Assembly: GCA_964524515.1 (NCBI GenBank)
Contig: CAZGEA010000001.1
Coordinates: 169,522-233,521 of the forward strand
Source of the DNA: an uncultured Gammaproteobacteria bacterium
GTDB taxonomy: Bacteria; Patescibacteriota; Microgenomatia; UBA8517
Reading direction: 5' to 3'
Length of the DNA stretch: 64,000 nucleotides
This document shows, one piece after another, positions 1 to 64,000 of the stretch; within the stretch, counting starts at the first letter, position 1; every line of letters begins with the position of its first letter. The notes under the pieces were generated by a model. The model saw nothing but the letters and a program-made list of their open reading frames with translations. It ran no database searches and was not told the origin of the DNA. The position numbers were made by a program, and so were the translations under genes.

Positions 1-85
1 TCTAAATTTATATGTAAATGTAGGTGATAGAACTACTTACGAAGTAAAATTACCTCTCGAAGAATTAAAAGAAGGATTATTTTAG
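1..85 (+). CDS. 3' end of an upstream CDS, partial at window edge (translates ...VGDRTTYEVKLPLEELKEGLF then TAG at 83-85); hypothetical
   Basis: Open frame from position 2 to the stop at 83-85. There is no identifiable family. Confidence 0.2.
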   Translation, partial: LNLYVNVGDRTTYEVKLPLEELKEGLF

Positions 86-118
86 TCATTCTTGCTATAA
101 TATGCATGCTTGAAAAAT

Positions 119-191
119 CGGGGTGTGGCTCAGTTGGTAGAGCGCTCGCTTTGGGAGCGAGAGGCCGTGAGTTCGAATCTCGCCACCCCGA
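119..191 (+). tRNA. tRNA-Pro (anticodon TGG)
   Basis: Cloverleaf: acceptor cggggtg/caccccg, anticodon stem ctcgc/gcgag, loop tttggga (TGG), T-loop ttcgaat. A TATAAT box lies at about 97-102. CCA is not encoded. Confidence 0.85.
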
Positions 192-223
192 CAAAATATC
201 TTAGCCTCCATTTACCCTTTTTG

Positions 224-267
224 TGCTATAATTAGCTTCAAATTTGTGTTATTATTAGCTTCAAATT
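224..267 (+). promoter_or_regulatory. Extended -10 promoter (TGcTATAAT, 224-232) followed by two 14-bp direct repeats ATTAGCTTCAAATT (231-244 and 254-267); candidate operator
   Basis: Read directly from sequence. The repeats sit 23 bp centre to centre and overlap the predicted transcription start, upstream of the CPBP protease gene. Confidence 0.4.
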
Positions 268-295
268 CGCACAATCACAAAACGGAGAGTTCAAA

Positions 296-1093
296 TTGAG
301 CATCAAAGATCAGATTTCTAAATTAAATGGTCCAGTTGAAAAAGTAATCGATGCAATGGGCATACCACTCGGAAAAGCTCAGGAATTATTTGCAAAAACA
401 ATTTTTAAAATTTCACCACTCCAAAAAACTAATGGAGAAGAATTACCACAAATTCAGTTCGACTGGAAAACATTTCGAAAAACTTTTCGTATCAAGCACT
501 TTTTCATTGCGCTAATTAGTCTCTCATTGGTAATTTTTTCAGTTTTTAAATTATGGGATATCTCACCTACAATCATGAGTATCAGTGTATTAAGAACAAT
601 CTATCTTATTATCAACTATTTAGTAAACCTGTTCACGAAAGATAACAGTGAACAAATATCATCAATAATTGCAACCGGCTTAATCCTATCTTTAGTTTTA
701 TTTAGAAAACAAGTAAAAACTGTAATAGGAGAAGGACCTGATCAAGTCGCAGCAGGACTTCCACAATATGCGTTAAGAGAAGAAATAATATTTCGTGCAT
801 ACAGTCACAACTGGAATCTAATTGAAAAAATACGAGCAAATCTTTCGTTCGGACTAATACACCTTACAATGTTAATTGTCCCAATTTCGGTTGCCTTAGC
901 ACTAGCAATTGGTGGAAGCGCATTTATGCTTGTATATTTGAACAACTATAAAAAAACCAAATCAACTGAAATGGCAATCATTGAAGCAGCTACAGTCCAC
1001 ACAACTTACAATATAATTGCTTTTTCACTCGCAATTGGTAGCATTATATGGAGTTTAATTGGCAAACCAATATTGTCTCTCCTTACACATTAA
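296..1093 (+). CDS. CPBP-family intramembrane metalloprotease (CAAX protease / Abi-like)
   Basis: TTG start with GGAGAG Shine-Dalgarno 7 nt upstream. Multi-TM protein with motifs EEIIFR (EExxxR), FGLIHL (FxxxH) and HTTYN (HxxxN). Confidence 0.7.
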   Translation: MSIKDQISKLNGPVEKVIDAMGIPLGKAQELFAKTIFKISPLQKTNGEELPQIQFDWKTFRKTFRIKHFFIALISLSLVIFSVFKLWDISPTIMSISVLRTIYLIINYLVNLFTKDNSEQISSIIATGLILSLVLFRKQVKTVIGEGPDQVAAGLPQYALREEIIFRAYSHNWNLIEKIRANLSFGLIHLTMLIVPISVALALAIGGSAFMLVYLNNYKKTKSTEMAIIEAATVHTTYNIIAFSLAIGSIIWSLIGKPILSLLTH

Positions 1094-1107
1094 GTAAAAT
1101 CACAAAA

Positions 1108-1142
1108 CCTCTTTAACAAAAAATTAAAGGGGTTTTTTATTT
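1108..1142 (+). terminator. Rho-independent terminator after the CPBP gene
   Basis: Stem cctcttt / aaagggg followed by ttttttattt. Confidence 0.5.
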
Positions 1143-1174
1143 CCAAATGTTAAATGATATAATATACCTTCAAC

Positions 1175-1309
<135 letters not shown>

Positions 1310-1370
1310 ACAAAAAACCTCCTTGTTTTTTTTAGTAAACAAAGAGGCTTCAATCTCTATCTAACTAAAT

Positions 1371-1715
1371 TTATAAACTAAAGACACAAAACGAAACTTT
1401 GGGTAATATACCTACTAATGAACTAGCCATAATACTCCCATCATTTATAGCAAAAATACTAATATTCATCTTATCATTAGGATCCAAAACTGGAATCTTA
1501 TATACAATGTCTCCTGCTAGTCCAATGAAATTAAATGAAATATCAATTCTGTTTGGGTAAAACACAACAGATTTTACAATAGCATAGGCAGGCCCGATTA
1601 AACCTCCATCTATTATGTGTCCTTGTACATAAACCCTATTTCCTTTTAGGAAATTATTCAAAAGTGCTGCAGCATCACGAACATTTGATTCATCAACCGA
1701 ATATATGGAAGTCAT
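1371..1715 (-). CDS. hypothetical protein (114 aa)
   Basis: Clean ORF with a weak AAAGG Shine-Dalgarno. No recognisable motif. Confidence 0.4.
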   Translation of the reverse strand: MTSIYSVDESNVRDAAALLNNFLKGNRVYVQGHIIDGGLIGPAYAIVKSVVFYPNRIDISFNFIGLAGDIVYKIPVLDPNDKMNISIFAINDGSIMASSLVGILPKVSFCVFSL

Positions 1716-1798
1716 GGCTAAAACCTTTCATTCAAATGTAGATTTCATTGGTATATTATCATATTTCAATACTTGCTTTTTAATCTCTCTTCTTTACA

Positions 1799-2140
1799 AT
1801 GAGTTTTATGGCAAGAATGAATCCAGACGATGTTCAGAAAGAAGTTACCAAGCAAAACGATGATGTCTATGGAGACGATTCAGTAGTTGGAGGTACAGGC
1901 GGAGGTGCTGATCCAATGATTATTGACGATGTATACAAAAAGGTAACTGGAAACGAACTTGCTGACGACGAGGGTATTGATATGGCAGAAGAAGTCAGAA
2001 AAGACGAAGACTCAATTCTAAAAGATAAACCAGATAGTGAAGACGATGAAATGGAAGACAAATCTCCAATTGATGATGAATTCAGTGGAATGCATGTAGT
2101 TGGCGAAAACGAAGAGACAGAAGCCGAAGAACAAGAATAA
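1799..2140 (+). CDS. highly acidic hypothetical protein (113 aa, about 40 Asp/Glu)
   Basis: ORF with a TTGCTT-15nt-TACAAT promoter-like element at 1774-1800. The true start may be an internal ATG at 1808 or 1817. The composition is extremely acidic and low in complexity. Confidence 0.4.
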   Translation: MSFMARMNPDDVQKEVTKQNDDVYGDDSVVGGTGGGADPMIIDDVYKKVTGNELADDEGIDMAEEVRKDEDSILKDKPDSEDDEMEDKSPIDDEFSGMHVVGENEETEAEEQE

Positions 2141-2254
2141 TTTCCCCAAAAAGCCTCAATAAGATATAATAATGTTTACAATCACGATCATATCGGGATT
2201 AAGTTGTACTTGGTGGTAAGTAAGCATAGCTTGGCTTCCACCATCAGAACACAT

Positions 2255-2332
2255 GGTGGTAGTAGCTCAGTTGGTTAGAGCGCTGCTCTGTGAAAGCAGA
2301 GGTCGCCGGTTCGAGACCGGTCTACCACCCCA
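2255..2332 (+). tRNA. tRNA-His (anticodon GTG) with encoded G-1 and encoded CCA
   Basis: G-1 followed by acceptor gtggtag/ctaccac, D-stem gctc/gagc, anticodon stem ctgct/agcag with loop ctgtgaa, T-loop ttcgaga, discriminator C then CCA (2330-2332). Confidence 0.9.
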
Positions 2333-2884
2333 AATGATATTTTGAGATTGAGAAACCTCACTTTGAGCCGTATTATTAACGTTTTCGTTAGGTTCGAGCC
2401 GTTCTAATGTATTAATTTCTGTAACTGCCTGCTGAATTTTGAAAAATGGTGTTCGTGCCTCAATTGTAAGTTTTTTATCCTTTAAAAGTAGGTGCGAGCC
2501 AATTGCTCTTAAAATTATTTTACGTTCTTCAATATCCCCATCTGAAAATCTGTCTTGTGCTGTTGCAGCAAAGTCGAATGTTTTAGCGGCCAACTCTGCC
2601 CATTCATCAATATATTTATCTACTTTTGATAATAGCTCTTGCGCCCTAGCTTTTTCGACCAACAGTGATTCTTTTTTCTCTGCAAATTCCTCGTCTGAAA
2701 TTAAAATACCACCTTTATTTGCCTCGGATATTTTTAGTTCAAGTAAATTATCAATTTTTCTTACAATATCTTCATAGGATTTTTTCAATGCCAAATAACG
2801 AGTCTCTCGCGTCTCTTTTTGCTTCTCATTTACAACATTAAGCCATTTAATTGCCCAATCCACAAATTCATAGTCAAGTTTCAT
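2267..2884 (-). CDS. hypothetical coiled-coil protein whose reading frame continues antisense through tRNA-His; possibly a 3'-truncated gene remnant
   Basis: First ATG is at 2884 with an in-frame stop 15 codons upstream. The last ~20 codons are the reverse complement of the tRNA, so the native C-terminus is doubtful. The opposite-strand ORF 2439..2777 is low-complexity and rejected. Confidence 0.3.
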   Translation of the reverse strand: MKLDYEFVDWAIKWLNVVNEKQKETRETRYLALKKSYEDIVRKIDNLLELKISEANKGGILISDEEFAEKKESLLVEKARAQELLSKVDKYIDEWAELAAKTFDFAATAQDRFSDGDIEERKIILRAIGSHLLLKDKKLTIEARTPFFKIQQAVTEINTLERLEPNENVNNTAQSEVSQSQNIIWGGRPVSNRRPLLSQSSALTN

Positions 2885-2986
2885 CGTGCCTAAAATATCA
2901 AAAACCTGCTTCTCAAGTTCTTTTGCTTATTATTCTTCTGATTTGTGATATTTTTGGAATAAAGATTCACAAAAAACAAAGATAAG

Positions 2987-3388
2987 TTACTGATTGCCGG
3001 CGGTCATTTCAAGGTATCGTTTGTACTTTGGGTCTCCTTCCAATCTTTTTATTTCTGCATTAAGCTCTGTATCGGTCATTTGTGAGTAGGCATCCTCAAA
3101 AGCTATTTTATCTGCTTTATATTTTCCAAGTAACTTATAGGCTTTATCTAGCGCTGCGTCCCTAGCCCGCCAGTTTTTGCTTTTTAAGAGCGCTTGATGA
3201 GTTTTGAGCAGGTTCTCTTCTGACAAGTAGTCTTTCATCAGCTCCTGCCATCCTCTACTTTGAGTGAGCTGTTGTGGGTTTTTATAAGAGCCGGCTTTAT
3301 ATCCGGATTCTTTCATAGCCGTGGATACCGACTTTCCAGTATTTTCCAGTAATTTGTGGACGACAAGTTTTTGCTTGAGAGTGGACAT
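2987..3388 (-). CDS. phage terminase small-subunit-like HTH DNA-binding protein (Terminase_2-like)
   Basis: Starts at ATG 3388 (MSTLKQ); the longer ORF-track start at 3541 adds an unlikely hydrophobic extension. Contains the TerS-type HTH signature MKESGYKAGSYKNPQQLTQSRGWQELM, comparable to AGYS...A..S.LL. No large terminase gene is nearby. Confidence 0.45.
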   Translation of the reverse strand: MSTLKQKLVVHKLLENTGKSVSTAMKESGYKAGSYKNPQQLTQSRGWQELMKDYLSEENLLKTHQALLKSKNWRARDAALDKAYKLLGKYKADKIAFEDAYSQMTDTELNAEIKRLEGDPKYKRYLEMTAGNQ

Positions 3389-3406
3389 CTGTATATGTAG
3401 TATAAT

Positions 3407-4093
3407 ATGCCAATGCTCTCTATTGAGAGCATTTTTGTTATTTATATGGACAGAAATGAAGAAATAATTGGCTACTATTCTAATCAGCCTACATGGCAGC
3501 TTGTAAAGTTTAGTGCTTACAAGAGGCAATTTACTCATCAATTAGCAATTCACTATTTGGAACACGAAATTTTTGAGTCAGTGGACAGAGAGATGCAGCA
3601 TATCCTAAGTGGACAAAATGCAGGATTTTATGCTGGCCTTAGATTTTTGTTTGCGGAAGTTACAGCGCTATCCCATTTATATTGGGGGGTAAAATCATTT
3701 ATCCCTCGTAAGGAGAGTGCATATGTTGCCAGATTTATGAGAAAGTTCGGAGTGTTACCTCCTGAGCATGGTGTCCATTATGAAACATTCAGGCATGGAC
3801 TGATGCACTCTCATCATCCAAAGTGGATAAAAAAAGGAAATCGAATTATAGGTTGGTATATTAGTAATACAGCAAAAGCAAACAGCTTCGGAATCTTCAT
3901 TCCCGAGTTCACCGAGCAAGTTAAAAATACCATTAGTGCTTTTATTGCCGAGTTGAGGGTAGAAGAAATAGCAGGTAAAAATACCCGACTCAAAAAATTT
4001 ATTGAAGGATATACCCACACCGCCAAAGTATTGAAGCGTAGGGACTTAGGCAAATACTCAAGAACGGATTTTTCAAAAGTACCTATTACCTAA
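3407..4093 (+). CDS. hypothetical protein with a HEPN-like R-x4-H motif (FRHGLMHSHH); first gene of a four-gene cassette
   Basis: The ORF ends 1 nt before the next gene. An alternative start at ATG 3446 (MDRNEE) is more compatible with the -10-like tagtataat at 3397-3405. Histidine-rich. Family not recognised. Confidence 0.4.
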   Translation: MPMLSIESIFVIYMDRNEEIIGYYSNQPTWQLVKFSAYKRQFTHQLAIHYLEHEIFESVDREMQHILSGQNAGFYAGLRFLFAEVTALSHLYWGVKSFIPRKESAYVARFMRKFGVLPPEHGVHYETFRHGLMHSHHPKWIKKGNRIIGWYISNTAKANSFGIFIPEFTEQVKNTISAFIAELRVEEIAGKNTRLKKFIEGYTHTAKVLKRRDLGKYSRTDFSKVPIT

Positions 4094-4094
4094 G

Positions 4095-5051
4095 ATGAAG
4101 ACAAAGAATCTATTTTCAGGCAGGAAAAAGTTTGTAACCATTCCAGTTGCCGCACTTCTCGGCCTGTTTTTCCTTCCTGTAACTATTGGCATTTTACTTA
4201 TTTACTTTTCAAATAAGAAAATTAGGTTAAAACCTTTGCGTTATTCTATTGTCGGCATACTCTCCTTAATTACCCTATTTTTTGGAACTGCCTATGTAGC
4301 AGCTTTTGTATCCCCAAGCACCCCTAAACAGGAAACGAAAGAGCCGGAAGCGGTAATTTCGACAAGTCCTACGCCAATTCTTGCTATGCAAAATCAAGGC
4401 TTGGTAAAAGTAACGCGGGTGATTGATGGAGACACGATTGAAATTGAAGGTGGACAAAGGGTAAGGCTAATTGGCATAGATACTCCGGAGACAGTTGACC
4501 CAAACCGCCCTGCCGGATGCTATGGCACCGATGCCAGTAGTTTTACAAAAGCTCAACTTGAAGGCAAAGAAATAAAACTAGAAAAAGATATTTCAGAAAC
4601 AGACCAATATGGAAGATTATTGCGTTATGTATGGCTTGGAGACACTTTATTTAATGAAACCCTTGTCAAAGAAGGCTATGCTCAAGTCTCAACTTACCCG
4701 CCGGATGTAAAAAACAGCGAAAGATTTTTAGCTGCTCAAAAAGAAGCAAGAGACAATAATCGAGGTTTGTGGTCTACATGCCAAAACACCCCTGCTCCCA
4801 GTACATCTGTCTCAACTCCGAAGCCAGTTACAGCTACCCCAAAACCCAATGTGGCAACTCAACAAACCCAAACTTCCGGCTCGTGTAAGTATTCTTGCAA
4901 TTCACCGGATAGAGATTGCTCTGATTTTTCAACCCATGCAGAAGCACAAGCGTTTTTCAACTGTTGTGGATTCTCTGCCGGCAATGACCCTATGAGACTT
5001 GATAAGGCCACTGGAACAGGAAATGGAATTGCCTGCGAGAGTTTACCTTAG
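4095..5051 (+). CDS. membrane-anchored thermonuclease (SNase/micrococcal nuclease family) with C-terminal Excalibur calcium-binding domain
   Basis: Two N-terminal TM helices. SNase motifs VIDGDTIEIE, RLIGIDTPE and YGRLLRYVW. A Thr/Pro-rich linker leads into an Excalibur-like C-terminus (CSDFSTHAEAQAFF...DKATGTGNGIACE). Confidence 0.85.
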   Translation: MKTKNLFSGRKKFVTIPVAALLGLFFLPVTIGILLIYFSNKKIRLKPLRYSIVGILSLITLFFGTAYVAAFVSPSTPKQETKEPEAVISTSPTPILAMQNQGLVKVTRVIDGDTIEIEGGQRVRLIGIDTPETVDPNRPAGCYGTDASSFTKAQLEGKEIKLEKDISETDQYGRLLRYVWLGDTLFNETLVKEGYAQVSTYPPDVKNSERFLAAQKEARDNNRGLWSTCQNTPAPSTSVSTPKPVTATPKPNVATQQTQTSGSCKYSCNSPDRDCSDFSTHAEAQAFFNCCGFSAGNDPMRLDKATGTGNGIACESLP

Positions 5052-5059
5052 AATTAATT

Positions 5060-6979
5060 ATGGAAAATAAAATCTCAAAAGCGACCAGACAGCTAATTTT
5101 TGACTTTTTAAAAGCTGAGAAAATAAAGTGGTTCGGTAGTTCAGATGATATATCATTTTTGGAAAAAATATTTGATTTGGAAAATTTACCGTCGACTGAT
5201 GGTAGATACAGCAATGTAAAGGGAGATATTTTTCAACACAGACAGAATAATGCGGATTGGGAAGACGATTGGATTTTCACAGACAGCCGGTTCAACCTCC
5301 TGAATTGTGAAGATAGCATATATTGTAAATTTATAGAGGAGATTTTAAATCCACTAATAAGAGCAGAAAACGAAATAGACTCTATAATCTCCTTTGCAAA
5401 TGACGCACTCAAAAGAGATAAATATCTAATCGTAAAAAAGGAAAAAATTGGAGGAAAGCAGTTTTATCAAATTCTTCCACTTAAATGGGTTGAATCAATA
5501 AAAGATATTGAGTTCCGAGTCGTTCGAGGGAATACTCCACCCGCTTACTATATCAATGAACCTTCTAGATTGATATTAAAGTGGGACAACTGGAACGATT
5601 ACGGATATGAAACACTTTTTTACTTGGATTATGTCGATGAGAATAAGAAGGTGCATTCTATTGGTGCAGTCAAAATTGCATTTATTGCCGATAAACCTAA
5701 GGCCGATGAAAAACCACTTTCTACACGTAATGTTTTAGAAGCAGTGTTTTCAGAACTCCCTAGCAATTTTTTTTCACTAGGACAATCACCTGACTACTAT
5801 CAAAATTTATTGAGTTTGGGAAAACCTATTTATACCACCGTTCTTGAAAAACTCCGAGACGTAGTTTTTAACGAAGAAGTCTTAAAAAGTTTCCGGGAAA
5901 CTGAACCGTTTAAAGTCTCTTTGATAAGAGGTTCGGAAGCTGAAAAGGCTTTTGGTGAATCAGGAGAACTATTCAAACTAGAATATAGAAAGTTTGAAGA
6001 TACTTTAAACTTCACGTTTACTACAAGGGTCAAAAACGCTGATAACGAACATGCTGTAACGTTTGACTTTCGAAAAGGAGCGCTACCGCATAGAATACAT
6101 GTCCTGATTGGCAAGAACGGAACTGGAAAAACCATGTTTTTGAATAACCTATCTAACGCTTTGAGCGGAATCTCAGGAGAAAAGCTTAAAAGCGAGTTCG
6201 GTACTTTTGATACAAAGCCAAGTTTTAGGAAAATAATTACTTTCTCATATAGCGCTTTTGATACTTTTAACACTTCAACTCAAAACTCACTAGGATACAA
6301 ATATTGCGGCATTAGGAAAGATGACAATGAACTGTTTTCAAGGAAAGAACTAAAAAGCAAGTTTGTTAACTCTATCAGGCAGCTAAAATCAAAAGGTAGA
6401 GTTCATGATTGGAATCAAGGCATGTTAAAACTTCTGAATATACCTGAAATCGTAAATGAAGATTTTGACGAAGGGGTATGGAGCGATAGATATGACCTCC
6501 TTAGCTCTGGGCAGACAATTATTTGTACACTGCTCGCTGAAACATTGGCATTTATAGAAAAAGAATCTTTGATACTTATAGATGAGCCAGAATTACACTT
6601 ACACCCCAACAGCTTAATAGGCTTTATTAACACACTTTATTTTATTTTGAATAGCTATGATTCCTATGCAGTTTTAGCTACTCATTCTCCAATTGTCGTA
6701 AAGGAGATACCCTCAAAATATATTAATGTTTTCCGTCGTTCTGATAATAGCCCATATATTCAAACATTAAATTTTGAAACTTTTGGAGAGAATTATTCAG
6801 TCATTGCACAGGAAATTTTTGGTCTTATCGAATCTGACCACATATATAAAAAGGTTTTAGAAGAATTGTATAAGGAAACGCTTTCGATTGATGAAGTAAA
6901 AAAGTTATTTAATGGCAACCTTAGTGCAAATGCTGAAATATATCTGAATGTATTAAAAAATAACCATGAAAAAGATTAA
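5060..6979 (+). CDS. ABC/AAA_21-type ATPase (Septu PtuA-like) with an unassigned ~350-aa N-terminal domain
   Basis: Walker A GKNGTGKT at about aa 351, signature-like LSSGQ, Walker B/D-loop LILIDEPELHLHP and H-loop LATHSP. Residues 1-340 match nothing I recognise. The start lies 8 nt after the nuclease stop. Confidence 0.85.
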   Translation: MENKISKATRQLIFDFLKAEKIKWFGSSDDISFLEKIFDLENLPSTDGRYSNVKGDIFQHRQNNADWEDDWIFTDSRFNLLNCEDSIYCKFIEEILNPLIRAENEIDSIISFANDALKRDKYLIVKKEKIGGKQFYQILPLKWVESIKDIEFRVVRGNTPPAYYINEPSRLILKWDNWNDYGYETLFYLDYVDENKKVHSIGAVKIAFIADKPKADEKPLSTRNVLEAVFSELPSNFFSLGQSPDYYQNLLSLGKPIYTTVLEKLRDVVFNEEVLKSFRETEPFKVSLIRGSEAEKAFGESGELFKLEYRKFEDTLNFTFTTRVKNADNEHAVTFDFRKGALPHRIHVLIGKNGTGKTMFLNNLSNALSGISGEKLKSEFGTFDTKPSFRKIITFSYSAFDTFNTSTQNSLGYKYCGIRKDDNELFSRKELKSKFVNSIRQLKSKGRVHDWNQGMLKLLNIPEIVNEDFDEGVWSDRYDLLSSGQTIICTLLAETLAFIEKESLILIDEPELHLHPNSLIGFINTLYFILNSYDSYAVLATHSPIVVKEIPSKYINVFRRSDNSPYIQTLNFETFGENYSVIAQEIFGLIESDHIYKKVLEELYKETLSIDEVKKLFNGNLSANAEIYLNVLKNNHEKD

Positions 6980-7793
6980 TCCATATCGATGTGATAATTT
7001 TGCAGAATATAATAGCGTAGTTGCGAAGAAGTCGAATCAATCTGAAAAAATATTGCTATCTAATGTCAGCTCTAAAGTAGACAATAGATACAAAGAATAT
7101 GAAGATAATACAAGTTCACTAGAAATGATTGGCCTAATTAGTTGGGAAAAGGAAAACGCTAAGGCCTTACGAAATCTAGTTAACAGCCGCACTTATTTCT
7201 CAACGCTTAAAAGGAAGATACGACAGCTTAGCAAAAATGGCAAATGTATGTATTGCGATTTTAGTGAACATGACCCCTTAGACCACTACTTGCCCAAGAA
7301 CCCCTATCCTGAATTTTCAATTTTTAGCCTGAACTTGATACCGTCTTGCAGTAGATGTAATCGATTAAAGCACGATGAAATATTCATTAATGGAAAAAGG
7401 GTGTATCTTAATCCCTACTTTGATGCGATTGACGAAAAGCAATATGTAGTTTGTGACATTTATTTCAAAGGAAGCAATCTTCCCACACCTGAGTTTAGTA
7501 TAGAATCTTATAAAGGCGATACTCTTGCAGAAATATTTTTGACTCATTTTGAGAAGCTTAGTTTGAAAGAAAGATATGAAAATGAGGCTAACGAACTTAT
7601 AACTAATTGGGTTTCGAGAGCTGCACAGATTAAAAACATATCTGGCGATTTTAATACAAATATGAAAAACCTTATTAGAGTTGACCTTAATGCAGATAAG
7701 ACGAGATTCGGGATTAATAATTGGAGATATGCAGTAGAGAAAGCAATGATAGAAAGTGATAAATTTATAGAATATTGTAAAAATGCAGTATAG
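6966..7793 (+). CDS. HNH endonuclease (Septu PtuB-like)
   Basis: HNH core CMYCDFSEHDPLDHYLPKN...SCSRCNRLKHD (two CxxC pairs, DH, N). The start overlaps the ATPase stop by 14 nt, which indicates translational coupling. Confidence 0.8.
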   Translation: MKKINPYRCDNFAEYNSVVAKKSNQSEKILLSNVSSKVDNRYKEYEDNTSSLEMIGLISWEKENAKALRNLVNSRTYFSTLKRKIRQLSKNGKCMYCDFSEHDPLDHYLPKNPYPEFSIFSLNLIPSCSRCNRLKHDEIFINGKRVYLNPYFDAIDEKQYVVCDIYFKGSNLPTPEFSIESYKGDTLAEIFLTHFEKLSLKERYENEANELITNWVSRAAQIKNISGDFNTNMKNLIRVDLNADKTRFGINNWRYAVEKAMIESDKFIEYCKNAV

Positions 7794-7877
7794 TTATGTT
7801 AATTAAATATAAAAAATGGCACACGGAATCTTCAAAGACTTAACTTCACACCTATACTAGAATTTAAACTTTCCCCT

Positions 7878-7908
7878 CGCAGAATAAGAGCTTTCAGCAG
7901 CTCTCGTT
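7878..7908 (+). terminator. candidate intrinsic terminator downstream of the HNH gene
   Basis: Stem agagct / agctct with loop ttcagc, followed by the T-rich tail cgttctttactttcc. Confidence 0.35.
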
Positions 7909-8040
7909 CTTTACTTTCCGAATTGGTATAATAAGTGCGAATGTCGGATACCAGCCGACCCACAGTCCTTCTCATTTAAACCTTCTATTTTCAGATATAA
8001 ACTAACGCTCACTTTTTTTGTTGCTTGAGTAATAATTTCG

Positions 8041-8610
8041 TTGCTTGTATACATACTAAGTATGAAAAGAATATTAAATTCAGTACTGATGAAGAAACTA
8101 ATTCCAGCTTTCGTGATTTTTTGCGTAGGAATATATGCAGGAATTTCAATTGCACGTTTTAGACCACTTCTTTTTAATTTAAATGCAATCCCCGAAGACC
8201 AAATGGAGATAATTATTCTTTCAGAAAAATTAGGAAAATTAATAAGCTTACCCACAGACGAAAAACCTATCATTGAAACAATAACAGATCTATCGCTTTT
8301 GAAGGATAAACCTTTTTTTGCCAAAGCTGAAGTTGGAGATAAAGTTTTAATTTATGAAAAATCTGCAATGGCAATACTTTATCGTCCTGCAAAAAATATA
8401 ATCATAAATACTGTATCACCAAATTATACCGAAGCAATTTTATCCATTAATTTACCCTCGCCAACGCCAACTCTAATCCCCACTCCAGTTCCGACTGCCG
8501 AACCAACTCTCGTTCCAACACCAGAACCCACCATTGAACCCACACTAATAGCCTCCCCTTCAGCTACTCTAACCACAACAGCCAGCCCTAAGCCTTCAGT
8601 AAAACCATAA
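8041..8610 (+). CDS. membrane-anchored hypothetical protein with C-terminal Pro/Thr-rich repeat linker
   Basis: N-terminal TM helix and a C-terminal PTPTLIPTPVPTAEPTLVPTPEPT repeat. The start is probably the internal ATG at 8062 (MKRIL). Overlapping minus ORFs 7911..8324 and 8424..8666 are rejected. Confidence 0.45.
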   Translation: MLVYILSMKRILNSVLMKKLIPAFVIFCVGIYAGISIARFRPLLFNLNAIPEDQMEIIILSEKLGKLISLPTDEKPIIETITDLSLLKDKPFFAKAEVGDKVLIYEKSAMAILYRPAKNIIINTVSPNYTEAILSINLPSPTPTLIPTPVPTAEPTLVPTPEPTIEPTLIASPSATLTTTASPKPSVKP

Positions 8611-8675
8611 AGTTGTTCAAATTCGAGATCTTGTTTAATGGATGCTACAATACTAATTAGGTTCAAATTAACATT

Positions 8676-9224
8676 ATGAAGTCAACTGAAAAACAGCCAT
8701 CCCCAATCACATTTGAAGCCAAACTAATCAAAATTGACTCATCAAATATTGTCAGGCTTCCCCAAGCTGCAAGTGACAAACTCCCCTCTCGTGGTATGAC
8801 AATGGTTGAAGGAACAATCAATGGTTCACCATTTGTCTCTCCATTAGAGCCTGATGGTAAAAAAAGTCATTGGTTCAAATTAGAAAAATCAAATGGAATA
8901 AAAATTGGTGAAACTTTAACTATTAAAATAAATCCAATCAAAGATTGGCCAGAGCCAATAGTTCCAAATGATATTAAAAAAGGTTTATCAAATTCTAAAG
9001 TTGCACAAAATCTATGGAATGATATTACACCAATGGCCAGATGGGATTGGATAAGATGGATAAATTCAACCAAAAACCCAGTTACCCGCAATCACAGAAT
9101 TGATGTAATGTGTTCAAAACTCAACAAAGGAAACAGAAGACCTTGTTGCTTTAATCGAACAGAATGCACTGATCCACTTCTATCAAACAAAGGTATTCTC
9201 CTCGAGAATATATCCCATAGTTGA
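8676..9224 (+). CDS. DUF1905 plus YdeI/OmpD-associated (bacteriocin-protection) family protein
   Basis: N-terminal DUF1905-like segment (MVEGTINGSPFVSPLEPDGKKSHWF) and C-terminal YdeI-like segment (ARWDWIRWINSTKNPVTRNHRI). Confidence 0.55.
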   Translation: MKSTEKQPSPITFEAKLIKIDSSNIVRLPQAASDKLPSRGMTMVEGTINGSPFVSPLEPDGKKSHWFKLEKSNGIKIGETLTIKINPIKDWPEPIVPNDIKKGLSNSKVAQNLWNDITPMARWDWIRWINSTKNPVTRNHRIDVMCSKLNKGNRRPCCFNRTECTDPLLSNKGILLENISHS

Positions 9225-9288
9225 TTTATTTAATTAATTTATTGTATAATTGACACCTAGTTATTTTATAAACTAGAAAGGGTTCAAA

Positions 9289-9543
9289 ATGGACACGTTC
9301 ATTGAAAAAGTTTCTCGCAACAAAATTCTTCGCCCAATATTCAAATTTTTCTTATGGGATATTGTCTACCATTGTGAAGTATGTGGGAAAAGGATGGATA
9401 AACTAACCTTGAATGATTTTGCACCAGTCGAGCGAGCAGAAGTAGTAAGGGAAAATGCACAATGGATGCTCAATCGCGCATTTAAATGTCGAAACGAAAG
9501 CTGCCCCGAAAGCAAAAAAGAAGGCGGTCACATGATCGGCTAA
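9289..9543 (+). CDS. small zinc-ribbon protein (CxxC...C...C), hypothetical
   Basis: ORF with an AAAGGG Shine-Dalgarno. Cysteines form CEVCGK ... CRNESC. Confidence 0.35.
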   Translation: MDTFIEKVSRNKILRPIFKFFLWDIVYHCEVCGKRMDKLTLNDFAPVERAEVVRENAQWMLNRAFKCRNESCPESKKEGGHMIG

Positions 9544-9572
9544 CAACAAATTTTTATGTAACACAATCAAAT

Positions 9573-9610
9573 GGCTCTGCCTAATAAAAAAAGCAGAGCC
9601 TTTTTCTTTT
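9573..9610 (+). terminator. Rho-independent terminator
   Basis: Perfect 8-bp stem ggctctgc / gcagagcc followed by tttttctttt. Confidence 0.6.
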
Positions 9611-9630
9611 AAACCTGTATAATTAAACGA

Positions 9631-10023
9631 ATGAATAAAGACATTCAAGCTTACAACAATATTCAAACTGGCGAAAATAAATCTATCTGCCAGTCACTAG
9701 GCAAAATTATTAATGAAAATCTTCCAAATTCAGAAAATAAAATCTGGCATGGCCATCCAGTTTGGTTTTTAGAAGGAAACCCAATCGTAGGATATGCAAA
9801 ATTAAAAGATTGCATTCAATTATTATTTTGGAGCGGTCAATCATTTGATGAGCCAAATTTAGTTAGTGAAGGCACTTTTAAGGCTGCACAGTTCCGATAT
9901 ACATCCATTGATCAAATAAACGAAAAAGATTTAATTCGTTGGCTTGAAAAATCACAAAAAATTCAATGGGACTATAAAAATATAGTCAAACGCCGTGGAA
10001 AATTAGAGAAAATTATAAAATAA
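9631..10023 (+). CDS. DUF1801 (YdhG-like) domain protein; probably leaderless
   Basis: TGTATAAT -10 box ends about 8 nt before the ATG. DUF1801-like sequence. Confidence 0.5.
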   Translation: MNKDIQAYNNIQTGENKSICQSLGKIINENLPNSENKIWHGHPVWFLEGNPIVGYAKLKDCIQLLFWSGQSFDEPNLVSEGTFKAAQFRYTSIDQINEKDLIRWLEKSQKIQWDYKNIVKRRGKLEKIIK

Positions 10024-10078
10024 ATTGATATAGAAATTCTAAATTTTATATTGTATAATCCTTATTCACTGTCTAAAA

Positions 10079-11227
10079 ATGTTAAATAACAACGATATGA
10101 CACCAGAAAGATCAAAAGATATTACAAATTTAAATGACCCACAAGTTTTAGTTTCTGACGTTCTAAAAATGCGTGAACTAAATCCAGCCAATAGAATGGC
10201 CAAGTTCTTCCCTACAGATTATTTTTTAAGCCAAACACCAGCAGTTCAAGCAGAAATCTCAAAAATTGTAATTGCAGGACTTGCAAACAACGATAGCGAA
10301 ATTGGAGCTTATGCTATGGCAACAACTGACTACGACACTTTTAGTCCAGTTTTAGATCCAATTATCCAAGATTATCATGCAGTTACCCCAGAATTTAAAT
10401 TTCAAGGAAATTGGGACATAAACGGATTAGATTTAGATTTAAAAAAGGTTGATCTTCAATTATCAGATGTTTCAATGAGAGTACGTGTTGCAAGAAATGT
10501 TTCAGGTTGGCCAATGACTGGAAGCATGTCACAAGATGATAGAGTTAATTTTGAAAATTACATGGTCGAAACAGTATTTGAAAAAATGATCTCAAATCCA
10601 AAGTATGGTGGAAGATACGTATCCCTCACTCCTGGATCAAAATATCAAATTTCAGATGATGAATATAACCAATTGGTCGCAGAACACAAAATGTACAAAG
10701 ACATGAGTGCTGATCCTCATCTTGCTGCAGCAGGAATCAGTGGTGATTGGCCATATGGAAGAGGAATGTATGTTTCAGCAGATGGTGGATCAATTGTATG
10801 GGTTAACGAAGAAGATCATTTAAGAATCATGAATATGAAAAAAGGTTCCGATCTATCAACTATTTTCAACGGACTCAGAGAAGAATTGGATTTAATCGAA
10901 TCACTTGGTGTTCCATTTGCAAGATCTGAAAAATATGGCTATGTCACAAGCTGTCCATCAAATTTAGGTACAGGAATGCGCGCAAGCTTACATTTGGCTC
11001 TTCCAAACTTAACTGAAAACGGTAAAAACACCGATAAATTAAAAAATATTTTAAAGGAAAACAAACTAAACGTATCAGTTCGCGGAATAGGTGGAGAACA
11101 CACAGCAGCTGGTGAAGGTGGAATAGTTGATATCTCACCAAGAGGTAGAATGATTCCAGAAAATCAAGTCATAACTCAGCTTTACGACGCAGCAGCAAAA
11201 CTCTTAAGTCTAGAAAAAAGCGCTTAA
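10079..11227 (+). CDS. phosphagen kinase, eukaryote-type arginine kinase family (ATP:guanidino phosphotransferase)
   Basis: Active-site CPSNLGTGMRAS, NEEDHLRIM, WPYGRGMY and C-terminal RGIGGEHT...GGIVDIS. The N-terminal small domain (GAYAMATTDYDTFSPVLDPIIQDYH) matches arthropod arginine kinase, not McsB-type bacterial kinases. Confidence 0.85.
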   Translation: MLNNNDMTPERSKDITNLNDPQVLVSDVLKMRELNPANRMAKFFPTDYFLSQTPAVQAEISKIVIAGLANNDSEIGAYAMATTDYDTFSPVLDPIIQDYHAVTPEFKFQGNWDINGLDLDLKKVDLQLSDVSMRVRVARNVSGWPMTGSMSQDDRVNFENYMVETVFEKMISNPKYGGRYVSLTPGSKYQISDDEYNQLVAEHKMYKDMSADPHLAAAGISGDWPYGRGMYVSADGGSIVWVNEEDHLRIMNMKKGSDLSTIFNGLREELDLIESLGVPFARSEKYGYVTSCPSNLGTGMRASLHLALPNLTENGKNTDKLKNILKENKLNVSVRGIGGEHTAAGEGGIVDISPRGRMIPENQVITQLYDAAAKLLSLEKSA

Positions 11228-11294
11228 TAAACTATCTTCAAAATTAAAGCCCTAACAAGTGTTTTATTTTATTACACCAGTCAGGGCCAAAAAA

Positions 11295-11675
11295 TTACCT
11301 ATCAAAAACTCCGCTTAAATCAGTAGTCCAGCCTTTCTTTTTTACAGAATCTAGTAATTTTCCAGACTTTGTATCCCACACACCAATCCAAGTATATGAT
11401 GATGCACTTCCATAATGATAAGCAGCAGCAAATTTTGTTGAGTCAGAACTAAATCCTGCAGCCTTAACATCATTTGGTGTTGAAAATTCAGCATTTGTTT
11501 TAAACGATTGTCTAGTTGTGATATCAATTACTAAATAATGAACATCGATTTGACCTCCAGTTTTTATTGCAATGAAATGCAAATTTGGGGATACTTTTGT
11601 AAATACCGCCAAAAGAACAACAATCGCGAGAATTAGAAAAAATCCCAACTGTAGAATCTTAGCAACTACACGCAT
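11295..11675 (-). CDS. membrane-anchored hypothetical protein with one beta-propeller-like blade (WDTKSGKL)
   Basis: N-terminal TM helix. No family assignable. Confidence 0.3.
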   Translation of the reverse strand: MRVVAKILQLGFFLILAIVVLLAVFTKVSPNLHFIAIKTGGQIDVHYLVIDITTRQSFKTNAEFSTPNDVKAAGFSSDSTKFAAAYHYGSASSYTWIGVWDTKSGKLLDSVKKKGWTTDLSGVFDR

Positions 11676-11734
11676 GACTCACCTCTTTAATGTACTATCG
11701 GAAAATAATTATCGAGGCTATTTTAACACAATTA

Positions 11735-13144
11735 CTACAAATTCCCTAAATCAACTTCTCGCACATCCTTTATCTTTTCATAAAAATCAGACAAATGTGA
11801 AACAAAAATAATTGCTCCTTCATATTCATTAATCGCCTTTGTAATGATCGGAATATGTCTAAAATTAATATGATTTGTTGGCTCATCAAGAATCAATAAT
11901 CCTGGTTTTTGCAAATAAAGTCTAGCATAGCACAAGAGTCCTTTTTGTCCCTCAGATAATGCTTCCACTTTTGTATTTAAAATATCAGATGTCAATAAAA
12001 ATTTTGCACCAGTTTCATATACTTCTTGATTATTTAAATTGGGAGATACTGATAATAATGATTCAAATGCAGTCTGTCCAAAATCAAGCTCTGAAAAATC
12101 CTGACTATAATATCCAACTTTTACTTTTGGATTAATGTCAGCACTTTCATTTGCAATAATCGATCGAAGTAATGTACTTTTCCCAATACCATTAGGTCCT
12201 TTTATGTGAAGCCTCATTCCTTTAACTAATTCTGTTTCAATTGGTTTTTTAATCTTTATCACATACCCCACATATTCTTGATTTGAAATTTTAAACTCAG
12301 GCAATGTTCTATCTTCACGTCTCACTTCAACAGTTTCTTCACGATCACGATCAATATCTTCTCTAATTCTACGAGCCAATTGATTCATAGCAACGCTTTT
12401 ACCTCCAAGTTTATTAATTTTTTCAAATCTATCTTTAATACTCTTTTCAATTCGTGCATTCTTTTGTCGATCACGCTCCAATTTGGCTGCAATTTCCTCC
12501 AAAACATCGAAATAATTTCCAACAAATTGTTCAACTTTTTTAGTATGAATATCCAAATTTAATACTCCATCAGTAAAACAATTTAAAAAATCTGCATCAT
12601 GGGAAATTACGATACAAGTTTTTGGATATGTTATCAAAAACGAAGTCAATTCTCCCACTCCTTCTTTATCCAAATTATTAGTAGGTTCATCCAAAAGCAA
12701 AACGTCAGGATTTGTAATGAGTGCATATGAAAGTAATAATCGAGCTTTCTGTCCGCCTGATAATTCTTTAACTTTTCGAGTTATGGGAACATTTAACTTT
12801 ACTTGGTCCATTACTTTTTTAATATCACCTTCAATGCCATATTCTTTGTCAGGCAATGCAGTTTTAAAATATTCCAAAAGTGTAAACTCTAGCTTTTCCT
12901 GAGATACCATCTGTTGAGCAATACCAATAGTCGTTCCAATCTCAAGATTAATTTTACCGCGTTGTGGTTTTAACTCTCCAAGCAATAATTTAAAAATTGT
13001 TGATTTACCTGCTCCGTTTTGGCCCATTATAGTAATAATCGAATTTCGATTAACACTAAAATTCGCCTCATCCAAAATCACTTTTGAATCAGAATAAGAA
13101 AAAGAAACATCATCAAATCGTATAATTACATTATTTTGTGGCAT
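11735..13144 (-). CDS. ABC-F family ATPase (two tandem ABC ATPase domains, no membrane domain)
   Basis: Two Walker A motifs (GQNGAGKST, GPNGIGKST), two signatures (LSGGQ, LSEGQ), two Walker B motifs (LLLDEPTN, LILDEPTN) and a charged linker. Confidence 0.8.
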   Translation of the reverse strand: MPQNNVIIRFDDVSFSYSDSKVILDEANFSVNRNSIITIMGQNGAGKSTIFKLLLGELKPQRGKINLEIGTTIGIAQQMVSQEKLEFTLLEYFKTALPDKEYGIEGDIKKVMDQVKLNVPITRKVKELSGGQKARLLLSYALITNPDVLLLDEPTNNLDKEGVGELTSFLITYPKTCIVISHDADFLNCFTDGVLNLDIHTKKVEQFVGNYFDVLEEIAAKLERDRQKNARIEKSIKDRFEKINKLGGKSVAMNQLARRIREDIDRDREETVEVRREDRTLPEFKISNQEYVGYVIKIKKPIETELVKGMRLHIKGPNGIGKSTLLRSIIANESADINPKVKVGYYSQDFSELDFGQTAFESLLSVSPNLNNQEVYETGAKFLLTSDILNTKVEALSEGQKGLLCYARLYLQKPGLLILDEPTNHINFRHIPIITKAINEYEGAIIFVSHLSDFYEKIKDVREVDLGNL

Positions 13145-13151
13145 CGAATTG

Positions 13152-14675
13152 TTATTTTAACAGGTCATAATAAAATATTCCCAACATGTTTGAAGTCTTT
13201 GCAGATTTTATATTAAATGATTTATTAACTAATCTATCTAATATTTTCTGATCATAAATTGAGACACTACTTACTACTTTTTGGTTTTCCATTTCAATTT
13301 CTGGAAATTTTCTAGTATTTACAAATTCAGTTGCACTAATTGATGCAAAAACAAAAGCAACTGAAAAAATATTTGTTAATTGCCATGAAGCAAATTTTAT
13401 TGCCAAATTTACATTTTTGTATTCGTCTTTGTATTTACTACTGTTAATTAAAACCACTAGTCTTCGATAGAAAAACACAATCAAAGCCAAAGTTCGAGTT
13501 ATCAAATTAAACATTCCATAAAATGGAAAAATGAAAACAACCCAAACGGCTTCTTTTCTGCCCATAATTAGCCAAGTAACCAACTCACAAATAAAATATA
13601 TTACATAAGTCACCGCTAAATATTCAGGATTTCTAATAAGTAGAACTAATCCTCCAACTCTAATTGGATCAAGAAGCGTAAGTAAAAATGTATTGTAAAA
13701 TGCTTCATATCTCAATCTCCATGGGATATCTCGCATTGTAAAAACTAACTTTAAATAATTTAGAAAATTTGCATAAAATCCAGGGTTCCAACCCAATACT
13801 CTTTGGGTAAATAGTACTTTGATATTTGATGGAACTTCAGTTTTAACTGTAGAATCTACAATCACAACTCCCTTTTTCATCTCAGTTAAATGTATTAAAA
13901 GTGTTCTTTGTAAATCCTCACCTGAAAATTCACCTGAATGTATTTTAGTCTGTCTAATTAGTTCATCTGTATAAAATAACCCAATTGCACCAGAAACATT
14001 TTGAACAGTTCCTGTACTATTGTGAAACATACGTCCTATGTCCATGCTTTTTCTGTACTCATGTGTTTGAAGTTCCGTTAAGTAATTTTCCTTAATTGGA
14101 AGTACTCTAAATGCAGCCGCCTCATAACCTTCATCTAATATATTAGTAGGAACAATTGCGTTCCCCAAAATAACATCATCATCCATTATTAATGTATATG
14201 GCACTTTTACAAGTTCAAGTGCTCTATTTATTGCCTCAACTTTACCAACTCCCTCTTTAATGTCTAAAACACGTACTCCATATGATTTTGCAACTTCAAC
14301 AGTATTGTCAGTTGAACCATTCGAAGAAACAATTATTGATTTTGCAGGAAACTTTTTAAGAAGTGATTTAAGTGTTTTTCCTAAAAAATCTCCTCCATTG
14401 TGACATGGAATAACTACGTTTACTTTTGACAAATCCTCAACAGACTTAATTAACCTCTTTGGAGTCAATGATTCAATTATTGTTTTAATACTATCAATAA
14501 AAAATACTGGAATAATAATTGTTAAAATATTGTTAGCACTTGAATCAGATACTGAGTTTTCAATAACTACTAAAATATACAAAACAAACAAATATAGGTT
14601 AAACCACATAAGTGATTTATCTGTAAATATTTTATTCATTCTATTACGAATTAGTGAAAGATATGAAAAATTCAT
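13152..14675 (-). CDS. membrane family-2 glycosyltransferase (cellulose/chitin-synthase-like GT-A with flanking TM segments)
   Basis: N-terminal TM helices, GT-A core (VVIPCHNGG...NGSTDNT...MDDD) and a C-terminal multi-TM region. Confidence 0.7.
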   Translation of the reverse strand: MNFSYLSLIRNRMNKIFTDKSLMWFNLYLFVLYILVVIENSVSDSSANNILTIIIPVFFIDSIKTIIESLTPKRLIKSVEDLSKVNVVIPCHNGGDFLGKTLKSLLKKFPAKSIIVSSNGSTDNTVEVAKSYGVRVLDIKEGVGKVEAINRALELVKVPYTLIMDDDVILGNAIVPTNILDEGYEAAAFRVLPIKENYLTELQTHEYRKSMDIGRMFHNSTGTVQNVSGAIGLFYTDELIRQTKIHSGEFSGEDLQRTLLIHLTEMKKGVVIVDSTVKTEVPSNIKVLFTQRVLGWNPGFYANFLNYLKLVFTMRDIPWRLRYEAFYNTFLLTLLDPIRVGGLVLLIRNPEYLAVTYVIYFICELVTWLIMGRKEAVWVVFIFPFYGMFNLITRTLALIVFFYRRLVVLINSSKYKDEYKNVNLAIKFASWQLTNIFSVAFVFASISATEFVNTRKFPEIEMENQKVVSSVSIYDQKILDRLVNKSFNIKSAKTSNMLGIFYYDLLK

Positions 14676-14700
14676 GAAGCAGCTATTATCTCAAAATATA

Positions 14701-14775
14701 TGCAAATTTGCAAACTATAAGATAAACAATCTCAAAGTAATTTGAGACCAATTGACAAATGCAACTCAGTTGCAT
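14701..14775. promoter_or_regulatory. Two perfect palindromes sharing TGCAA/TTGCA half-sites: TGCAAATTTGCA (14701-14712) and ATGCAACTCAGTTGCAT (14759-14775); candidate Zur/Fur-family operators
   Basis: The second palindrome sits between a perfect TTGACA -35 box (14752-14757) and the start of the Fur-family gene at 14786. Confidence 0.45.
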
Positions 14776-14785
14776 ACACTAAACA

Positions 14786-15205
14786 ATGAATATAATTCTG
14801 CAAAATTATTTAGATAAAATTAAATCAAAGGGGCATATAATCACACAAACAAGAAAATCTATCTTAGAGATTTTCTCCAATCACCCATCCCCTCAATCAG
14901 CATCAGACATACTAAATTCGCTTAAAAAAAATAACATATCAGTCGATAAAACAACAATTTATCGAGAATTAGAATTCTTACTAAATCAAAACCTAATTAA
15001 TGAAGTTCACTTTGATGACGGCAAAACAAGATATGAAGCAACTGACGAAAAACACCATCATCACTTAATATGTAATAGTTGTGGCAATATAAAAGATATT
15101 GATATTGAGGAATCAAATTTTTTATCAAATATTGAAAGCAAATCAAGATTTCGTGTTATAAAACACAAAATAGAATTTTTCGGATTATGTATAAACTGCC
15201 AGTAA
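14786..15205 (+). CDS. zur: Fur-family transcriptional regulator, probably Zur
   Basis: N-terminal HTH, HHHH and two CxxC pairs (CNSCG, CINCQ). Located directly upstream of a metal ABC transporter. Confidence 0.7.
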   Translation: MNIILQNYLDKIKSKGHIITQTRKSILEIFSNHPSPQSASDILNSLKKNNISVDKTTIYRELEFLLNQNLINEVHFDDGKTRYEATDEKHHHHLICNSCGNIKDIDIEESNFLSNIESKSRFRVIKHKIEFFGLCINCQ

Positions 15206-16107
15206 AAATTAAATTATCTCCAATTCCACTATTAGTTATATTTAGTATTTTTATTTTTTCTGTATTTATTTTTTTAATAACATTTACAAAAAATCAGAAT
15301 AACTCAAATAAAATTACAATAACAACATCATTCTATCCTCTTTGGGAATTTACAAATAACATTTCTGGTACAAATATTAATGTAATAAACATCACTCCAC
15401 CTGGTATTGAACCACACGACTTTGAACCAACAACAAAAGATATTGAAGATATTTTCAATTCCAAGATATTTATATACAATGGCGCAGGAATTGATAAATG
15501 GACTGACAAAATTTTAGATAAACTAAACGATCGGGGCATTGTCGTAATTAATATGACAGAAAATTTAGGAATAGGGCAAAATTCTGATCCACATTTCTGG
15601 CTCAATCCACTTCTTGCTTCAAATGCAGTTGATATTATTCAAAATGAAATCATAAAAATAGACAGTAAAAATTCAAATATTTACACAGAAAATTCTAATA
15701 AATATAAATCCCAGTTAACAAAATTACTTTCAGATTTTGACAAAAATCTCGCGTCTTGCAATAAAAAAATGATTATTACTGCACATGATGCTTTTGAATA
15801 TCTTGCAAAAAGATATAATCTAAAAGTTATATCAATTTCAGGAATAGAGCCGAATATTGACCCTTCAACTAAACAAATCGCAAATATAATTACTACTGCA
15901 AAAAATAACAAAATAAAGTATGTATTTTTTGAATCTCTTTTGTCACCAAAAATTTCTCAATCAATCGCAAACGAAATCGGTGGTGAAACATTAATGTTTG
16001 ATCCGATCGAAGGAATTTCACAAAATGATATTCAAAATGGCTCAAATTACATATCAATTCAATACAACAACTTGGACAGTTTAAAAAAAGCGCTAGAATG
16101 TAATTAG
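15187..16107 (+). CDS. znuA: metal ABC transporter substrate-binding protein (ZnuA/TroA-like)
   Basis: N-terminal TM/signal sequence and cluster-9 SBP-like sequence (HDAFEYLAKRYNL, DPHFWL). The start may be an internal ATG. Confidence 0.65.
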   Translation: MYKLPVKIKLSPIPLLVIFSIFIFSVFIFLITFTKNQNNSNKITITTSFYPLWEFTNNISGTNINVINITPPGIEPHDFEPTTKDIEDIFNSKIFIYNGAGIDKWTDKILDKLNDRGIVVINMTENLGIGQNSDPHFWLNPLLASNAVDIIQNEIIKIDSKNSNIYTENSNKYKSQLTKLLSDFDKNLASCNKKMIITAHDAFEYLAKRYNLKVISISGIEPNIDPSTKQIANIITTAKNNKIKYVFFESLLSPKISQSIANEIGGETLMFDPIEGISQNDIQNGSNYISIQYNNLDSLKKALECN

Positions 16108-16108
16108 T

Positions 16109-16864
16109 ATGAACGAAAATTTAAAAACAATAATTGAAACAAAAAATTTAAACTTCTCTTATTCTCACCACAACGTAATCGAAAACGTAAATTTCAAAAT
16201 AAATGAAGGTGACTATTTAGGTTTAATTGGACCAAACGGATCAGGTAAATCCACTTTAATTAAATTAATTCTTGGCCTTCTAAAACCAAATTCAGGTTCA
16301 ATAGAACTTTTTGGAATGCCACCAAGTCCAAATACAAAAAAATACATTAGCTACATTGCCCAAAAAAGAGTTGAGAAGGATAACGATTTACCAATTAATG
16401 TATACGAAGTAGCACTTACTGGGAGAGTCGCACAAAAAGGATTATTAAGAGGTTTCGGAAAGGATGATTTTCAAGCAGTCAATTCTGCTCTTTCTCAAGT
16501 AGAAATGTCTAAATTTAAAAATTATAAAATGTCAGATTTATCAGGTGGAATGAAGCAAAGAGTTTTGATAGCTCGTGCTATCGCATCAGAATCAAAATTA
16601 TTAATTTTAGATGAACCAACAGTTGGCATTGATACAAAATCTCAAGATGAATTTTATAGTTTACTTTCTGATCTAAATAAAAACAAAAGAATTACAATAT
16701 TAATTGTCTCCCATGATATTGATGTAATAGCAAATGAAGTAAATGTTTTATCATGTATCAATAAAACAATGATTTATCACGGTGCTCCTAAAAAATTTAT
16801 AAAGGGTGAATATGTTGATAAATTATTAGGGAAAAATAGAAAATTTATAATCCATGATCACTAA
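16109..16864 (+). CDS. znuC: metal ABC transporter ATP-binding protein
   Basis: Walker A GPNGSGKST, signature LSGGMKQR and Walker B LILDEPT. Confidence 0.8.
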   Translation: MNENLKTIIETKNLNFSYSHHNVIENVNFKINEGDYLGLIGPNGSGKSTLIKLILGLLKPNSGSIELFGMPPSPNTKKYISYIAQKRVEKDNDLPINVYEVALTGRVAQKGLLRGFGKDDFQAVNSALSQVEMSKFKNYKMSDLSGGMKQRVLIARAIASESKLLILDEPTVGIDTKSQDEFYSLLSDLNKNKRITILIVSHDIDVIANEVNVLSCINKTMIYHGAPKKFIKGEYVDKLLGKNRKFIIHDH

Positions 16865-17669
16865 CATAATTGAATTTTTATCATTTAGTTTTATCCTTAA
16901 AGGAATTCTTGCCGGTTTAATAATTGGCATAATAGCCCCATATATCGGATCGTTTATAGTCCCTAAAAGATATGCACTAATTTCCGACACACTTTCTCAT
17001 GTAGCCTTACTTGGTGTTTCAATGGGAGTATTACTTGGCATTATGCCCACAATCTCAGCAATTGTTGTTACTGTTGTTTTAAGTATTTTAATAGAAAAAT
17101 TAAGATCTTCCGAAAAAATACAAGGCGATACATTACTTGCTGTTTTTCTAAACGCAAGTTTGTCATTAGCACTTATTTTTATAAGTATTTCAAAAAATAC
17201 TTCAATAAACATTCAATCATATTTGTTTGGAAGTATTACAACTGTCACGAATTTAGAATTAACAACAATATTTATAGTAGGGTCAATCGTCTTTTTTATT
17301 TTACTAATACTAACAAAAGAATTAATTTTTATTACATATGATGAAGAGAATGCAATCGCACAAGGAATTCCAGTTAATATAATTAATTCAGTTCTAATTG
17401 CATCAACCGCTACAATTATCGCTCTTTCAATCCAAATAATCGGTGCATTACTAATTGGAGCATTAATTGTTCTTCCTACAATCGCTTCCTCACTTATTTC
17501 AAGAAATACACTAGAATTCAGAATTTATGCTATATTATTTGGTCTAGTAGCAGTAGTATCAGGAATACTAATTTCATATTCATTCAATCTCCCTACTGGA
17601 TCAGTTATAGCACTAATTTGTACCATGGAATTAATTTTAACTAGTTTGTTTAAAAAAATAATTAAATAA
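16854..17669 (+). CDS. znuB: metal ABC transporter permease
   Basis: Polytopic membrane protein overlapping znuC by 11 nt. ABC-3 family-like. Confidence 0.75.
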   Translation: MITNIIEFLSFSFILKGILAGLIIGIIAPYIGSFIVPKRYALISDTLSHVALLGVSMGVLLGIMPTISAIVVTVVLSILIEKLRSSEKIQGDTLLAVFLNASLSLALIFISISKNTSINIQSYLFGSITTVTNLELTTIFIVGSIVFFILLILTKELIFITYDEENAIAQGIPVNIINSVLIASTATIIALSIQIIGALLIGALIVLPTIASSLISRNTLEFRIYAILFGLVAVVSGILISYSFNLPTGSVIALICTMELILTSLFKKIIK

Positions 17670-18784
17670 TGTTTCAGTCATTTGAAGAAAAAACCTACAA
17701 ATCATTAATTAAACCAATCCTATTTAATTTTGATCCAGAAACTGTTCACGAATTAATGCTTTCATTTGGAGAAATTAGCCCAAATATTCCAATATTTAAT
17801 AATTATTTAAAATCAGTACATTCTAAGAAATTTAAGAATTTAAATCAAAAAATAAAAAATATAAATTTTGATTTGCCAATTGGTTTATCAGCGGGTTTTG
17901 ATTATGAAGCAAAGTTAACGCAAGCACTTCCCCTATTAGGTTTCGGTTTTGGAACAATCGGGACAATAACTAACAATGCATATATTGGAAATCAAAAGCC
18001 AAGACTTGCAAGACTTCCAAAATCTAAATCACTTTTAGTAAACAAAGGATTTAAAAATAACGGGATAGATAGAATTTTATTAAAACTTAAAAATCACAAT
18101 TTCAGTATTCCAATTGGCATTAGCATAGGTAGAACTAATACACCACTATTCAAAAACTTAACCGAAGCAATTCAAGACATAAAAACATCGTTTAAAAAAA
18201 TAGAGAATAGTAATATAAATTTTTCATATTACGAATTAAACATTAGTTGTCCAAATTTAAATGGAAATATTGATTTTTATAGACCTCAAAATCTTAAAAA
18301 ATTACTAACAGAAATTGATAATATAAAATTAAAAAAACCACTTTTTATAAAAATGCCAATTAACAATTCAGATAATGATCAATTAAAAATGCTAAAAATA
18401 ATTTCTCAAAGTAAAGCGATAGGTGTTATATATGGAAACTTACAAAAAGATAGAACAAACAATTCATTTGATAAAAGTGAAATTAAAAATGCAACCAAAG
18501 GTAATTTTAGTGGATTACCAACACAAAAAAGATCAAATGAATTAATATCCATGTGTTATAAAAAATTTGGCAAAAGATTTATTATTGTTGGATGTGGCGG
18601 TGTCTTTACAGCAACGGATGCCTATGAAAAAATTAAAAATGGTGCAACTATAATTCAAATGATTACAGGTTTAATCTACAATGGCCCACAAGTTGTTGCT
18701 CAAATTAATAAAGAATTAAGTTTTTTAATTAAAAAAGATGGTTATAAATCAATCAGTGAAGCAATTGGTAAAAATATTAACTAA
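17669..18784 (+). CDS. pyrD: dihydroorotate dehydrogenase, class 2-like
   Basis: LSAGFD, GFGFGTIGT, PRLARL, VNKGFKNNG, ELNISCPN and GCGGV motifs. Confidence 0.8.
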   Translation: MFQSFEEKTYKSLIKPILFNFDPETVHELMLSFGEISPNIPIFNNYLKSVHSKKFKNLNQKIKNINFDLPIGLSAGFDYEAKLTQALPLLGFGFGTIGTITNNAYIGNQKPRLARLPKSKSLLVNKGFKNNGIDRILLKLKNHNFSIPIGISIGRTNTPLFKNLTEAIQDIKTSFKKIENSNINFSYYELNISCPNLNGNIDFYRPQNLKKLLTEIDNIKLKKPLFIKMPINNSDNDQLKMLKIISQSKAIGVIYGNLQKDRTNNSFDKSEIKNATKGNFSGLPTQKRSNELISMCYKKFGKRFIIVGCGGVFTATDAYEKIKNGATIIQMITGLIYNGPQVVAQINKELSFLIKKDGYKSISEAIGKNIN

Positions 18785-19139
18785 TATATTTTTTAACCTT
18801 TTCAACCACCTGCTCTGGTGTAAACATTGCTTTAGCCAAATACTCTTTTACTCCAAGATTTTCCATTTGACGTGCTTTAATCTGTTGAGCTAGATTAGTT
18901 AAAACAACAATTGGTATAGTACTGGTTGACGCATTATCATGAAGTTTTTGAACCAAAATATCTCCTGTAATTTTAGGCAACATCATATCTAACAAGATAA
19001 CATCAGGATTTTGTTCAACCGCAAATTTAAGGCCATCTTCACCGTTATACGCAGTAATCACTTCAAAACCAGAAAATGAAAACTTTGCCTCATACATTTT
19101 AGAGAGAGCAAGATCATCTTCAATTATTAATACCTTCAC
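18777..19139 (-). CDS. stand-alone response-regulator receiver domain protein (CheY-like)
   Basis: MKVLIIEDD ... DVILLDMMLP ... PIVVLT ... K. No output domain. Confidence 0.7.
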   Translation of the reverse strand: MKVLIIEDDLALSKMYEAKFSFSGFEVITAYNGEDGLKFAVEQNPDVILLDMMLPKITGDILVQKLHDNASTSTIPIVVLTNLAQQIKARQMENLGVKEYLAKAMFTPEQVVEKVKKYIS

Positions 19140-19193
19140 AAAATAACTCTACACCCGCTGTCTTAATAATTCAAACGATGATATTATTGGTAA

Positions 19194-20474
19194 ATGGAAA
19201 AACAATATTTATTAGAAGAAATAAATGGTGCAAAAGTATTTTTATATCCTATCAAAGAAGTAAAAACAGTATTAATAAAAGTATTAATAAAAGCTGGTTC
19301 TTGGTACGAAGATAACCAATGGGGAAAACTACATTTACTTGAACATTTAATCCATCACGGATCAAAAAATTTTCCTTCAAGAAAAGAATTAGAAATATAC
19401 AAAGAAAATTTTGGTTTAAGTCAAAACGCATGGACTGGTGGCGAATCAATGGGAATATGGGTAGAAGCCCCAGATGAATGCGTAAACGAAGGAATATTTT
19501 TGGCTAATGAACTGTTGTTTAATAGCAATCTTAATCCAGAAAGAATTGAAAAAGAAATAAAAGTTATATCACAAGAATTTAATGGAAAATGGAGCAATCC
19601 ATACAATAGATTTGATAAAAATATGAACAAAATGATATATGGAGACTCAATCTACATTAGAGATGGTATGGGTGACCCTAAAAATTTAAAAGGAGTCGAC
19701 AGTGAAACACTTCAAAAATTATATAAAAAATTCTTTCAACCACAAAACATGATTATTTCAATTGTTGGAAATTTCAACACAGGAAAAATAAAAGAATCAT
19801 TATCAAAAATGTTAAATGACGTTAAAAATATTAGTGCAGAAAAAACAATCGAACCAAAACCAGAAATAATTAAACAAACTCAAAATTATCTATGGCACAA
19901 AGAAGAAATTGATCAAGTCAATATAAATTTATTATTCAGAACAAAAGGAAAAAACGAACTATCAATTGATGATCGAGTTAAATACAGAGTTGGATCATAT
20001 ATATTAGGTAATTCATCTAGATCACTTTTATATAAAAAATTACGCGAAGAAAATGCACTAGTTTACTCAGTAAATTCATCTACAATGCTACTTCCAACGA
20101 TAGGAATGATTGGTGTTAACGCTGCAACATCGCTTGAAAATGCTTTAAATGCCTCCAAGATAATGTTTTCAGTAACTCAAAGTCTTTCAAAATTAACTAT
20201 AAGTGATGAAGACTTTCAAAGGGCGATTAAATTCGTTAAATATAAAACAACAACTTCTTACGATTCAGTTGAAGGAATAGCGTCCGATTCTTCAAATTTT
20301 ATTTTTTCAAATGGCTATTATCTTGATCTAGACGACTACGCAAAAATAATTGAAAAAACAAAATTAAAAGATATTCAAAACGTTTATGAAGAAATAATAA
20401 ACAAAAACAATCTACAAATTGGAATTTTATCAAAAGTTGATCCTAAAATAAATATTGAAGAAATTAGTTCTTAA
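19194..20474 (+). CDS. M16-family zinc peptidase (insulinase-like)
   Basis: Inverted zinc motif HLLEH at the N-terminus. Length is M16-like. Confidence 0.7.
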   Translation: MEKQYLLEEINGAKVFLYPIKEVKTVLIKVLIKAGSWYEDNQWGKLHLLEHLIHHGSKNFPSRKELEIYKENFGLSQNAWTGGESMGIWVEAPDECVNEGIFLANELLFNSNLNPERIEKEIKVISQEFNGKWSNPYNRFDKNMNKMIYGDSIYIRDGMGDPKNLKGVDSETLQKLYKKFFQPQNMIISIVGNFNTGKIKESLSKMLNDVKNISAEKTIEPKPEIIKQTQNYLWHKEEIDQVNINLLFRTKGKNELSIDDRVKYRVGSYILGNSSRSLLYKKLREENALVYSVNSSTMLLPTIGMIGVNAATSLENALNASKIMFSVTQSLSKLTISDEDFQRAIKFVKYKTTTSYDSVEGIASDSSNFIFSNGYYLDLDDYAKIIEKTKLKDIQNVYEEIINKNNLQIGILSKVDPKINIEEISS

Positions 20475-20970
20475 TTTTATTTTCTCCGAAATCAATTATT
20501 TCAAAATTTTTCCCATTAATTATACAAACAGTTTCAGGATTTGGATAATCATATAACTTTGATTCATCAAAACTATTCTCCAATAGCAAATGTTTTAAAG
20601 CAGCAATTACAGCACCATGTGTAATAATAATCACAGCGTTATAATTTTTTTTATTAATTTCATCTAAAAAATCAACTACTCTATTTTTTAAATCATCAAC
20701 TGATTCATTGTACATTTCATTAAGTCTTGAATCATATACAAAATCCTTTCCAGATTCACGATTTATGATTTTAGTAGTTTGTCTTGCTCTTAATATTTTT
20801 GAAGAATAATTAGCCTCAGTTTTTATATTTTTAAAATAATTACCAATTTTTTTAATCTGTGGGTATGTAGACTTTGCAAGTCTTGCAACAAGTACTTTAT
20901 CTCCGTATTCTAATTTATTCTTAGTATAAAAAGTATGTCCGTGACGAACAATATAATATGTCGTGTTCAT
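20464..20970 (-). CDS. histidine phosphatase family protein (phosphoglycerate-mutase-like)
   Basis: N-terminal RHGHT catalytic motif and a downstream H in ITHGAVI. Confidence 0.65.
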   Translation of the reverse strand: MNTTYYIVRHGHTFYTKNKLEYGDKVLVARLAKSTYPQIKKIGNYFKNIKTEANYSSKILRARQTTKIINRESGKDFVYDSRLNEMYNESVDDLKNRVVDFLDEINKKNYNAVIIITHGAVIAALKHLLLENSFDESKLYDYPNPETVCIINGKNFEIIDFGENKIKN

Positions 20971-20976
20971 TAAAAA

Positions 20977-21666
20977 TTATTTCTCTTCAATCTCAATACT
21001 TAATATCTTAACTGGGTTAACTGGAGTTGAAACTTCACCACCAAATGAAGGTTTCACTTGTGCTGTTGCTATTTTATCAACTACATCAATTCCATCAGTT
21101 ACTTTACCAAAAATAACATAAGCATGAGGCAAATTGTAATCATTATGCATTATAAAAAACTGACTACCGTTTGTGTTTGCTCCTGCATTTGCCATTGCAA
21201 TTGTCCCACGAACATAACTACCTTTAAATTCTTCATCATCAAACCTATATCCTGGTCCCCCTCTACCTGTTCCCTCCGGGTCTCCTCCTTGAATCATAAA
21301 ATCTTCAATTACTCTATGAAAAATAGTGTTATCGTAAAATCCTTCACGAGCCAAAAAAACAAAATTATTTACTGTAACTGGAGTCTCACTAGCATTCAAA
21401 AGAATTGAAATTTTCCCTTCAGTTGTATTTAATACTGCAGTATATTTTTTACTTTTATCAATTAACATTTCTGGTTGTTTTGTCCAATTTTTATTCATAT
21501 TAGAGTTATAGTCTAAAGTCTTTTCTTCTGGTTTATTTGTCTCAATTGCTTTTGATTGATTTAAACTGTAAGAATCAGAATTATAACTTTTATTTAGAAA
21601 ATATACAATCAAAACAACTGAAAAAATTATTAAAGATAAAACTCCAACTAAATATTTTTTATTCAT
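20977..21666 (-). CDS. membrane-anchored cyclophilin-type peptidyl-prolyl cis-trans isomerase
   Basis: N-terminal TM helix. Cyclophilin motifs FHRVIEDFMIQGGD, GTIAMAN and GSQFFI. Confidence 0.85.
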   Translation of the reverse strand: MNKKYLVGVLSLIIFSVVLIVYFLNKSYNSDSYSLNQSKAIETNKPEEKTLDYNSNMNKNWTKQPEMLIDKSKKYTAVLNTTEGKISILLNASETPVTVNNFVFLAREGFYDNTIFHRVIEDFMIQGGDPEGTGRGGPGYRFDDEEFKGSYVRGTIAMANAGANTNGSQFFIMHNDYNLPHAYVIFGKVTDGIDVVDKIATAQVKPSFGGEVSTPVNPVKILSIEIEEK

Positions 21667-22994
21667 TACTTTCTTACAACAGTATAAGTCATTGGATGAA
21701 AAAGGAAAACTGCAGGAGCCTCTTCAAGCAAATATCTCTGAAAATCCAAGTAAATCTTTTTACGTTTCTCTTGATCAGTTTCCAATCTTCCATCTTCTAA
21801 CAATTTATCAATTCTTGGATTTGAAAAGTTTGAAATATTAGTTTCTTTTTGAGTAGAATGCCACAAAGTATATTGATCAGGATCACTTGATGCATCATAG
21901 AATGCCAAAAATGCATCATAATTTGATGGTTTAACTGATGTAACTTTCAAATCAACATCTATTCCCATAGATCTCCAATCATTGGCAATCTTCTCACCAA
22001 TTGAAAGTAATGCAGATGTCGTAAATAAATTTATTTTTGGTTTTGAATCTTTAGATTTTTTAACAAATGAAGAAACCAACTCTGTTGCTCTTTTTTTATC
22101 ATAATCATATGGCTTAACTTGAGAATTATATGCCCATGAAGATGGGAAAATTGGACTAATTGCACGATTTGATGAAATTGCAGATTTATCAATTGCATAC
22201 GATAACCCCTGTCTCAATTCTTTATTATTATAAAATAACGAATTTTCACCGGAGTTAAAAAATACAGCTGCAAATCTTCTATCCATTTTTCTTGAACTTA
22301 CATCAACTGTTTTCCAGTTATCAAACGAAGTCACATCGGTTAAACCATCAATATTGTTTATTTGACCAAGTTGAAATGCCAATTTTGCTCTATCTTCTGA
22401 TGGATAAAATATAAAATATTTAATTTTTTCACCATTTTGTATTTTAATTTCAGAAACAACCTCACCATTCACAGACAAAGAAACCACTCTCCAATCACCA
22501 TTTCCCAATAATCCTCTTTTAAAAACAGGACGAGAAAGAAGTGTAGGAAAAGGCGAAAAAGGACTTGAAAGTTTAAACTTAAGTGTATATTCATCCACTT
22601 TTTCAACAGCTACTCCATCATAAGAATAATTTATCGAACCTGAATCAATCACTGTCCCATCTTGCCATTTATTATTTTTTTCAATATGAAAAGTCCATTC
22701 TTTACCATCAATACTTGGCTCCCAATCTTTAGCCAAATCAGACTTTAACAAACCGTCATCACTAACTTTAACTAATCCACGACTAATAAGTGAAGTAACT
22801 GATAAAGGCAAATTGTCTTGAGAATATCTGCCAACCAATCCAATTTTTTCTATATTTGTTCCAACTTTCGAATTAATAAAAGGAATAACAAGAAGTGCAA
22901 TCAAAAAACTTCCAGCACTAACTAAAACTACAGTAAACGAAAAACGTTTAGTAAATGCTGACACTAGCCTTAATATGTAGCGTAAACGCTTCAT
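21666..22994 (-). CDS. ABC transporter substrate-binding protein, family 5 (peptide/nickel-like)
   Basis: N-terminal TM/signal sequence. Length and sequence resemble SBP_bac_5. Confidence 0.6.
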   Translation of the reverse strand: MKRLRYILRLVSAFTKRFSFTVVLVSAGSFLIALLVIPFINSKVGTNIEKIGLVGRYSQDNLPLSVTSLISRGLVKVSDDGLLKSDLAKDWEPSIDGKEWTFHIEKNNKWQDGTVIDSGSINYSYDGVAVEKVDEYTLKFKLSSPFSPFPTLLSRPVFKRGLLGNGDWRVVSLSVNGEVVSEIKIQNGEKIKYFIFYPSEDRAKLAFQLGQINNIDGLTDVTSFDNWKTVDVSSRKMDRRFAAVFFNSGENSLFYNNKELRQGLSYAIDKSAISSNRAISPIFPSSWAYNSQVKPYDYDKKRATELVSSFVKKSKDSKPKINLFTTSALLSIGEKIANDWRSMGIDVDLKVTSVKPSNYDAFLAFYDASSDPDQYTLWHSTQKETNISNFSNPRIDKLLEDGRLETDQEKRKKIYLDFQRYLLEEAPAVFLFHPMTYTVVRK

Positions 22995-23006
22995 TGGGGC
23001 AAATTT

Positions 23007-23255
23007 TTATAAAATAAATGATAACAAAGAAACAAAAACGAATAAAAAAGCAAAAACAAAAGTTGCTCTAAATATAACAACTTCTAATCCACGCTTTGAA
23101 AAAGACATATTCCATCCTCCCCAAACTCTCCCCAAACCATTTCCTTTAACTTGTACCAATATTAATCCCAAAAGCACAAGTCCAACAAATATTTGAATTA
23201 TAAATAAACCATTTCCCATAAAGCTATTATACATCAATGATTTGAAACTAACCAA
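23007..23255 (-). CDS. secG: preprotein translocase subunit SecG
   Basis: Two TM helices flanking LVQVKGNGLGRVWGG, which matches the SecG LLQ.GKG.GL..FGG motif. Confidence 0.55.
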   Translation of the reverse strand: MVSFKSLMYNSFMGNGLFIIQIFVGLVLLGLILVQVKGNGLGRVWGGWNMSFSKRGLEVVIFRATFVFAFLFVFVSLLSFIL

Positions 23256-23647
23256 TGAAATACACCTGCAATCACAGATATTACAAATGCAAAGGCAACA
23301 ATAGATAAAACACCAGGATATAATGAAATTTCTGGAATATCAAAAAGATTAGATGAAAAACCAACATATTTAAAAGCTCCAATTGCAAATTCAGTTGTCA
23401 TAACAAGTGTCGCTAAATATAAAACTACAAGGTTTCCAACCCATCTAAAAAAATTTAAAGTCACTAAATTAAGTGGCAAAAGTAAAACATTAACAACAGG
23501 TTTAATAACAAATGAAGAAATCGACAAAAAAGCGCCAGTTATAAACAAACTCAATAATCCTCTTTTAAATTCCATTCCACTAACCAGAACTGATGCAAAA
23601 TAAAGTGCACCTATCTGGATAAAAATGTTTCTTAATATTCTCTTCAT
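23234..23647 (-). CDS. YvlD / Phage_holin_4_2-family four-TM membrane protein
   Basis: Four predicted TM helices. The resemblance is to the PF04020-type family. Confidence 0.4.
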   Translation of the reverse strand: MKRILRNIFIQIGALYFASVLVSGMEFKRGLLSLFITGAFLSISSFVIKPVVNVLLLPLNLVTLNFFRWVGNLVVLYLATLVMTTEFAIGAFKYVGFSSNLFDIPEISLYPGVLSIVAFAFVISVIAGVFHWLVSNH

Positions 23648-24954
23648 TTACTTTTAGTATCCGCCCCTAATAAACTTTTAGCAACTAATTTATGGTGATA
23701 ACGCCTTGCAAATCTATGCGCCTCATCGCGAATTCTTTGCAAAAGATACAATGCATTTCCACGAGGCAATCTTATCTCACGAAAACCAATTGAAGTTGGA
23801 ATAACAAGTGTCTCAAATCTTTTAGCAAGGCCAATATAGGCAATTTTTCCATCTAAATATTCACTTACTGATGAAATTTGCCCTTTCCCGCCATCAATAA
23901 TAATCAAATCAGGTACTCCAAAATCATCCAATCTATTCATTCTTCTTTCAATAACTTCTCGCATTGCAGCATAATCATCTGATTTAATTGGTGATTTTAT
24001 TTTAAAATGTCTATAAAAAGTTTTATCTGGTTCTCCATTTATAAAAGTTACCATTGATGCAGTTGTTTGATTTCCAGAAATATGTGCTATATCAAAACAT
24101 TCAATTCTCTTAATTTTCAAATTCGGATAAAACGGTTCCAATATTTTTGATAATTCTTTTAATTCCTTCTCACGAATATCAATTAACAAATTTGGATTTT
24201 CAACATACTCATGTGGGTGATTACGTGGAATCATGAATGAATTTAAAAGTTCAATATCTTTTTTAATTTCATTTGCCAATTCAAAATTTTCGCTCTTTGA
24301 AAAATCCTTCATCTCTCGATCCAAATCATCGATCAATTTTCTAATCTCACCAGACATTATTTTTTTAATTTTTGAAATATTCCACAAATATCTTCTACGA
24401 AGTTTTTTCTTTATATCAATATCAGTAGTTTGAGATACAAAACTTGGACAAGGATTACACAATCCAATTTGAGAATAAATACAAGCTTTTTTTGACAATT
24501 TATGATCAGAATAAGGAAACACTCTTCTTATTTTTTTCATAATTCTACGAAGAGTTAATGATGATTTAAATGGCCCATATAAATCAGTCAATTCATCTGT
24601 ATTAATTTGAGTTTTTCTCAAATAAACAATTCTTGGGTACAACTCTTTTGTCACACCAACATACAATGGAGACTTATCATCTTTTAATTCAATATTAAAT
24701 TTAGGCATATATTTCCGAACCATTGAAGCTTCAAGCAATTCACTTTCAAAATCAGAGGAAACTTCAATATAATCAAGTGTTTGAGCAACAGATAACATTG
24801 CTTTTGTTTTTATTTCAATTGTTGAATCAAAATATGAAGAAAGTCGTGATCTTAAATTTTTTGCCTTTCCAATATAAATTGGAATTCCATCAATATCTCG
24901 ATAAATATATACACCAGAATTCTCAGGAATTTTAGACAAATTTGGTTTAATCAT
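23644..24954 (-). CDS. uvrC: excinuclease ABC subunit C, short form lacking C-terminal HhH region
   Basis: GIY-YIG (GVYIYRD...IYIGKAKNLRSRLSSY) and UvrC endonuclease motif LIIIDGGKGQ. At 436 aa it is shorter than the typical ~600. Confidence 0.85.
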   Translation of the reverse strand: MIKPNLSKIPENSGVYIYRDIDGIPIYIGKAKNLRSRLSSYFDSTIEIKTKAMLSVAQTLDYIEVSSDFESELLEASMVRKYMPKFNIELKDDKSPLYVGVTKELYPRIVYLRKTQINTDELTDLYGPFKSSLTLRRIMKKIRRVFPYSDHKLSKKACIYSQIGLCNPCPSFVSQTTDIDIKKKLRRRYLWNISKIKKIMSGEIRKLIDDLDREMKDFSKSENFELANEIKKDIELLNSFMIPRNHPHEYVENPNLLIDIREKELKELSKILEPFYPNLKIKRIECFDIAHISGNQTTASMVTFINGEPDKTFYRHFKIKSPIKSDDYAAMREVIERRMNRLDDFGVPDLIIIDGGKGQISSVSEYLDGKIAYIGLAKRFETLVIPTSIGFREIRLPRGNALYLLQRIRDEAHRFARRYHHKLVAKSLLGADTKSK

Positions 24955-26765
24955 TTATTTTTTCTTAATTTAAGATATAAAAATATAATTAATAAAACTA
25001 CTGGTACAAAACCTACAATAAATAAATGAAATAAAAGTTTATTTAGTGGAGTATTCGATACGATTCTATTATCACTATATAAAATTGAAATTGATTTTGG
25101 TAATTTCCAAAAATTATTGATTCCCACAGGAATCCTCTCTTTAATCAAAATACTTTGAAACGGCAGCAATGTAGAAATTTTTTCAGTTTTAAATTTATCT
25201 GAATCAATATCAATTTGATATTCCCAATTATAAATTGCAGTATTTGTATTATTCTTAATCTTCACCAAATAATATTCACCAAAAACTGGAAATTTAGTTT
25301 CATAACCAACTTCAACATCTACTTCATTTTTATTTTCAGGTAATTTTCCAAAAATAATTTGTATATCTTTTTGTGGAACAGTTCCAGATTTATACGATCC
25401 AGCAGGGTAAGGGTATTTTGAATCAATTCCATGTGTTACAAAGGCAAAATGTCTTAAATCAAAATTTGAAAAAAAGTCAACACCGCCAGTTGTATTTCCC
25501 CAAGTTGGATCAACAGAAATCCATAATTGTTTTTCATCATCAAAATATTCAGGCCATGCATGTAAAACATCTTCAACCAATGACAATGGTTCACGTCCCG
25601 GATTTTCAGTATACCCATATCCATTTATCTCACGAGCCGGTATTCCACTTGCCCTACTTATTGCAATAAATAAATCAGTAAATTCAGTACAAAGCGCTTT
25701 ATCAGTGGAACTTAAAATTGTTTTTGCTCCCAATCTTTTAGTTGGATTACTTATTTTTGTAAAATCGTATTTCAAACTCTTTACTACATAGTCATAAATA
25801 TCTCGTGGTGTTTTAAGTTTTGATGCAATTTCAACAATCTGTGGGTCATTTGATTCCCAATATTCTTTTGGTTCCAGATATCTTTTTCTTTGTTCACTTG
25901 TTAATAACTCTTTTTTAATAGCGCTAGGAAAAATTTGAACTGAACCATTTGTTTTTACATCAATATTCTCTTGCGGTGAAATCTCATATTCAGCAATCCA
26001 ATTTCCATCTTCATCAACATACATATTTGATGGAACGGGATCAATTTTTGAATAATACATCCGCTGGTAGGCTGTATCAGGAGGCAATGCAATTGAAGTC
26101 CTAGCCTTCTTTTTTAATGGATTATATAAATGATAATTTATTGAGAAAGTAAAAACCTGAAATTTTCCGAAAGTTGAAAAAATTCCCTGTCTTGATGCTA
26201 AATCTGAATTAAACTTATAAATATTACGATTAGAAACAGAAGAAACAGATACAGGATTTGGAGACATATAAGCTACTTCAAAATTTCCAGGAACCGACAT
26301 TGAAACATCGAAATAGTCAAAATGTGAAACATCTATTTTGGGAATTGTCACCTCCCAAATATCACCATTTTTATGAGCAAATTCATAACTTGTATAAGTT
26401 AAAATAAATTCTTGTGAATTATCCTTTCCCAAAACAGGATTATCAAAATTAACATTCACGGATGTTTTATCTTGATCTTTTGTACTACTAAATGGAATAT
26501 TAATTCCACCTCTATCTTTTACAAAAATCTCTTTCGGATCAGTACTACTTAAAAAAATAGAATAACTAGATGCATACAAATCAGTTTGAAGATTTGTTAA
26601 CTTAAATTTTAAATTAACAATTGCTTTTCCATTTTCATAAATTTCATAAGATGAAGAAAGTTCACTTCTAAAATTCTTTTGAGCAAATACATCTGGAACT
26701 TGTAAAAAAAATGAAAAAAATAAAGATAAAAAAACAAATAAAAATATTTTCTTAAACATAACCAA
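24951..26765 (-). CDS. secreted, C-terminally membrane-anchored transglutaminase-like domain protein
   Basis: Signal peptide. Transglutaminase-core-like KALCTEFTDLFIAISRASGIPAR with conserved Cys. C-terminal TM helix. Confidence 0.6.
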   Translation of the reverse strand: MVMFKKIFLFVFLSLFFSFFLQVPDVFAQKNFRSELSSSYEIYENGKAIVNLKFKLTNLQTDLYASSYSIFLSSTDPKEIFVKDRGGINIPFSSTKDQDKTSVNVNFDNPVLGKDNSQEFILTYTSYEFAHKNGDIWEVTIPKIDVSHFDYFDVSMSVPGNFEVAYMSPNPVSVSSVSNRNIYKFNSDLASRQGIFSTFGKFQVFTFSINYHLYNPLKKKARTSIALPPDTAYQRMYYSKIDPVPSNMYVDEDGNWIAEYEISPQENIDVKTNGSVQIFPSAIKKELLTSEQRKRYLEPKEYWESNDPQIVEIASKLKTPRDIYDYVVKSLKYDFTKISNPTKRLGAKTILSSTDKALCTEFTDLFIAISRASGIPAREINGYGYTENPGREPLSLVEDVLHAWPEYFDDEKQLWISVDPTWGNTTGGVDFFSNFDLRHFAFVTHGIDSKYPYPAGSYKSGTVPQKDIQIIFGKLPENKNEVDVEVGYETKFPVFGEYYLVKIKNNTNTAIYNWEYQIDIDSDKFKTEKISTLLPFQSILIKERIPVGINNFWKLPKSISILYSDNRIVSNTPLNKLLFHLFIVGFVPVVLLIIFLYLKLRKNK

Positions 26766-26767
26766 TT

Positions 26768-29704
26768 TTACCCTAAGTGGTGTAAAAGCGCCTCCCCGGT
26801 ATGAGATTTAAGGTTCTTTTTTATCTCACTTGGTGTGCCTTCTGATATTATCTTTCCTCCACCATCCCCGCCTTCTGGTCCCAAATCAATAATCCAATCA
26901 GAATTAGCAATAACATCCAAATTATGCTCAATTACAACAACAGTATTTCCTTTTGCAACCAATAATTTCAAAACCTTCATTAATTTTTCCAAATCAACAA
27001 AATGAAGACCAGTTGTAGGTTCATCCAAAATATAAAGTGTCTTTCCAGTTGCTCTCTTTGATAATTCACTTGAAAGCTTAACCCTCTGAGCTTCTCCTCC
27101 CGAAAGCGTTGTTGCAGGTTGGCCCAACTCAACATATTCCAATCCAACTTCAGCCAAAGTATCTAATTTTGTCATAATTGGCGTATAAATATGAAAAAAT
27201 TCTTGAGCTTCAGAAACTGTCATTTTAAGTACTTCTGATATATTTTTTCCTTTATAAACCACATCAAGTGTTTGAGAATTATACCGAGCACCTTTACAAA
27301 CGTCACAAGTAACCCAAATATCAGGCATAAATTGCATTTCAATCTTAACTTGACCTTGCCCTTCGCAAGATTCACATCTTCCCCCTTTTACGTTAAATGA
27401 AAATCTTCCTCTGCCAAAACCTAAATTCTTTGCTTCTTTAGTGTTTGCAAATATATCTCGAATTAAATCAAAAAGTTTTGTGTAAGTTGCAGGATTACTT
27501 CTCGGTGTTCTTCCAATTGGAGATTGATCAATCAATATTACTTTATCAATTTCTTCAATTCCTTCAATACTTTTAAATTCACCAGGAATTTCTCTATGTT
27601 CAGGATAAATCTTTGATGATGCTGCATGGTACAAAGTATCAACTATCAAAGTGCTTTTTCCACTTCCTGAAACACCAGTAATTGAAACCAATTTTCCAAG
27701 TGGAATACTTAAATCAACATTGTCTAAATTATTCTCAGTTGCTCCTTTCAATTTTAAATACTTCTGATTCACCTCTCGAAGATTATTTTTGCCAACATTT
27801 GGAATAACAATTCTATTTCCCTTCTTTAAATATTTTCCAGTCACAGAATTTTTATTATCAGCAAGCTCTTGTGCAGTTCCATGAGCCACAATCGCTCCAC
27901 CAAATTTCCCAGCCTTTGGGCCAAAATCAAATATGTAATCAGATTCACGCATAATCTCTTCATCATGTTCAACAACCAAAAGTGTATTACCCAAGTCTCG
28001 AAGCTTCTTTAAAGTTTCAATTAATCTTTTATTGTCCCGAGGATGCAAACCAATTGTTGGCTCATCCAATACATACAAAACTCCAGTTAATCCTGATCCA
28101 ATTTGAGATGCAAGTCTAATTCTTTGAGCCTCACCACCTGCAAGTGTTTCAGCACTACGCGATAATGTAAGATAAGACAAACCAACATCCAATAAAAACT
28201 TCAATCTTAATGTAATTTCTTTCAATACTAATCCAATAATCTCTTTCTCTTTCTCATTCAAAATTCCTTCATTTTGAATTTTATTTATCCAATCATATGT
28301 TTTTGAAATTGTTAAATCACAAATTTGTGCAATTGATTGATCATTAATTGTTACACTTAACGATTCAATTTTAAGCCTTGAGCCATTACACTCAGGACAA
28401 ACAGCCTCATACATATATTTTGATAATGAATTTCTACTATGCTCTGATTGTGATTCAATAAATCTCTTCTCAAGAGTGGTTTTAATTCCAGCAAAAGTCT
28501 CAACAATATATGTTTTCCTGCCAAATCTATTTGTACCTTCTACATTATATTCACGGCTTCCAGTTCCATCTAAAAGTAACTGAATATGCTCTTTTGAAAG
28601 TTTTGAAATATTTATATTTGTTGGAATACTATTAGCCTCACAAACAGTCTTAATCAATCTTGAATACCATGTATCATGTTCAAAAACTGTAGAAAATGGC
28701 AAAATTCCACCTTCTAAAATTGAAAGTTCAAGCGAAAACACAGAATCAGGATTAACTTGAAGAATTTTTCCTAATCCATTACATTTCTCACAAGCACCAT
28801 GTGGGGTATTAAACGAAAACATTCTTGGCTCAACTTCAGGAATTTGTACGTTATCAAAGGGACAAGCAAATTTTTCTGAAAACAAAAAATCCTCAAAATC
28901 TTTTGGGTTCTCTGGAAAATCAAATGATTTATCACCAACAATTGATAAAATAACTAATCCATCTGATAATTTCAAAGCCTGTTCAACTGAATCATGCAAT
29001 CGAGACATTACACTATCTTTGGAAACTTCATCTTTCAATTGTGATACATCCAGACTAAAACGATCAACAACTGCATCAATAGTGTGTTTATTTGTTTTAA
29101 TTAAAACCAAATCTTCATCAAGTGATTTAATATTTTTGTCAACTCTAACTCTTCTAAAACCTTGTGCCTTAATATTTGAAAACAGTGATGAATATTCACC
29201 CTTACGATCAGAAACTAATGGTGATAATAAATATGCTCGAGCTATTTTTGATTTTTTTGTTTCAGTCTCAAGTTGAGAAAAAATCTTACCAACAATTTGA
29301 TCAATACTTTGAGATGAAATCTCTCGGCCACAAACAGGACAATGTGGGTGCCCAACTCGAGCAAATAAAAGCCTAAAATAATCATAAATTTCAGTAACAG
29401 TTCCCACAGTCGATCTTGGGTTGTGAGTTGTAGTTTTTTGATCAATTGAAATTGCAGGAGATAATCCTTCAATACTATCCATATCAGGTTTTTGCATTAC
29501 TCCCAAAAATTGCCGTGCATATGAAGACAAACTCTCAACATATCTTCTCTGGCCTTCAGCATAAATTGTATCAAACGCCAAAGAGCTTTTTCCGCTTCCA
29601 GAAACTCCAGTAAAAACCACAAAATCCCCTTTTGGAATGTCTAAATCAACATTCTTCAAATTGTGTTGTCTCGCGCCGCGAACTTTAATATATTCTTTAG
29701 TCAT
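26768..29704 (-). CDS. uvrA: excinuclease ABC subunit A
   Basis: 978 aa with two ABC ATPase modules (GVSGSGKSSLAF and GVSGSGKSTL; LSGGE twice) and zinc-finger cysteines. Confidence 0.95.
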   Translation of the reverse strand: MTKEYIKVRGARQHNLKNVDLDIPKGDFVVFTGVSGSGKSSLAFDTIYAEGQRRYVESLSSYARQFLGVMQKPDMDSIEGLSPAISIDQKTTTHNPRSTVGTVTEIYDYFRLLFARVGHPHCPVCGREISSQSIDQIVGKIFSQLETETKKSKIARAYLLSPLVSDRKGEYSSLFSNIKAQGFRRVRVDKNIKSLDEDLVLIKTNKHTIDAVVDRFSLDVSQLKDEVSKDSVMSRLHDSVEQALKLSDGLVILSIVGDKSFDFPENPKDFEDFLFSEKFACPFDNVQIPEVEPRMFSFNTPHGACEKCNGLGKILQVNPDSVFSLELSILEGGILPFSTVFEHDTWYSRLIKTVCEANSIPTNINISKLSKEHIQLLLDGTGSREYNVEGTNRFGRKTYIVETFAGIKTTLEKRFIESQSEHSRNSLSKYMYEAVCPECNGSRLKIESLSVTINDQSIAQICDLTISKTYDWINKIQNEGILNEKEKEIIGLVLKEITLRLKFLLDVGLSYLTLSRSAETLAGGEAQRIRLASQIGSGLTGVLYVLDEPTIGLHPRDNKRLIETLKKLRDLGNTLLVVEHDEEIMRESDYIFDFGPKAGKFGGAIVAHGTAQELADNKNSVTGKYLKKGNRIVIPNVGKNNLREVNQKYLKLKGATENNLDNVDLSIPLGKLVSITGVSGSGKSTLIVDTLYHAASSKIYPEHREIPGEFKSIEGIEEIDKVILIDQSPIGRTPRSNPATYTKLFDLIRDIFANTKEAKNLGFGRGRFSFNVKGGRCESCEGQGQVKIEMQFMPDIWVTCDVCKGARYNSQTLDVVYKGKNISEVLKMTVSEAQEFFHIYTPIMTKLDTLAEVGLEYVELGQPATTLSGGEAQRVKLSSELSKRATGKTLYILDEPTTGLHFVDLEKLMKVLKLLVAKGNTVVVIEHNLDVIANSDWIIDLGPEGGDGGGKIISEGTPSEIKKNLKSHTGEALLHHLG

Positions 29705-29743
29705 AAAATCTTATCGAACGAATGCTATCAAACGTATATTATA

Positions 29744-31765
29744 TCAAGAAACAGAAGCCTCTATCTTTTTGATGGTATCTCGTATCTCCAAAGCAAGTTC
29801 AAAATCAAGTTCATCCGCTGCCTGTTTCATTTCAGATTTAAGCCTACTAATTAATTTCTTCTTTTCCATTGGAGTCAAAGCTGTTGGATCAAACTTTGAA
29901 AAATTAATATTAATGGATTCAAGTGAACGCTCTATTTGATTATCAGGAGATTCTTCGTGTTCAGCAATCTTTGCTCTAATTGGCTTAATTATCCCTTTCG
30001 GGTCGATATTATGTATTTTGTTGTATTCAATTTGATATTCACGTCGCCTATCAATTTCTGATAGTGCCCTCTCCATTGATCCAGTAATTCGATCTGCATA
30101 CAAAATAACTTTTCCTTCCAAGTGGCGAGCAGCTCTACCCATTGTTTGAATCAAAGAAACATCACTTCTCAAAAAACCTTCACGATCAGCATCCAATATT
30201 GCCACCAAACTAACTTCAGGCAAATCCAATCCCTCACGCAAAAGATTCACTCCAACCAAACAATCATACGTTCCAAGTCTCAAGTTATCCAAAATATCCG
30301 TGCGTTCCAAAGTTTTAACATCTGAATGTAAGTATGCAACTTTGAGCCCTTCTTCTTTTAAAAATTCAGAAATATCCTCTGCCGTTCGCTTAGTTAATGT
30401 AGTCACCAAAACACGTTCTCCTTTTTTGGCACGAATATGAACTTCTTTAATAACATCACGTACTTGGCCTTCAATTGGGCGAATTTCAACAGTTGGATCA
30501 GGAATTCCAGTTGGTCTTACTAATTGCTCCACAATATGCCCTTCGCTCATTGATAATTCCCAATCAGAAGGAGTAGCAGAAACAGCCACAAAATTCTTAA
30601 CTTGCCTCATAAACTCTTCAAATTTCAAAGGTCTATTATCAAGTGCTGATGGCAATCTAAATCCATAATCAATTAATGTATTTTTTCGAGAAAAATCCCC
30701 AGAATACATTCCTCTTATTTGAGGAAAAGTAATATGGCTTTCATCAACCATCAATATCCATTTATCACCATATGTAAGATTGAAATAATCAATTAAAGTA
30801 TATGGAGGGTCTCCAGGTTGTCTTCCATCAAAATATCTTGAATAATTCTCAATTCCCTTCACATAACCCAACTCTTGAACCATCTCTAAATCATAATTAA
30901 CTTTCTGTGAAATTCTATTTGCTTCCAATAATTTTCCCTCTCCTTTTAGTTTATTAACTTGAATATCCAAATCGTTTTTAATGTGTTCAAAAACGCTACT
31001 ATATTTCCTTGGATCGGTCATATAATGCTTTGCTGGGTACAAAACATATGCATCCATTGTTTTTTTAATCACATCTCCACTAATCGGATCAAAAGAAGAA
31101 ATATTTTTAATTATATTTCCTTCAAACTCAACTGATATTCCAATATCTTCATATGCCGGGTACATATCAACAATATCTCCTCGCACTCTAAATGTTCCAC
31201 GATGAAATCCAAAATCAGACCTTTCATACTGCAAACTTGTAATCGCATCAAGCATTTGCCCTCTATCATAATTTCTTCCAATTTTAAGTTCCAAAACAAA
31301 ATTCCCATATTCTTTTGGAGATCCAATGTTGTAAATACAAGAAACACTTGAAACTACAATTACATCATTTCGAGTAAGTATGTTAGTAGTTGCAGCAAGA
31401 CGAAGTTTATCAATTAATTCATTAACAGAAGAATCTTTTTCAATATAAGTATCAGTTGATGGAATATAGGCCTCAGGCTGATAATAATCATAATAAGAAA
31501 CAAAATAAGAAACTGCATTCTCTGGAAAAAAATCACGAAATTCCTGATAAAGCTGTCCGGCTAATGTTTTATTATGTGATATCAACAAAGTTGGCCATTG
31601 AAGTTTTTCAATAACATTTGCCATTGTAAAAGTTTTTCCACTCCCAGTTACCCCTAAAAGTGTTTGGTAAGAAACACCTTTTTTAAGGTTTTCTGCTATC
31701 TTTTCGATAGCCTGAGGTTGGTCCCCAGTAGGCTTGTATTTGGTTTTTAAAACAAAAGGAGTCAT
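29744..31765 (-). CDS. uvrB: excinuclease ABC subunit B
   Basis: Helicase motifs GVTGSGKT, DESH, beta-hairpin and C-terminal UVR domain. Start taken at ATG 31765 (MTPFVL..GDQP); the ORF-track start at 31801 adds 12 residues. Confidence 0.95.
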   Translation of the reverse strand: MTPFVLKTKYKPTGDQPQAIEKIAENLKKGVSYQTLLGVTGSGKTFTMANVIEKLQWPTLLISHNKTLAGQLYQEFRDFFPENAVSYFVSYYDYYQPEAYIPSTDTYIEKDSSVNELIDKLRLAATTNILTRNDVIVVSSVSCIYNIGSPKEYGNFVLELKIGRNYDRGQMLDAITSLQYERSDFGFHRGTFRVRGDIVDMYPAYEDIGISVEFEGNIIKNISSFDPISGDVIKKTMDAYVLYPAKHYMTDPRKYSSVFEHIKNDLDIQVNKLKGEGKLLEANRISQKVNYDLEMVQELGYVKGIENYSRYFDGRQPGDPPYTLIDYFNLTYGDKWILMVDESHITFPQIRGMYSGDFSRKNTLIDYGFRLPSALDNRPLKFEEFMRQVKNFVAVSATPSDWELSMSEGHIVEQLVRPTGIPDPTVEIRPIEGQVRDVIKEVHIRAKKGERVLVTTLTKRTAEDISEFLKEEGLKVAYLHSDVKTLERTDILDNLRLGTYDCLVGVNLLREGLDLPEVSLVAILDADREGFLRSDVSLIQTMGRAARHLEGKVILYADRITGSMERALSEIDRRREYQIEYNKIHNIDPKGIIKPIRAKIAEHEESPDNQIERSLESININFSKFDPTALTPMEKKKLISRLKSEMKQAADELDFELALEIRDTIKKIEASVS

Positions 31766-31810
31766 CTCTATATAATATACCCAAAATTTTACCGAAATCA
31801 ACTGCCCAAA

Positions 31811-31852
31811 TCAAAAAATAAAGGAGCATCTTTAATGTTTTAAAAATGCTCC
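31811..31852 (-). terminator. intrinsic terminator for the minus-strand small gene, upstream of the uvrB promoter
   Basis: 7-bp stem ggagcat / atgctcc. On the minus strand it is followed by tttatttttt. Confidence 0.45.
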
Positions 31853-31859
31853 AAAAAAT

Positions 31860-32060
31860 CTATCCCATCGTTACTTCAAAGACAATTCCGTTTTCAACTT
31901 TCAAATTTACACGATTTTCATCATAACTCATGTTGGCTTCAGCCGATACTTGATGACCATCTACCCATCTTTCAATCCGATATACAATTTTCTCTTCTGC
32001 TTCATCAAGTGTTTGACAAGCCCTGCGCTCTGTCAATCCAATCAAACTTTTTACATCCAT
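31860..32060 (-). CDS. small protein with weak resemblance to I78-family peptidase inhibitors
   Basis: 66 aa. The pattern C..........YRIERW..G..V......YDENRVNL.VENG.V..V resembles the I78 fold signature. Low certainty. Confidence 0.3.
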   Translation of the reverse strand: MDVKSLIGLTERRACQTLDEAEEKIVYRIERWVDGHQVSAEANMSYDENRVNLKVENGIVFEVTMG

Positions 32061-32083
32061 TGTCTTTTGCTCCTAATTCTTTG

Positions 32084-32353
32084 CTATTTAACATTACCAG
32101 TAACATCAATAATAAAACCAATAACTGCACCAATACAAGGAAGGATCCAAAAACCCCATATACTCAACAAAAGTGAACCTCCTAAAGCAAAAAAATCATC
32201 GCTTCCATATGGCCTAGCGAATAACCAAAAAATTGAACCAACAAATAATAATACTTCAAGTATTATTCCCACTATAAAACCTCTTATTGTATACATAGAA
32301 ACTCCTTTAAAAGAACAATCTGTATCGTTTTGTTGCAGCCAAATATAACACAA
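32084..32353 (-). CDS. small two-TM membrane protein, hypothetical; divergent from lexA
   Basis: 89 aa ORF, about 70 aa if started at the internal MYTIRG. Two hydrophobic helices. Confidence 0.35.
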   Translation of the reverse strand: MCYIWLQQNDTDCSFKGVSMYTIRGFIVGIILEVLLFVGSIFWLFARPYGSDDFFALGGSLLLSIWGFWILPCIGAVIGFIIDVTGNVK

Positions 32354-32433
32354 ACAAAATTTTAACTCAAATTAAGGCTAAACTAAAAATTACTCTATTG
32401 ACAACTTCGGGTATTGTTTGTAAATTGTGTCTT

Positions 32434-33060
32434 ATGGCACCAGTAATTTACAGAAGACAAAAACAAATTTTAGACTTTATTCGTCAACACATCCAAGCAT
32501 ATGGATATGCCCCAACTCTCCGCCAAATTGCTGATTCAATCGGAGTTTCATCTCTTGCAACAGTGCACGAACATCTAGAATCCCTTGAAGCTAAAAAATT
32601 AATAACCAGAAAGCCAGGACGAACAAGATCAATTCACTTACCAGACGAAGTCTATTCTTTTCAAGAAAACTATACCGAAATGGTTGTTCCAGTGTTAGGT
32701 TTCATTGCAGCAGGAACTCCAATCGAGCCATATCCTGATCCAAATGCCATGATGAATATTCCTGGAACTTTTGCATCAAAAAATAAAAGAATTTATGTTC
32801 TACAAGTTAAAGGAGAATCAATGATAGAAGATCACATAAGAGATGGAGACAATGTAATTATAGAAGAAACAGCAGTTGCCAGAAATGGTGAGATTGTTGT
32901 TGCACTTCTAGATAATGGAGTTGCCACTTTAAAAAGATTTTACAAAGAACCAAAAAGGATCAGACTTGAACCAGCAAATTCTACAATGAAACCAATTTTT
33001 GCAAAAAATGTAAAAATACAGGGAAAATTAATCGGATTAATTAGAAAATATTCAAACTAA
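32434..33060 (+). CDS. lexA: LexA repressor (S24 peptidase)
   Basis: N-terminal winged HTH (RRQKQILDFIRQH..GYAPTLRQIA), cleavage-site region, catalytic Ser in GESM and Lys in TLKRF. The ORF-track TTG at 32398 is probably too far upstream. Confidence 0.85.
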   Translation: MAPVIYRRQKQILDFIRQHIQAYGYAPTLRQIADSIGVSSLATVHEHLESLEAKKLITRKPGRTRSIHLPDEVYSFQENYTEMVVPVLGFIAAGTPIEPYPDPNAMMNIPGTFASKNKRIYVLQVKGESMIEDHIRDGDNVIIEETAVARNGEIVVALLDNGVATLKRFYKEPKRIRLEPANSTMKPIFAKNVKIQGKLIGLIRKYSN

Positions 33061-34718
33061 AAAATTCCCTCCAATAGATTTCTTCCCATCATCGATGAAG
33101 GCACACTCAAATTAAGCAACTTAAGAATTGTTGGTGCCACATCAGCCAACACTCCTGATTGAATTTGATTTTGCCTACCTGCCAAACTTTTTGAAATCAC
33201 CAAAAACGGAACTGGATTACCACTATGTTCTGTATCACGCTCGCCAGTTGTATGATTTAACATTTCCTCAGCGTTTCCATGATCAGCAGTCAAAATCAAT
33301 ATTCCATCTGTTGCCAAAACAAAGCTAGCAAGTTTATAAATACATTTATCCAAAGTCTCACAAGCTTCAATTGCTGAATTCAAATTTCCAGTGTGGCCCA
33401 CCATATCAGCGTTTGCATAATTAATTAAAACAAAAGAAAATCCCAGATCAGATCGAAGTTTTGAAAGCAATGCATCAGTCATCTCTAAAGCCGACATTTC
33501 AGGTTTTAAATCATAAGTTGCTACTTTAGGTGATGGCACAATCAATCTTTCTTCTCCAACAAACGGATTTTCCCTCAATCCATTAAAATAAAAAGTAACA
33601 AACCTTTCCTTTTCAGATTCAGAGACTCTAAGCTGTCGCAATCCAGCTTCTGAAATTACACGTCCCAAAGGCAACTCAACAACTTCAGGAGGATATGCAA
33701 CATGCGCTCCACTTTCAACAATAGATTTTTCATATTCTGTCATTGTCACAAAATACAAATTACTCAAAAGTTTCCCTCGCTCAAATGCATAATCATGAAC
33801 AGGCTGGGAATGCACATGCTTTTTTTCATACTTAACTAAATAAGGATCAAAATCTTCTTTTTGACTTCCTGTAAAATCTTTTAACAAAAAAGCTTTAGTC
33901 AATTGTCTTGGTCTATCAATCCTAAAATTAAAAAATATCACCGAATCATTTTCCTCAATTAATCCAATTGGTTTATTTTTACTATCAACAATCAAAGAAG
34001 GTTCAATAAACTCATCAGTTTTTCCATCGCTATAAGACTTATCAATTGCTGATTCAAAATCAGTAAAAAAATTCCCTTGCCCTTTTGTTAATGCAAAATA
34101 TGCTTTTGCAGTTCGCTCCCATCGGTGATCACGATCCATTGCCCAATAACGGCCCATTATTGATGCAACTTGGCCCACTCCTTCTTTTTTAATAACATCA
34201 CTTAATTCCTGGAAATAGATCTTGGCACTGGTTGGTGGTGAATCGCGTCCATCAGTAAACATATGCAGATAAACTTTTTCAGTTAAATTTTTCATTTTAA
34301 GTAAATGCAAAAGTGCAAATAAATGCTGCCTATCAGAATGTACCCCACCTGCACCCAATAATCCCATTAAATGAATTTTTGAATTATTTTTAGCAGCATG
34401 CTCAATTGCTCCAATTAAAGCTAAATTATTATAAATAGAACCATCAGCAATCGACATATTAATGCGTTCCAAGTCTTGATAAACAATTCGTCCTGCGCCC
34501 AAGTTCAAATGTCCCGTTTCAGTGTTTCCAACTTCACCACGAGGCAACCCCACAGCCTGACCAGAAGCCAACAGTTGAGTATGAGGATAAGTTGCAAAAT
34601 ATGAATTCAAATTAGGAAGTTTTGCAGAAGATATAGCATTTCCCTGTGTATTTGAAGAAATTCCCCATCCATCCAAAATCGCCAAAATTATAAATTTACT
34701 AGATGATGCTGGATTCAT
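33057..34718 (-). CDS. gpmI: 2,3-bisphosphoglycerate-independent phosphoglycerate mutase
   Basis: 553 aa with the N-terminal metal-binding region ILAILDGWG and full iPGM length. Confidence 0.9.
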   Translation of the reverse strand: MNPASSSKFIILAILDGWGISSNTQGNAISSAKLPNLNSYFATYPHTQLLASGQAVGLPRGEVGNTETGHLNLGAGRIVYQDLERINMSIADGSIYNNLALIGAIEHAAKNNSKIHLMGLLGAGGVHSDRQHLFALLHLLKMKNLTEKVYLHMFTDGRDSPPTSAKIYFQELSDVIKKEGVGQVASIMGRYWAMDRDHRWERTAKAYFALTKGQGNFFTDFESAIDKSYSDGKTDEFIEPSLIVDSKNKPIGLIEENDSVIFFNFRIDRPRQLTKAFLLKDFTGSQKEDFDPYLVKYEKKHVHSQPVHDYAFERGKLLSNLYFVTMTEYEKSIVESGAHVAYPPEVVELPLGRVISEAGLRQLRVSESEKERFVTFYFNGLRENPFVGEERLIVPSPKVATYDLKPEMSALEMTDALLSKLRSDLGFSFVLINYANADMVGHTGNLNSAIEACETLDKCIYKLASFVLATDGILILTADHGNAEEMLNHTTGERDTEHSGNPVPFLVISKSLAGRQNQIQSGVLADVAPTILKLLNLSVPSSMMGRNLLEGIF

Positions 34719-34735
34719 ACTGTTAAATCTTCCAT

Positions 34736-36007
34736 TTATTGTCTTGAAATAATCTCAAGCTCAATAGCAGAAAGACGGTTGTATTTTACCACCCTCTCAC
34801 CTCGAGATGGAGCACCAAACTTAACATATTCAGCATTAACTCCCACTGCAAAATCTGCAATAAACCAATCAGTAGTTTCCCCTGATCTATGAGATACATT
34901 TATTTTCCATTTAGCATCGCGCGCAATTTTAATTACCTCCAATGTTTCAGTAACAGTTCCAATTTGGTTTGGTTTAACCAATACTGCATTACAAGATTTT
35001 TCAGCGATAGCTTTTTTAATGCGTTCCGGGTTTGTAACTAATAAATCATCACCTACAACAAGCAATTGATCACCAAGCATTTCAGTAATTTTTTTCCATC
35101 CACTCCAAGCATCTTCAGTCAAAGGATCTTCCAAAATTGCCATGCGATACGTTTCATTTAATTCTTTATAATATTCAATAAAAGATGCTTCATCAATTGG
35201 AGCTGATTTGTCACGAATCGAATAAGTTCCATTACTATAAAAATTTGATGACGCCACGTCCAATCCCAAAAAAACATCACGTCCTAAAGTGTATGGAGTT
35301 TGTCTTATTGTATCAACCAAAATCTCAAGTGCATCAGCATTAGTAAACAAATTAGGTGCATATCCACCCTCATCTCCAACAGAATGAATTGCCCCACGTC
35401 TTTTAAGATTCTCACCTAAACTCAAATAAACTTCAGCTCCCAATTGAAGACTTTCAGCAAATGTTTTAATAGTAGCTGGAATCACAAAAAACTCTTGAAA
35501 ATCCAAGTTCCCTGCACCATGCAATCCACCATTTATCATATTAAAAACCGGTGTTGGCATTTTCCAAGTTGGAGTTAAAATTCCCATTTTATTTGCAAGA
35601 CCACGAACATATGAATAAGGTGGATTACCAGATACCAATGCTGCAGCTTTACAAACTACCAAAGAAACAGCAAGTGTACTATTTGCTCCAAGCTTGGATT
35701 TATTTGGAGTTCCATCCATACTTTTCAACTTATGATCAATCTCACTTTGCTGTGAAGCTTCCATTCCAACTACAGCAGGCCCCAAAATTGTATTTACATT
35801 ATTAACAGCTTTCAGTACTCCCTTTCCCTTAAAACGTGTTGGGTCATTATCCCGAAGTTCCAAAGCCTCATGTGTTCCAGTTGACGCTCCAGATGGAACT
35901 GATGCAATTGCAATATGTCCGGTATCCAATTGACATGCAGCCTCAACTGTTGGATTTCCACGGGAATCCAAAATCTCATTAGCCCAAAGTCTTGAAATTT
36001 TTGCCAT
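34736..36007 (-). CDS. eno: enolase
   Basis: N-terminal IxxRExLDSRGNPTVE-type sequence, the SHRSGETED-like SHRSGETTD motif and 423 aa. Confidence 0.95.
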   Translation of the reverse strand: MAKISRLWANEILDSRGNPTVEAACQLDTGHIAIASVPSGASTGTHEALELRDNDPTRFKGKGVLKAVNNVNTILGPAVVGMEASQQSEIDHKLKSMDGTPNKSKLGANSTLAVSLVVCKAAALVSGNPPYSYVRGLANKMGILTPTWKMPTPVFNMINGGLHGAGNLDFQEFFVIPATIKTFAESLQLGAEVYLSLGENLKRRGAIHSVGDEGGYAPNLFTNADALEILVDTIRQTPYTLGRDVFLGLDVASSNFYSNGTYSIRDKSAPIDEASFIEYYKELNETYRMAILEDPLTEDAWSGWKKITEMLGDQLLVVGDDLLVTNPERIKKAIAEKSCNAVLVKPNQIGTVTETLEVIKIARDAKWKINVSHRSGETTDWFIADFAVGVNAEYVKFGAPSRGERVVKYNRLSAIELEIISRQ

Positions 36008-36013
36008 TTAAAT

Positions 36014-38308
36014 TTAAATCTCCTTTTCTGCTTGGTGGACGATTCCACGAACTCTCGAAACTGCATCTGGATTAACAGATAAACTTGTTATTCCAAAACT
36101 TACCAATTTTTTAACCAAATCATCATAACTTGATGCTGCCTGTCCACAAATTGAAACAGTAACGTTTCTAGCCTGACAATGCTTAATTACTCTCTTTAAA
36201 GCCCACAGAACTGCTTTTGATCTTTCATTGTAGCTTTCAGCAACTTCAGCATTATCACGATCTGTTCCCATCAATAACATCGTCAAATCATTTGATCCAA
36301 CTGATACACCATCAATTCCAACATCCAAAAATTCATCAATCATAATTACATTAATTGGCAATTCAACCATCATCCAAAATTTAAAACTTGCCGATTCAAA
36401 AAGTCCCTCAGTAGCAACAAGTCTTCGCACACGAGCTAATTCTTGTGGTGATCTCACAAATGGAATCATCAAGTGCAAATTATCGTACTCCTCTCGAACT
36501 TTTCTCAAAGCAGTCAATTCCAAATTAAATACTTCAGGCTGCTTTATATATCTAAATGCTCCACGAAAACCCATCAAAGGATTTGGCTCTTCAGGTTCCC
36601 ATGCTTTACCACCCTGAAGTGATCTATATTCATTAGTTTTAAAATCAGTAGCTCGATAAACCACAGGTCTTGGATAAAAATTCTTTGCAAAAGTTTTCAT
36701 ATTTGATGCCAATTTACGCACAAACTCATCCTGAGTTTTATTTTTAATTGCCTCCTTAGGATGAATTCCAATGTTTGCAATCATAAATTCAGCACGCAAT
36801 AATCCAACTCCATCAACATTCATATCCGATACTTTTGAAGCTAATTCAGGCTCAGCCAAATTAACATATATTTTAGTTGCAGTTTTCAAATGTGCACTCT
36901 TCTCATCCATCGCTTTTTCACTAGCCTTATCTTCTTTTGTAACTTTAACTGCTGATCCCATAAAAATCTGTCCCTTCTTGCCATCAACAGTAATTATTTG
37001 ATCTTCTTTAAGTAAGGCTGTTGCATTTTTTGTACCAACTACACAAGGCACTCCAAGTTCACGAGAAACAATTGCAGCATGTGATGTCTGACCTCCTTCA
37101 TCAGTTACAATTCCGGCAGCTTTTTTCATAGCAGGAACATAATCAGGTGAAGTCATTTTTGCAACCAATATATCTCCATGTCCCACTTTTCCAATCTGTG
37201 CAGGAGAATGTACAATTCTCACTCTTCCAGTTCCAATTCCAGGAGATGCAGCACTTCCCATCAAAATTGGTGTCGTCAAAGTTGAAATATCTTCATTTCC
37301 TAATTTTTTTGTAGTTTTACCAACCACTCCACCATCTTTTGAACCCATTGTGGTAACTGGTCTTGTCTGTACTATATAAATTTTTCCATTATCACGTGCC
37401 CACTCAACATCTTGTGGAAAATAATAATGCTCTTGTAGTCTCTGTCCAATTTTTGCAAGTACTGTAATCTCATCGTTCGATAATTTTTGAGTATCTCTTT
37501 GCTTAACTGGCACTGCAATTTCTTCAGTTACTCCACCTTTTTTAGTTAATTGAATACTTTGATCAGAAACTTCCTTTGAAAGTATTGAAAAAGTATCTTT
37601 TTGAACTACATAATGATCAGGAACAACTGATCCTTGCACCATCATTTCTCCAAGCCCCCAAACAGCCTCAATAATAATCTGTTCTTTATCATTTGTAACT
37701 GGATTAATCGTAAACATAACACCAGATACTTCAGACTGAACCATTTTTTGAACTATTACACTAATTTTCACTTTCTCATGAGAAATTTTCTGCTGTACTC
37801 TATAAAAAATAGCACGTTCTGTAAAAAGTGAAGCCCAACATTCACGAACCTTCATCAATAATGTAGTTGCGCCTTTAACATTTAAATACGTAGCCTGTTG
37901 TCCAGCAAAACTCATTCCAGGCAAATCCTCGGCCGTTGCAGAAGATCGAACTGCAACATTTATAGTTGATAAAATTCCAGAAATTTTTCTATATGCTTTT
38001 TCAACTTCGAGTATTACTTCTTTAGGAATTGGAGCTTTAACTATTCTTTGTTGGATTAATCGTGTTGCTTTCCTTAAATTTTCAGTATCATTTACATCTG
38101 TTTCTCGAAGTATTGCATCAATTCCCTGTTTTAAATCATTCTCTTCCAAAAAAAGATCATAAGCTGAAACTGTAATTGCAAACCCTGGTGGAACTGGAAA
38201 CTTAGCCTGGGTCATCTCACCCAAATTAGCTCCTTTTCCTCCAACAGAACCTACATCACCTTTTGAAATATCCTTAAAAAATAATATTAGCGGCAGTTTG
38301 TGACTCAT
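36014..38308 (-). CDS. ppsA: phosphoenolpyruvate synthase (pyruvate, water dikinase)
   Basis: PEP-utilising enzyme domains (GGKGANLGEM, GGQTSHAAIVSRELGVPCVVG phospho-His region, C-terminal TIM barrel). Start taken at MSHKL (38308) so it does not overlap the next gene. Confidence 0.8.
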   Translation of the reverse strand: MSHKLPLILFFKDISKGDVGSVGGKGANLGEMTQAKFPVPPGFAITVSAYDLFLEENDLKQGIDAILRETDVNDTENLRKATRLIQQRIVKAPIPKEVILEVEKAYRKISGILSTINVAVRSSATAEDLPGMSFAGQQATYLNVKGATTLLMKVRECWASLFTERAIFYRVQQKISHEKVKISVIVQKMVQSEVSGVMFTINPVTNDKEQIIIEAVWGLGEMMVQGSVVPDHYVVQKDTFSILSKEVSDQSIQLTKKGGVTEEIAVPVKQRDTQKLSNDEITVLAKIGQRLQEHYYFPQDVEWARDNGKIYIVQTRPVTTMGSKDGGVVGKTTKKLGNEDISTLTTPILMGSAASPGIGTGRVRIVHSPAQIGKVGHGDILVAKMTSPDYVPAMKKAAGIVTDEGGQTSHAAIVSRELGVPCVVGTKNATALLKEDQIITVDGKKGQIFMGSAVKVTKEDKASEKAMDEKSAHLKTATKIYVNLAEPELASKVSDMNVDGVGLLRAEFMIANIGIHPKEAIKNKTQDEFVRKLASNMKTFAKNFYPRPVVYRATDFKTNEYRSLQGGKAWEPEEPNPLMGFRGAFRYIKQPEVFNLELTALRKVREEYDNLHLMIPFVRSPQELARVRRLVATEGLFESASFKFWMMVELPINVIMIDEFLDVGIDGVSVGSNDLTMLLMGTDRDNAEVAESYNERSKAVLWALKRVIKHCQARNVTVSICGQAASSYDDLVKKLVSFGITSLSVNPDAVSRVRGIVHQAEKEI

Positions 38309-38333
38309 TAATTTAAATATACAGTATTTATAG

Positions 38334-39401
38334 TTAGTGTGAAAGCTTGGACTTAAAAGTATCAACCCAAGGAATAACAGATGGATCAACATCAGACAAA
38401 TAAGCCAAATAATAACTTAAATATGATCCAAATATAATTAATTCTAAAACTTCAGCCAATCGCACACTTGAGCGTGTTGTATATGAAATATGTTTATATT
38501 CCTGCTTTCTAAAAATCTCACTCAATACTTCATATCTTCTTTTTATTTTCTGAAAATAATTAGGGGACTCGATTGTAAACAATATCGATGACAATTTAAT
38601 ATCCCGAGGAAGTGTTAGCCCTTCCAATAAATGATGATTTGATTCAGGAACTTCAAACAAATTAGAAAATGTTTTCGAACATTCATTTAATTGATTTTTA
38701 AATGTATATGAAGCACCTATTAAATGTTCACTTGCAAAAATAATAAAAAACTTTCCGTAAGTTTGTTCTGCAATTCTTTTAGCAAAATTGTGAACTGTTG
38801 AGCTTTGTGGATCAAACTCTTGAATATATTTTCTTGATTCCGCGTTAGCACTTTCCAATTGAACTTTTGGAAAATTAATAACACCACACGCATCAAGTAA
38901 TAATCCAACTGAAGCAATTGCATAACCTGTTCCCATTCTAGGTTGTCCAGACGGATTTTCTGATGGATTAAAAATATACGCTGGTATATTTTGTTCATGA
39001 AATTGAGCAAGGCGTCCCCCAGTTGTAATAATAAATATCTTTGCGTTTGCAAGCCTCGCATGTTCCATTGATGAAATCGTCTCCTCAGTGTCTCCTGAAT
39101 ATGAATAAGAAACAAATAATGTTTTTTGATTAACATAATTTGGAATTGAATAATCATTAATTATCTCAACTGGCACTCTAGTGGAGCCTGTAGTAAGTGA
39201 TTTAATCGTTCGCGCACCAAGCGCTGATCCACCCATTCCTGAAATAACAACATTTTCAATATCACTATAGTCTGGGGGAATATGAATCTCACTAAATTCG
39301 CGTACTGTTTGAGTTATTTGATTATTAAATGAAGAAATAGAGTCCAAAATTCGCCCTTTATCGTATTTTTTAATATCAGCCACATTATCAAGCGATTTCA
39401 T
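38334..39401 (-). CDS. bifunctional phosphoglucose/phosphomannose isomerase (SIS domain)
   Basis: SIS motif ISGMGGSALGA. 355 aa. Confidence 0.6.
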   Translation of the reverse strand: MKSLDNVADIKKYDKGRILDSISSFNNQITQTVREFSEIHIPPDYSDIENVVISGMGGSALGARTIKSLTTGSTRVPVEIINDYSIPNYVNQKTLFVSYSYSGDTEETISSMEHARLANAKIFIITTGGRLAQFHEQNIPAYIFNPSENPSGQPRMGTGYAIASVGLLLDACGVINFPKVQLESANAESRKYIQEFDPQSSTVHNFAKRIAEQTYGKFFIIFASEHLIGASYTFKNQLNECSKTFSNLFEVPESNHHLLEGLTLPRDIKLSSILFTIESPNYFQKIKRRYEVLSEIFRKQEYKHISYTTRSSVRLAEVLELIIFGSYLSYYLAYLSDVDPSVIPWVDTFKSKLSH

Positions 39402-39404
39402 ATT

Positions 39405-40820
39405 CTATTCAAATGCATGTATGTTTACTCCTTGAGACCAATCAATTTCACTATGTTTTTTAAGTATCTCACTTACTTTATATTTAAGGTTATCATATTG
39501 GTCCTGTGTTCTTCCTTCAAATTTAATAGTAATGTATGGCCCATTTTGACTAGCTCTAATTATTACCATTTCATCATCTGTGTCGGCTCTAAATCCATCA
39601 ATATCAGTATAATTAGCATTAGTAAAAATACTTTTTATATCTCCAGAAATCACATTTTTTATAAAATCAAACTTAATATCATCAGCAAGCCCTAATTTTA
39701 TTTCTGGGCTTGAAATATAAACTGGCAATTGATCAACAACATCTTTCAAACTTTTACCAGTTCTCTTCAAATAAGCCAATAATCTCAAAGTAGAAAATGC
39801 ACCATCATCATGACCATAAAAATTATCCATAAAGAAAAAATGTCCAGATAACTCTCCACCAAATGGAGCTCTTTGTTCTTTTACTTTAGATTTAATAAAA
39901 CTATGCCCGGTTAACCACATAACTGGTTTACCTCCATCTCTAACTATAGTGTCACTTACAACTTTCGAACAAAGTGCATTAAAAATAATTGGACTCTCAG
40001 GCAAATAATGCAAAATATCGCTAGAAAAAATTGAGACCAATAAATCATTCCATAACAATCGCCCTTGTGAATCAACCACTCCAACTCGGTCTCCATCAGA
40101 ATCATAAGTCAAACCCAAATCTGCTTTTTCCTCAAGTACACGCTTTGATAATCTCTCCAAAACACTTTTTTCAGTAGGATCAGGAGTACCAAGTGGAAAT
40201 GTTGGATCCAAATTCGTATTTTGCTCAATTACAGTGCATCCCGCAGTTCTCAATATGTCTGGCAAAAATTTTCCAGTTGTGGCACATGATGAATCAATAA
40301 CAACTCTAAGCCCACAATCGTACATTGGAATCCTTTTGAACAAATCTTTTTTATAATCTTCAAATATATCTTTTTGAATATATTTAGCTTCACGATCAAA
40401 TTTTTTAAACTCCCCACTTTCAGATATTGCCTTTAATTCTTGCATTTCAGATGTAATCAAAGTATCTGAAAATCCATTAGCTAACTTGAGTCCATTATAT
40501 TCACGCGGGTTATGAGATGCTGTAATACAAGCTCCAGCTTTTGATAAAAAATGATATTGAGAAAAATAAACAATCTGAGTAAGTGTTAATCCAATATCCC
40601 AAACATCAATTCCAGATTCCATTAACCCTTTTACGAATGCTTTCTTGTATTCTTCTGAAGTTTCTCGAATATCCTGTCCTACTGTGCATTCATTGATTTG
40701 TCTTCTGTATAAAAATGTAGCAAATGCTTTTCCCAACTGATGATAAACATCAGAATTTAATTGCTTACCCACCAAACCGCGAATGTCATAACCTCGAAAA
40801 ATTGATGGATCTATATTCAT
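39405..40820 (-). CDS. phosphohexomutase (phosphomannomutase/phosphoglucomutase family)
   Basis: Active-site TASHNP and metal-binding DSDGDR. Confidence 0.8.
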   Translation of the reverse strand: MNIDPSIFRGYDIRGLVGKQLNSDVYHQLGKAFATFLYRRQINECTVGQDIRETSEEYKKAFVKGLMESGIDVWDIGLTLTQIVYFSQYHFLSKAGACITASHNPREYNGLKLANGFSDTLITSEMQELKAISESGEFKKFDREAKYIQKDIFEDYKKDLFKRIPMYDCGLRVVIDSSCATTGKFLPDILRTAGCTVIEQNTNLDPTFPLGTPDPTEKSVLERLSKRVLEEKADLGLTYDSDGDRVGVVDSQGRLLWNDLLVSIFSSDILHYLPESPIIFNALCSKVVSDTIVRDGGKPVMWLTGHSFIKSKVKEQRAPFGGELSGHFFFMDNFYGHDDGAFSTLRLLAYLKRTGKSLKDVVDQLPVYISSPEIKLGLADDIKFDFIKNVISGDIKSIFTNANYTDIDGFRADTDDEMVIIRASQNGPYITIKFEGRTQDQYDNLKYKVSEILKKHSEIDWSQGVNIHAFE

Positions 40821-40827
40821 ATTTGCT

Positions 40828-41508
40828 TCATTCTAATGCCCTCACAATAAACAAATCAAGGAGAGTCATCATTTGCCCTCCTCCCATCTTTGAGTTTACA
40901 TCAATATCAGATATTTCCATTAAATAATTTTTAAGTTTCTCTTGATCAAATCTTGCAGCAAGCTTACGAAGTTTAGTAAGCCTCCATGCAGGTAAATTCA
41001 AATCACTATTGGGAATTGTTGACCAGTAAAGATCTCTCAAGTATTTTGCAAATACTGCAAAAACCATTTCAACAGGTTGTGTTTCAATAGTTTGATGCAT
41101 AAACTTCAAACAAACATTTGCGTTTCCCGGGTAAAAACTATCCAAAAAAATAAAGATCGTTTTAGGAATTTCAAATACTTCAATATTGCTATTTTTAGGC
41201 AAATTATTAATCAATTTAGAAGAAGCCACACCATCCTGCCAAAATAAAAGGTTACTATCCAAATTTTTAGGCAAATTAGATAAACTTTCAATATCTTGAG
41301 GTTTTAAACTATTAAAATCATATAAAAGATATAAAGTTTTAACTGAAAATAAAGAATTTGAAGTTGAAACTCTCTGAGATAAAAGTTCAGTCGATTTAGG
41401 CTTTAATTCAACCAAATCCCAATCTCTTTTTTTTAAAGTTTCAATAATTTTATTTAGCCGATTTCGTGAAGCAATACTATCCTCACCATGTACAAGTGTA
41501 ACTTTCAT
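40828..41508 (-). CDS. holA: DNA polymerase III delta subunit-like protein
   Basis: Length and N-terminal pattern are compatible with a short HolA. Weak. Confidence 0.4.
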   Translation of the reverse strand: MKVTLVHGEDSIASRNRLNKIIETLKKRDWDLVELKPKSTELLSQRVSTSNSLFSVKTLYLLYDFNSLKPQDIESLSNLPKNLDSNLLFWQDGVASSKLINNLPKNSNIEVFEIPKTIFIFLDSFYPGNANVCLKFMHQTIETQPVEMVFAVFAKYLRDLYWSTIPNSDLNLPAWRLTKLRKLAARFDQEKLKNYLMEISDIDVNSKMGGGQMMTLLDLFIVRALE

Positions 41509-41514
41509 TTTATA

Positions 41515-41910
41515 TTATGACTGATCATACGCTCGAATCAAACTTTTCAAAGTATCATGAAAATTCCCTTTTCCATGTTTATGGGGTGCCAAACTTCCAG
41601 AAAAGTTTTTAGGGATATGGGCAATCTCATGAAGCAAAATTTTATCCTGTTCCTTTTGAGGCAATTTATCAAATTTTTCAGATATAACTTCAATTACGTA
41701 TGCAGGCTCAATACCATATGCAATTTGCCAAACTTTAGAAAAACCCCAAATCCTAGCATACGCTCTAGTGTTTGCATTAATTGATCGAAGAGTTTTAATT
41801 CTTTCAAGATTTACCCACAAAATTTCAGTTCTTTCAACCAAATATTCAATTCTCTCGAGTATGTCTGGGGCAAGGGTCCATTCAATTTTTCCTTTTTTTG
41901 CTCTTGTCAT
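41515..41910 (-). CDS. predicted HExxH zinc metallopeptidase (SprT/Wss1-like small protein)
   Basis: LLHEIAH motif plus a downstream His. Its stop overlaps the ruvC start. Confidence 0.45.
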   Translation of the reverse strand: MTRAKKGKIEWTLAPDILERIEYLVERTEILWVNLERIKTLRSINANTRAYARIWGFSKVWQIAYGIEPAYVIEVISEKFDKLPQKEQDKILLHEIAHIPKNFSGSLAPHKHGKGNFHDTLKSLIRAYDQS

Positions 41911-42410
41911 ACTTTAACCACAAGATCATTCGTAAAAATATGGCACAAAGCGATAGCCAAGGCATCAGCAGCATTATCAAAATGTGTTTTTTTATGAGCC
42001 TCGCTTTTAACTTTTGCACCTAAAAATTTCCGAACATGAACTTGAACCATCTTTTTATCAGCTCTTCCATTTCCGGTCAATACTTTTTTAATTGTGCCAG
42101 GTGCATATTCAACAACGGGAATGTTCATGTGTGCAGCGGTAAGCATTATCACGCCTTGTGCCTGCCCCACTGCAATTGCAGTTTTAACATTTGAAGAAAA
42201 AAATACTTTTTCAATTACCAGTACATCAGGTTTGTAAGTTTCCAAAATTTTAATCAAATCCCGATAAATAAAAGAAAGCCTAACAGGATGAAGGTCTGTT
42301 TTTTTGGTTTCTATAAGCCCCCACTTCATAACATTGTAGATTTTATCTTCAAGTCTAAGTATTCCAAAGCCAGTGGTGGCAGTACCAGGATCAATTCCTA
42401 AAATAATCAC
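41907..42410 (-). CDS. ruvC: crossover junction endodeoxyribonuclease RuvC
   Basis: N-terminal ILGIDPGTATTG, catalytic acidic residues and 167 aa. Confidence 0.85.
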   Translation of the reverse strand: MIILGIDPGTATTGFGILRLEDKIYNVMKWGLIETKKTDLHPVRLSFIYRDLIKILETYKPDVLVIEKVFFSSNVKTAIAVGQAQGVIMLTAAHMNIPVVEYAPGTIKKVLTGNGRADKKMVQVHVRKFLGAKVKSEAHKKTHFDNAADALAIALCHIFTNDLVVKV

Positions 42411-42445
42411 AGAGTCATTCTAGTTGTATTAGTTACAAATTACCA

Positions 42446-43066
42446 TTACCTTTTTTTATAAATCAAAATATCTTGAGCTATTGAAGAATACTTAAGTGAA
42501 ACAACTTCCTCCATCGAATTCACAATTTGATCTCCTATTTCTTGTTTATTTCGATCAAACCCAATTCCATGAATTGTTATATTTAAACAGTTTAATTTCT
42601 GATCAGTAGTAAAATCCATCCCATATTTACTATATTGCTCGTATAAACTTCTATAAATTTCTTCTTCAGAAATCGATTGCTCTAAAAAAGGAGAAAAATA
42701 ATTAAGTGCTAAATAATAGATCTTGGGAGATCTGATACTATCACAAATTATATCAATCATATGAGGTTTAACCTTAGATTCGACAATAATCTTACTGGCA
42801 AATTCCAAATTTTGAGCTGTTGTTGCCGATTTTTCCTCCAAAATTATTTTTGATGAAATCTCGGGATTAAGCTCAAGTATGTAATTTTTAATAGATCGAG
42901 CTTCGGATAATTCGATCTGAGGAGCTGTAAAGCCACCACATATAATCACCATACCTAATTCTTGAGCTTGCTGAATGACTTCAATTGCTTTATCAAGATA
43001 ATCTTTATATTTGTGATTAGATTTTTCAAAAATTCCATAACCCAATATAACTACAATTTTATTCAT
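42446..43066 (-). CDS. DUF218 / YdcF-like protein
   Basis: N-terminal KIVVILGYG and overall length fit the family. Confidence 0.4.
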   Translation of the reverse strand: MNKIVVILGYGIFEKSNHKYKDYLDKAIEVIQQAQELGMVIICGGFTAPQIELSEARSIKNYILELNPEISSKIILEEKSATTAQNLEFASKIIVESKVKPHMIDIICDSIRSPKIYYLALNYFSPFLEQSISEEEIYRSLYEQYSKYGMDFTTDQKLNCLNITIHGIGFDRNKQEIGDQIVNSMEEVVSLKYSSIAQDILIYKKR

Positions 43067-43098
43067 TAATTAGTGAAGTATAACATCGAAGATTGTTT

Positions 43099-43169
43099 TT
43101 AGAACGGCAAGATTTTATGTGAGTGTTTTTACGGCTTGTCGTAATATTCCCAGCTGCTTGCCGTTCTAA
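43099..43169 (-). other. 13-bp perfect inverted repeat (TTAGAACGGCAAG ... CTTGCCGTTCTAA) enclosing a 45-nt structured loop, in the 5' leader of the DUF218 gene
   Basis: Read from sequence. It is preceded on the minus strand by a TGTTATAAT -10-like box and by two 13-bp direct repeats ATCAAGCTCTGCT at 43234-43246 and 43264-43276. Confidence 0.3.
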
Positions 43170-43264
43170 TAGTCTTTATAAATCGCTTTGATTTCTCTAA
43201 GACATGAGTATTATAACACAATTTGAGGCTAAAATCAAGCTCTGCTTATTTTTCGAAGATACTA

Positions 43265-43648
43265 TCAAGCTCTGCTAATAGATCTTGATCGAATGGAGTC
43301 AATTTCACGAGCACTTTTTTCTCTTATAAAATAAAGCTTAGCTTTTCTAGTTCCTTTAGTATAATTTTTAACAACTTCAATCTTTTCAATACTTGGAGTC
43401 ATCAATGGAAAAATCTGTTCAATTCCAATCTTTTGCTCACCAATCCGTCTTACTGTGAAGCTTTTTCCTGTATCTCGGCCTTTAATAGCAATAACAGTTC
43501 CCTCAAAAACTTGAGTTCTCATTTTCTCTCCATCTTTGATCTTAAGAGATACTTTTATAACATCTCCAATACCGAAGGTTACATTGTTATGAATTGCAGT
43601 TAAAGCCATATGAAGCTGTATTATACTAAATATCTTGAGTTTCAACAA
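43265..43648 (-). CDS. rplS: 50S ribosomal protein L19
   Basis: FGIGDVIKV...FEGTVIAIKGR...FTVRRI...RKAKLYFIRE. The TTG at 43648 lies 16 nt after the dnaE stop. An internal ATG at 43609 (MALTA) would give the typical 114 aa. Confidence 0.85.
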   Translation of the reverse strand: MLKLKIFSIIQLHMALTAIHNNVTFGIGDVIKVSLKIKDGEKMRTQVFEGTVIAIKGRDTGKSFTVRRIGEQKIGIEQIFPLMTPSIEKIEVVKNYTKGTRKAKLYFIREKSAREIDSIRSRSISRA

Positions 43649-43664
43649 GATTTAACCCAAAAGC

Positions 43665-46600
43665 CTAAGATGAGGCCAAAAGTGATGAAATCTGATGTCC
43701 CAAGTTATCATTCCATAAAATTCCAAATTTAAGTGGAATTGTTCTATTTTCTCCTTCAAAGCTCAAAACTACTTGCTGATTCCCTGGACTATTTTGCAAA
43801 AGTTGCTTTAATTCTTTAAGTTTTTCAACTGATGTTCCTTTTGGAATATTCAAAAAAACTTCTCTTTTGGTATTTATTGCGCTCTCAACAGTATCCACTG
43901 ATTCAACCAAAAAATTCTTTTCATCATCACGATTTTCAATTTTTCCCGTTAACAGAAGCGGCATCATATTTACAAACAAATGCTCAGTTGTAGCGTAAAG
44001 CTTTGGAAAAACTACACAAGAAAGCGTTCCAGTTCCATCTTCAACTTTACAAAAAGCCATTTTAGCAGCTGTCTTTTTAGTTACCACACTTCGAGTTTCA
44101 GTAACAACACACGCAATTTTAATAAGTTCCGGGTAATCATCAGTTTCCAATAAATCTCCAATTTTAATAGTGCCATAGGCAGACAAAACTCCAATGCTCT
44201 CCGATATTGGCTTTGCAGACAGTGAAAAACCAAGTAACTCACGCTCTAAATTTTCAATCTCGCTATCCGGCATCTCTGGAACATCAGAAACTATTGTATA
44301 AACTGTCTCGCTTGCCGCTTCCTGTTCATCATTGATTAATCCAAACAAATCCTGCTGTGCTGTAGCCTCTTTAGGCTTCACTCGCGATCTAATCTCATCA
44401 ATAGCTGCCAACAAAGCTGCACGATTCCCAAAACGAGTTAAAGCCCCAACTTTAATCAAACTCTCAAGAACTTTTTTATTAACTTTCCTTCCCTCAACTC
44501 TACCCAAAAAATCAGCAATTGATAAAAATACTCCAAGCTCTCGAGCTTCCAATATAGATTCAATTGCAGCTTGACCCACATTTTTAATGGCAGATAATCC
44601 AAATCGAATTGCCAATCCATCAAGTGAATCCTCGTTCTCTACAATAGTAAAATCAGTATCGCTTTCATTTATATCAGGAGTCAAAACTTTTATTCCCAAT
44701 CTCCTGCATTCATTAACTCCTTCTGATATTTTCTCAGTATCCCCTGATTCACAAGACAAAAGTGCAGTCATATACTCATGTGGATAATTAGCCTTCATGT
44801 AAGCTGTGTAATAAGCCACCATTCCATATGAAGCTGCGTGTGCCTTATTGAATCCATAGCTTTGAAACGGCTCAAATAAAAGCCATAAATTATCAGCAAA
44901 CTTTTGAGTTTGACCATTGGCCACAATTCCTTTAGTAAATTTATCTTTTTGAGCAGCCATTTCTTCAGGAATTTTTTTACCAACTGCTTTTCTAAATTTA
45001 TCCGCTTCCTCCCATGTATACCCAGCCAAATCAAGCGCACAAAACAATAGATCATCTTGATAAACAATTAATCCATAAGATGCCCCCAAAAACTTTTCCA
45101 TTCGAGAATCCAAGTAAGAAATCAAAGCTGGATTATTTTTTCGAGCAATATATTCAGGAATCACAGCCATAGGACCAGGACGATACAATGCAACCATTGC
45201 CATCAAATCTTCTATTTTATTTGGTTTAAGTTCTTTTAAATATCTTGTCATTCCAGATGATGACAATTGAAAAACACCCATGGTATCTCCATGCGAAAGC
45301 ATTTCAAAAGTTTTTGTATCATCAAGAGGAATTTGGTGTAAATCTATTTTTATATCTCTTCGTTTTTTAACAATATCAATAGCAGATCCTAAAATTGATA
45401 AATTCCTAATTCCCAAAATATCAAATTTAATCAGTCCAACATCCTCACACGCATGCATTTCATATTGGGTAACCATTTTCTCTCCATTTGGGCTATCATT
45501 TTGAATTGGAGTGAAATCAGTCAAAGTACTTGGTGCAACCACAACTCCTGCAGCATGAACCGAAAGATGTCTTGCTGACCCCTCAACCGCATGAGCTAAA
45601 TCAATAATTTTTTTAGTATCCCGATCTGCATCATATAATGCTTTAAGCTCAGGGCTTTTCTCAAGAGCAATTGGAATACTCACAGGAAATCCCTGCTTTG
45701 GTGGTGGAACTAATTTTGATATTTTGTCACCAGTTGCATATGGATACCCCAAAACACGAGCCACATCCCGAACAGCAGCCCTAGCCAACATTCTTCCAAA
45801 TGTACAAATCTGCGCCACCTTATCATGCCCATAAGTGCGAGATATGTATTCGATAACTTCTTCACGTCTGGCGTCCGATACGTCAAAATCAATATCAGGT
45901 GGAGTAGGTCTAAAAGGATTCAAAAATCTTTCAAAAGGTAAATAATAAACCAAAGGATTAACTGTTGTAATTCCAAGTAAAAATGAAACAAAACTTCCTG
46001 CAGCTGATCCTCTTGTGTTAGTTATAATTCCTTCAGTATTTGCCCAATTAACCATATCGCAAACTATCAAAAAATATGATGCATATCCTTTTTGATTAAT
46101 AATCCCCAATTCATGTTCAATTCTCTCAATTGCCTGCACGCTCTCCAATCCTCGCTCTTTCATTTTCGAATATGCCAAATCAGTTAGTCTCTGCTCTGCA
46201 GTCACACCTTCAGGCAATTCATATTTAGGAAAAAACCACTTTCCAAGAGTTGATATCACCAAATCACAAGAATCAGCAATCTTTCGGGTATTTGCAATTG
46301 CATCAGGAAAATCAGGAAAAAGTTCTTTCATCTCATCTGCACTTTTTACATAAAAAGTAGGATTATCAACAAATCTAATTCGCTTGGTGTCTGCAACTTG
46401 TTTTCCAGTTGAAACACAAACCAATACATCCTGTGCTGTTGAATCAATTTGATTAATATAATGAGCATCATTGGTAGCAACAAGGGGAATTCCAAGTTCA
46501 CGAGAAAGCTTTACAACTCCCTCATTCATAATTTTTTCAGAGTCCTTCATTTTGGTCAGCTCAGCTGCAATATCAGGATGAATTGCTTGTGGAATAAACT

Positions 46601-47144
46601 CTTCATATCTATGTCTTTGAATTTCAAGATAATAATCTTTTCCAAAAACATCCAAAAACCACTTTGCAGTATCTTTTGCTTTTTCATATTGTCCATCAAT
46701 CAAAAGTGAACCAACTTCGCCAGCCGGGCATGCGGATGTACAAATTATCCCCTTAGAATATTTTTCAAGTAAAGTACGAGTGAAACGAGGTCTATAATAA
46801 TATCCCTCTGTGTGAGCAATTGAAGTTAATTTCATGATATTTTTATATCCCTCTTCGTCTTTTGCAAGAAGCAGCAAGTGATTATTTCTAGTTTTTTCAA
46901 CTTCTCCACGAGATTTATGATCACCCAAAGTAGTGTATGCTTCCATTCCTATAATTGGTTTTATTTCATTTTTACGAGCTTCCTTGTAAAACTCAATTGC
47001 TCCATACATTACTCCGTGATCAGTAATTGCACAGCTGTCCATATCAAGCTCTTTTAATCTCTTCATTAATTTTGATGTTTTAGATAATCCATCAAGTAAT
47101 GAATATTCGCTGTGTAAATGAAGATGTATAAAATCAGATGCCAT
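43665..47144 (-). CDS. dnaE: DNA polymerase III alpha subunit
   Basis: PHP domain (HLHLHSEYSLLDG), polymerase core and OB fold. Start taken at MASDF (47144), just after the gatB stop; the ORF-track start at 47246 overlaps gatB. Confidence 0.95.
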   Translation of the reverse strand: MASDFIHLHLHSEYSLLDGLSKTSKLMKRLKELDMDSCAITDHGVMYGAIEFYKEARKNEIKPIIGMEAYTTLGDHKSRGEVEKTRNNHLLLLAKDEEGYKNIMKLTSIAHTEGYYYRPRFTRTLLEKYSKGIICTSACPAGEVGSLLIDGQYEKAKDTAKWFLDVFGKDYYLEIQRHRYEEFIPQAIHPDIAAELTKMKDSEKIMNEGVVKLSRELGIPLVATNDAHYINQIDSTAQDVLVCVSTGKQVADTKRIRFVDNPTFYVKSADEMKELFPDFPDAIANTRKIADSCDLVISTLGKWFFPKYELPEGVTAEQRLTDLAYSKMKERGLESVQAIERIEHELGIINQKGYASYFLIVCDMVNWANTEGIITNTRGSAAGSFVSFLLGITTVNPLVYYLPFERFLNPFRPTPPDIDFDVSDARREEVIEYISRTYGHDKVAQICTFGRMLARAAVRDVARVLGYPYATGDKISKLVPPPKQGFPVSIPIALEKSPELKALYDADRDTKKIIDLAHAVEGSARHLSVHAAGVVVAPSTLTDFTPIQNDSPNGEKMVTQYEMHACEDVGLIKFDILGIRNLSILGSAIDIVKKRRDIKIDLHQIPLDDTKTFEMLSHGDTMGVFQLSSSGMTRYLKELKPNKIEDLMAMVALYRPGPMAVIPEYIARKNNPALISYLDSRMEKFLGASYGLIVYQDDLLFCALDLAGYTWEEADKFRKAVGKKIPEEMAAQKDKFTKGIVANGQTQKFADNLWLLFEPFQSYGFNKAHAASYGMVAYYTAYMKANYPHEYMTALLSCESGDTEKISEGVNECRRLGIKVLTPDINESDTDFTIVENEDSLDGLAIRFGLSAIKNVGQAAIESILEARELGVFLSIADFLGRVEGRKVNKKVLESLIKVGALTRFGNRAALLAAIDEIRSRVKPKEATAQQDLFGLINDEQEAASETVYTIVSDVPEMPDSEIENLERELLGFSLSAKPISESIGVLSAYGTIKIGDLLETDDYPELIKIACVVTETRSVVTKKTAAKMAFCKVEDGTGTLSCVVFPKLYATTEHLFVNMMPLLLTGKIENRDDEKNFLVESVDTVESAINTKREVFLNIPKGTSVEKLKELKQLLQNSPGNQQVVLSFEGENRTIPLKFGILWNDNLGHQISSLLASS

Positions 47145-47160
47145 TATCTTTAGTAGTTTG

Positions 47161-48495
47161 CTATTTTTTTTGAATTTCTTCAATAAGAAATTCAGTAATC
47201 CTTTTAGGGTCTCCTTTGCCCTTAAGTATTTTCTGGGTCTGTCCAATCAAAAATCCAATAACATTTCCATTTCCATCTTTATATTTTTGAACCACTTCAG
47301 AATTTTCGCTGATAACTTGGATAACTGCATTAATTACGTCATGATCTGAAGAAAAACTAGCCTTAATACTTTGATGTAAAACTTTAACAATTTGCCCAGC
47401 TTCTAACTTTTCTTTTTCAGGATTATTTGCAATATAATTGGCTATCATTACTGGTGTTACTTGTTCGTCATTAGATAATTTGATAGATTCTTCAAACAAA
47501 TTTGATAAATTCATATCTCCAACCAACAACTCTGCAATCTGTTTTTTCAATTTAAATTCTTCCTCATATCTTTTAATCTTTTGTATAGGCAATTCTGGAA
47601 TAATATCTATCAAATAATTAATATACTTTTCCTCAAATACAAATGGTGCAATATCAGGCTCAGGAAAATATCTATAATCATGAGCATCTTCTTTTATTCT
47701 CTGAGAAACCGTTTTTCCAGTTTTTTCACTATAACCTCGAGTCTCCTGAACAACTTCTCTTCCCTCATTTAATATTTCAGATTGTCTTTCAATTTCATAA
47801 TCAATAGCTTTTTTCAAAAACCTGAACGAATTAATATTTTTAAGCTCTACTTTGTAGTTAGGTAATTCATCTGGTTTTCCTTGATCCATATCTTTTAAAG
47901 AAATATTTGCTTCCAATCTCATAGATCCTTTTTCCATATCAGCAGTTGATATTCCAAGTGTTCGAATAATCAATTGAATCTCTTTCAAGAAAATACTTAC
48001 ACTTTCTGAATCAGAAAAATCAGGCTCAGTAACCATTTCAACCAAAGGCACTCCAGATCTATTAAAATCAATTAAAGATACTTTTTTACTATCAATTTCA
48101 CTATGCACTAGCTTTGCAGTATCCTCTTCCATGTGAATTCTTCTTATTTTTATCTCTCGACCATCAATCTCATATTTACCATTTTTACAAAAAGGCAAAT
48201 CATATTGACTAGTCTGAAATGATTTTGGCAAATCAGGATATGAATAATGTTTTCTATCAAATTTAGAAAATTTAGAAATTTCACAATTCAATGTCAATCC
48301 AAATCTCAAAACCCTTTCAATAGCCTCACGGTTTACATATGGCAATGCACCAGGCAATCCAAGACAAACTGGGCAAGTGTGAGTGTTCGGCTCAACTCCA
48401 AAGTGATCAGCAGGGCATCCACAAAACATTTTAGATTTTGTAGAAAGTTCAATGTGAACTTCAAGTCCGATTATTGGTTTAAAATTTTTATTCAT
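47161..48495 (-). CDS. gatB: Asp-tRNA(Asn)/Glu-tRNA(Gln) amidotransferase subunit B
   Basis: Starts MNKNFKPIIGLEVHIEL and has a C-terminal GatB/YqeY domain. Confidence 0.9.
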   Translation of the reverse strand: MNKNFKPIIGLEVHIELSTKSKMFCGCPADHFGVEPNTHTCPVCLGLPGALPYVNREAIERVLRFGLTLNCEISKFSKFDRKHYSYPDLPKSFQTSQYDLPFCKNGKYEIDGREIKIRRIHMEEDTAKLVHSEIDSKKVSLIDFNRSGVPLVEMVTEPDFSDSESVSIFLKEIQLIIRTLGISTADMEKGSMRLEANISLKDMDQGKPDELPNYKVELKNINSFRFLKKAIDYEIERQSEILNEGREVVQETRGYSEKTGKTVSQRIKEDAHDYRYFPEPDIAPFVFEEKYINYLIDIIPELPIQKIKRYEEEFKLKKQIAELLVGDMNLSNLFEESIKLSNDEQVTPVMIANYIANNPEKEKLEAGQIVKVLHQSIKASFSSDHDVINAVIQVISENSEVVQKYKDGNGNVIGFLIGQTQKILKGKGDPKRITEFLIEEIQKK

Positions 48496-48496
48496 T

Positions 48497-49726
48497 TCAA
48501 ATTTTGATTAACTTATTAGAAAAAATATAAGCAACAATACAAAATGTTGCAATAATAGATAACAAAACATTAACACTCAAAACTTCAGATATTGTCCCAG
48601 AAAAAATAACCGGCAAGATAGTAAACATTGTTGATAAAAACCAAAAATTACCAAATACACGCCCCATCAAACCTCCAGGTGTCGCCTCCTGCATAAATGT
48701 CATTGCAGGAATAATAACCAATACAAACATACCTCCAAATAATCCAAACAATAAAAGTGAACTGAAAGTTTTAATAATCATAGGTAAATGAGGAACAATA
48801 AATGATAAAGATAAAAGTATTAATGCCATTCCAATTAATCCCATATCAATAACTTTTCTCTTTCTAATTCCCTTTGATGCAAATTTAGAAACAAACATTG
48901 TTCCAATTAATGCTCCAATTCCAGCAGGAGCCACAACCATCACACCAGCTCGAGCTGGAGGCACATTCAATACATTAGTGGCCAATACAGGCAAATTAAT
49001 CATTAATACTGCAGATATTACTTGTACACTAACCAACAAAAGAATAGGATACAAGACTGCATTGTGATTTTTAATAAATAAATATCCCTCAATTATTCTT
49101 TCAAAAAACTCTCGTATTTCAACTTCAAATTTTCCAAATTGCTTTTTAATTGATTTATTAGAAGGAAGCAAAGAAACACAAATAAATGCGCTAAACAATC
49201 CAAATGAAGATAAAATAAGTGATGGTCTAAATCCGAGTAATTCATACAATAATCCAGCAATTCCAAAACCTAATATAAACGATAATTGATTTGATAAGAA
49301 AAATATTCCATTTGCAGATGTTAAATAATTTTTTGGCACCACAGAAGGAAGTGTCGCGCTCTCAGCTGGTACATAAAACTGATTAAAAAATGAATACAAA
49401 AATACAACTGCATATGAAATGAAAAACTTATTTCCTGGGAAAAATGCATAAAACAAAATTACCATTGCTTGTGAAAAATTTGAAATCATCAAAACTTTTC
49501 TTCTATCAACCAAATCTGCAAATGCAGATGCAAATGGTCCAACAACCAAAGCTGGAATCGAATAAGTAACCCAAAGCAATGAAGTCGCAATCGAAGACCC
49601 AGTATCATCAAACAATCTCAAAAGAATTAAAAAAGATAACATATTAATAATTACTCCCGATAAAGCTTGCGAAACAAACAAATATCTATAATTTTTAATT
49701 TTTAATACTTTCAAAAATTCTTTCAT
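48497..49726 (-). CDS. MFS transporter
   Basis: Twelve predicted TM segments. It lies between gatA and gatB on the same strand. Confidence 0.7.
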   Translation of the reverse strand: MKEFLKVLKIKNYRYLFVSQALSGVIINMLSFLILLRLFDDTGSSIATSLLWVTYSIPALVVGPFASAFADLVDRRKVLMISNFSQAMVILFYAFFPGNKFFISYAVVFLYSFFNQFYVPAESATLPSVVPKNYLTSANGIFFLSNQLSFILGFGIAGLLYELLGFRPSLILSSFGLFSAFICVSLLPSNKSIKKQFGKFEVEIREFFERIIEGYLFIKNHNAVLYPILLLVSVQVISAVLMINLPVLATNVLNVPPARAGVMVVAPAGIGALIGTMFVSKFASKGIRKRKVIDMGLIGMALILLSLSFIVPHLPMIIKTFSSLLLFGLFGGMFVLVIIPAMTFMQEATPGGLMGRVFGNFWFLSTMFTILPVIFSGTISEVLSVNVLLSIIATFCIVAYIFSNKLIKI

Positions 49727-49731
49727 TTTTT

Positions 49732-51141
49732 TTAAGAAATATCAGGCTTTCGATCTGTAAAATCATTCTCACTTTGATAAAGCTCTCCCAAATCAAATAA
49801 CACATTCTCACCAAATCGCTTACTCATTAATTGAAATCCAAGTGGCAATCCATTGGTATCAAAACCAGATGGAACTGCAAGTCCTGGAATTCCAGATAAA
49901 TTAGCAGTTGCTGCATAAATATCAGTTAAATACATTTTAAGAGGATCATTTGCCTTCTCACCAATTTTAAATGCAGATGTAGGAGAAACTGGAGCAATTA
50001 ATGCATCAACTTTTTCAAACACTTCATTTACTTCATTTATAATTTTAGATCGCACTCGCATTGCTTTATCATAATACGCATCATAATAACCACTAGATAA
50101 TGCATATGTTCCAATCATTATTCTTCGTTTTGCCTCACTTCCAAATGAATTTCTGGTATTTCCAAACCTTACACCATCATATCTTCCCAAATTAGAAGAA
50201 ACTTCAGCTGGCTGAATAATATAATAAACTCCAATTGCATATTCAGTAGTTGGAAGCGAAACTTCCATAATTTTAATTCCCTTTTTCTCATAAAAAGAAA
50301 TTACATTTTCTACATTTTTACGAACTTGCGGGTCAATTCCCTCACCAAAAAATTCTTTTGGAACACCAATAACCAAATCATTTAATTTTTTAGATTTTCC
50401 AAATTCAAAATCAACAACTGTTCCATCATGTCCATCCACACCTTTAGTTATTTCAAAAACTTTCCTACTATCCTCAACTGTTCTTGTAATATGCCCCATG
50501 GTATCAAGTGAACTAGCCATGGCAACTGCACCATACCGAGAAACCGCACCATAAGTTGGCTTCAATCCAACTAATCCACAATAATTTGCAGGCAATCTTG
50601 TTGATCCACACGTATCAGTACTCGTTGCAATCATTGATAAACCTGCAGCAACCGATGCACCAGATCCACTTGAAGATCCGCCAGGAACATATTCTCTATT
50701 CCAAGGGTTTTTTGTAGGTCCAAAATCAGAATTTTCACCTGATGAGCCATGAGCCCATGCATCCATATTTAGTTTTCCAACTGTAATAGCTCCAGCATCT
50801 TTTAATTTTTTAACAACAGTTGCACTATATTGTGGAATATAACTATCCAATAATTTTGATGCTGCAGTTGTTTTAATTCCTTTTGTCAAAAACAAATCCT
50901 TATGCGAAATAACTACACCCAAAAGTGGATATTCATCAAATGCAGTTTTACCTTTCTCGCTAATTATTTGATCAACTTTTTTAGCTTCCTCAAATGCTAA
51001 ATCTTCAGTAATAGTAATAAAAGCATTGAGTTTTGGATTAAGTTCATTAATTTTTGAAATGTATTCTTGAACCAATTGAGTAGCTGTGAATTCCTTATTT
51101 AATAATTTTTCTTGAAGTTGTTTAATTGTTAAAAAGCGCAT
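49732..51141 (-). CDS. gatA: Glu-tRNA(Gln) amidotransferase subunit A
   Basis: Amidase signature GGSSGGSGASVAAG and catalytic Ser/Lys. Confidence 0.9.
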   Translation of the reverse strand: MRFLTIKQLQEKLLNKEFTATQLVQEYISKINELNPKLNAFITITEDLAFEEAKKVDQIISEKGKTAFDEYPLLGVVISHKDLFLTKGIKTTAASKLLDSYIPQYSATVVKKLKDAGAITVGKLNMDAWAHGSSGENSDFGPTKNPWNREYVPGGSSSGSGASVAAGLSMIATSTDTCGSTRLPANYCGLVGLKPTYGAVSRYGAVAMASSLDTMGHITRTVEDSRKVFEITKGVDGHDGTVVDFEFGKSKKLNDLVIGVPKEFFGEGIDPQVRKNVENVISFYEKKGIKIMEVSLPTTEYAIGVYYIIQPAEVSSNLGRYDGVRFGNTRNSFGSEAKRRIMIGTYALSSGYYDAYYDKAMRVRSKIINEVNEVFEKVDALIAPVSPTSAFKIGEKANDPLKMYLTDIYAATANLSGIPGLAVPSGFDTNGLPLGFQLMSKRFGENVLFDLGELYQSENDFTDRKPDIS

Positions 51142-51146
51142 ATTTA

Positions 51147-51458
51147 TTATTCTCCATCACGGTCTATTATTCTCTCCACAATAAAATATCTTTCATCAGT
51201 TTTAGAAGCATTCAAAAGTGCTTCACTTTGAGTTAAAATATCAAATTCAGAAATATTATCCTCACGGGATACATTAGTTAGTCCAGTAGTTTGACTAGTT
51301 GGCTCAATATTTGAAGTATCAATTTCTTTTAATTTCTCAAAATAATCAAAAACATTTGTTAATTCACTAGAAAGTTTTTCAGCTTCATTATCATCAATTA
51401 CCAAATTGGCAAGTTTTGCCAAATGAAATATATCAGTCTTTGTTAATTTTGATGACAT
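51147..51458 (-). CDS. gatC: Glu-tRNA(Gln) amidotransferase subunit C
   Basis: 103 aa acidic protein immediately upstream of gatA. Confidence 0.75.
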   Translation of the reverse strand: MSSKLTKTDIFHLAKLANLVIDDNEAEKLSSELTNVFDYFEKLKEIDTSNIEPTSQTTGLTNVSREDNISEFDILTQSEALLNASKTDERYFIVERIIDRDGE

Positions 51459-51477
51459 TCCCCATATAATAGGTTAA

Positions 51478-52416
51478 TTAAGCCATCTTCTCAAGTTCCG
51501 CTATTCTTTTTGCAATTGGTGGGTGAGTATTAAACAAACCAGAGAAGAAATCAACCGCACGTTTACCACCGCTATTATCTTTAAATGGGTTCACAATATA
51601 CAAATGAGCCGTCGCTTTATTTGCAGCCTCCAGTGGCTCCATATCTCCACTTATTTTTTTAAGTGCTCCAATTAATCCATTAGGTTGACGTGTAATTGAA
51701 ACAGCTCCACTATCTGCCATATATTCTCTTTGCCTTGAAACTGCCAATTTAATTAATTGTGCAATCAAAGGTGACAAAATTGCAAAAACCAATCCCAAAA
51801 TCACAAAAATAGCACCAATTGATTTGGATTCATCATTATCTCTTTTTCCTCCACCCCAAAATGAAGCTCTCAAAAACCAATCAGCCAATAATGCAATAAT
51901 TCCAACCATAACAGAAACAACAGACATAAGCCTTACATCATAATTTTTTATATGAGTCATTTCATGAGCCACAACTCCTTCTAATTCAGTCCGATTCAGT
52001 TTTGACAAAAGTCCAGTGGTCACACAAATCACAGAGTGTTCTGGTCCTCTTCCTGTCGCAAATGCATTTGGAGCACTATCTTCAATTACATATAATTTTG
52101 GAGTAGCAATTCCAATCGCAATACTTAAATTTTCAGCAACTGTATAAAATAAAAAATCACGCTTTCGGTCAGCTGGTCGGGCACCAGATATAGCCAGAAC
52201 CATTTTGTCGCTCCACCAATATCCAACAAACGAACTAATTCCAGATACGATCAAAGCAATTCCAACATATCCAATGCCACCCACTTCATAACCCAGATAA
52301 TATCCAAACGCATTTGAAAAAATATATACAGCCAATAAAACAAACAAAGAAAACAAGACAATAATAATTGCCGACTTTATTTTATTCGACGATTCAACTT
52401 CGTAAATATTTTTCAT
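51478..52416 (-). CDS. htpX: M48-family zinc metalloprotease HtpX
   Basis: HEMTH (HExxH) and a TM topology typical of HtpX. Confidence 0.8.
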   Translation of the reverse strand: MKNIYEVESSNKIKSAIIIVLFSLFVLLAVYIFSNAFGYYLGYEVGGIGYVGIALIVSGISSFVGYWWSDKMVLAISGARPADRKRDFLFYTVAENLSIAIGIATPKLYVIEDSAPNAFATGRGPEHSVICVTTGLLSKLNRTELEGVVAHEMTHIKNYDVRLMSVVSVMVGIIALLADWFLRASFWGGGKRDNDESKSIGAIFVILGLVFAILSPLIAQLIKLAVSRQREYMADSGAVSITRQPNGLIGALKKISGDMEPLEAANKATAHLYIVNPFKDNSGGKRAVDFFSGLFNTHPPIAKRIAELEKMA

Positions 52417-52434
52417 ATTCCAATATCTATTTTA

Positions 52435-53052
52435 TTACAATGATACTTTTGGTGTCTTTGTCTCATCTTCAGATACTTCCATATGAGATCCAGTCTCAGG
52501 AGTAATTAGTCCTGGAAGTTCATTAAATGAAAACATACTTGCGATCATATTACTAGGAAATGAAACTCTCTTTACGTTGTAATCAGCTGTTAAATCGATG
52601 ACCAATCTTCTGGCATACATTACTTTGTCAGATGTATCTCGAAGCTCACTCATCAAATCAGAAACGATTTGAGAAGCTTGCATTTGAGGATTGCTTTCAA
52701 CCGCAACACTTAGTCGAGGTAATACAGCTGAAAGTTTTTCTCCAGCTTCAGACATTTTTTGTATATCTCCAGATTTTGAAGCTTCAGTAATAGCTTTTCG
52801 TGCATCAGTCAACATTTTAAATATCTGTGTCTCATGCTTCATGTAGCCTTTAACAGAAGATTCAAGGTTTGGAATTAATTCTGCTTGTCTTTTAAGCTGA
52901 TTTCCAATTTCTTGAATTGCTGCTTTAATTCTTGCCTTACTTGAAACAAAAAAATTATATAAAGAAACAACCCATAAAATAATAAATATAAAAATAATAA
53001 GTGGTATTAATAATTGCATAAAATCACCTCCCAGCAAAAATACATTATACAA
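52435..53052 (-). CDS. lemA: LemA family protein
   Basis: N-terminal TM helix followed by a LemA-like helical domain. Confidence 0.75.
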   Translation of the reverse strand: MYNVFLLGGDFMQLLIPLIIFIFIILWVVSLYNFFVSSKARIKAAIQEIGNQLKRQAELIPNLESSVKGYMKHETQIFKMLTDARKAITEASKSGDIQKMSEAGEKLSAVLPRLSVAVESNPQMQASQIVSDLMSELRDTSDKVMYARRLVIDLTADYNVKRVSFPSNMIASMFSFNELPGLITPETGSHMEVSEDETKTPKVSL

Positions 53053-54829
53053 CTCCCATCAAGTTTTCAAAATCACCCAAACTGTAAGTGTTAATAATGT
53101 CTTCTCTTTTAGCCCAGCCACGTCTTGCCACAAATACTCCATATTTCATATTCAAAAATCCTTCCTTTTGGTGCGAATCAGTACCCAATGTTAATTTCAC
53201 CCCTGCACGAATTGCATCACGAACTAACAAATCAGGCAAATCCAATCGATGTGGATCCGCATTTATTTCCAAATAAATATTCCGATCAATACATGCTTGA
53301 AATATTTTCTGCCAATCCAAATCAATACTATTTCGTTTATCTAAAAGCCTTGCTGTCGGATGTGCAAATACTTTTACTTTAGGATTTTCAAATGCTTTCA
53401 AAATTCTCTGCGTCATTTTAAATTTATTAAGTTCAAACGATGAGTGAACTGAAACCAAAGCAAAATCTAAATAATTTAATCCCTTCTCATCAATAGGCAA
53501 ACTTCCATCCGGCTTAATATCAATTTCCAAACTATTGAATACTTTTTTTACACTACCTTTCACACTTTTCACCAAAGAAGTATTTAATTGATCAATAAAT
53601 TCTCTTTTTCTCTTAAGTATGATATTTATTTGATCTTTGGTATGTTTACTTTGGCTTGGATTGTGTTCTGAGAAAGAAATATATTCATAATTTAATTTAT
53701 TTGCCGATTCAATCATATCTTTCATAGAATCAACTCCTAAATCATGACTTGTTTCTACATCAAAATCAGAATGCATATGCAAATCCCCCTTAATATCTTT
53801 TAACTCAACCAATTTTGGCAAATCACCATTCAACGCCTTTTCAATTTCTCCAGCATCCTCACGAAGTTCAGGTGGAATAAAAGATAATCCAAGATACTTA
53901 TAAAACTTCTCTTCACTATCAAACTCGTGCATTTTTCCTGTTTTAATGTCTTTTATTCCTTTCTCACTCAAACTCAATCCTTTTTTAAGAGAATATTCTC
54001 GAAGTGCCACATTATGATGCTTTGATCCAGTAAAATGCTGCAATAAAGATCCAAATGCTTGTGGTTTTAGTGCCATACAATCAGCCTGAATATTTCCAGG
54101 CAGTAAAATTGAAGCTGAAATATCTCCCTTTTCAATCACTCGCACTGCTTTTGGAAATTCACAAAAATGCGAAAGGGTGATAACTGAATCATTTGTGGCT
54201 ACAGCTATATCAATATCCCCAATTGTAGATACTCTGCGCCTCAAACTTCCTAATCCTTCAACACTCTTTGTTTCTTTATTTTGCCTCATCCAGTCAACCA
54301 AAGATTGTGAAATATCAAATGCTTCAGACATCAAATGCCTTTTTGGAGCTTTAGTTTTATATTCTTTAAGTGATCTTAATATATCTGATTCTGATTTCTC
54401 TCCAAATCCCTCCAAATTTCGAATCTTGCCACGCTCTGCAATTTCAATCAAAGTTTCAATTGGATTTTTATCAATTTTAAATTCTTTAACTAAGGCAAAT
54501 GCAGTTTTTGGCCCAATTTTTGGAACTTTCATCAAAACAAATACAGATTTTGGAATTCCATCCATTATTTTTTCAAAATGCTCAGATTTTCCCTCTTTAA
54601 AGAGCTCACTAATTGAAGAAATCATACTTTCTCCCAGTCCTGGAATATCATCTAATTTATCCTCTTCCCACAAATCATATGCATCACTTGTAGCATGCTC
54701 AATTGCATCAGCAGCCTTCTCATATGCCACAATTCTAAAACGATTCTGTGCTTCATTTTTAAGCTTATATGAAGCAGCAACGTCTCGCAAAAGCTCAGCC
54801 AAATCTGGATTTGATAATCTTTTACTCAT
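53045..54829 (-). CDS. polX: DNA polymerase X family protein with C-terminal PHP phosphoesterase domain
   Basis: N-terminal PolX HhH/palm motifs (GLGSLRRRVSTIGDIDIAV) and a C-terminal PHP domain (HMHSDFD...). Confidence 0.8.
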   Translation of the reverse strand: MSKRLSNPDLAELLRDVAASYKLKNEAQNRFRIVAYEKAADAIEHATSDAYDLWEEDKLDDIPGLGESMISSISELFKEGKSEHFEKIMDGIPKSVFVLMKVPKIGPKTAFALVKEFKIDKNPIETLIEIAERGKIRNLEGFGEKSESDILRSLKEYKTKAPKRHLMSEAFDISQSLVDWMRQNKETKSVEGLGSLRRRVSTIGDIDIAVATNDSVITLSHFCEFPKAVRVIEKGDISASILLPGNIQADCMALKPQAFGSLLQHFTGSKHHNVALREYSLKKGLSLSEKGIKDIKTGKMHEFDSEEKFYKYLGLSFIPPELREDAGEIEKALNGDLPKLVELKDIKGDLHMHSDFDVETSHDLGVDSMKDMIESANKLNYEYISFSEHNPSQSKHTKDQINIILKRKREFIDQLNTSLVKSVKGSVKKVFNSLEIDIKPDGSLPIDEKGLNYLDFALVSVHSSFELNKFKMTQRILKAFENPKVKVFAHPTARLLDKRNSIDLDWQKIFQACIDRNIYLEINADPHRLDLPDLLVRDAIRAGVKLTLGTDSHQKEGFLNMKYGVFVARRGWAKREDIINTYSLGDFENLMGVV

Positions 54830-54893
54830 TCCTTAAATAATACAATTCCAACAACGCTTTAGCCATGGTATAATTGGTGCGTAAGTTCATTTT

Positions 54894-54965
54894 GGGGCCG
54901 TAGTTCATCGGCTAGAATATATCCCTGTCACGGATAAGAGGAGGGTTCGATTCCCTTCGGCCCCG
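54894..54965 (+). tRNA. tRNA-Asp (anticodon GTC)
   Basis: Acceptor ggggccg/cggcccc, anticodon stem tatcc/ggata with loop ctgtcac and T-loop ttcgatt. TATAAT at about 54869. Confidence 0.85.
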
Positions 54966-55006
54966 CAAATCTTCTCAAATTTTCGCACATCCACAAGGAG
55001 AAAAAC

Positions 55007-55300
55007 ATGTCCCGACGATCAAATGCTAGCCACCGTCCTATTTCTATTGATGAGTTAGATCAAATGGATTTAGGTCAAATGATGCCACATCGCATACTCA
55101 TGTCTACAGATGAAGCAAAAAAATGTCAGGATGTTGCAAATAAATTAGGAATTGATTACAAAATCATTGCATCGGAAGGTGAGTTTTACGAAACAATCAG
55201 TATCAAAAAAAATCATGTTAAAAAAGGCTATGTTTTTGTTCAGATTGGATTTCAGCAGCGCGATCTGACAAGATTTTGGGAAGAAGTAAATAAATTATAA
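55007..55300 (+). CDS. hypothetical protein (97 aa)
   Basis: Strong AAGGAG Shine-Dalgarno 8 nt upstream. No family recognised. A hairpin gtgggtgaa/ttcacccac follows at 55314-55344. Confidence 0.45.
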   Translation: MSRRSNASHRPISIDELDQMDLGQMMPHRILMSTDEAKKCQDVANKLGIDYKIIASEGEFYETISIKKNHVKKGYVFVQIGFQQRDLTRFWEEVNKL

Positions 55301-55419
55301 TAAATATAAAAATGTGGGTGAAAATTCAAAAATTGTTCACCCACAATAATTCTCCCCTTGACACTTACTCCATTTAATAATAAATTTCATTCAGTCAAAT
55401 TCTTGCTTCATGTTGCCCC

Positions 55420-56097
55420 ATGATTAATTGCGAAAACTTTTTTCTTAAGATGAATAAAAATTTACAAAAACTATTAAAAATTAACGAAAGCACCATAAGC
55501 ATGGGCTTAGGAGTTTTAGTATTAGTTGCAATTGCTGTTTTAGTATTGAATTACCTAAAAACTCAAAAAGAAATTGATACTCCAATTGAATTAAATCCAG
55601 AAATTGCACAAAAAGAACACGTAGTTGAAAAAGGTGAATCACTTTGGGTAATAGCAGAAAAAGAATTAAATGATGGTTACCAATGGAAGGCAATAGCAGA
55701 TGCTAACGAAATAACAAACCCAGGTTTAATCGAAGTTGGTCAAACATTAAAAATCCCTTCATCTTCAAATAGCGCAGAAAAAGCTCAAACAAAAAATGAT
55801 GATCTAGCCCAAGCAACTGCAATTCCTGAAGCCTTATCAACTACTGCACCAGAAATTACCGAAGCACCAGTCGCATCAGTAATACCTACTGCTACTCCAG
55901 TTGCAACACAAACACCTGATGTTGTTGATACTGCAAATCTTCCAACAGAATATACAGTTGAACATGGTGATTCACTTTGGAAAATATCTGAAAAAGTCTA
56001 TGGCACAGGCTATAAATGGAGAGAGATCGCCAAAGCAAACAAATTAACCCATCCAAGTTTAATCCACGCCGGAAACGTACTTTCCATTCCACGCTAA
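55420..56097 (+). CDS. membrane-anchored protein with two LysM peptidoglycan-binding domains
   Basis: TM helix. Two LysM repeats (HVVEKGESLWVIAEK...GQTLKIP and YTVEHGDSLWKISEK...GNVLSIP). The start may be the internal ATG at 55450. Confidence 0.8.
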   Translation: MINCENFFLKMNKNLQKLLKINESTISMGLGVLVLVAIAVLVLNYLKTQKEIDTPIELNPEIAQKEHVVEKGESLWVIAEKELNDGYQWKAIADANEITNPGLIEVGQTLKIPSSSNSAEKAQTKNDDLAQATAIPEALSTTAPEITEAPVASVIPTATPVATQTPDVVDTANLPTEYTVEHGDSLWKISEKVYGTGYKWREIAKANKLTHPSLIHAGNVLSIPR

Positions 56098-56135
56098 TTA
56101 ATTTAATCTTCTTTGATATAATACGAATGATAACG

Positions 56136-56209
56136 CGGGTATAGTTCAGTGGTAAAACGATTCCTTCCCAAGGAATAACTGCGGGTTCGATTCCCGCTAC
56201 CCGCTCCAA
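56136..56209 (+). tRNA. tRNA-Gly (anticodon CCC) with encoded CCA
   Basis: Acceptor gcgggta/tacccgc, anticodon stem attcc/ggaat with loop ttcccaa, T-loop ttcgatt, discriminator T then CCA. TATAAT upstream. ORF-track entries 55892..56209 and 56103..56357 overlap it and are rejected. Confidence 0.85.
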
Positions 56210-56839
56210 ATGATAAAACTAATTCTCTTTGATTTTGATGGAACAATAGCTGACACTCTCGGGACAATTGTAAATCTTTACAATAAATTAGCTCCAGAAA
56301 ATAACATGCCAACTGTATCCAATTCACAAGTACAAATTTTGCGAAACCAAAGTGCAAAAGAAATCATTAAGGAATTCAAAATTTCACCAATTAAAATCAT
56401 GTTAATTGGTAATTCCATTCGAAAAGAAGTAAAAGAAAACATTAAAGATATTCCGATATTTGATGGTATTGATCTTTTGTTTAATAATCTTAAAAAGAAA
56501 AATATAAAAATTGGTATATTAACTTCAAACTCAAAAGAAAATGTCGAACTTTTTTTAAAAAACAAAAAAATAAATTCAGTCGATTTTATTCATGGTGAAA
56601 AAAATATTTTTGGAAAAGCAAAAGTAATCGAAAAAGTTATAAAAAATAAACAAATCAGCAAAAATGATGTGATTTATGTGGGTGATGAAGTAAGAGATAT
56701 TGAAAGTGCACATAAAGCCAAAATCAAAATAATCTCTGTTTCGTGGGGTTTTAACTCCAAAAAAAGACTAAAAGCAGCAAATCCTGACTATTTAGTTGAT
56801 AATCCAAATGAAATTTTGAATATTGTTGATATAATCTAA
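56210..56839 (+). CDS. HAD-superfamily hydrolase (phosphoglycolate-phosphatase-like)
   Basis: Motif I LFDFDGT, motif II TSNS, and Lys and DD motifs in the C-terminal half. Confidence 0.75.
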   Translation: MIKLILFDFDGTIADTLGTIVNLYNKLAPENNMPTVSNSQVQILRNQSAKEIIKEFKISPIKIMLIGNSIRKEVKENIKDIPIFDGIDLLFNNLKKKNIKIGILTSNSKENVELFLKNKKINSVDFIHGEKNIFGKAKVIEKVIKNKQISKNDVIYVGDEVRDIESAHKAKIKIISVSWGFNSKKRLKAANPDYLVDNPNEILNIVDII

Positions 56840-56841
56840 GA

Positions 56842-57198
56842 ATGCAAAAAGAATCATTCAAAACAATCGACGAATATATAAAATTATTCCCCAATGATAT
56901 TCAAGATATCTTAAAAAAAATTAGAATAACAATTCAGAATGCTGCACCTGATGCAACGGAGGCAATAAGTTATGGAATGCCCACTTTTAAACTAAATGGT
57001 AATCTAGTGCATTTTGCAGCATGGAAAAACCATATTGGTTTCTATCCTGTCCCATCAGGCTTAGTTCAATTTGAAAAAGAACTTAAAGATTATCCAAAAT
57101 CCAAAGGAGCAGTTCAATTTCCATTTGATAAACCAATTCCATATGAACTTATCAAAAAAATAGTTGAATTTAGAGTTAAGGAAAATTTAAATAAATAG
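56842..57198 (+). CDS. DUF1801 (YdhG-like) domain protein
   Basis: Second DUF1801-like sequence in the window (compare 9631..10023). Confidence 0.55.
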   Translation: MQKESFKTIDEYIKLFPNDIQDILKKIRITIQNAAPDATEAISYGMPTFKLNGNLVHFAAWKNHIGFYPVPSGLVQFEKELKDYPKSKGAVQFPFDKPIPYELIKKIVEFRVKENLNK

Positions 57199-57201
57199 CC
57201 A

Positions 57202-57879
57202 ATGTTGGCTAAAATTATTAAAATAAAAAAAATTGCCCCGAATATTTATTCATATTTCTTAAAACCTGAAAAAAAAATAAATTTTGATCCAGGTTTTTTT
57301 ATTTATATAGAAATTCCAGAAGCAAAAAACTCCGATCCACGAGGTAGTCTTCGAGAATTCAGTATCGACTCATCCCCAACTGAAAATTTTATATCTTTTA
57401 CAACTATTATTCCCAAAAAATCATCCATTTTTAAAAAACATTTAATAAACAAAAAGGAAGGCGATTTTCTAAATTTGGAAAAACCAATGGGAGTATACAG
57501 TTGGCCTCAAAAAGGTCCACATTTATTCATTGCCGGTGGCATTGGAATTACTCCATTTAGATCACGTTTAAAATATAACTTCGACAAAAAAATAAAATCA
57601 GACATAACAGTTTTATATCTTTCAAAAAGTTTAGACCATTCAATCTACGTTAGCGAACTAGAATCTTGGCATTCAGCAAAACATATTAATTTAATAACCC
57701 ACTATTCACAAAACAATGGAAGAATAGACAAAAATATAATCAAAAAATTGACAAACAAATCAACCACACATTGGATAACAGGTTCTCCAAGCTTTGTAGA
57801 TGATTTCGAAAATTATCTTTATAATTTAAAAGTTTCCCAAGAAAGAATTAAAACAGAAAAGTTCACCGGTCTTAAATGA
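57202..57879 (+). CDS. ferredoxin-NADP reductase-like FAD/NAD(P)-binding oxidoreductase
   Basis: FAD-binding RxxS-type motif (REFSIDSS) and NAD-binding GGIGITPF. Confidence 0.55.
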   Translation: MLAKIIKIKKIAPNIYSYFLKPEKKINFDPGFFIYIEIPEAKNSDPRGSLREFSIDSSPTENFISFTTIIPKKSSIFKKHLINKKEGDFLNLEKPMGVYSWPQKGPHLFIAGGIGITPFRSRLKYNFDKKIKSDITVLYLSKSLDHSIYVSELESWHSAKHINLITHYSQNNGRIDKNIIKKLTNKSTTHWITGSPSFVDDFENYLYNLKVSQERIKTEKFTGLK

Positions 57880-57897
57880 TATAATTATTAAGTGCTT

Positions 57898-57968
57898 GCC
57901 CTTTTAGCTTAGTGGCAAAGCAGCGGTATCGTAAACCGTAGACGTCAGTTCGATTCTGACAAAGGGCT
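57898..57968 (+). tRNA. tRNA-Thr (anticodon CGT)
   Basis: Acceptor gcccttt/aaagggc, D-stem gctt/aagc, anticodon stem gcggt/accgt (one G-U pair) with loop atcgtaa, T-stem gtcag/ctgac with loop ttcgatt. TATAAT upstream. Confidence 0.8.
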
Positions 57969-57975
57969 CACAAAT

Positions 57976-58686
57976 ATGCAAACAAGATACTCAAGACTAG
58001 CAAATATAGAAATAAACAAAAATTACAGAAAAAGTGTTTACTATTTTTTCGGAACACTTACTCTTGCATTATTCGTAGTCTTTTTCGGAATTCCACTTGC
58101 ATCTAATGTCGCCTCAATTCTAGATAAAAGTAAATCCAATCAAATAACAAATACTGACAAATTCGCCCCACCTGTTCCAGAAATTAAAGCAATACCAACT
58201 CACACAAAAGATGGCTCAATTACCTTATCAGGAAACACTGAAGGTTCAGCAACAGTAAAAATAAATCTTAATGGTGAGGAAAAAGAAACAGATGCAGATG
58301 ATAATGGTTTATTTTCAATTAACGTTAATCTAAAAGATGGAGAGAATGAAATATATTTTACATCAACTGATCAATCTGGAAATTCAAGTGAAAAAACAAA
58401 AATATTTAAAATTATTAAAGATTCAACACCTCCAGAAATAGAAATAACAACTCCAAAAGATGGCGATACATTCTTTGGCAAAAAAAGTAAAACAATCACT
58501 ATCACTGGAAAAACTGAAAACAACGCCAGTTTAACAATAAACGACAGAAACGAAAAAGTTGATCAAGATGGTAATTTCAATGTTAACTTTACATTAAACG
58601 ATGGTACAAACGATATTGTTATCAAAGTAAAAGATGAAGCAGGAAATGAAACTGAAACATCCCTCACTATTACATTTACCTCATAA
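57976..58686 (+). CDS. membrane-anchored protein with bacterial Ig-like repeat domains
   Basis: N-terminal TM helix. Repeated about 80-aa beta-rich units (TLSGNTEGSATVKINLNG..., ITITGKTENNASLTINDRN...). Confidence 0.4.
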   Translation: MQTRYSRLANIEINKNYRKSVYYFFGTLTLALFVVFFGIPLASNVASILDKSKSNQITNTDKFAPPVPEIKAIPTHTKDGSITLSGNTEGSATVKINLNGEEKETDADDNGLFSINVNLKDGENEIYFTSTDQSGNSSEKTKIFKIIKDSTPPEIEITTPKDGDTFFGKKSKTITITGKTENNASLTINDRNEKVDQDGNFNVNFTLNDGTNDIVIKVKDEAGNETETSLTITFTS

Positions 58687-59832
58687 TTTAAATACTTTTT
58701 TCTTAGTAGAAACTGCAACAATAACCCCTATTAGCACAATAACCCAAGGATAAAATAAAGTATTTGTAAATAAAGAATGAACAAAAACAACTAAAAATAA
58801 TGTTTTAGTTATTACACCCATTCTGGTAACATCAATATTTTTATAAATATTATTTAAATAATAAATATATACAAAAAAACCAATAATCCCAGTCGTTGCA
58901 ATAATAAACAAGAAACTATTATCAAGACCGAAACATGAATTCCCAAGTATAAAAATATTGTCTCTCACAAAACACAAATTATTATAACCAACCCCAAAAA
59001 CAGGATATTTTTTAATTATTTCAAAAGCTTCATTGTAATTTATCGCTTTTGCCAAAACAGAATTAATTCTTAAAAGGTTCACTCCTTCACCACCAGGTTT
59101 AGGCAATGCAAAAATCAAAAATACCGCAAAAAATACAATAGCTATCAAATATTTTTTCTTAACAAATCTAAAAGCTAGGTATAAAAATCCGACTAATAAT
59201 GACAAATAACTACTTCTAGAAAATGTAGCTGCAATTCCAACTAAATAAAATAACACTAAGAAATTCCTTAATACCAATTTTTTTATATTTAAAGAAAAAA
59301 ACAAATTAATTACTAAAATTATTCCGGTATATGCTGGATCAAAAAATGGAAGGGTCAACCGAAAATAATGCTCATCCCAACCTATCATTCTTAAATATCT
59401 CAAATCAGGTAAAAATGTATATTGAATTAACCCAATTAAACCAATTACAAATCCAGAAATATATATAATTTTTACCATTCTTTCTCTTAACAATTCATTT
59501 TTACCAATATAAAAAATCAAACTTTCAACAAACACTAGATAGATAAAAAATCTCAAGAAATACAAAAGTGACTCAATATGAAACCCTAAATATAAAAATG
59601 AAAATAAATAACTAAACAGAAAAACAAAAAAAACACTTTTAAGTCGAAATGTAAATTCTTTTTGATTTAAAATAAAGAAGAATGAAACAAGTAAAACGGA
59701 TAAATCCAATAAATGAAGTCTTAAAAAACTAATTGATGTAAATATACTTAAAAGTTGCCCAAAAGTATAAACAATAAAAGTAAAGGAAACTAATGCTAAA
59801 TATATTTTATTTTTCCTGTTTTGATAAACCAT
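58681..59832 (-). CDS. O-antigen ligase / Wzy-like polymerase family membrane protein
   Basis: About ten TM helices with a central periplasmic loop typical of the Wzy_C family. Sits in a glycan cluster. Confidence 0.5.
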   Translation of the reverse strand: MVYQNRKNKIYLALVSFTFIVYTFGQLLSIFTSISFLRLHLLDLSVLLVSFFFILNQKEFTFRLKSVFFVFLFSYLFSFLYLGFHIESLLYFLRFFIYLVFVESLIFYIGKNELLRERMVKIIYISGFVIGLIGLIQYTFLPDLRYLRMIGWDEHYFRLTLPFFDPAYTGIILVINLFFSLNIKKLVLRNFLVLFYLVGIAATFSRSSYLSLLVGFLYLAFRFVKKKYLIAIVFFAVFLIFALPKPGGEGVNLLRINSVLAKAINYNEAFEIIKKYPVFGVGYNNLCFVRDNIFILGNSCFGLDNSFLFIIATTGIIGFFVYIYYLNNIYKNIDVTRMGVITKTLFLVVFVHSLFTNTLFYPWVIVLIGVIVAVSTKKKVFKL

Positions 59833-60578
59833 AATCTAGTCCAACTCAAAAATGAGTGTAATGACATCATACCAGCATATATTAATCCCTGTATTCCATT
59901 TTTATATCCACCCAAATAAAAAAACATATATAAGAACTTGAATAATGGAAAAAACAAAATTTTCAAATAAATATTATTAGTATTTTTCTTTTCTTGAGAA
60001 TGAATTTTTGAATATTTATCTATATGATCAACAAACAATTCAACTGTTTTGTGTGGAAAATGTAAAAGATTACTTTCAATCTTGCCAACATTTCCATCAA
60101 TCAACCATTTTTCGTGAACTTTACCAATCCATCTACCTGCATTTTTTCTACCCAACCTAATTAGATAAGTATTACCATTATCACCGTACTTATGAACTTC
60201 TTTTGATTTATTCTGCATATAAACCCCCTTCCAGGAATCAATTCTATGTAAAAAATAACCATCAAATAAATCATTTTTTATATTTTGACTAATTTCATTT
60301 TTAAGTGAATCTGTAACAAATTCATCAGAATCAATAAACAAAATCCATTCAAATTTAGCTTTCCCAAGTGCATAATTTCGGGCACGAGAGAAATCATTGT
60401 GTGTGTGATATTTATATAATTTAATTTTATTTTTATTTGCAACAGCAATTATATTGTCATCTGAATAATCATCAATTATTATAATTTCCTTACACCACAA
60501 TAAAGAATTAATTGCCGATTGAACATATTCGCAACTATTAAAAGTCATAATAACTGCAGTAATTTTTTCTTTCATCAT
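59796..60578 (-). CDS. family-2 glycosyltransferase
   Basis: GT-A signature at the N-terminus (VIMTFNSCEYV...IIIDDYSDDN...DSDE). Confidence 0.7.
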   Translation of the reverse strand: MMKEKITAVIMTFNSCEYVQSAINSLLWCKEIIIIDDYSDDNIIAVANKNKIKLYKYHTHNDFSRARNYALGKAKFEWILFIDSDEFVTDSLKNEISQNIKNDLFDGYFLHRIDSWKGVYMQNKSKEVHKYGDNGNTYLIRLGRKNAGRWIGKVHEKWLIDGNVGKIESNLLHFPHKTVELFVDHIDKYSKIHSQEKKNTNNIYLKILFFPLFKFLYMFFYLGGYKNGIQGLIYAGMMSLHSFLSWTRLWFIKTGKIKYI

Positions 60579-61666
60579 TTCTGTACTATTTTTAATATTG
60601 ATTTTGTTAAAATTTTATTATGATTATCCCATGAAAAATAATGTAACTTTCGCTCTTCAATTTTTGATAATTTGAAATTTGAAAACGAAGGTAATACAAA
60701 ATTATCAATTGAATCAGAAATTAACATTTCTTTTGATACTTTTCCAATATTTTCCAAATAGCCACCTTCATTTACAGCCATCACATTCGATCCAGAGGCC
60801 AAAGCTTCAAGTCCCACCATTCCAAAAGGTTCGCTACGTGATAAACAAAAAACACAAATCGATTTTTGATATATGTTTAACAACTTTTTATCAGATACTT
60901 TACTCCCTTTTCTAAATTTAATAACTTTAAAGTTATTACTAAGAAAACCATTATTAATTAATTTTTCTTTTATTTTTAAAAATCTATCCCAACCATTTAT
61001 ATAAATCTCATCCCCCAAAAACAAAAAATACTTTTTATTGACACTTTTCTCATTTTTAAAAAAATCAAAATCAACCCCTGGATAACAAACTATGGATTTT
61101 CTAGCATATTCTTTTTCAACTTTATTACCTATATATTTCGAATTTGTTAATATCAAGTCAGCTAACTTAGCATTTGATGAATCAATATTTTTTCTAATAA
61201 ACCTAGTTAATTTCTCATATAATTTCTTAACTATATTCACCTTCTCCTTAAATTCAAGCTCAGGTTCATAACAAATTCGAAGTAATTCATGACAATAATA
61301 AATACATGGGGTCTTCAGATACTTAATAATATATGGCGCTTGAGTAAAACTATCAGGATGAACAATTACCACATCATATTTTTTTTGATCAATTTTGTAT
61401 GCAATAAACCAAGAAAGAATTGGCAAGTAAACAAACACCAACAAATCATTTAATAATCTTGTCAAAAAAGAGATTCGATATTTAACTTGTGGGAAATTAA
61501 ATAAAAAATAGTTATTTACAATTTTATTAATATTTAAAAAACTATCATCTGTACTTTTATAACAGTACAAATCAACAATATTTTTTTCATTTAATCCCTT
61601 TATTTCATTATACAAAACCCTCTGAGCACCTCCCGGGGGCAAGTTATGAAAAAATGCAATTCTCAT
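60575..61666 (-). CDS. family-4 (group 1) glycosyltransferase
   Basis: C-terminal EPFGMVGLEALASGSNVMA (E..G...EA.A.G.PV-type motif). Confidence 0.65.
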   Translation of the reverse strand: MRIAFFHNLPPGGAQRVLYNEIKGLNEKNIVDLYCYKSTDDSFLNINKIVNNYFLFNFPQVKYRISFLTRLLNDLLVFVYLPILSWFIAYKIDQKKYDVVIVHPDSFTQAPYIIKYLKTPCIYYCHELLRICYEPELEFKEKVNIVKKLYEKLTRFIRKNIDSSNAKLADLILTNSKYIGNKVEKEYARKSIVCYPGVDFDFFKNEKSVNKKYFLFLGDEIYINGWDRFLKIKEKLINNGFLSNNFKVIKFRKGSKVSDKKLLNIYQKSICVFCLSRSEPFGMVGLEALASGSNVMAVNEGGYLENIGKVSKEMLISDSIDNFVLPSFSNFKLSKIEERKLHYFSWDNHNKILTKSILKIVQK

Positions 61667-62517
61667 TAATTTCTAATTCTCAAAATTGAATTGAAGTCAC
61701 TTCCCCAAAATACATTAAGTGGATATTTTTTACTCATCGGATCAAGATAAACAAAAAAATTAAACAATCTATCCTTCCATGAAACAATTGGTTTTAAAAA
61801 TGTTACATTTGTCGATTTAATCTCACCATAAAATCCATTTCTCTCAAATATATTTTTCAAAGAAAAATAGTCAGGCTCATTAACGTGCATAATTTTATGA
61901 GAATCAGTACGAAGTTGGCTCCATTTATAAATATTTCCATAATTATGATTATTCAAAAAATTAGACAAAGAAACCAAAACAGATGAAACTGGATATGTCC
62001 ACAAACGATAGGTCAAATCAATAAATGTTTTACTAGGTGATGTATGTACAAACAAAAAACCATCTTTTTTTAATTTCTTTTTTATTAATTTCAAAACAAT
62101 ATCTTGCTCTTCAGGATACAAGTGTTCCAACACTTCAGTCATATATATCGCATCAAACTTAACTGGAATTTTATCGATTTCCTTTGCATCCATCTGCAAA
62201 AATTTAACTTTTCCCAATATTTGTTTCCTTCGCGCCTTATATGCCTCATTCGCCAATTTTATTGCATCTTTAGAATAATCAATTCCATATCCATTTGCCC
62301 CCAACTCACTTGCCCACAATACTATTTCACCTCTACCACAACCAATATCTAATATATTTTGGCCACTTTTAGGCCATGGCACCTCCTTTGTTATCACATC
62401 AAGTCTTGGCTCCAATTTCTCACCATAATTATTTTTAAATTCATCAAAACCAGTACAATCATTTAGATAATAATCTTTTGTATAATATTTTGGATCAACT
62501 CTTCTAGTTTTCTTCAT
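61666..62517 (-). CDS. class I SAM-dependent methyltransferase
   Basis: Motif I LDIGCGRGE and motif post-I DYS. Also IYMTEVLEHL. Confidence 0.7.
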   Translation of the reverse strand: MKKTRRVDPKYYTKDYYLNDCTGFDEFKNNYGEKLEPRLDVITKEVPWPKSGQNILDIGCGRGEIVLWASELGANGYGIDYSKDAIKLANEAYKARRKQILGKVKFLQMDAKEIDKIPVKFDAIYMTEVLEHLYPEEQDIVLKLIKKKLKKDGFLFVHTSPSKTFIDLTYRLWTYPVSSVLVSLSNFLNNHNYGNIYKWSQLRTDSHKIMHVNEPDYFSLKNIFERNGFYGEIKSTNVTFLKPIVSWKDRLFNFFVYLDPMSKKYPLNVFWGSDFNSILRIRN

Positions 62518-63728
62518 TTAAAAACTTTGTATAAAAAATAAATTACAAATGGTACAGCCACAACTGATCCGGAAATTGCAGAGTATGCAGCTCCCATTAC
62601 ACCAAAATTTCTTATAAAATAAAAAAGAGGCAAAAACAGTCCTAAAATACTCACAAGTGTCACTACAGTTATATATTCTTGTTTTCCAACTGCCAAAAAC
62701 AAAGCAGACGATGATCCAGATATACTCCTCACAACTCCAAAAACTGATAAAACTTTTAAAACAGGAATTGCAGGAATCCAATTTTCACCTAACAGTAAAA
62801 CTGTAATTTCTCTAGCATAAAAATATAAAATTAAACCAAAAGGAATAATTACAATTGAAATAAGAATTGTCGACATTAAATAAGCCCGAAACAATCTCTT
62901 TTTATCATCAGCAAATTTGCTCATTACAGGAAATGTAACTTTAGAAACTACATCAGCAATTTCTGTAATTGGAAAAGAAGAAACAGTATAAGCCATCTGA
63001 TATATTCCCAATGATGTCGTATCAATTAATTTACCAACAGCAATATCATCAGCTCTTTGATACAAATAGTTAAAAATTCCAGCTAAAGTTAGCCATTTAC
63101 CTCGATGTATAACTTTAAAAAATCTCTTCTTCTCAATAATAAACCGTGGTGTAGGTTTTATTAAAAATGACAAAAAAAGTTCAACAAACGCACTAACTAT
63201 CATTCCATAAACAAAACTAATCGGAGATCTGGTTATTAGAGCTGCCGTAATTGAAACCGATATATCAAAAAATAAAATAATATTTCGATAAGAAAACTCT
63301 TTAAAAAACAGAAGATCTTTTTGAAATTTTACAGATGACGGATTAATAAAACCACGAACAATAGGCACTATTGCCATTAAATATAACAAATTAATACTAT
63401 TTGGAGAATTGAAAAAACTAGAAACAAATGGAGTCGCCAAAAACAAAACTAGGCCAATGATAAGACCTCGAATAATTGAAACTACCCAGGCACTATTCAA
63501 ATAGTCATCTGATTTTTTCTTTTCTTGAATCAAGAATACATTAATTCCAGTTTCAGTTAAAATTTCAAAAAATGATAATACTAATGTAGCAATTCCAAAA
63601 ACTCCAAAATCGACAGGTGTTAAAATCCTAGCTAAAATTAATCTTCTAACAAACGACAAACTTCTCGTGCTTCCACGAAGTGCCATCATCCAACCCACAC
63701 CTTTTACTGCTTCATTACGATATCCCAT
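62514..63728 (-). CDS. polysaccharide biosynthesis protein / oligosaccharide flippase (Wzx-like MOP family)
   Basis: Twelve to fourteen TM helices and an N-terminus typical of polysaccharide-biosynthesis flippases. Confidence 0.6.
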   Translation of the reverse strand: MGYRNEAVKGVGWMMALRGSTRSLSFVRRLILARILTPVDFGVFGIATLVLSFFEILTETGINVFLIQEKKKSDDYLNSAWVVSIIRGLIIGLVLFLATPFVSSFFNSPNSINLLYLMAIVPIVRGFINPSSVKFQKDLLFFKEFSYRNIILFFDISVSITAALITRSPISFVYGMIVSAFVELFLSFLIKPTPRFIIEKKRFFKVIHRGKWLTLAGIFNYLYQRADDIAVGKLIDTTSLGIYQMAYTVSSFPITEIADVVSKVTFPVMSKFADDKKRLFRAYLMSTILISIVIIPFGLILYFYAREITVLLLGENWIPAIPVLKVLSVFGVVRSISGSSSALFLAVGKQEYITVVTLVSILGLFLPLFYFIRNFGVMGAAYSAISGSVVAVPFVIYFLYKVFK

Positions 63729-63994
63729 GCTTTATCAATTATACCTCTAAAAAAGCCAATCATTACTGCAAAATCACTTAAAATCTGGATAAGTGGTGTA
63801 AAAATCAAACTTTTACCCAAATCTTCGTCTTTATTTTTATATATTGCATAAAAAATATACAAGAATAATAAAATAATAAACAAATAAAAATCAAAATATA
63901 ATAAAAATATTAATAAAAAATATCTAATATATATAGTTAATATCTTCAAAAAATGAGTATTAAATCTTTGTGTTTTATTCCACAAAATAGTCAT
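63704..63994 (-). CDS. small membrane protein, hypothetical
   Basis: 96 aa with two hydrophobic helices. It is the last gene before the window edge. Confidence 0.3.
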   Translation of the reverse strand: MTILWNKTQRFNTHFLKILTIYIRYFLLIFLLYFDFYLFIILLFLYIFYAIYKNKDEDLGKSLIFTPLIQILSDFAVMIGFFRGIIDKAWDIVMKQ

Positions 63995-64000
63995 ATAACC

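Follow-up and report, generated by a model that had tools for sequence, protein, structure and literature searches.

The arginine kinases (AKs) that have been described in bacteria come from a handful of Proteobacteria and from Oceanithermus, and there is an ongoing debate as to whether these enzymes are of ancient bacterial standing or were taken over from eukaryotes (PMC6429109, PMC11492440). In the classification of Suzuki et al. 2013, as far as it is relayed in PMC11492440 and PMC6429109, the AKs of ciliates group with AKs of bacteria in a cluster A that stands apart from most invertebrate AKs, and the bacterial hosts of cluster A include Sulfurovum, Oceanithermus, Nitratifractor and Moritella. 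Cluster B contains the AKs of Limulus (1M15/1BG0), shrimp and Anthopleura (4RF6), and also those of Desulfotalea and Myxococcus. For each of the two clusters, bacterial members have been reported as active AKs (PMC11492440, PMC6429109).

The DNA analysed here is a stretch of 64,000 nucleotides (the window), and we consider it likely that one of its genes encodes a soluble, stand-alone phosphagen kinase of the cluster A branch that works in a host of the Candidate Phyla Radiation (CPR), most likely on ATP and L-arginine and as an ATP buffer, and that was not imported recently. Whereas the published bacterial AKs have proteobacterial hosts or Oceanithermus, the host of this kinase belongs to the Patescibacteria, so that a known enzyme gains a new lineage of hosts, the CPR; none of the papers searched links arginine kinase with the CPR. 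A conserved and compositionally native clade of AK-like genes in the CPR takes the enzyme into a region of the bacterial tree far from its published hosts. CPR bacteria are thought to be host-dependent and to live on a minimal energy metabolism that is largely fermentative. An active enzyme would provide such cells with a phosphate reserve that can be recharged, which matters for their survival between hosts, and because the kinase is small and soluble this claim is cheap to test.

Gene, domain architecture and distinction from McsB

The gene is an uninterrupted open reading frame of 382 codons from ATG to stop (10079..11227, + strand, stop codon included), and the Pfam domains, the PDB matches, the AlphaFold2 model and the fold match all mark its predicted product as a phosphagen kinase of the arginine type. 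Two Pfam domains each score above their gathering cut-off, namely PF00217 for the catalytic part (E=1.7e-48, 165 bits; residues 163-381, i.e. 10565..11221, +) and PF02807 for the N-terminal part (30.5 bits, the cut-off being 25.7; residues 55-97), and thereby establish the two-domain architecture of the phosphagen kinases. PF02807 lies within an all-helical small domain of about 110 residues (residues 1-110; 10079..10408, +). The earlier note had taken the gene for a full two-domain phosphagen kinase on the basis of the segments YAMATTDYDTFSPVLDPIIQDYH (residues 78-100), WPYGRGMY (residues 224-231), NEEDHLRIM and CPSNLGTGMRAS; all of these were found, and at the level of sequence the open reading frame is confirmed as a complete gene of this type.

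A second in-frame ATG (M7; 10097..10099, +) stands where the homologues in a 13-sequence alignment (A1) start with 'MT...', so that the actual protein may have 376 residues; no Shine-Dalgarno motif is visible before either candidate start (10079 or 10097). Within the gap of 55 bp before the first ATG, two matches to sigma-70-like promoters overlap, one being TTGATA-16-TATATT and the other TAGAAA-17-TATAAT (10025..10059, +). A scan for promoters and terminators revealed no statistical enrichment and the number of promoter matches in the region is no higher than in shuffled sequences, so that it is the position of the two matches that is suggestive.

The AlphaFold2 model of the 382-residue protein (pLDDT 93.8, pTM 0.90) combines a helical N-domain with an alpha/beta C-domain. 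The helices predicted in the N-domain span residues 10-19, 21-34, 39-43, 46-51, 54-69, 84-87 and 89-100, with a pLDDT above 90 from residue 21 onward. The top fold match found by Foldseek is AK3 of Paramecium (7EWS; TM 0.87/0.88), followed by the transition-state structure of Limulus AK (1BG0; TM 0.78/0.84). A sequence search of the PDB returned AKs at 176-352 bits (E=1e-51 to 1e-104), similarities that, as sequence matches go, are far beyond chance. Among the single-domain chains Paramecium AK3 scores best (260 bits versus about 177 for Limulus), and the second-best PDB match overall is a taurocyamine kinase that evolved from an AK.

The NCBIfam library matches the protein solely with models of McsB (E down to 5e-31), and one source labels the homologue P0105 'protein-arginine kinase', which could be taken to mean that the gene encodes a McsB-like enzyme with a role in tagging proteins for degradation or in controlling a repressor. 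Such an identity is scarcely credible. The scores of 47-108 bits are far under the cut-offs of the McsB models (381-679), every one of which is missed, and the matches cover just the catalytic core that the two families have in common; likewise, the McsB chains in the PDB reach about 64 bits, well below the AK matches. McsB is devoid of the N-terminal small domain and carries a C-terminal domain for dimerisation and pArg binding, whereas the window kinase has the substrate-clamping N-domain, confidently modelled, and ends at its catalytic domain. A search for mcsA, ctsR and clpC near the kinase gene found none of them. We therefore rejected McsB on the grounds of the scores and the N-domain, in line with what had been proposed before. 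This also has a practical side: the NCBIfam models for prokaryotes include none for the two-domain AKs, and the labels of the homologues vary by source from 'creatine kinase' to 'protein-arginine kinase' and 'hypothetical protein'.

Place within the arginine kinase family

The earlier note had further described the kinase as eukaryote-type and closely alignable with arthropod AK, and this goes too far. Limulus AK shares 36% of its residues with the kinase in an alignment that needs 36 gaps, as against 43% for Paramecium AK3 (PDB 7EWS; 8 gaps) and 53-55% for AKs of the Zetaproteobacteria and Desulfuromonadales (5 gaps), with Mariprofundus at 55%. Moreover, four insertions of 5, 2, 3 and 1 residues are common to the window kinase, Paramecium AK3 and the bacterial homologues and are absent in the AKs of Limulus and Anthopleura. 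The alignment places the 5-residue insertion within TPGSKYQIS (10628..10654, +) and the 2-residue insertion within KDMSADPHL (10697..10723, +). The shared indels and the identities match the ciliate/bacterial cluster A, which argues against the arthropod branch, and on these sequence features, compared with Paramecium AK3 and the bacterial homologues named above, we assign the window kinase to the cluster A subfamily. In a neighbour-joining tree the cluster B outgroup is split from all other sequences with 100% support.

The relation to cluster B is that of a common fold and catalytic residue set at a lower overall similarity. The two-domain fold, the catalytic Glu/Cys/Arg set, S63, Y68 and the length of the specificity loop (residues in Limulus numbering) are all shared, but the arthropod and cnidarian AKs are 35-37% identical to the window kinase (24-36 gaps), lack the four subfamily indels and have an Asp62-Arg193 pair of their own. 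An arthropod-type assignment was rejected accordingly, given the identity to Limulus AK, the gaps in that alignment and the indels.

Among the solved structures, Paramecium AK3 of cluster A is the best match in both sequence (single-domain chain) and fold; it shares the four indels and, like the window kinase, lacks both the Arg of Limulus position 193 and the Gly of position 64. It differs from the window kinase by a Ser at the position of Tyr78 (Y68), a Leu at that of His305 (H284), and GKRQS in place of GMRAS, so that the active site of the window kinase is nearer to that of the canonical AKs than the active site of AK3 is. The bacterial relatives, many of them uncharacterised (in Zetaproteobacteria, Desulfuromonadales, Psychromonas and marine Alphaproteobacteria), are 50-57% identical over the full length, are likewise encoded by stand-alone genes, have the same indels and do not differ from the window kinase at any of the mapped catalytic positions. 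The window kinase nevertheless belongs to a separate clade with signatures of its own, namely an insertion N331-V332, a deletion of one residue after M358, and R39, T147 and N252.

The notion that phosphagen kinases occur only sporadically in bacteria was an understatement of their distribution: among the species-representative genomes of bacteria at least 153 loci encode the subfamily.

Active site, specificity loop and likely substrate

At 26 of 30 mapped positions the residue of Limulus AK is identical in the window kinase, and one further change is conservative (T273 to Ser). The catalytic and nucleotide-binding set is kept entirely (R124, R126, E225, R229, C271, R280, H284, R309, E314 and R330 in Limulus numbering), with R134, R136, R249, R301, R335, R357, E245 and E340 among the equivalents present in the window kinase. 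The phosphate-binding Arg and the catalytic Glu residues are all invariant in the 13-sequence alignment of the clade, and they are invariant as well in an alignment of 52 sequences (A2), save for R134, which is at least 90% conserved. With these key residues intact there is no obvious pseudo-kinase, a possibility that the earlier note had wanted to see checked.

Three segments carry most of these residues. NEEDHLRIM (residues 243-251; 10805..10831, +) contains E244 and E245 (Limulus E224/E225), of which the counterparts position the guanidinium group, and R249 (R229, phosphate binding), all three invariant in both alignments. The phosphagen kinase signature CP(S/T)N(I/L)GT with its reactive cysteine (PMC11492440) is present as C292-P-S-N-L-G-T298 within CPSNLGTGMRAS (residues 292-303; 10952..10987, +), which holds the reactive Cys292 (C271) and R301 (R280). 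The flexible catalytic loop VRGIGGEHTAAGEGG (11078..11122, +) comprises R335 (R309), E340 (E314) and H341, and it is just before this loop that the clade-specific two-residue insertion N331-V332 is found.

In AKs, Ser63 and Tyr68 of the specificity loop contact the amino-acid end of the substrate, and an ion pair between Asp62 and Arg193 is said to stabilise the closed state. The guanidino-specificity loop of the window kinase, inspected as had been proposed, is D72-S73-E74-I75-G76-A77-Y78 (10292..10312, +; from the alignment and residue map). It has the length of an AK loop and aligns with Limulus D62-Y68 free of gaps; S63, G66 and Y68 are kept (S73 and Y78 being the window equivalents of the first and last), and Limulus G64 is replaced by Glu74. 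The clade alignment shows no variation at D72, G76 and Y78, and a conservation of at least 90% at E74. As for the ion pair, D72 is present but the position of Limulus Arg193 is taken by Pro213 (within KDMSADPHL), which makes a pair of the Asp62-Arg193 type impossible. R193 is replaced (by Pro, Asn or Ser) in all six of the cluster-A-type sequences compared, including Paramecium AK3, which has Gln and Asn at Limulus positions 64 and 193, respectively. Judging from these alignments, the missing ion pair is a trait of the subfamily and no defect specific to the window gene. Since the changes at G64 and R193 are subfamily-wide, they point to a different closing mechanism rather than to a loss of function, although an altered specificity is still possible.

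The reaction predicted from the sequence is most likely the reversible conversion of MgATP and L-arginine into MgADP and N-phospho-L-arginine. In this scheme the amino-acid end of the substrate would be gripped by the N-terminal helical domain with its loop D72-Y78, and the guanidinium group would be kept in place by Glu245, Glu340 and Cys292, while Arg134, 136, 249, 301, 335 and 357 would bind the phosphates of the nucleotide. The enzyme might instead be an active phosphagen kinase for another guanidino compound, e.g. D-arginine, an arginine derivative or a taurocyamine-like molecule. Shifts of this kind have occurred repeatedly within the AK lineage, a taurocyamine kinase is among the best PDB matches, and AKs active on D-arginine, lombricine or taurocyamine are known (PMC11492440); Glu74, Pro213 and the clade's own changes, including the insertion adjoining the R335 loop, would fit such a shift. 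We nevertheless hold another substrate to be rather unlikely, for the loop has AK length and retains S63, G66 and Y68, and a non-Gly residue at 64 combined with the loss of R193 is also seen in Paramecium AK3, which has been deposited and described as an arginine kinase. In addition, arginine is the sole guanidino substrate available in every cell, while the other precursors need a dedicated biosynthesis that a CPR bacterium would be unlikely to have.

With L-arginine as the preferred substrate, a role in ATP buffering may be envisaged. The host probably obtains its ATP mainly from substrate-level phosphorylation, and a pool of phosphoarginine would smooth the swings in ATP/ADP between feeding and starvation or dispersal.

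Host lineage, gene history and neighbourhood

UvrB encoded in the window is 73% identical to that of Candidatus Woesebacteria, and the best named matches are all to Patescibacteria. By these matches the window is a piece of Patescibacteria chromosome (CPR, Woesebacteria-like Microgenomates), which bears out the reduced-genome host lineage that had been supposed. The same contig encodes DnaE, UvrABC, GatAB and glycolytic enzymes, and the kinase gene is followed downstream by CPR housekeeping genes (for an ABC-F ATPase, UvrABC, DnaE and glycolytic enzymes); on the upstream side there are three tRNA genes and a defence island.

The core clade of the kinase consists of 12 sequences that are 64-76% identical (99.5% bootstrap). 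The two clade-member contigs that were classified besides the window are both of CPR origin, and the contig of the earliest-branching member is Microgenomates-like. The contig of the closest homologue shares a His_Phos_1-PPIase-SBP_5-holin block with the window. The scan of species-representative genomes returned neither a member of the core clade nor the window genome (best match 55%), and the taxonomy of the clade was therefore derived from neighbouring genes.

The gene has a GC content of 36.1% and a GC3 of 23%, compared to 29-37% and 15-24% for 10 chromosomal genes downstream (11.7-51 kb). Because its base composition is host-like and the clade has so far been found on CPR contigs at 64-76% identity, the gene is, by its sequence characteristics, no recent import; where the earlier note had invoked horizontal transfer, there is no compositional sign of a recent event. 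An old horizontal transfer among bacteria, or a long residence in the CPR, would account for its acquisition. A scan of viral contigs in IMG/VR found no relative, and a phage vector is thus not supported.

Nevertheless, the gene appears to be rare in the CPR, with Patescibacteria accounting for two of the 80 species-representative loci listed by the scan, which suggests an accessory trait, and a seemingly variable region, rich in defence genes and flanked by tRNA genes, is located some 2 kb upstream of it. Both observations could fit a catalytically dead relic, or a contaminant from a eukaryote or another bacterium introduced during assembly or binning. We judge this to be very unlikely. The open reading frame is intact, and although the 13 sequences aligned are down to 59-76% identity, none of their catalytic residues varies, a sign of purifying selection; the contig carries CPR housekeeping genes with matching GC and GC3; and in an independent assembly (Logan SRR12762304) the gene recurs together with its downstream neighbours. 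An arthropod-like origin or eukaryotic contamination was rejected on the same composition and housekeeping genes together with the identities and indels.

A conserved, active kinase that is not a recent import remains the preferred reading. It could be extended to a wider scenario that we consider speculative and improbable, in which phosphagen kinases are long-resident in Patescibacteria, ATP buffering by phosphoarginine arose early in ultra-small episymbionts as an adaptation to feast and famine in their energy supply, and the branch is anciently bacterial, the ciliates, chytrids and sponges having acquired it from bacteria. This scenario draws on two well-supported clades with members from the Patescibacteria (99.5% and 93% bootstrap), which it places basally in the bacterial radiation of cluster A.

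The window contains no gene for the uptake or metabolism of arginine, and PADLOC matched the kinase with none of its defence models. In four CPR contexts a NUDIX gene is found no more than 3 kb from the AK gene and was considered as a partner; the window gene, however, has no such neighbour, and the two NUDIX genes that were compared by BLAST (L001, L084) are not orthologues, so that we treat the co-location as coincidence. An all-versus-all BLAST of the open reading frames within 6 kb of the AK gene (window, L001, L084, L085, L086, L024 and L059) revealed no common partner gene or operon except for a CTP synthase, which L024 and L059 have in common as a matter of ordinary synteny.

Identity and subfamily of the kinase

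The open reading frame at 10079-11227 (+) runs from ATG to stop without interruption (382 codons) and contains the four motifs from which the earlier note had proposed a phosphagen kinase (residues 78-100, 224-231, 243-251 and 292-303). Both expected domains score above their Pfam cut-offs, i.e. the ATP:guanidino phosphotransferase catalytic domain (PF00217, E=1.7e-48, 165 bits) and the N-terminal domain (PF02807, 30.5 bits versus a gathering cut-off of 25.7), and among all PDB chains the protein's matches to arginine kinases (AKs) have E=1e-51 to 1e-104, those to creatine kinases ~1e-38 and those to the protein-arginine kinase McsB only ~1e-16. Given the intact frame, the motifs and these matches, the identification as a phosphagen kinase is real and far beyond chance, and the proposed two-domain architecture is borne out by Pfam as well as by the structure model (see below). 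Several homologues have their N-termini ('MT...') at the position of a further in-frame ATG (10097, M7), and the mature protein may therefore lack the first six residues.

The only NCBIfam matches are to McsB models, with 47-108 bits versus cut-offs of 381-679, and they span just the common catalytic core. Because of these low scores, the presence of the N-terminal domain and the lack of mcsA, ctsR or clpC near the gene in the window, McsB identity is excluded, in line with the earlier note. The close alignment with arthropod AK and the 'eukaryote-type' character that it also claimed did not hold. In BLASTP comparisons the protein is 36% identical to Limulus AK (36 gaps), 35-37% to the Anthopleura AK domains (24-26 gaps) and 43% to Paramecium AK3 (8 gaps), and proteins of Zetaproteobacteria (Mariprofundus) and Desulfuromonadales are nearer, at 53-55% (5 gaps). 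Moreover, four indels are common to the window protein, Paramecium AK3, the bacterial homologues and a chytrid sequence, whereas the Limulus and Anthopleura enzymes lack them: insertions of five residues within TPGSKYQIS, two within KDMSADPHL, one preceding GVPF and three past the LTENG segment. According to a review (PMC11492440), Suzuki et al. 2013 distinguished two AK clusters, of which A includes ciliates, one sponge, Sulfurovum, Nitratifractor, Oceanithermus and Moritella, and B most invertebrates plus Desulfotalea, Myxococcus and Ahrensia. By the comparison with Paramecium AK3, the bacterial homologues and the chytrid sequence, the window protein has the character states of cluster A.

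Active site, predicted fold and probable reaction

We mapped 30 functionally annotated positions from the Limulus reference (PDB 1RL9, 357 residues). The window protein keeps all nucleotide-phosphate arginines (R134, R136, R249, R301, R335 and R357), both guanidinium-positioning glutamates (E245 and E340), the reactive cysteine C292 inside its CPSNLGT signature, the adenine-stacking histidine H305, and D351. The loss of substrate-binding residues by which the earlier note would have recognized a pseudo-kinase is thus not seen, and the guanidino-specificity loop, which it had proposed to inspect, retains S73 and Y78 and has exactly the AK length. The active-site residues do not vary in a 13-sequence alignment of the closest homologues despite divergence to 59-76% identity, and such invariance argues for purifying selection on what is presumably an active enzyme. 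From the complete active site and the AK-length loop we infer the reaction MgATP + L-arginine = MgADP + phospho-L-arginine. The principal alternative, a shift in substrate specificity, we consider improbable; in its favour are a clade-specific N331-V332 insertion adjoining the catalytic loop, the known plasticity of AK-derived kinases and the conservation of Glu74, one of the four mapped positions that differ from Limulus.

Of these four, one is conservative (T273 to Ser) and three are radical: G64 is Glu74 (at least 90% conserved in the clade), R193 is Pro213 and R312 is Gly338. The relatives compared tend the same way: position 64 is Gln in Paramecium AK3 and Mariprofundus, Ile in a Desulfuromonadales sequence and Asn in a chytrid sequence, position 193 is Asn, Pro or Ser, and position 312 is Gly in all. 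R193 forms an ion pair with D62 that is said to stabilise the closed state (PMC11492440). Domain closure over the substrates would proceed as in solved AKs and, because the Asp62-Arg193 pair is missing, other contacts would have to stabilise the closed form, as is required in Paramecium AK3. The AlphaFold2 model, for which 52 sequences were aligned, is very confident (mean pLDDT 93.8, pTM 0.90, disorder limited to residues 1-7) and has an all-helical N-domain and an alpha/beta catalytic domain; its top fold match in the PDB is Paramecium tetraurelia AK3 (7EWS, TM 0.87/0.88), followed by the Limulus transition-state structure (1BG0, TM 0.78/0.84).

Relatives and distribution

The homology search yielded eleven proteins of 64-76% identity and one (P0014) of 59-60%, all metagenomic, below which a very large set follows at ~45-57%. 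In a neighbour-joining tree of 139 sequences (200 bootstraps), the window protein and the eleven form one clade (99.5% support; 80% with P0014 added), and both sequences from named Patescibacteria genomes, at loci L024 and L059 (Woesebacteria UBA925), fall in a second clade (93%). The union of the two clades (33%) and the basal position to the other bacterial sequences (65%) are both weak. Gene contexts suggest that the core clade belongs to the candidate phyla radiation (CPR): P0012 (L084), which branches off first in this clade, lies on a contig that encodes a RelA/SpoT with Microgenomates, Shapirobacteria and Patescibacteria as its best named relatives; the gene of the closest homologue, P0002 (L085), lies two genes upstream of a His_Phos_1-cyclophilin-SBP_5-holin_4_2 block that is also present in the window, 9 kb downstream of the AK gene; and P0005 has ordinary housekeeping neighbours (ThrRS, IF3, L35, L20, PheST and trigger factor). 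As we found no neighbour gene conserved beside AK across the clade, the kinase is a stand-alone function; no relatives were found on viral contigs.

When one genome of each bacterial or archaeal species was scanned with a pattern, at least 153 loci encoding the subfamily were recovered. The 80 listed are mostly from marine Hyphomicrobiales, Rhodobacterales and Rhodospirillales, with further Desulfuromonadales, Zetaproteobacteria, Psychromonas and Myxococcota, and two are from Patescibacteria. Searched exhaustively, a set of 1.84 billion representatives of clusters at 50% identity gave 305 matches with E<=1e-30 and 1846 with E<=1e-10, and many of these are multi-domain proteins of more than 1,000 residues. 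By these counts, the few published cases understate the frequency of two-domain phosphagen kinases in bacteria, but within CPR they are still rare. Bacterial AKs of Desulfotalea, Myxococcus and Sulfurovum have been characterised (PMC6429109), and it is still debated whether bacterial AKs are ancient or transferred from eukaryotes (PMC6429109, PMC11492440). Since the full-text collection searched yielded no paper pairing arginine kinase with Patescibacteria or CPR, what is new is the host lineage and the distinct clade, and not the enzyme family or the kind of system; for the debate on origin, the clade is a data point outside Proteobacteria.

Further features were noted among the relatives. 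Three loci titled Gammaproteobacteria, Chromatiales and Pseudomonadota (L058, L069 and L078) carry a divergent second phosphagen-kinase paralogue (2858-3820, 5019-5981 and 5010-5978, respectively), 27-31% identical to the window protein, directly upstream of the cluster-A-type gene as a tandem pair. In the 509-aa protein P0017 of the chytrid Globomyces sp. JEL0801, the last ~130 residues of the kinase occur a second time at the N-terminus; this copy shares 52% identity with residues 251-382 of the window protein and reflects either a partial tandem duplication or an artefact of the gene model or assembly. The Woesebacteria UBA925 gene is broken at ~4450-4650 of L059 by an N run flanked by duplicated KSHGLSV, which is a scaffolding gap and not a real insertion. 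In four of the examined CPR contexts a NUDIX hydrolase gene lies less than 3 kb from AK (L001 6528-7049, L084 307-762, L087 7438-8031, L088 4632-5084); those of L001 and L084 are not orthologous by BLAST and the window AK has none beside it. NUDIX genes being so common, this proximity is probably chance.

Host genome and probable physiological role

Six tRNA genes lie in the window, a segment of bacterial chromosome that also carries housekeeping genes for DnaE, UvrA/B/C, LexA, GatA/B, RuvC and ribosomal protein L19. The earlier guess of a reduced-genome host proved right, since UvrB shares 73% identity with a protein of Candidatus Woesebacteria and the best named matches are all Patescibacteria or Microgenomates. 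The AK gene (GC 36.1%, GC3 23%) matches ten chromosomal genes downstream (11.7-51 kb; GC 29-37%, GC3 15-24%), and an independent assembly contains an identical AK gene with the same downstream neighbours, which makes contamination or recent import very unlikely.

The physiological role is most likely temporal ATP buffering, i.e. a phosphoarginine pool would bank phosphate-bond energy while the cell is attached and feeding, and release it when the cell starves or disperses. General descriptions of CPR bacteria portray them as dependent on hosts and minimal in metabolism. A contiguous sugar-phosphate and lower-glycolysis array at 33057-40820 (-), encoding phosphoglucomutase/phosphomannomutase, a bacterial-type glucose-6-phosphate isomerase, a 792-aa PEP-synthase/PPDK-type enzyme, enolase and cofactor-independent phosphoglycerate mutase (iPGM), is consistent with a fermentative ATP supply; the window holds no pyruvate kinase, a step that the PEP-utilising enzyme may take over. 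No gene in the window ties AK to arginine transport or catabolism. The ATP buffer of the earlier note stays plausible; its two domains, non-McsB identity and reduced-genome host also stand, and its arthropod-like, eukaryote-type label falls. If active, the enzyme would bear on CPR energy physiology.

The region directly upstream of AK looks variable, with three tRNA genes, an SNase-type nuclease, a Septu-like PDC-M01 defence pair and small DUF1905/DUF1801 genes. A candidate anti-phage island at 4095-7793 (+), ~2 kb upstream of AK and preceded by tRNA genes at 119-2332, comprises the nuclease (PADLOC 'SNc+LTD', 3e-34), a 639-aa protein with an AbiJ N-terminal domain and an AAA/ABC ATPase (PDC-M01A 8e-141, PtuA-like 3e-81) and a 275-aa PDC-M01B protein (4e-55, weakly PtuB-like), whose start is overlapped by the end of the ATPase; PDC-M01A and PDC-M01B make up the Septu-like pair. 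GC is 0.38 at 2-6 kb versus 0.26-0.37 (median ~0.32) elsewhere in the window. Downstream, a 126-aa ORF at 11295-11675 (-), convergent with AK, has a hydrophobic N-terminus and no Pfam match. Between the two genes (~11239-11285) lies a GC-rich inverted repeat (GCCCTAAC...GTCAGGGC) followed by a T-rich tract on the minus strand, which may be the terminator of the minus-strand gene. From 12000 to 64000 the minus strand carries most genes and GC skew is negative in all 2-kb bins but one, mostly -0.16 to -0.30 across ~50 kb, with weaker stretches at 16-20 kb and 54-58 kb; a published Microgenomates genome has been reported to show an unusual disparity in strand composition (PMC7143001). This part of the window also contains a UvrA, UvrB, UvrC and LexA cluster (23.6-33.1 kb), a 'putative phage metallopeptidase' domain protein directly adjoining RuvC (41515-41910, -) and a PolX-type DNA polymerase with pol-beta thumb and PHP domains (53045-54829, -).
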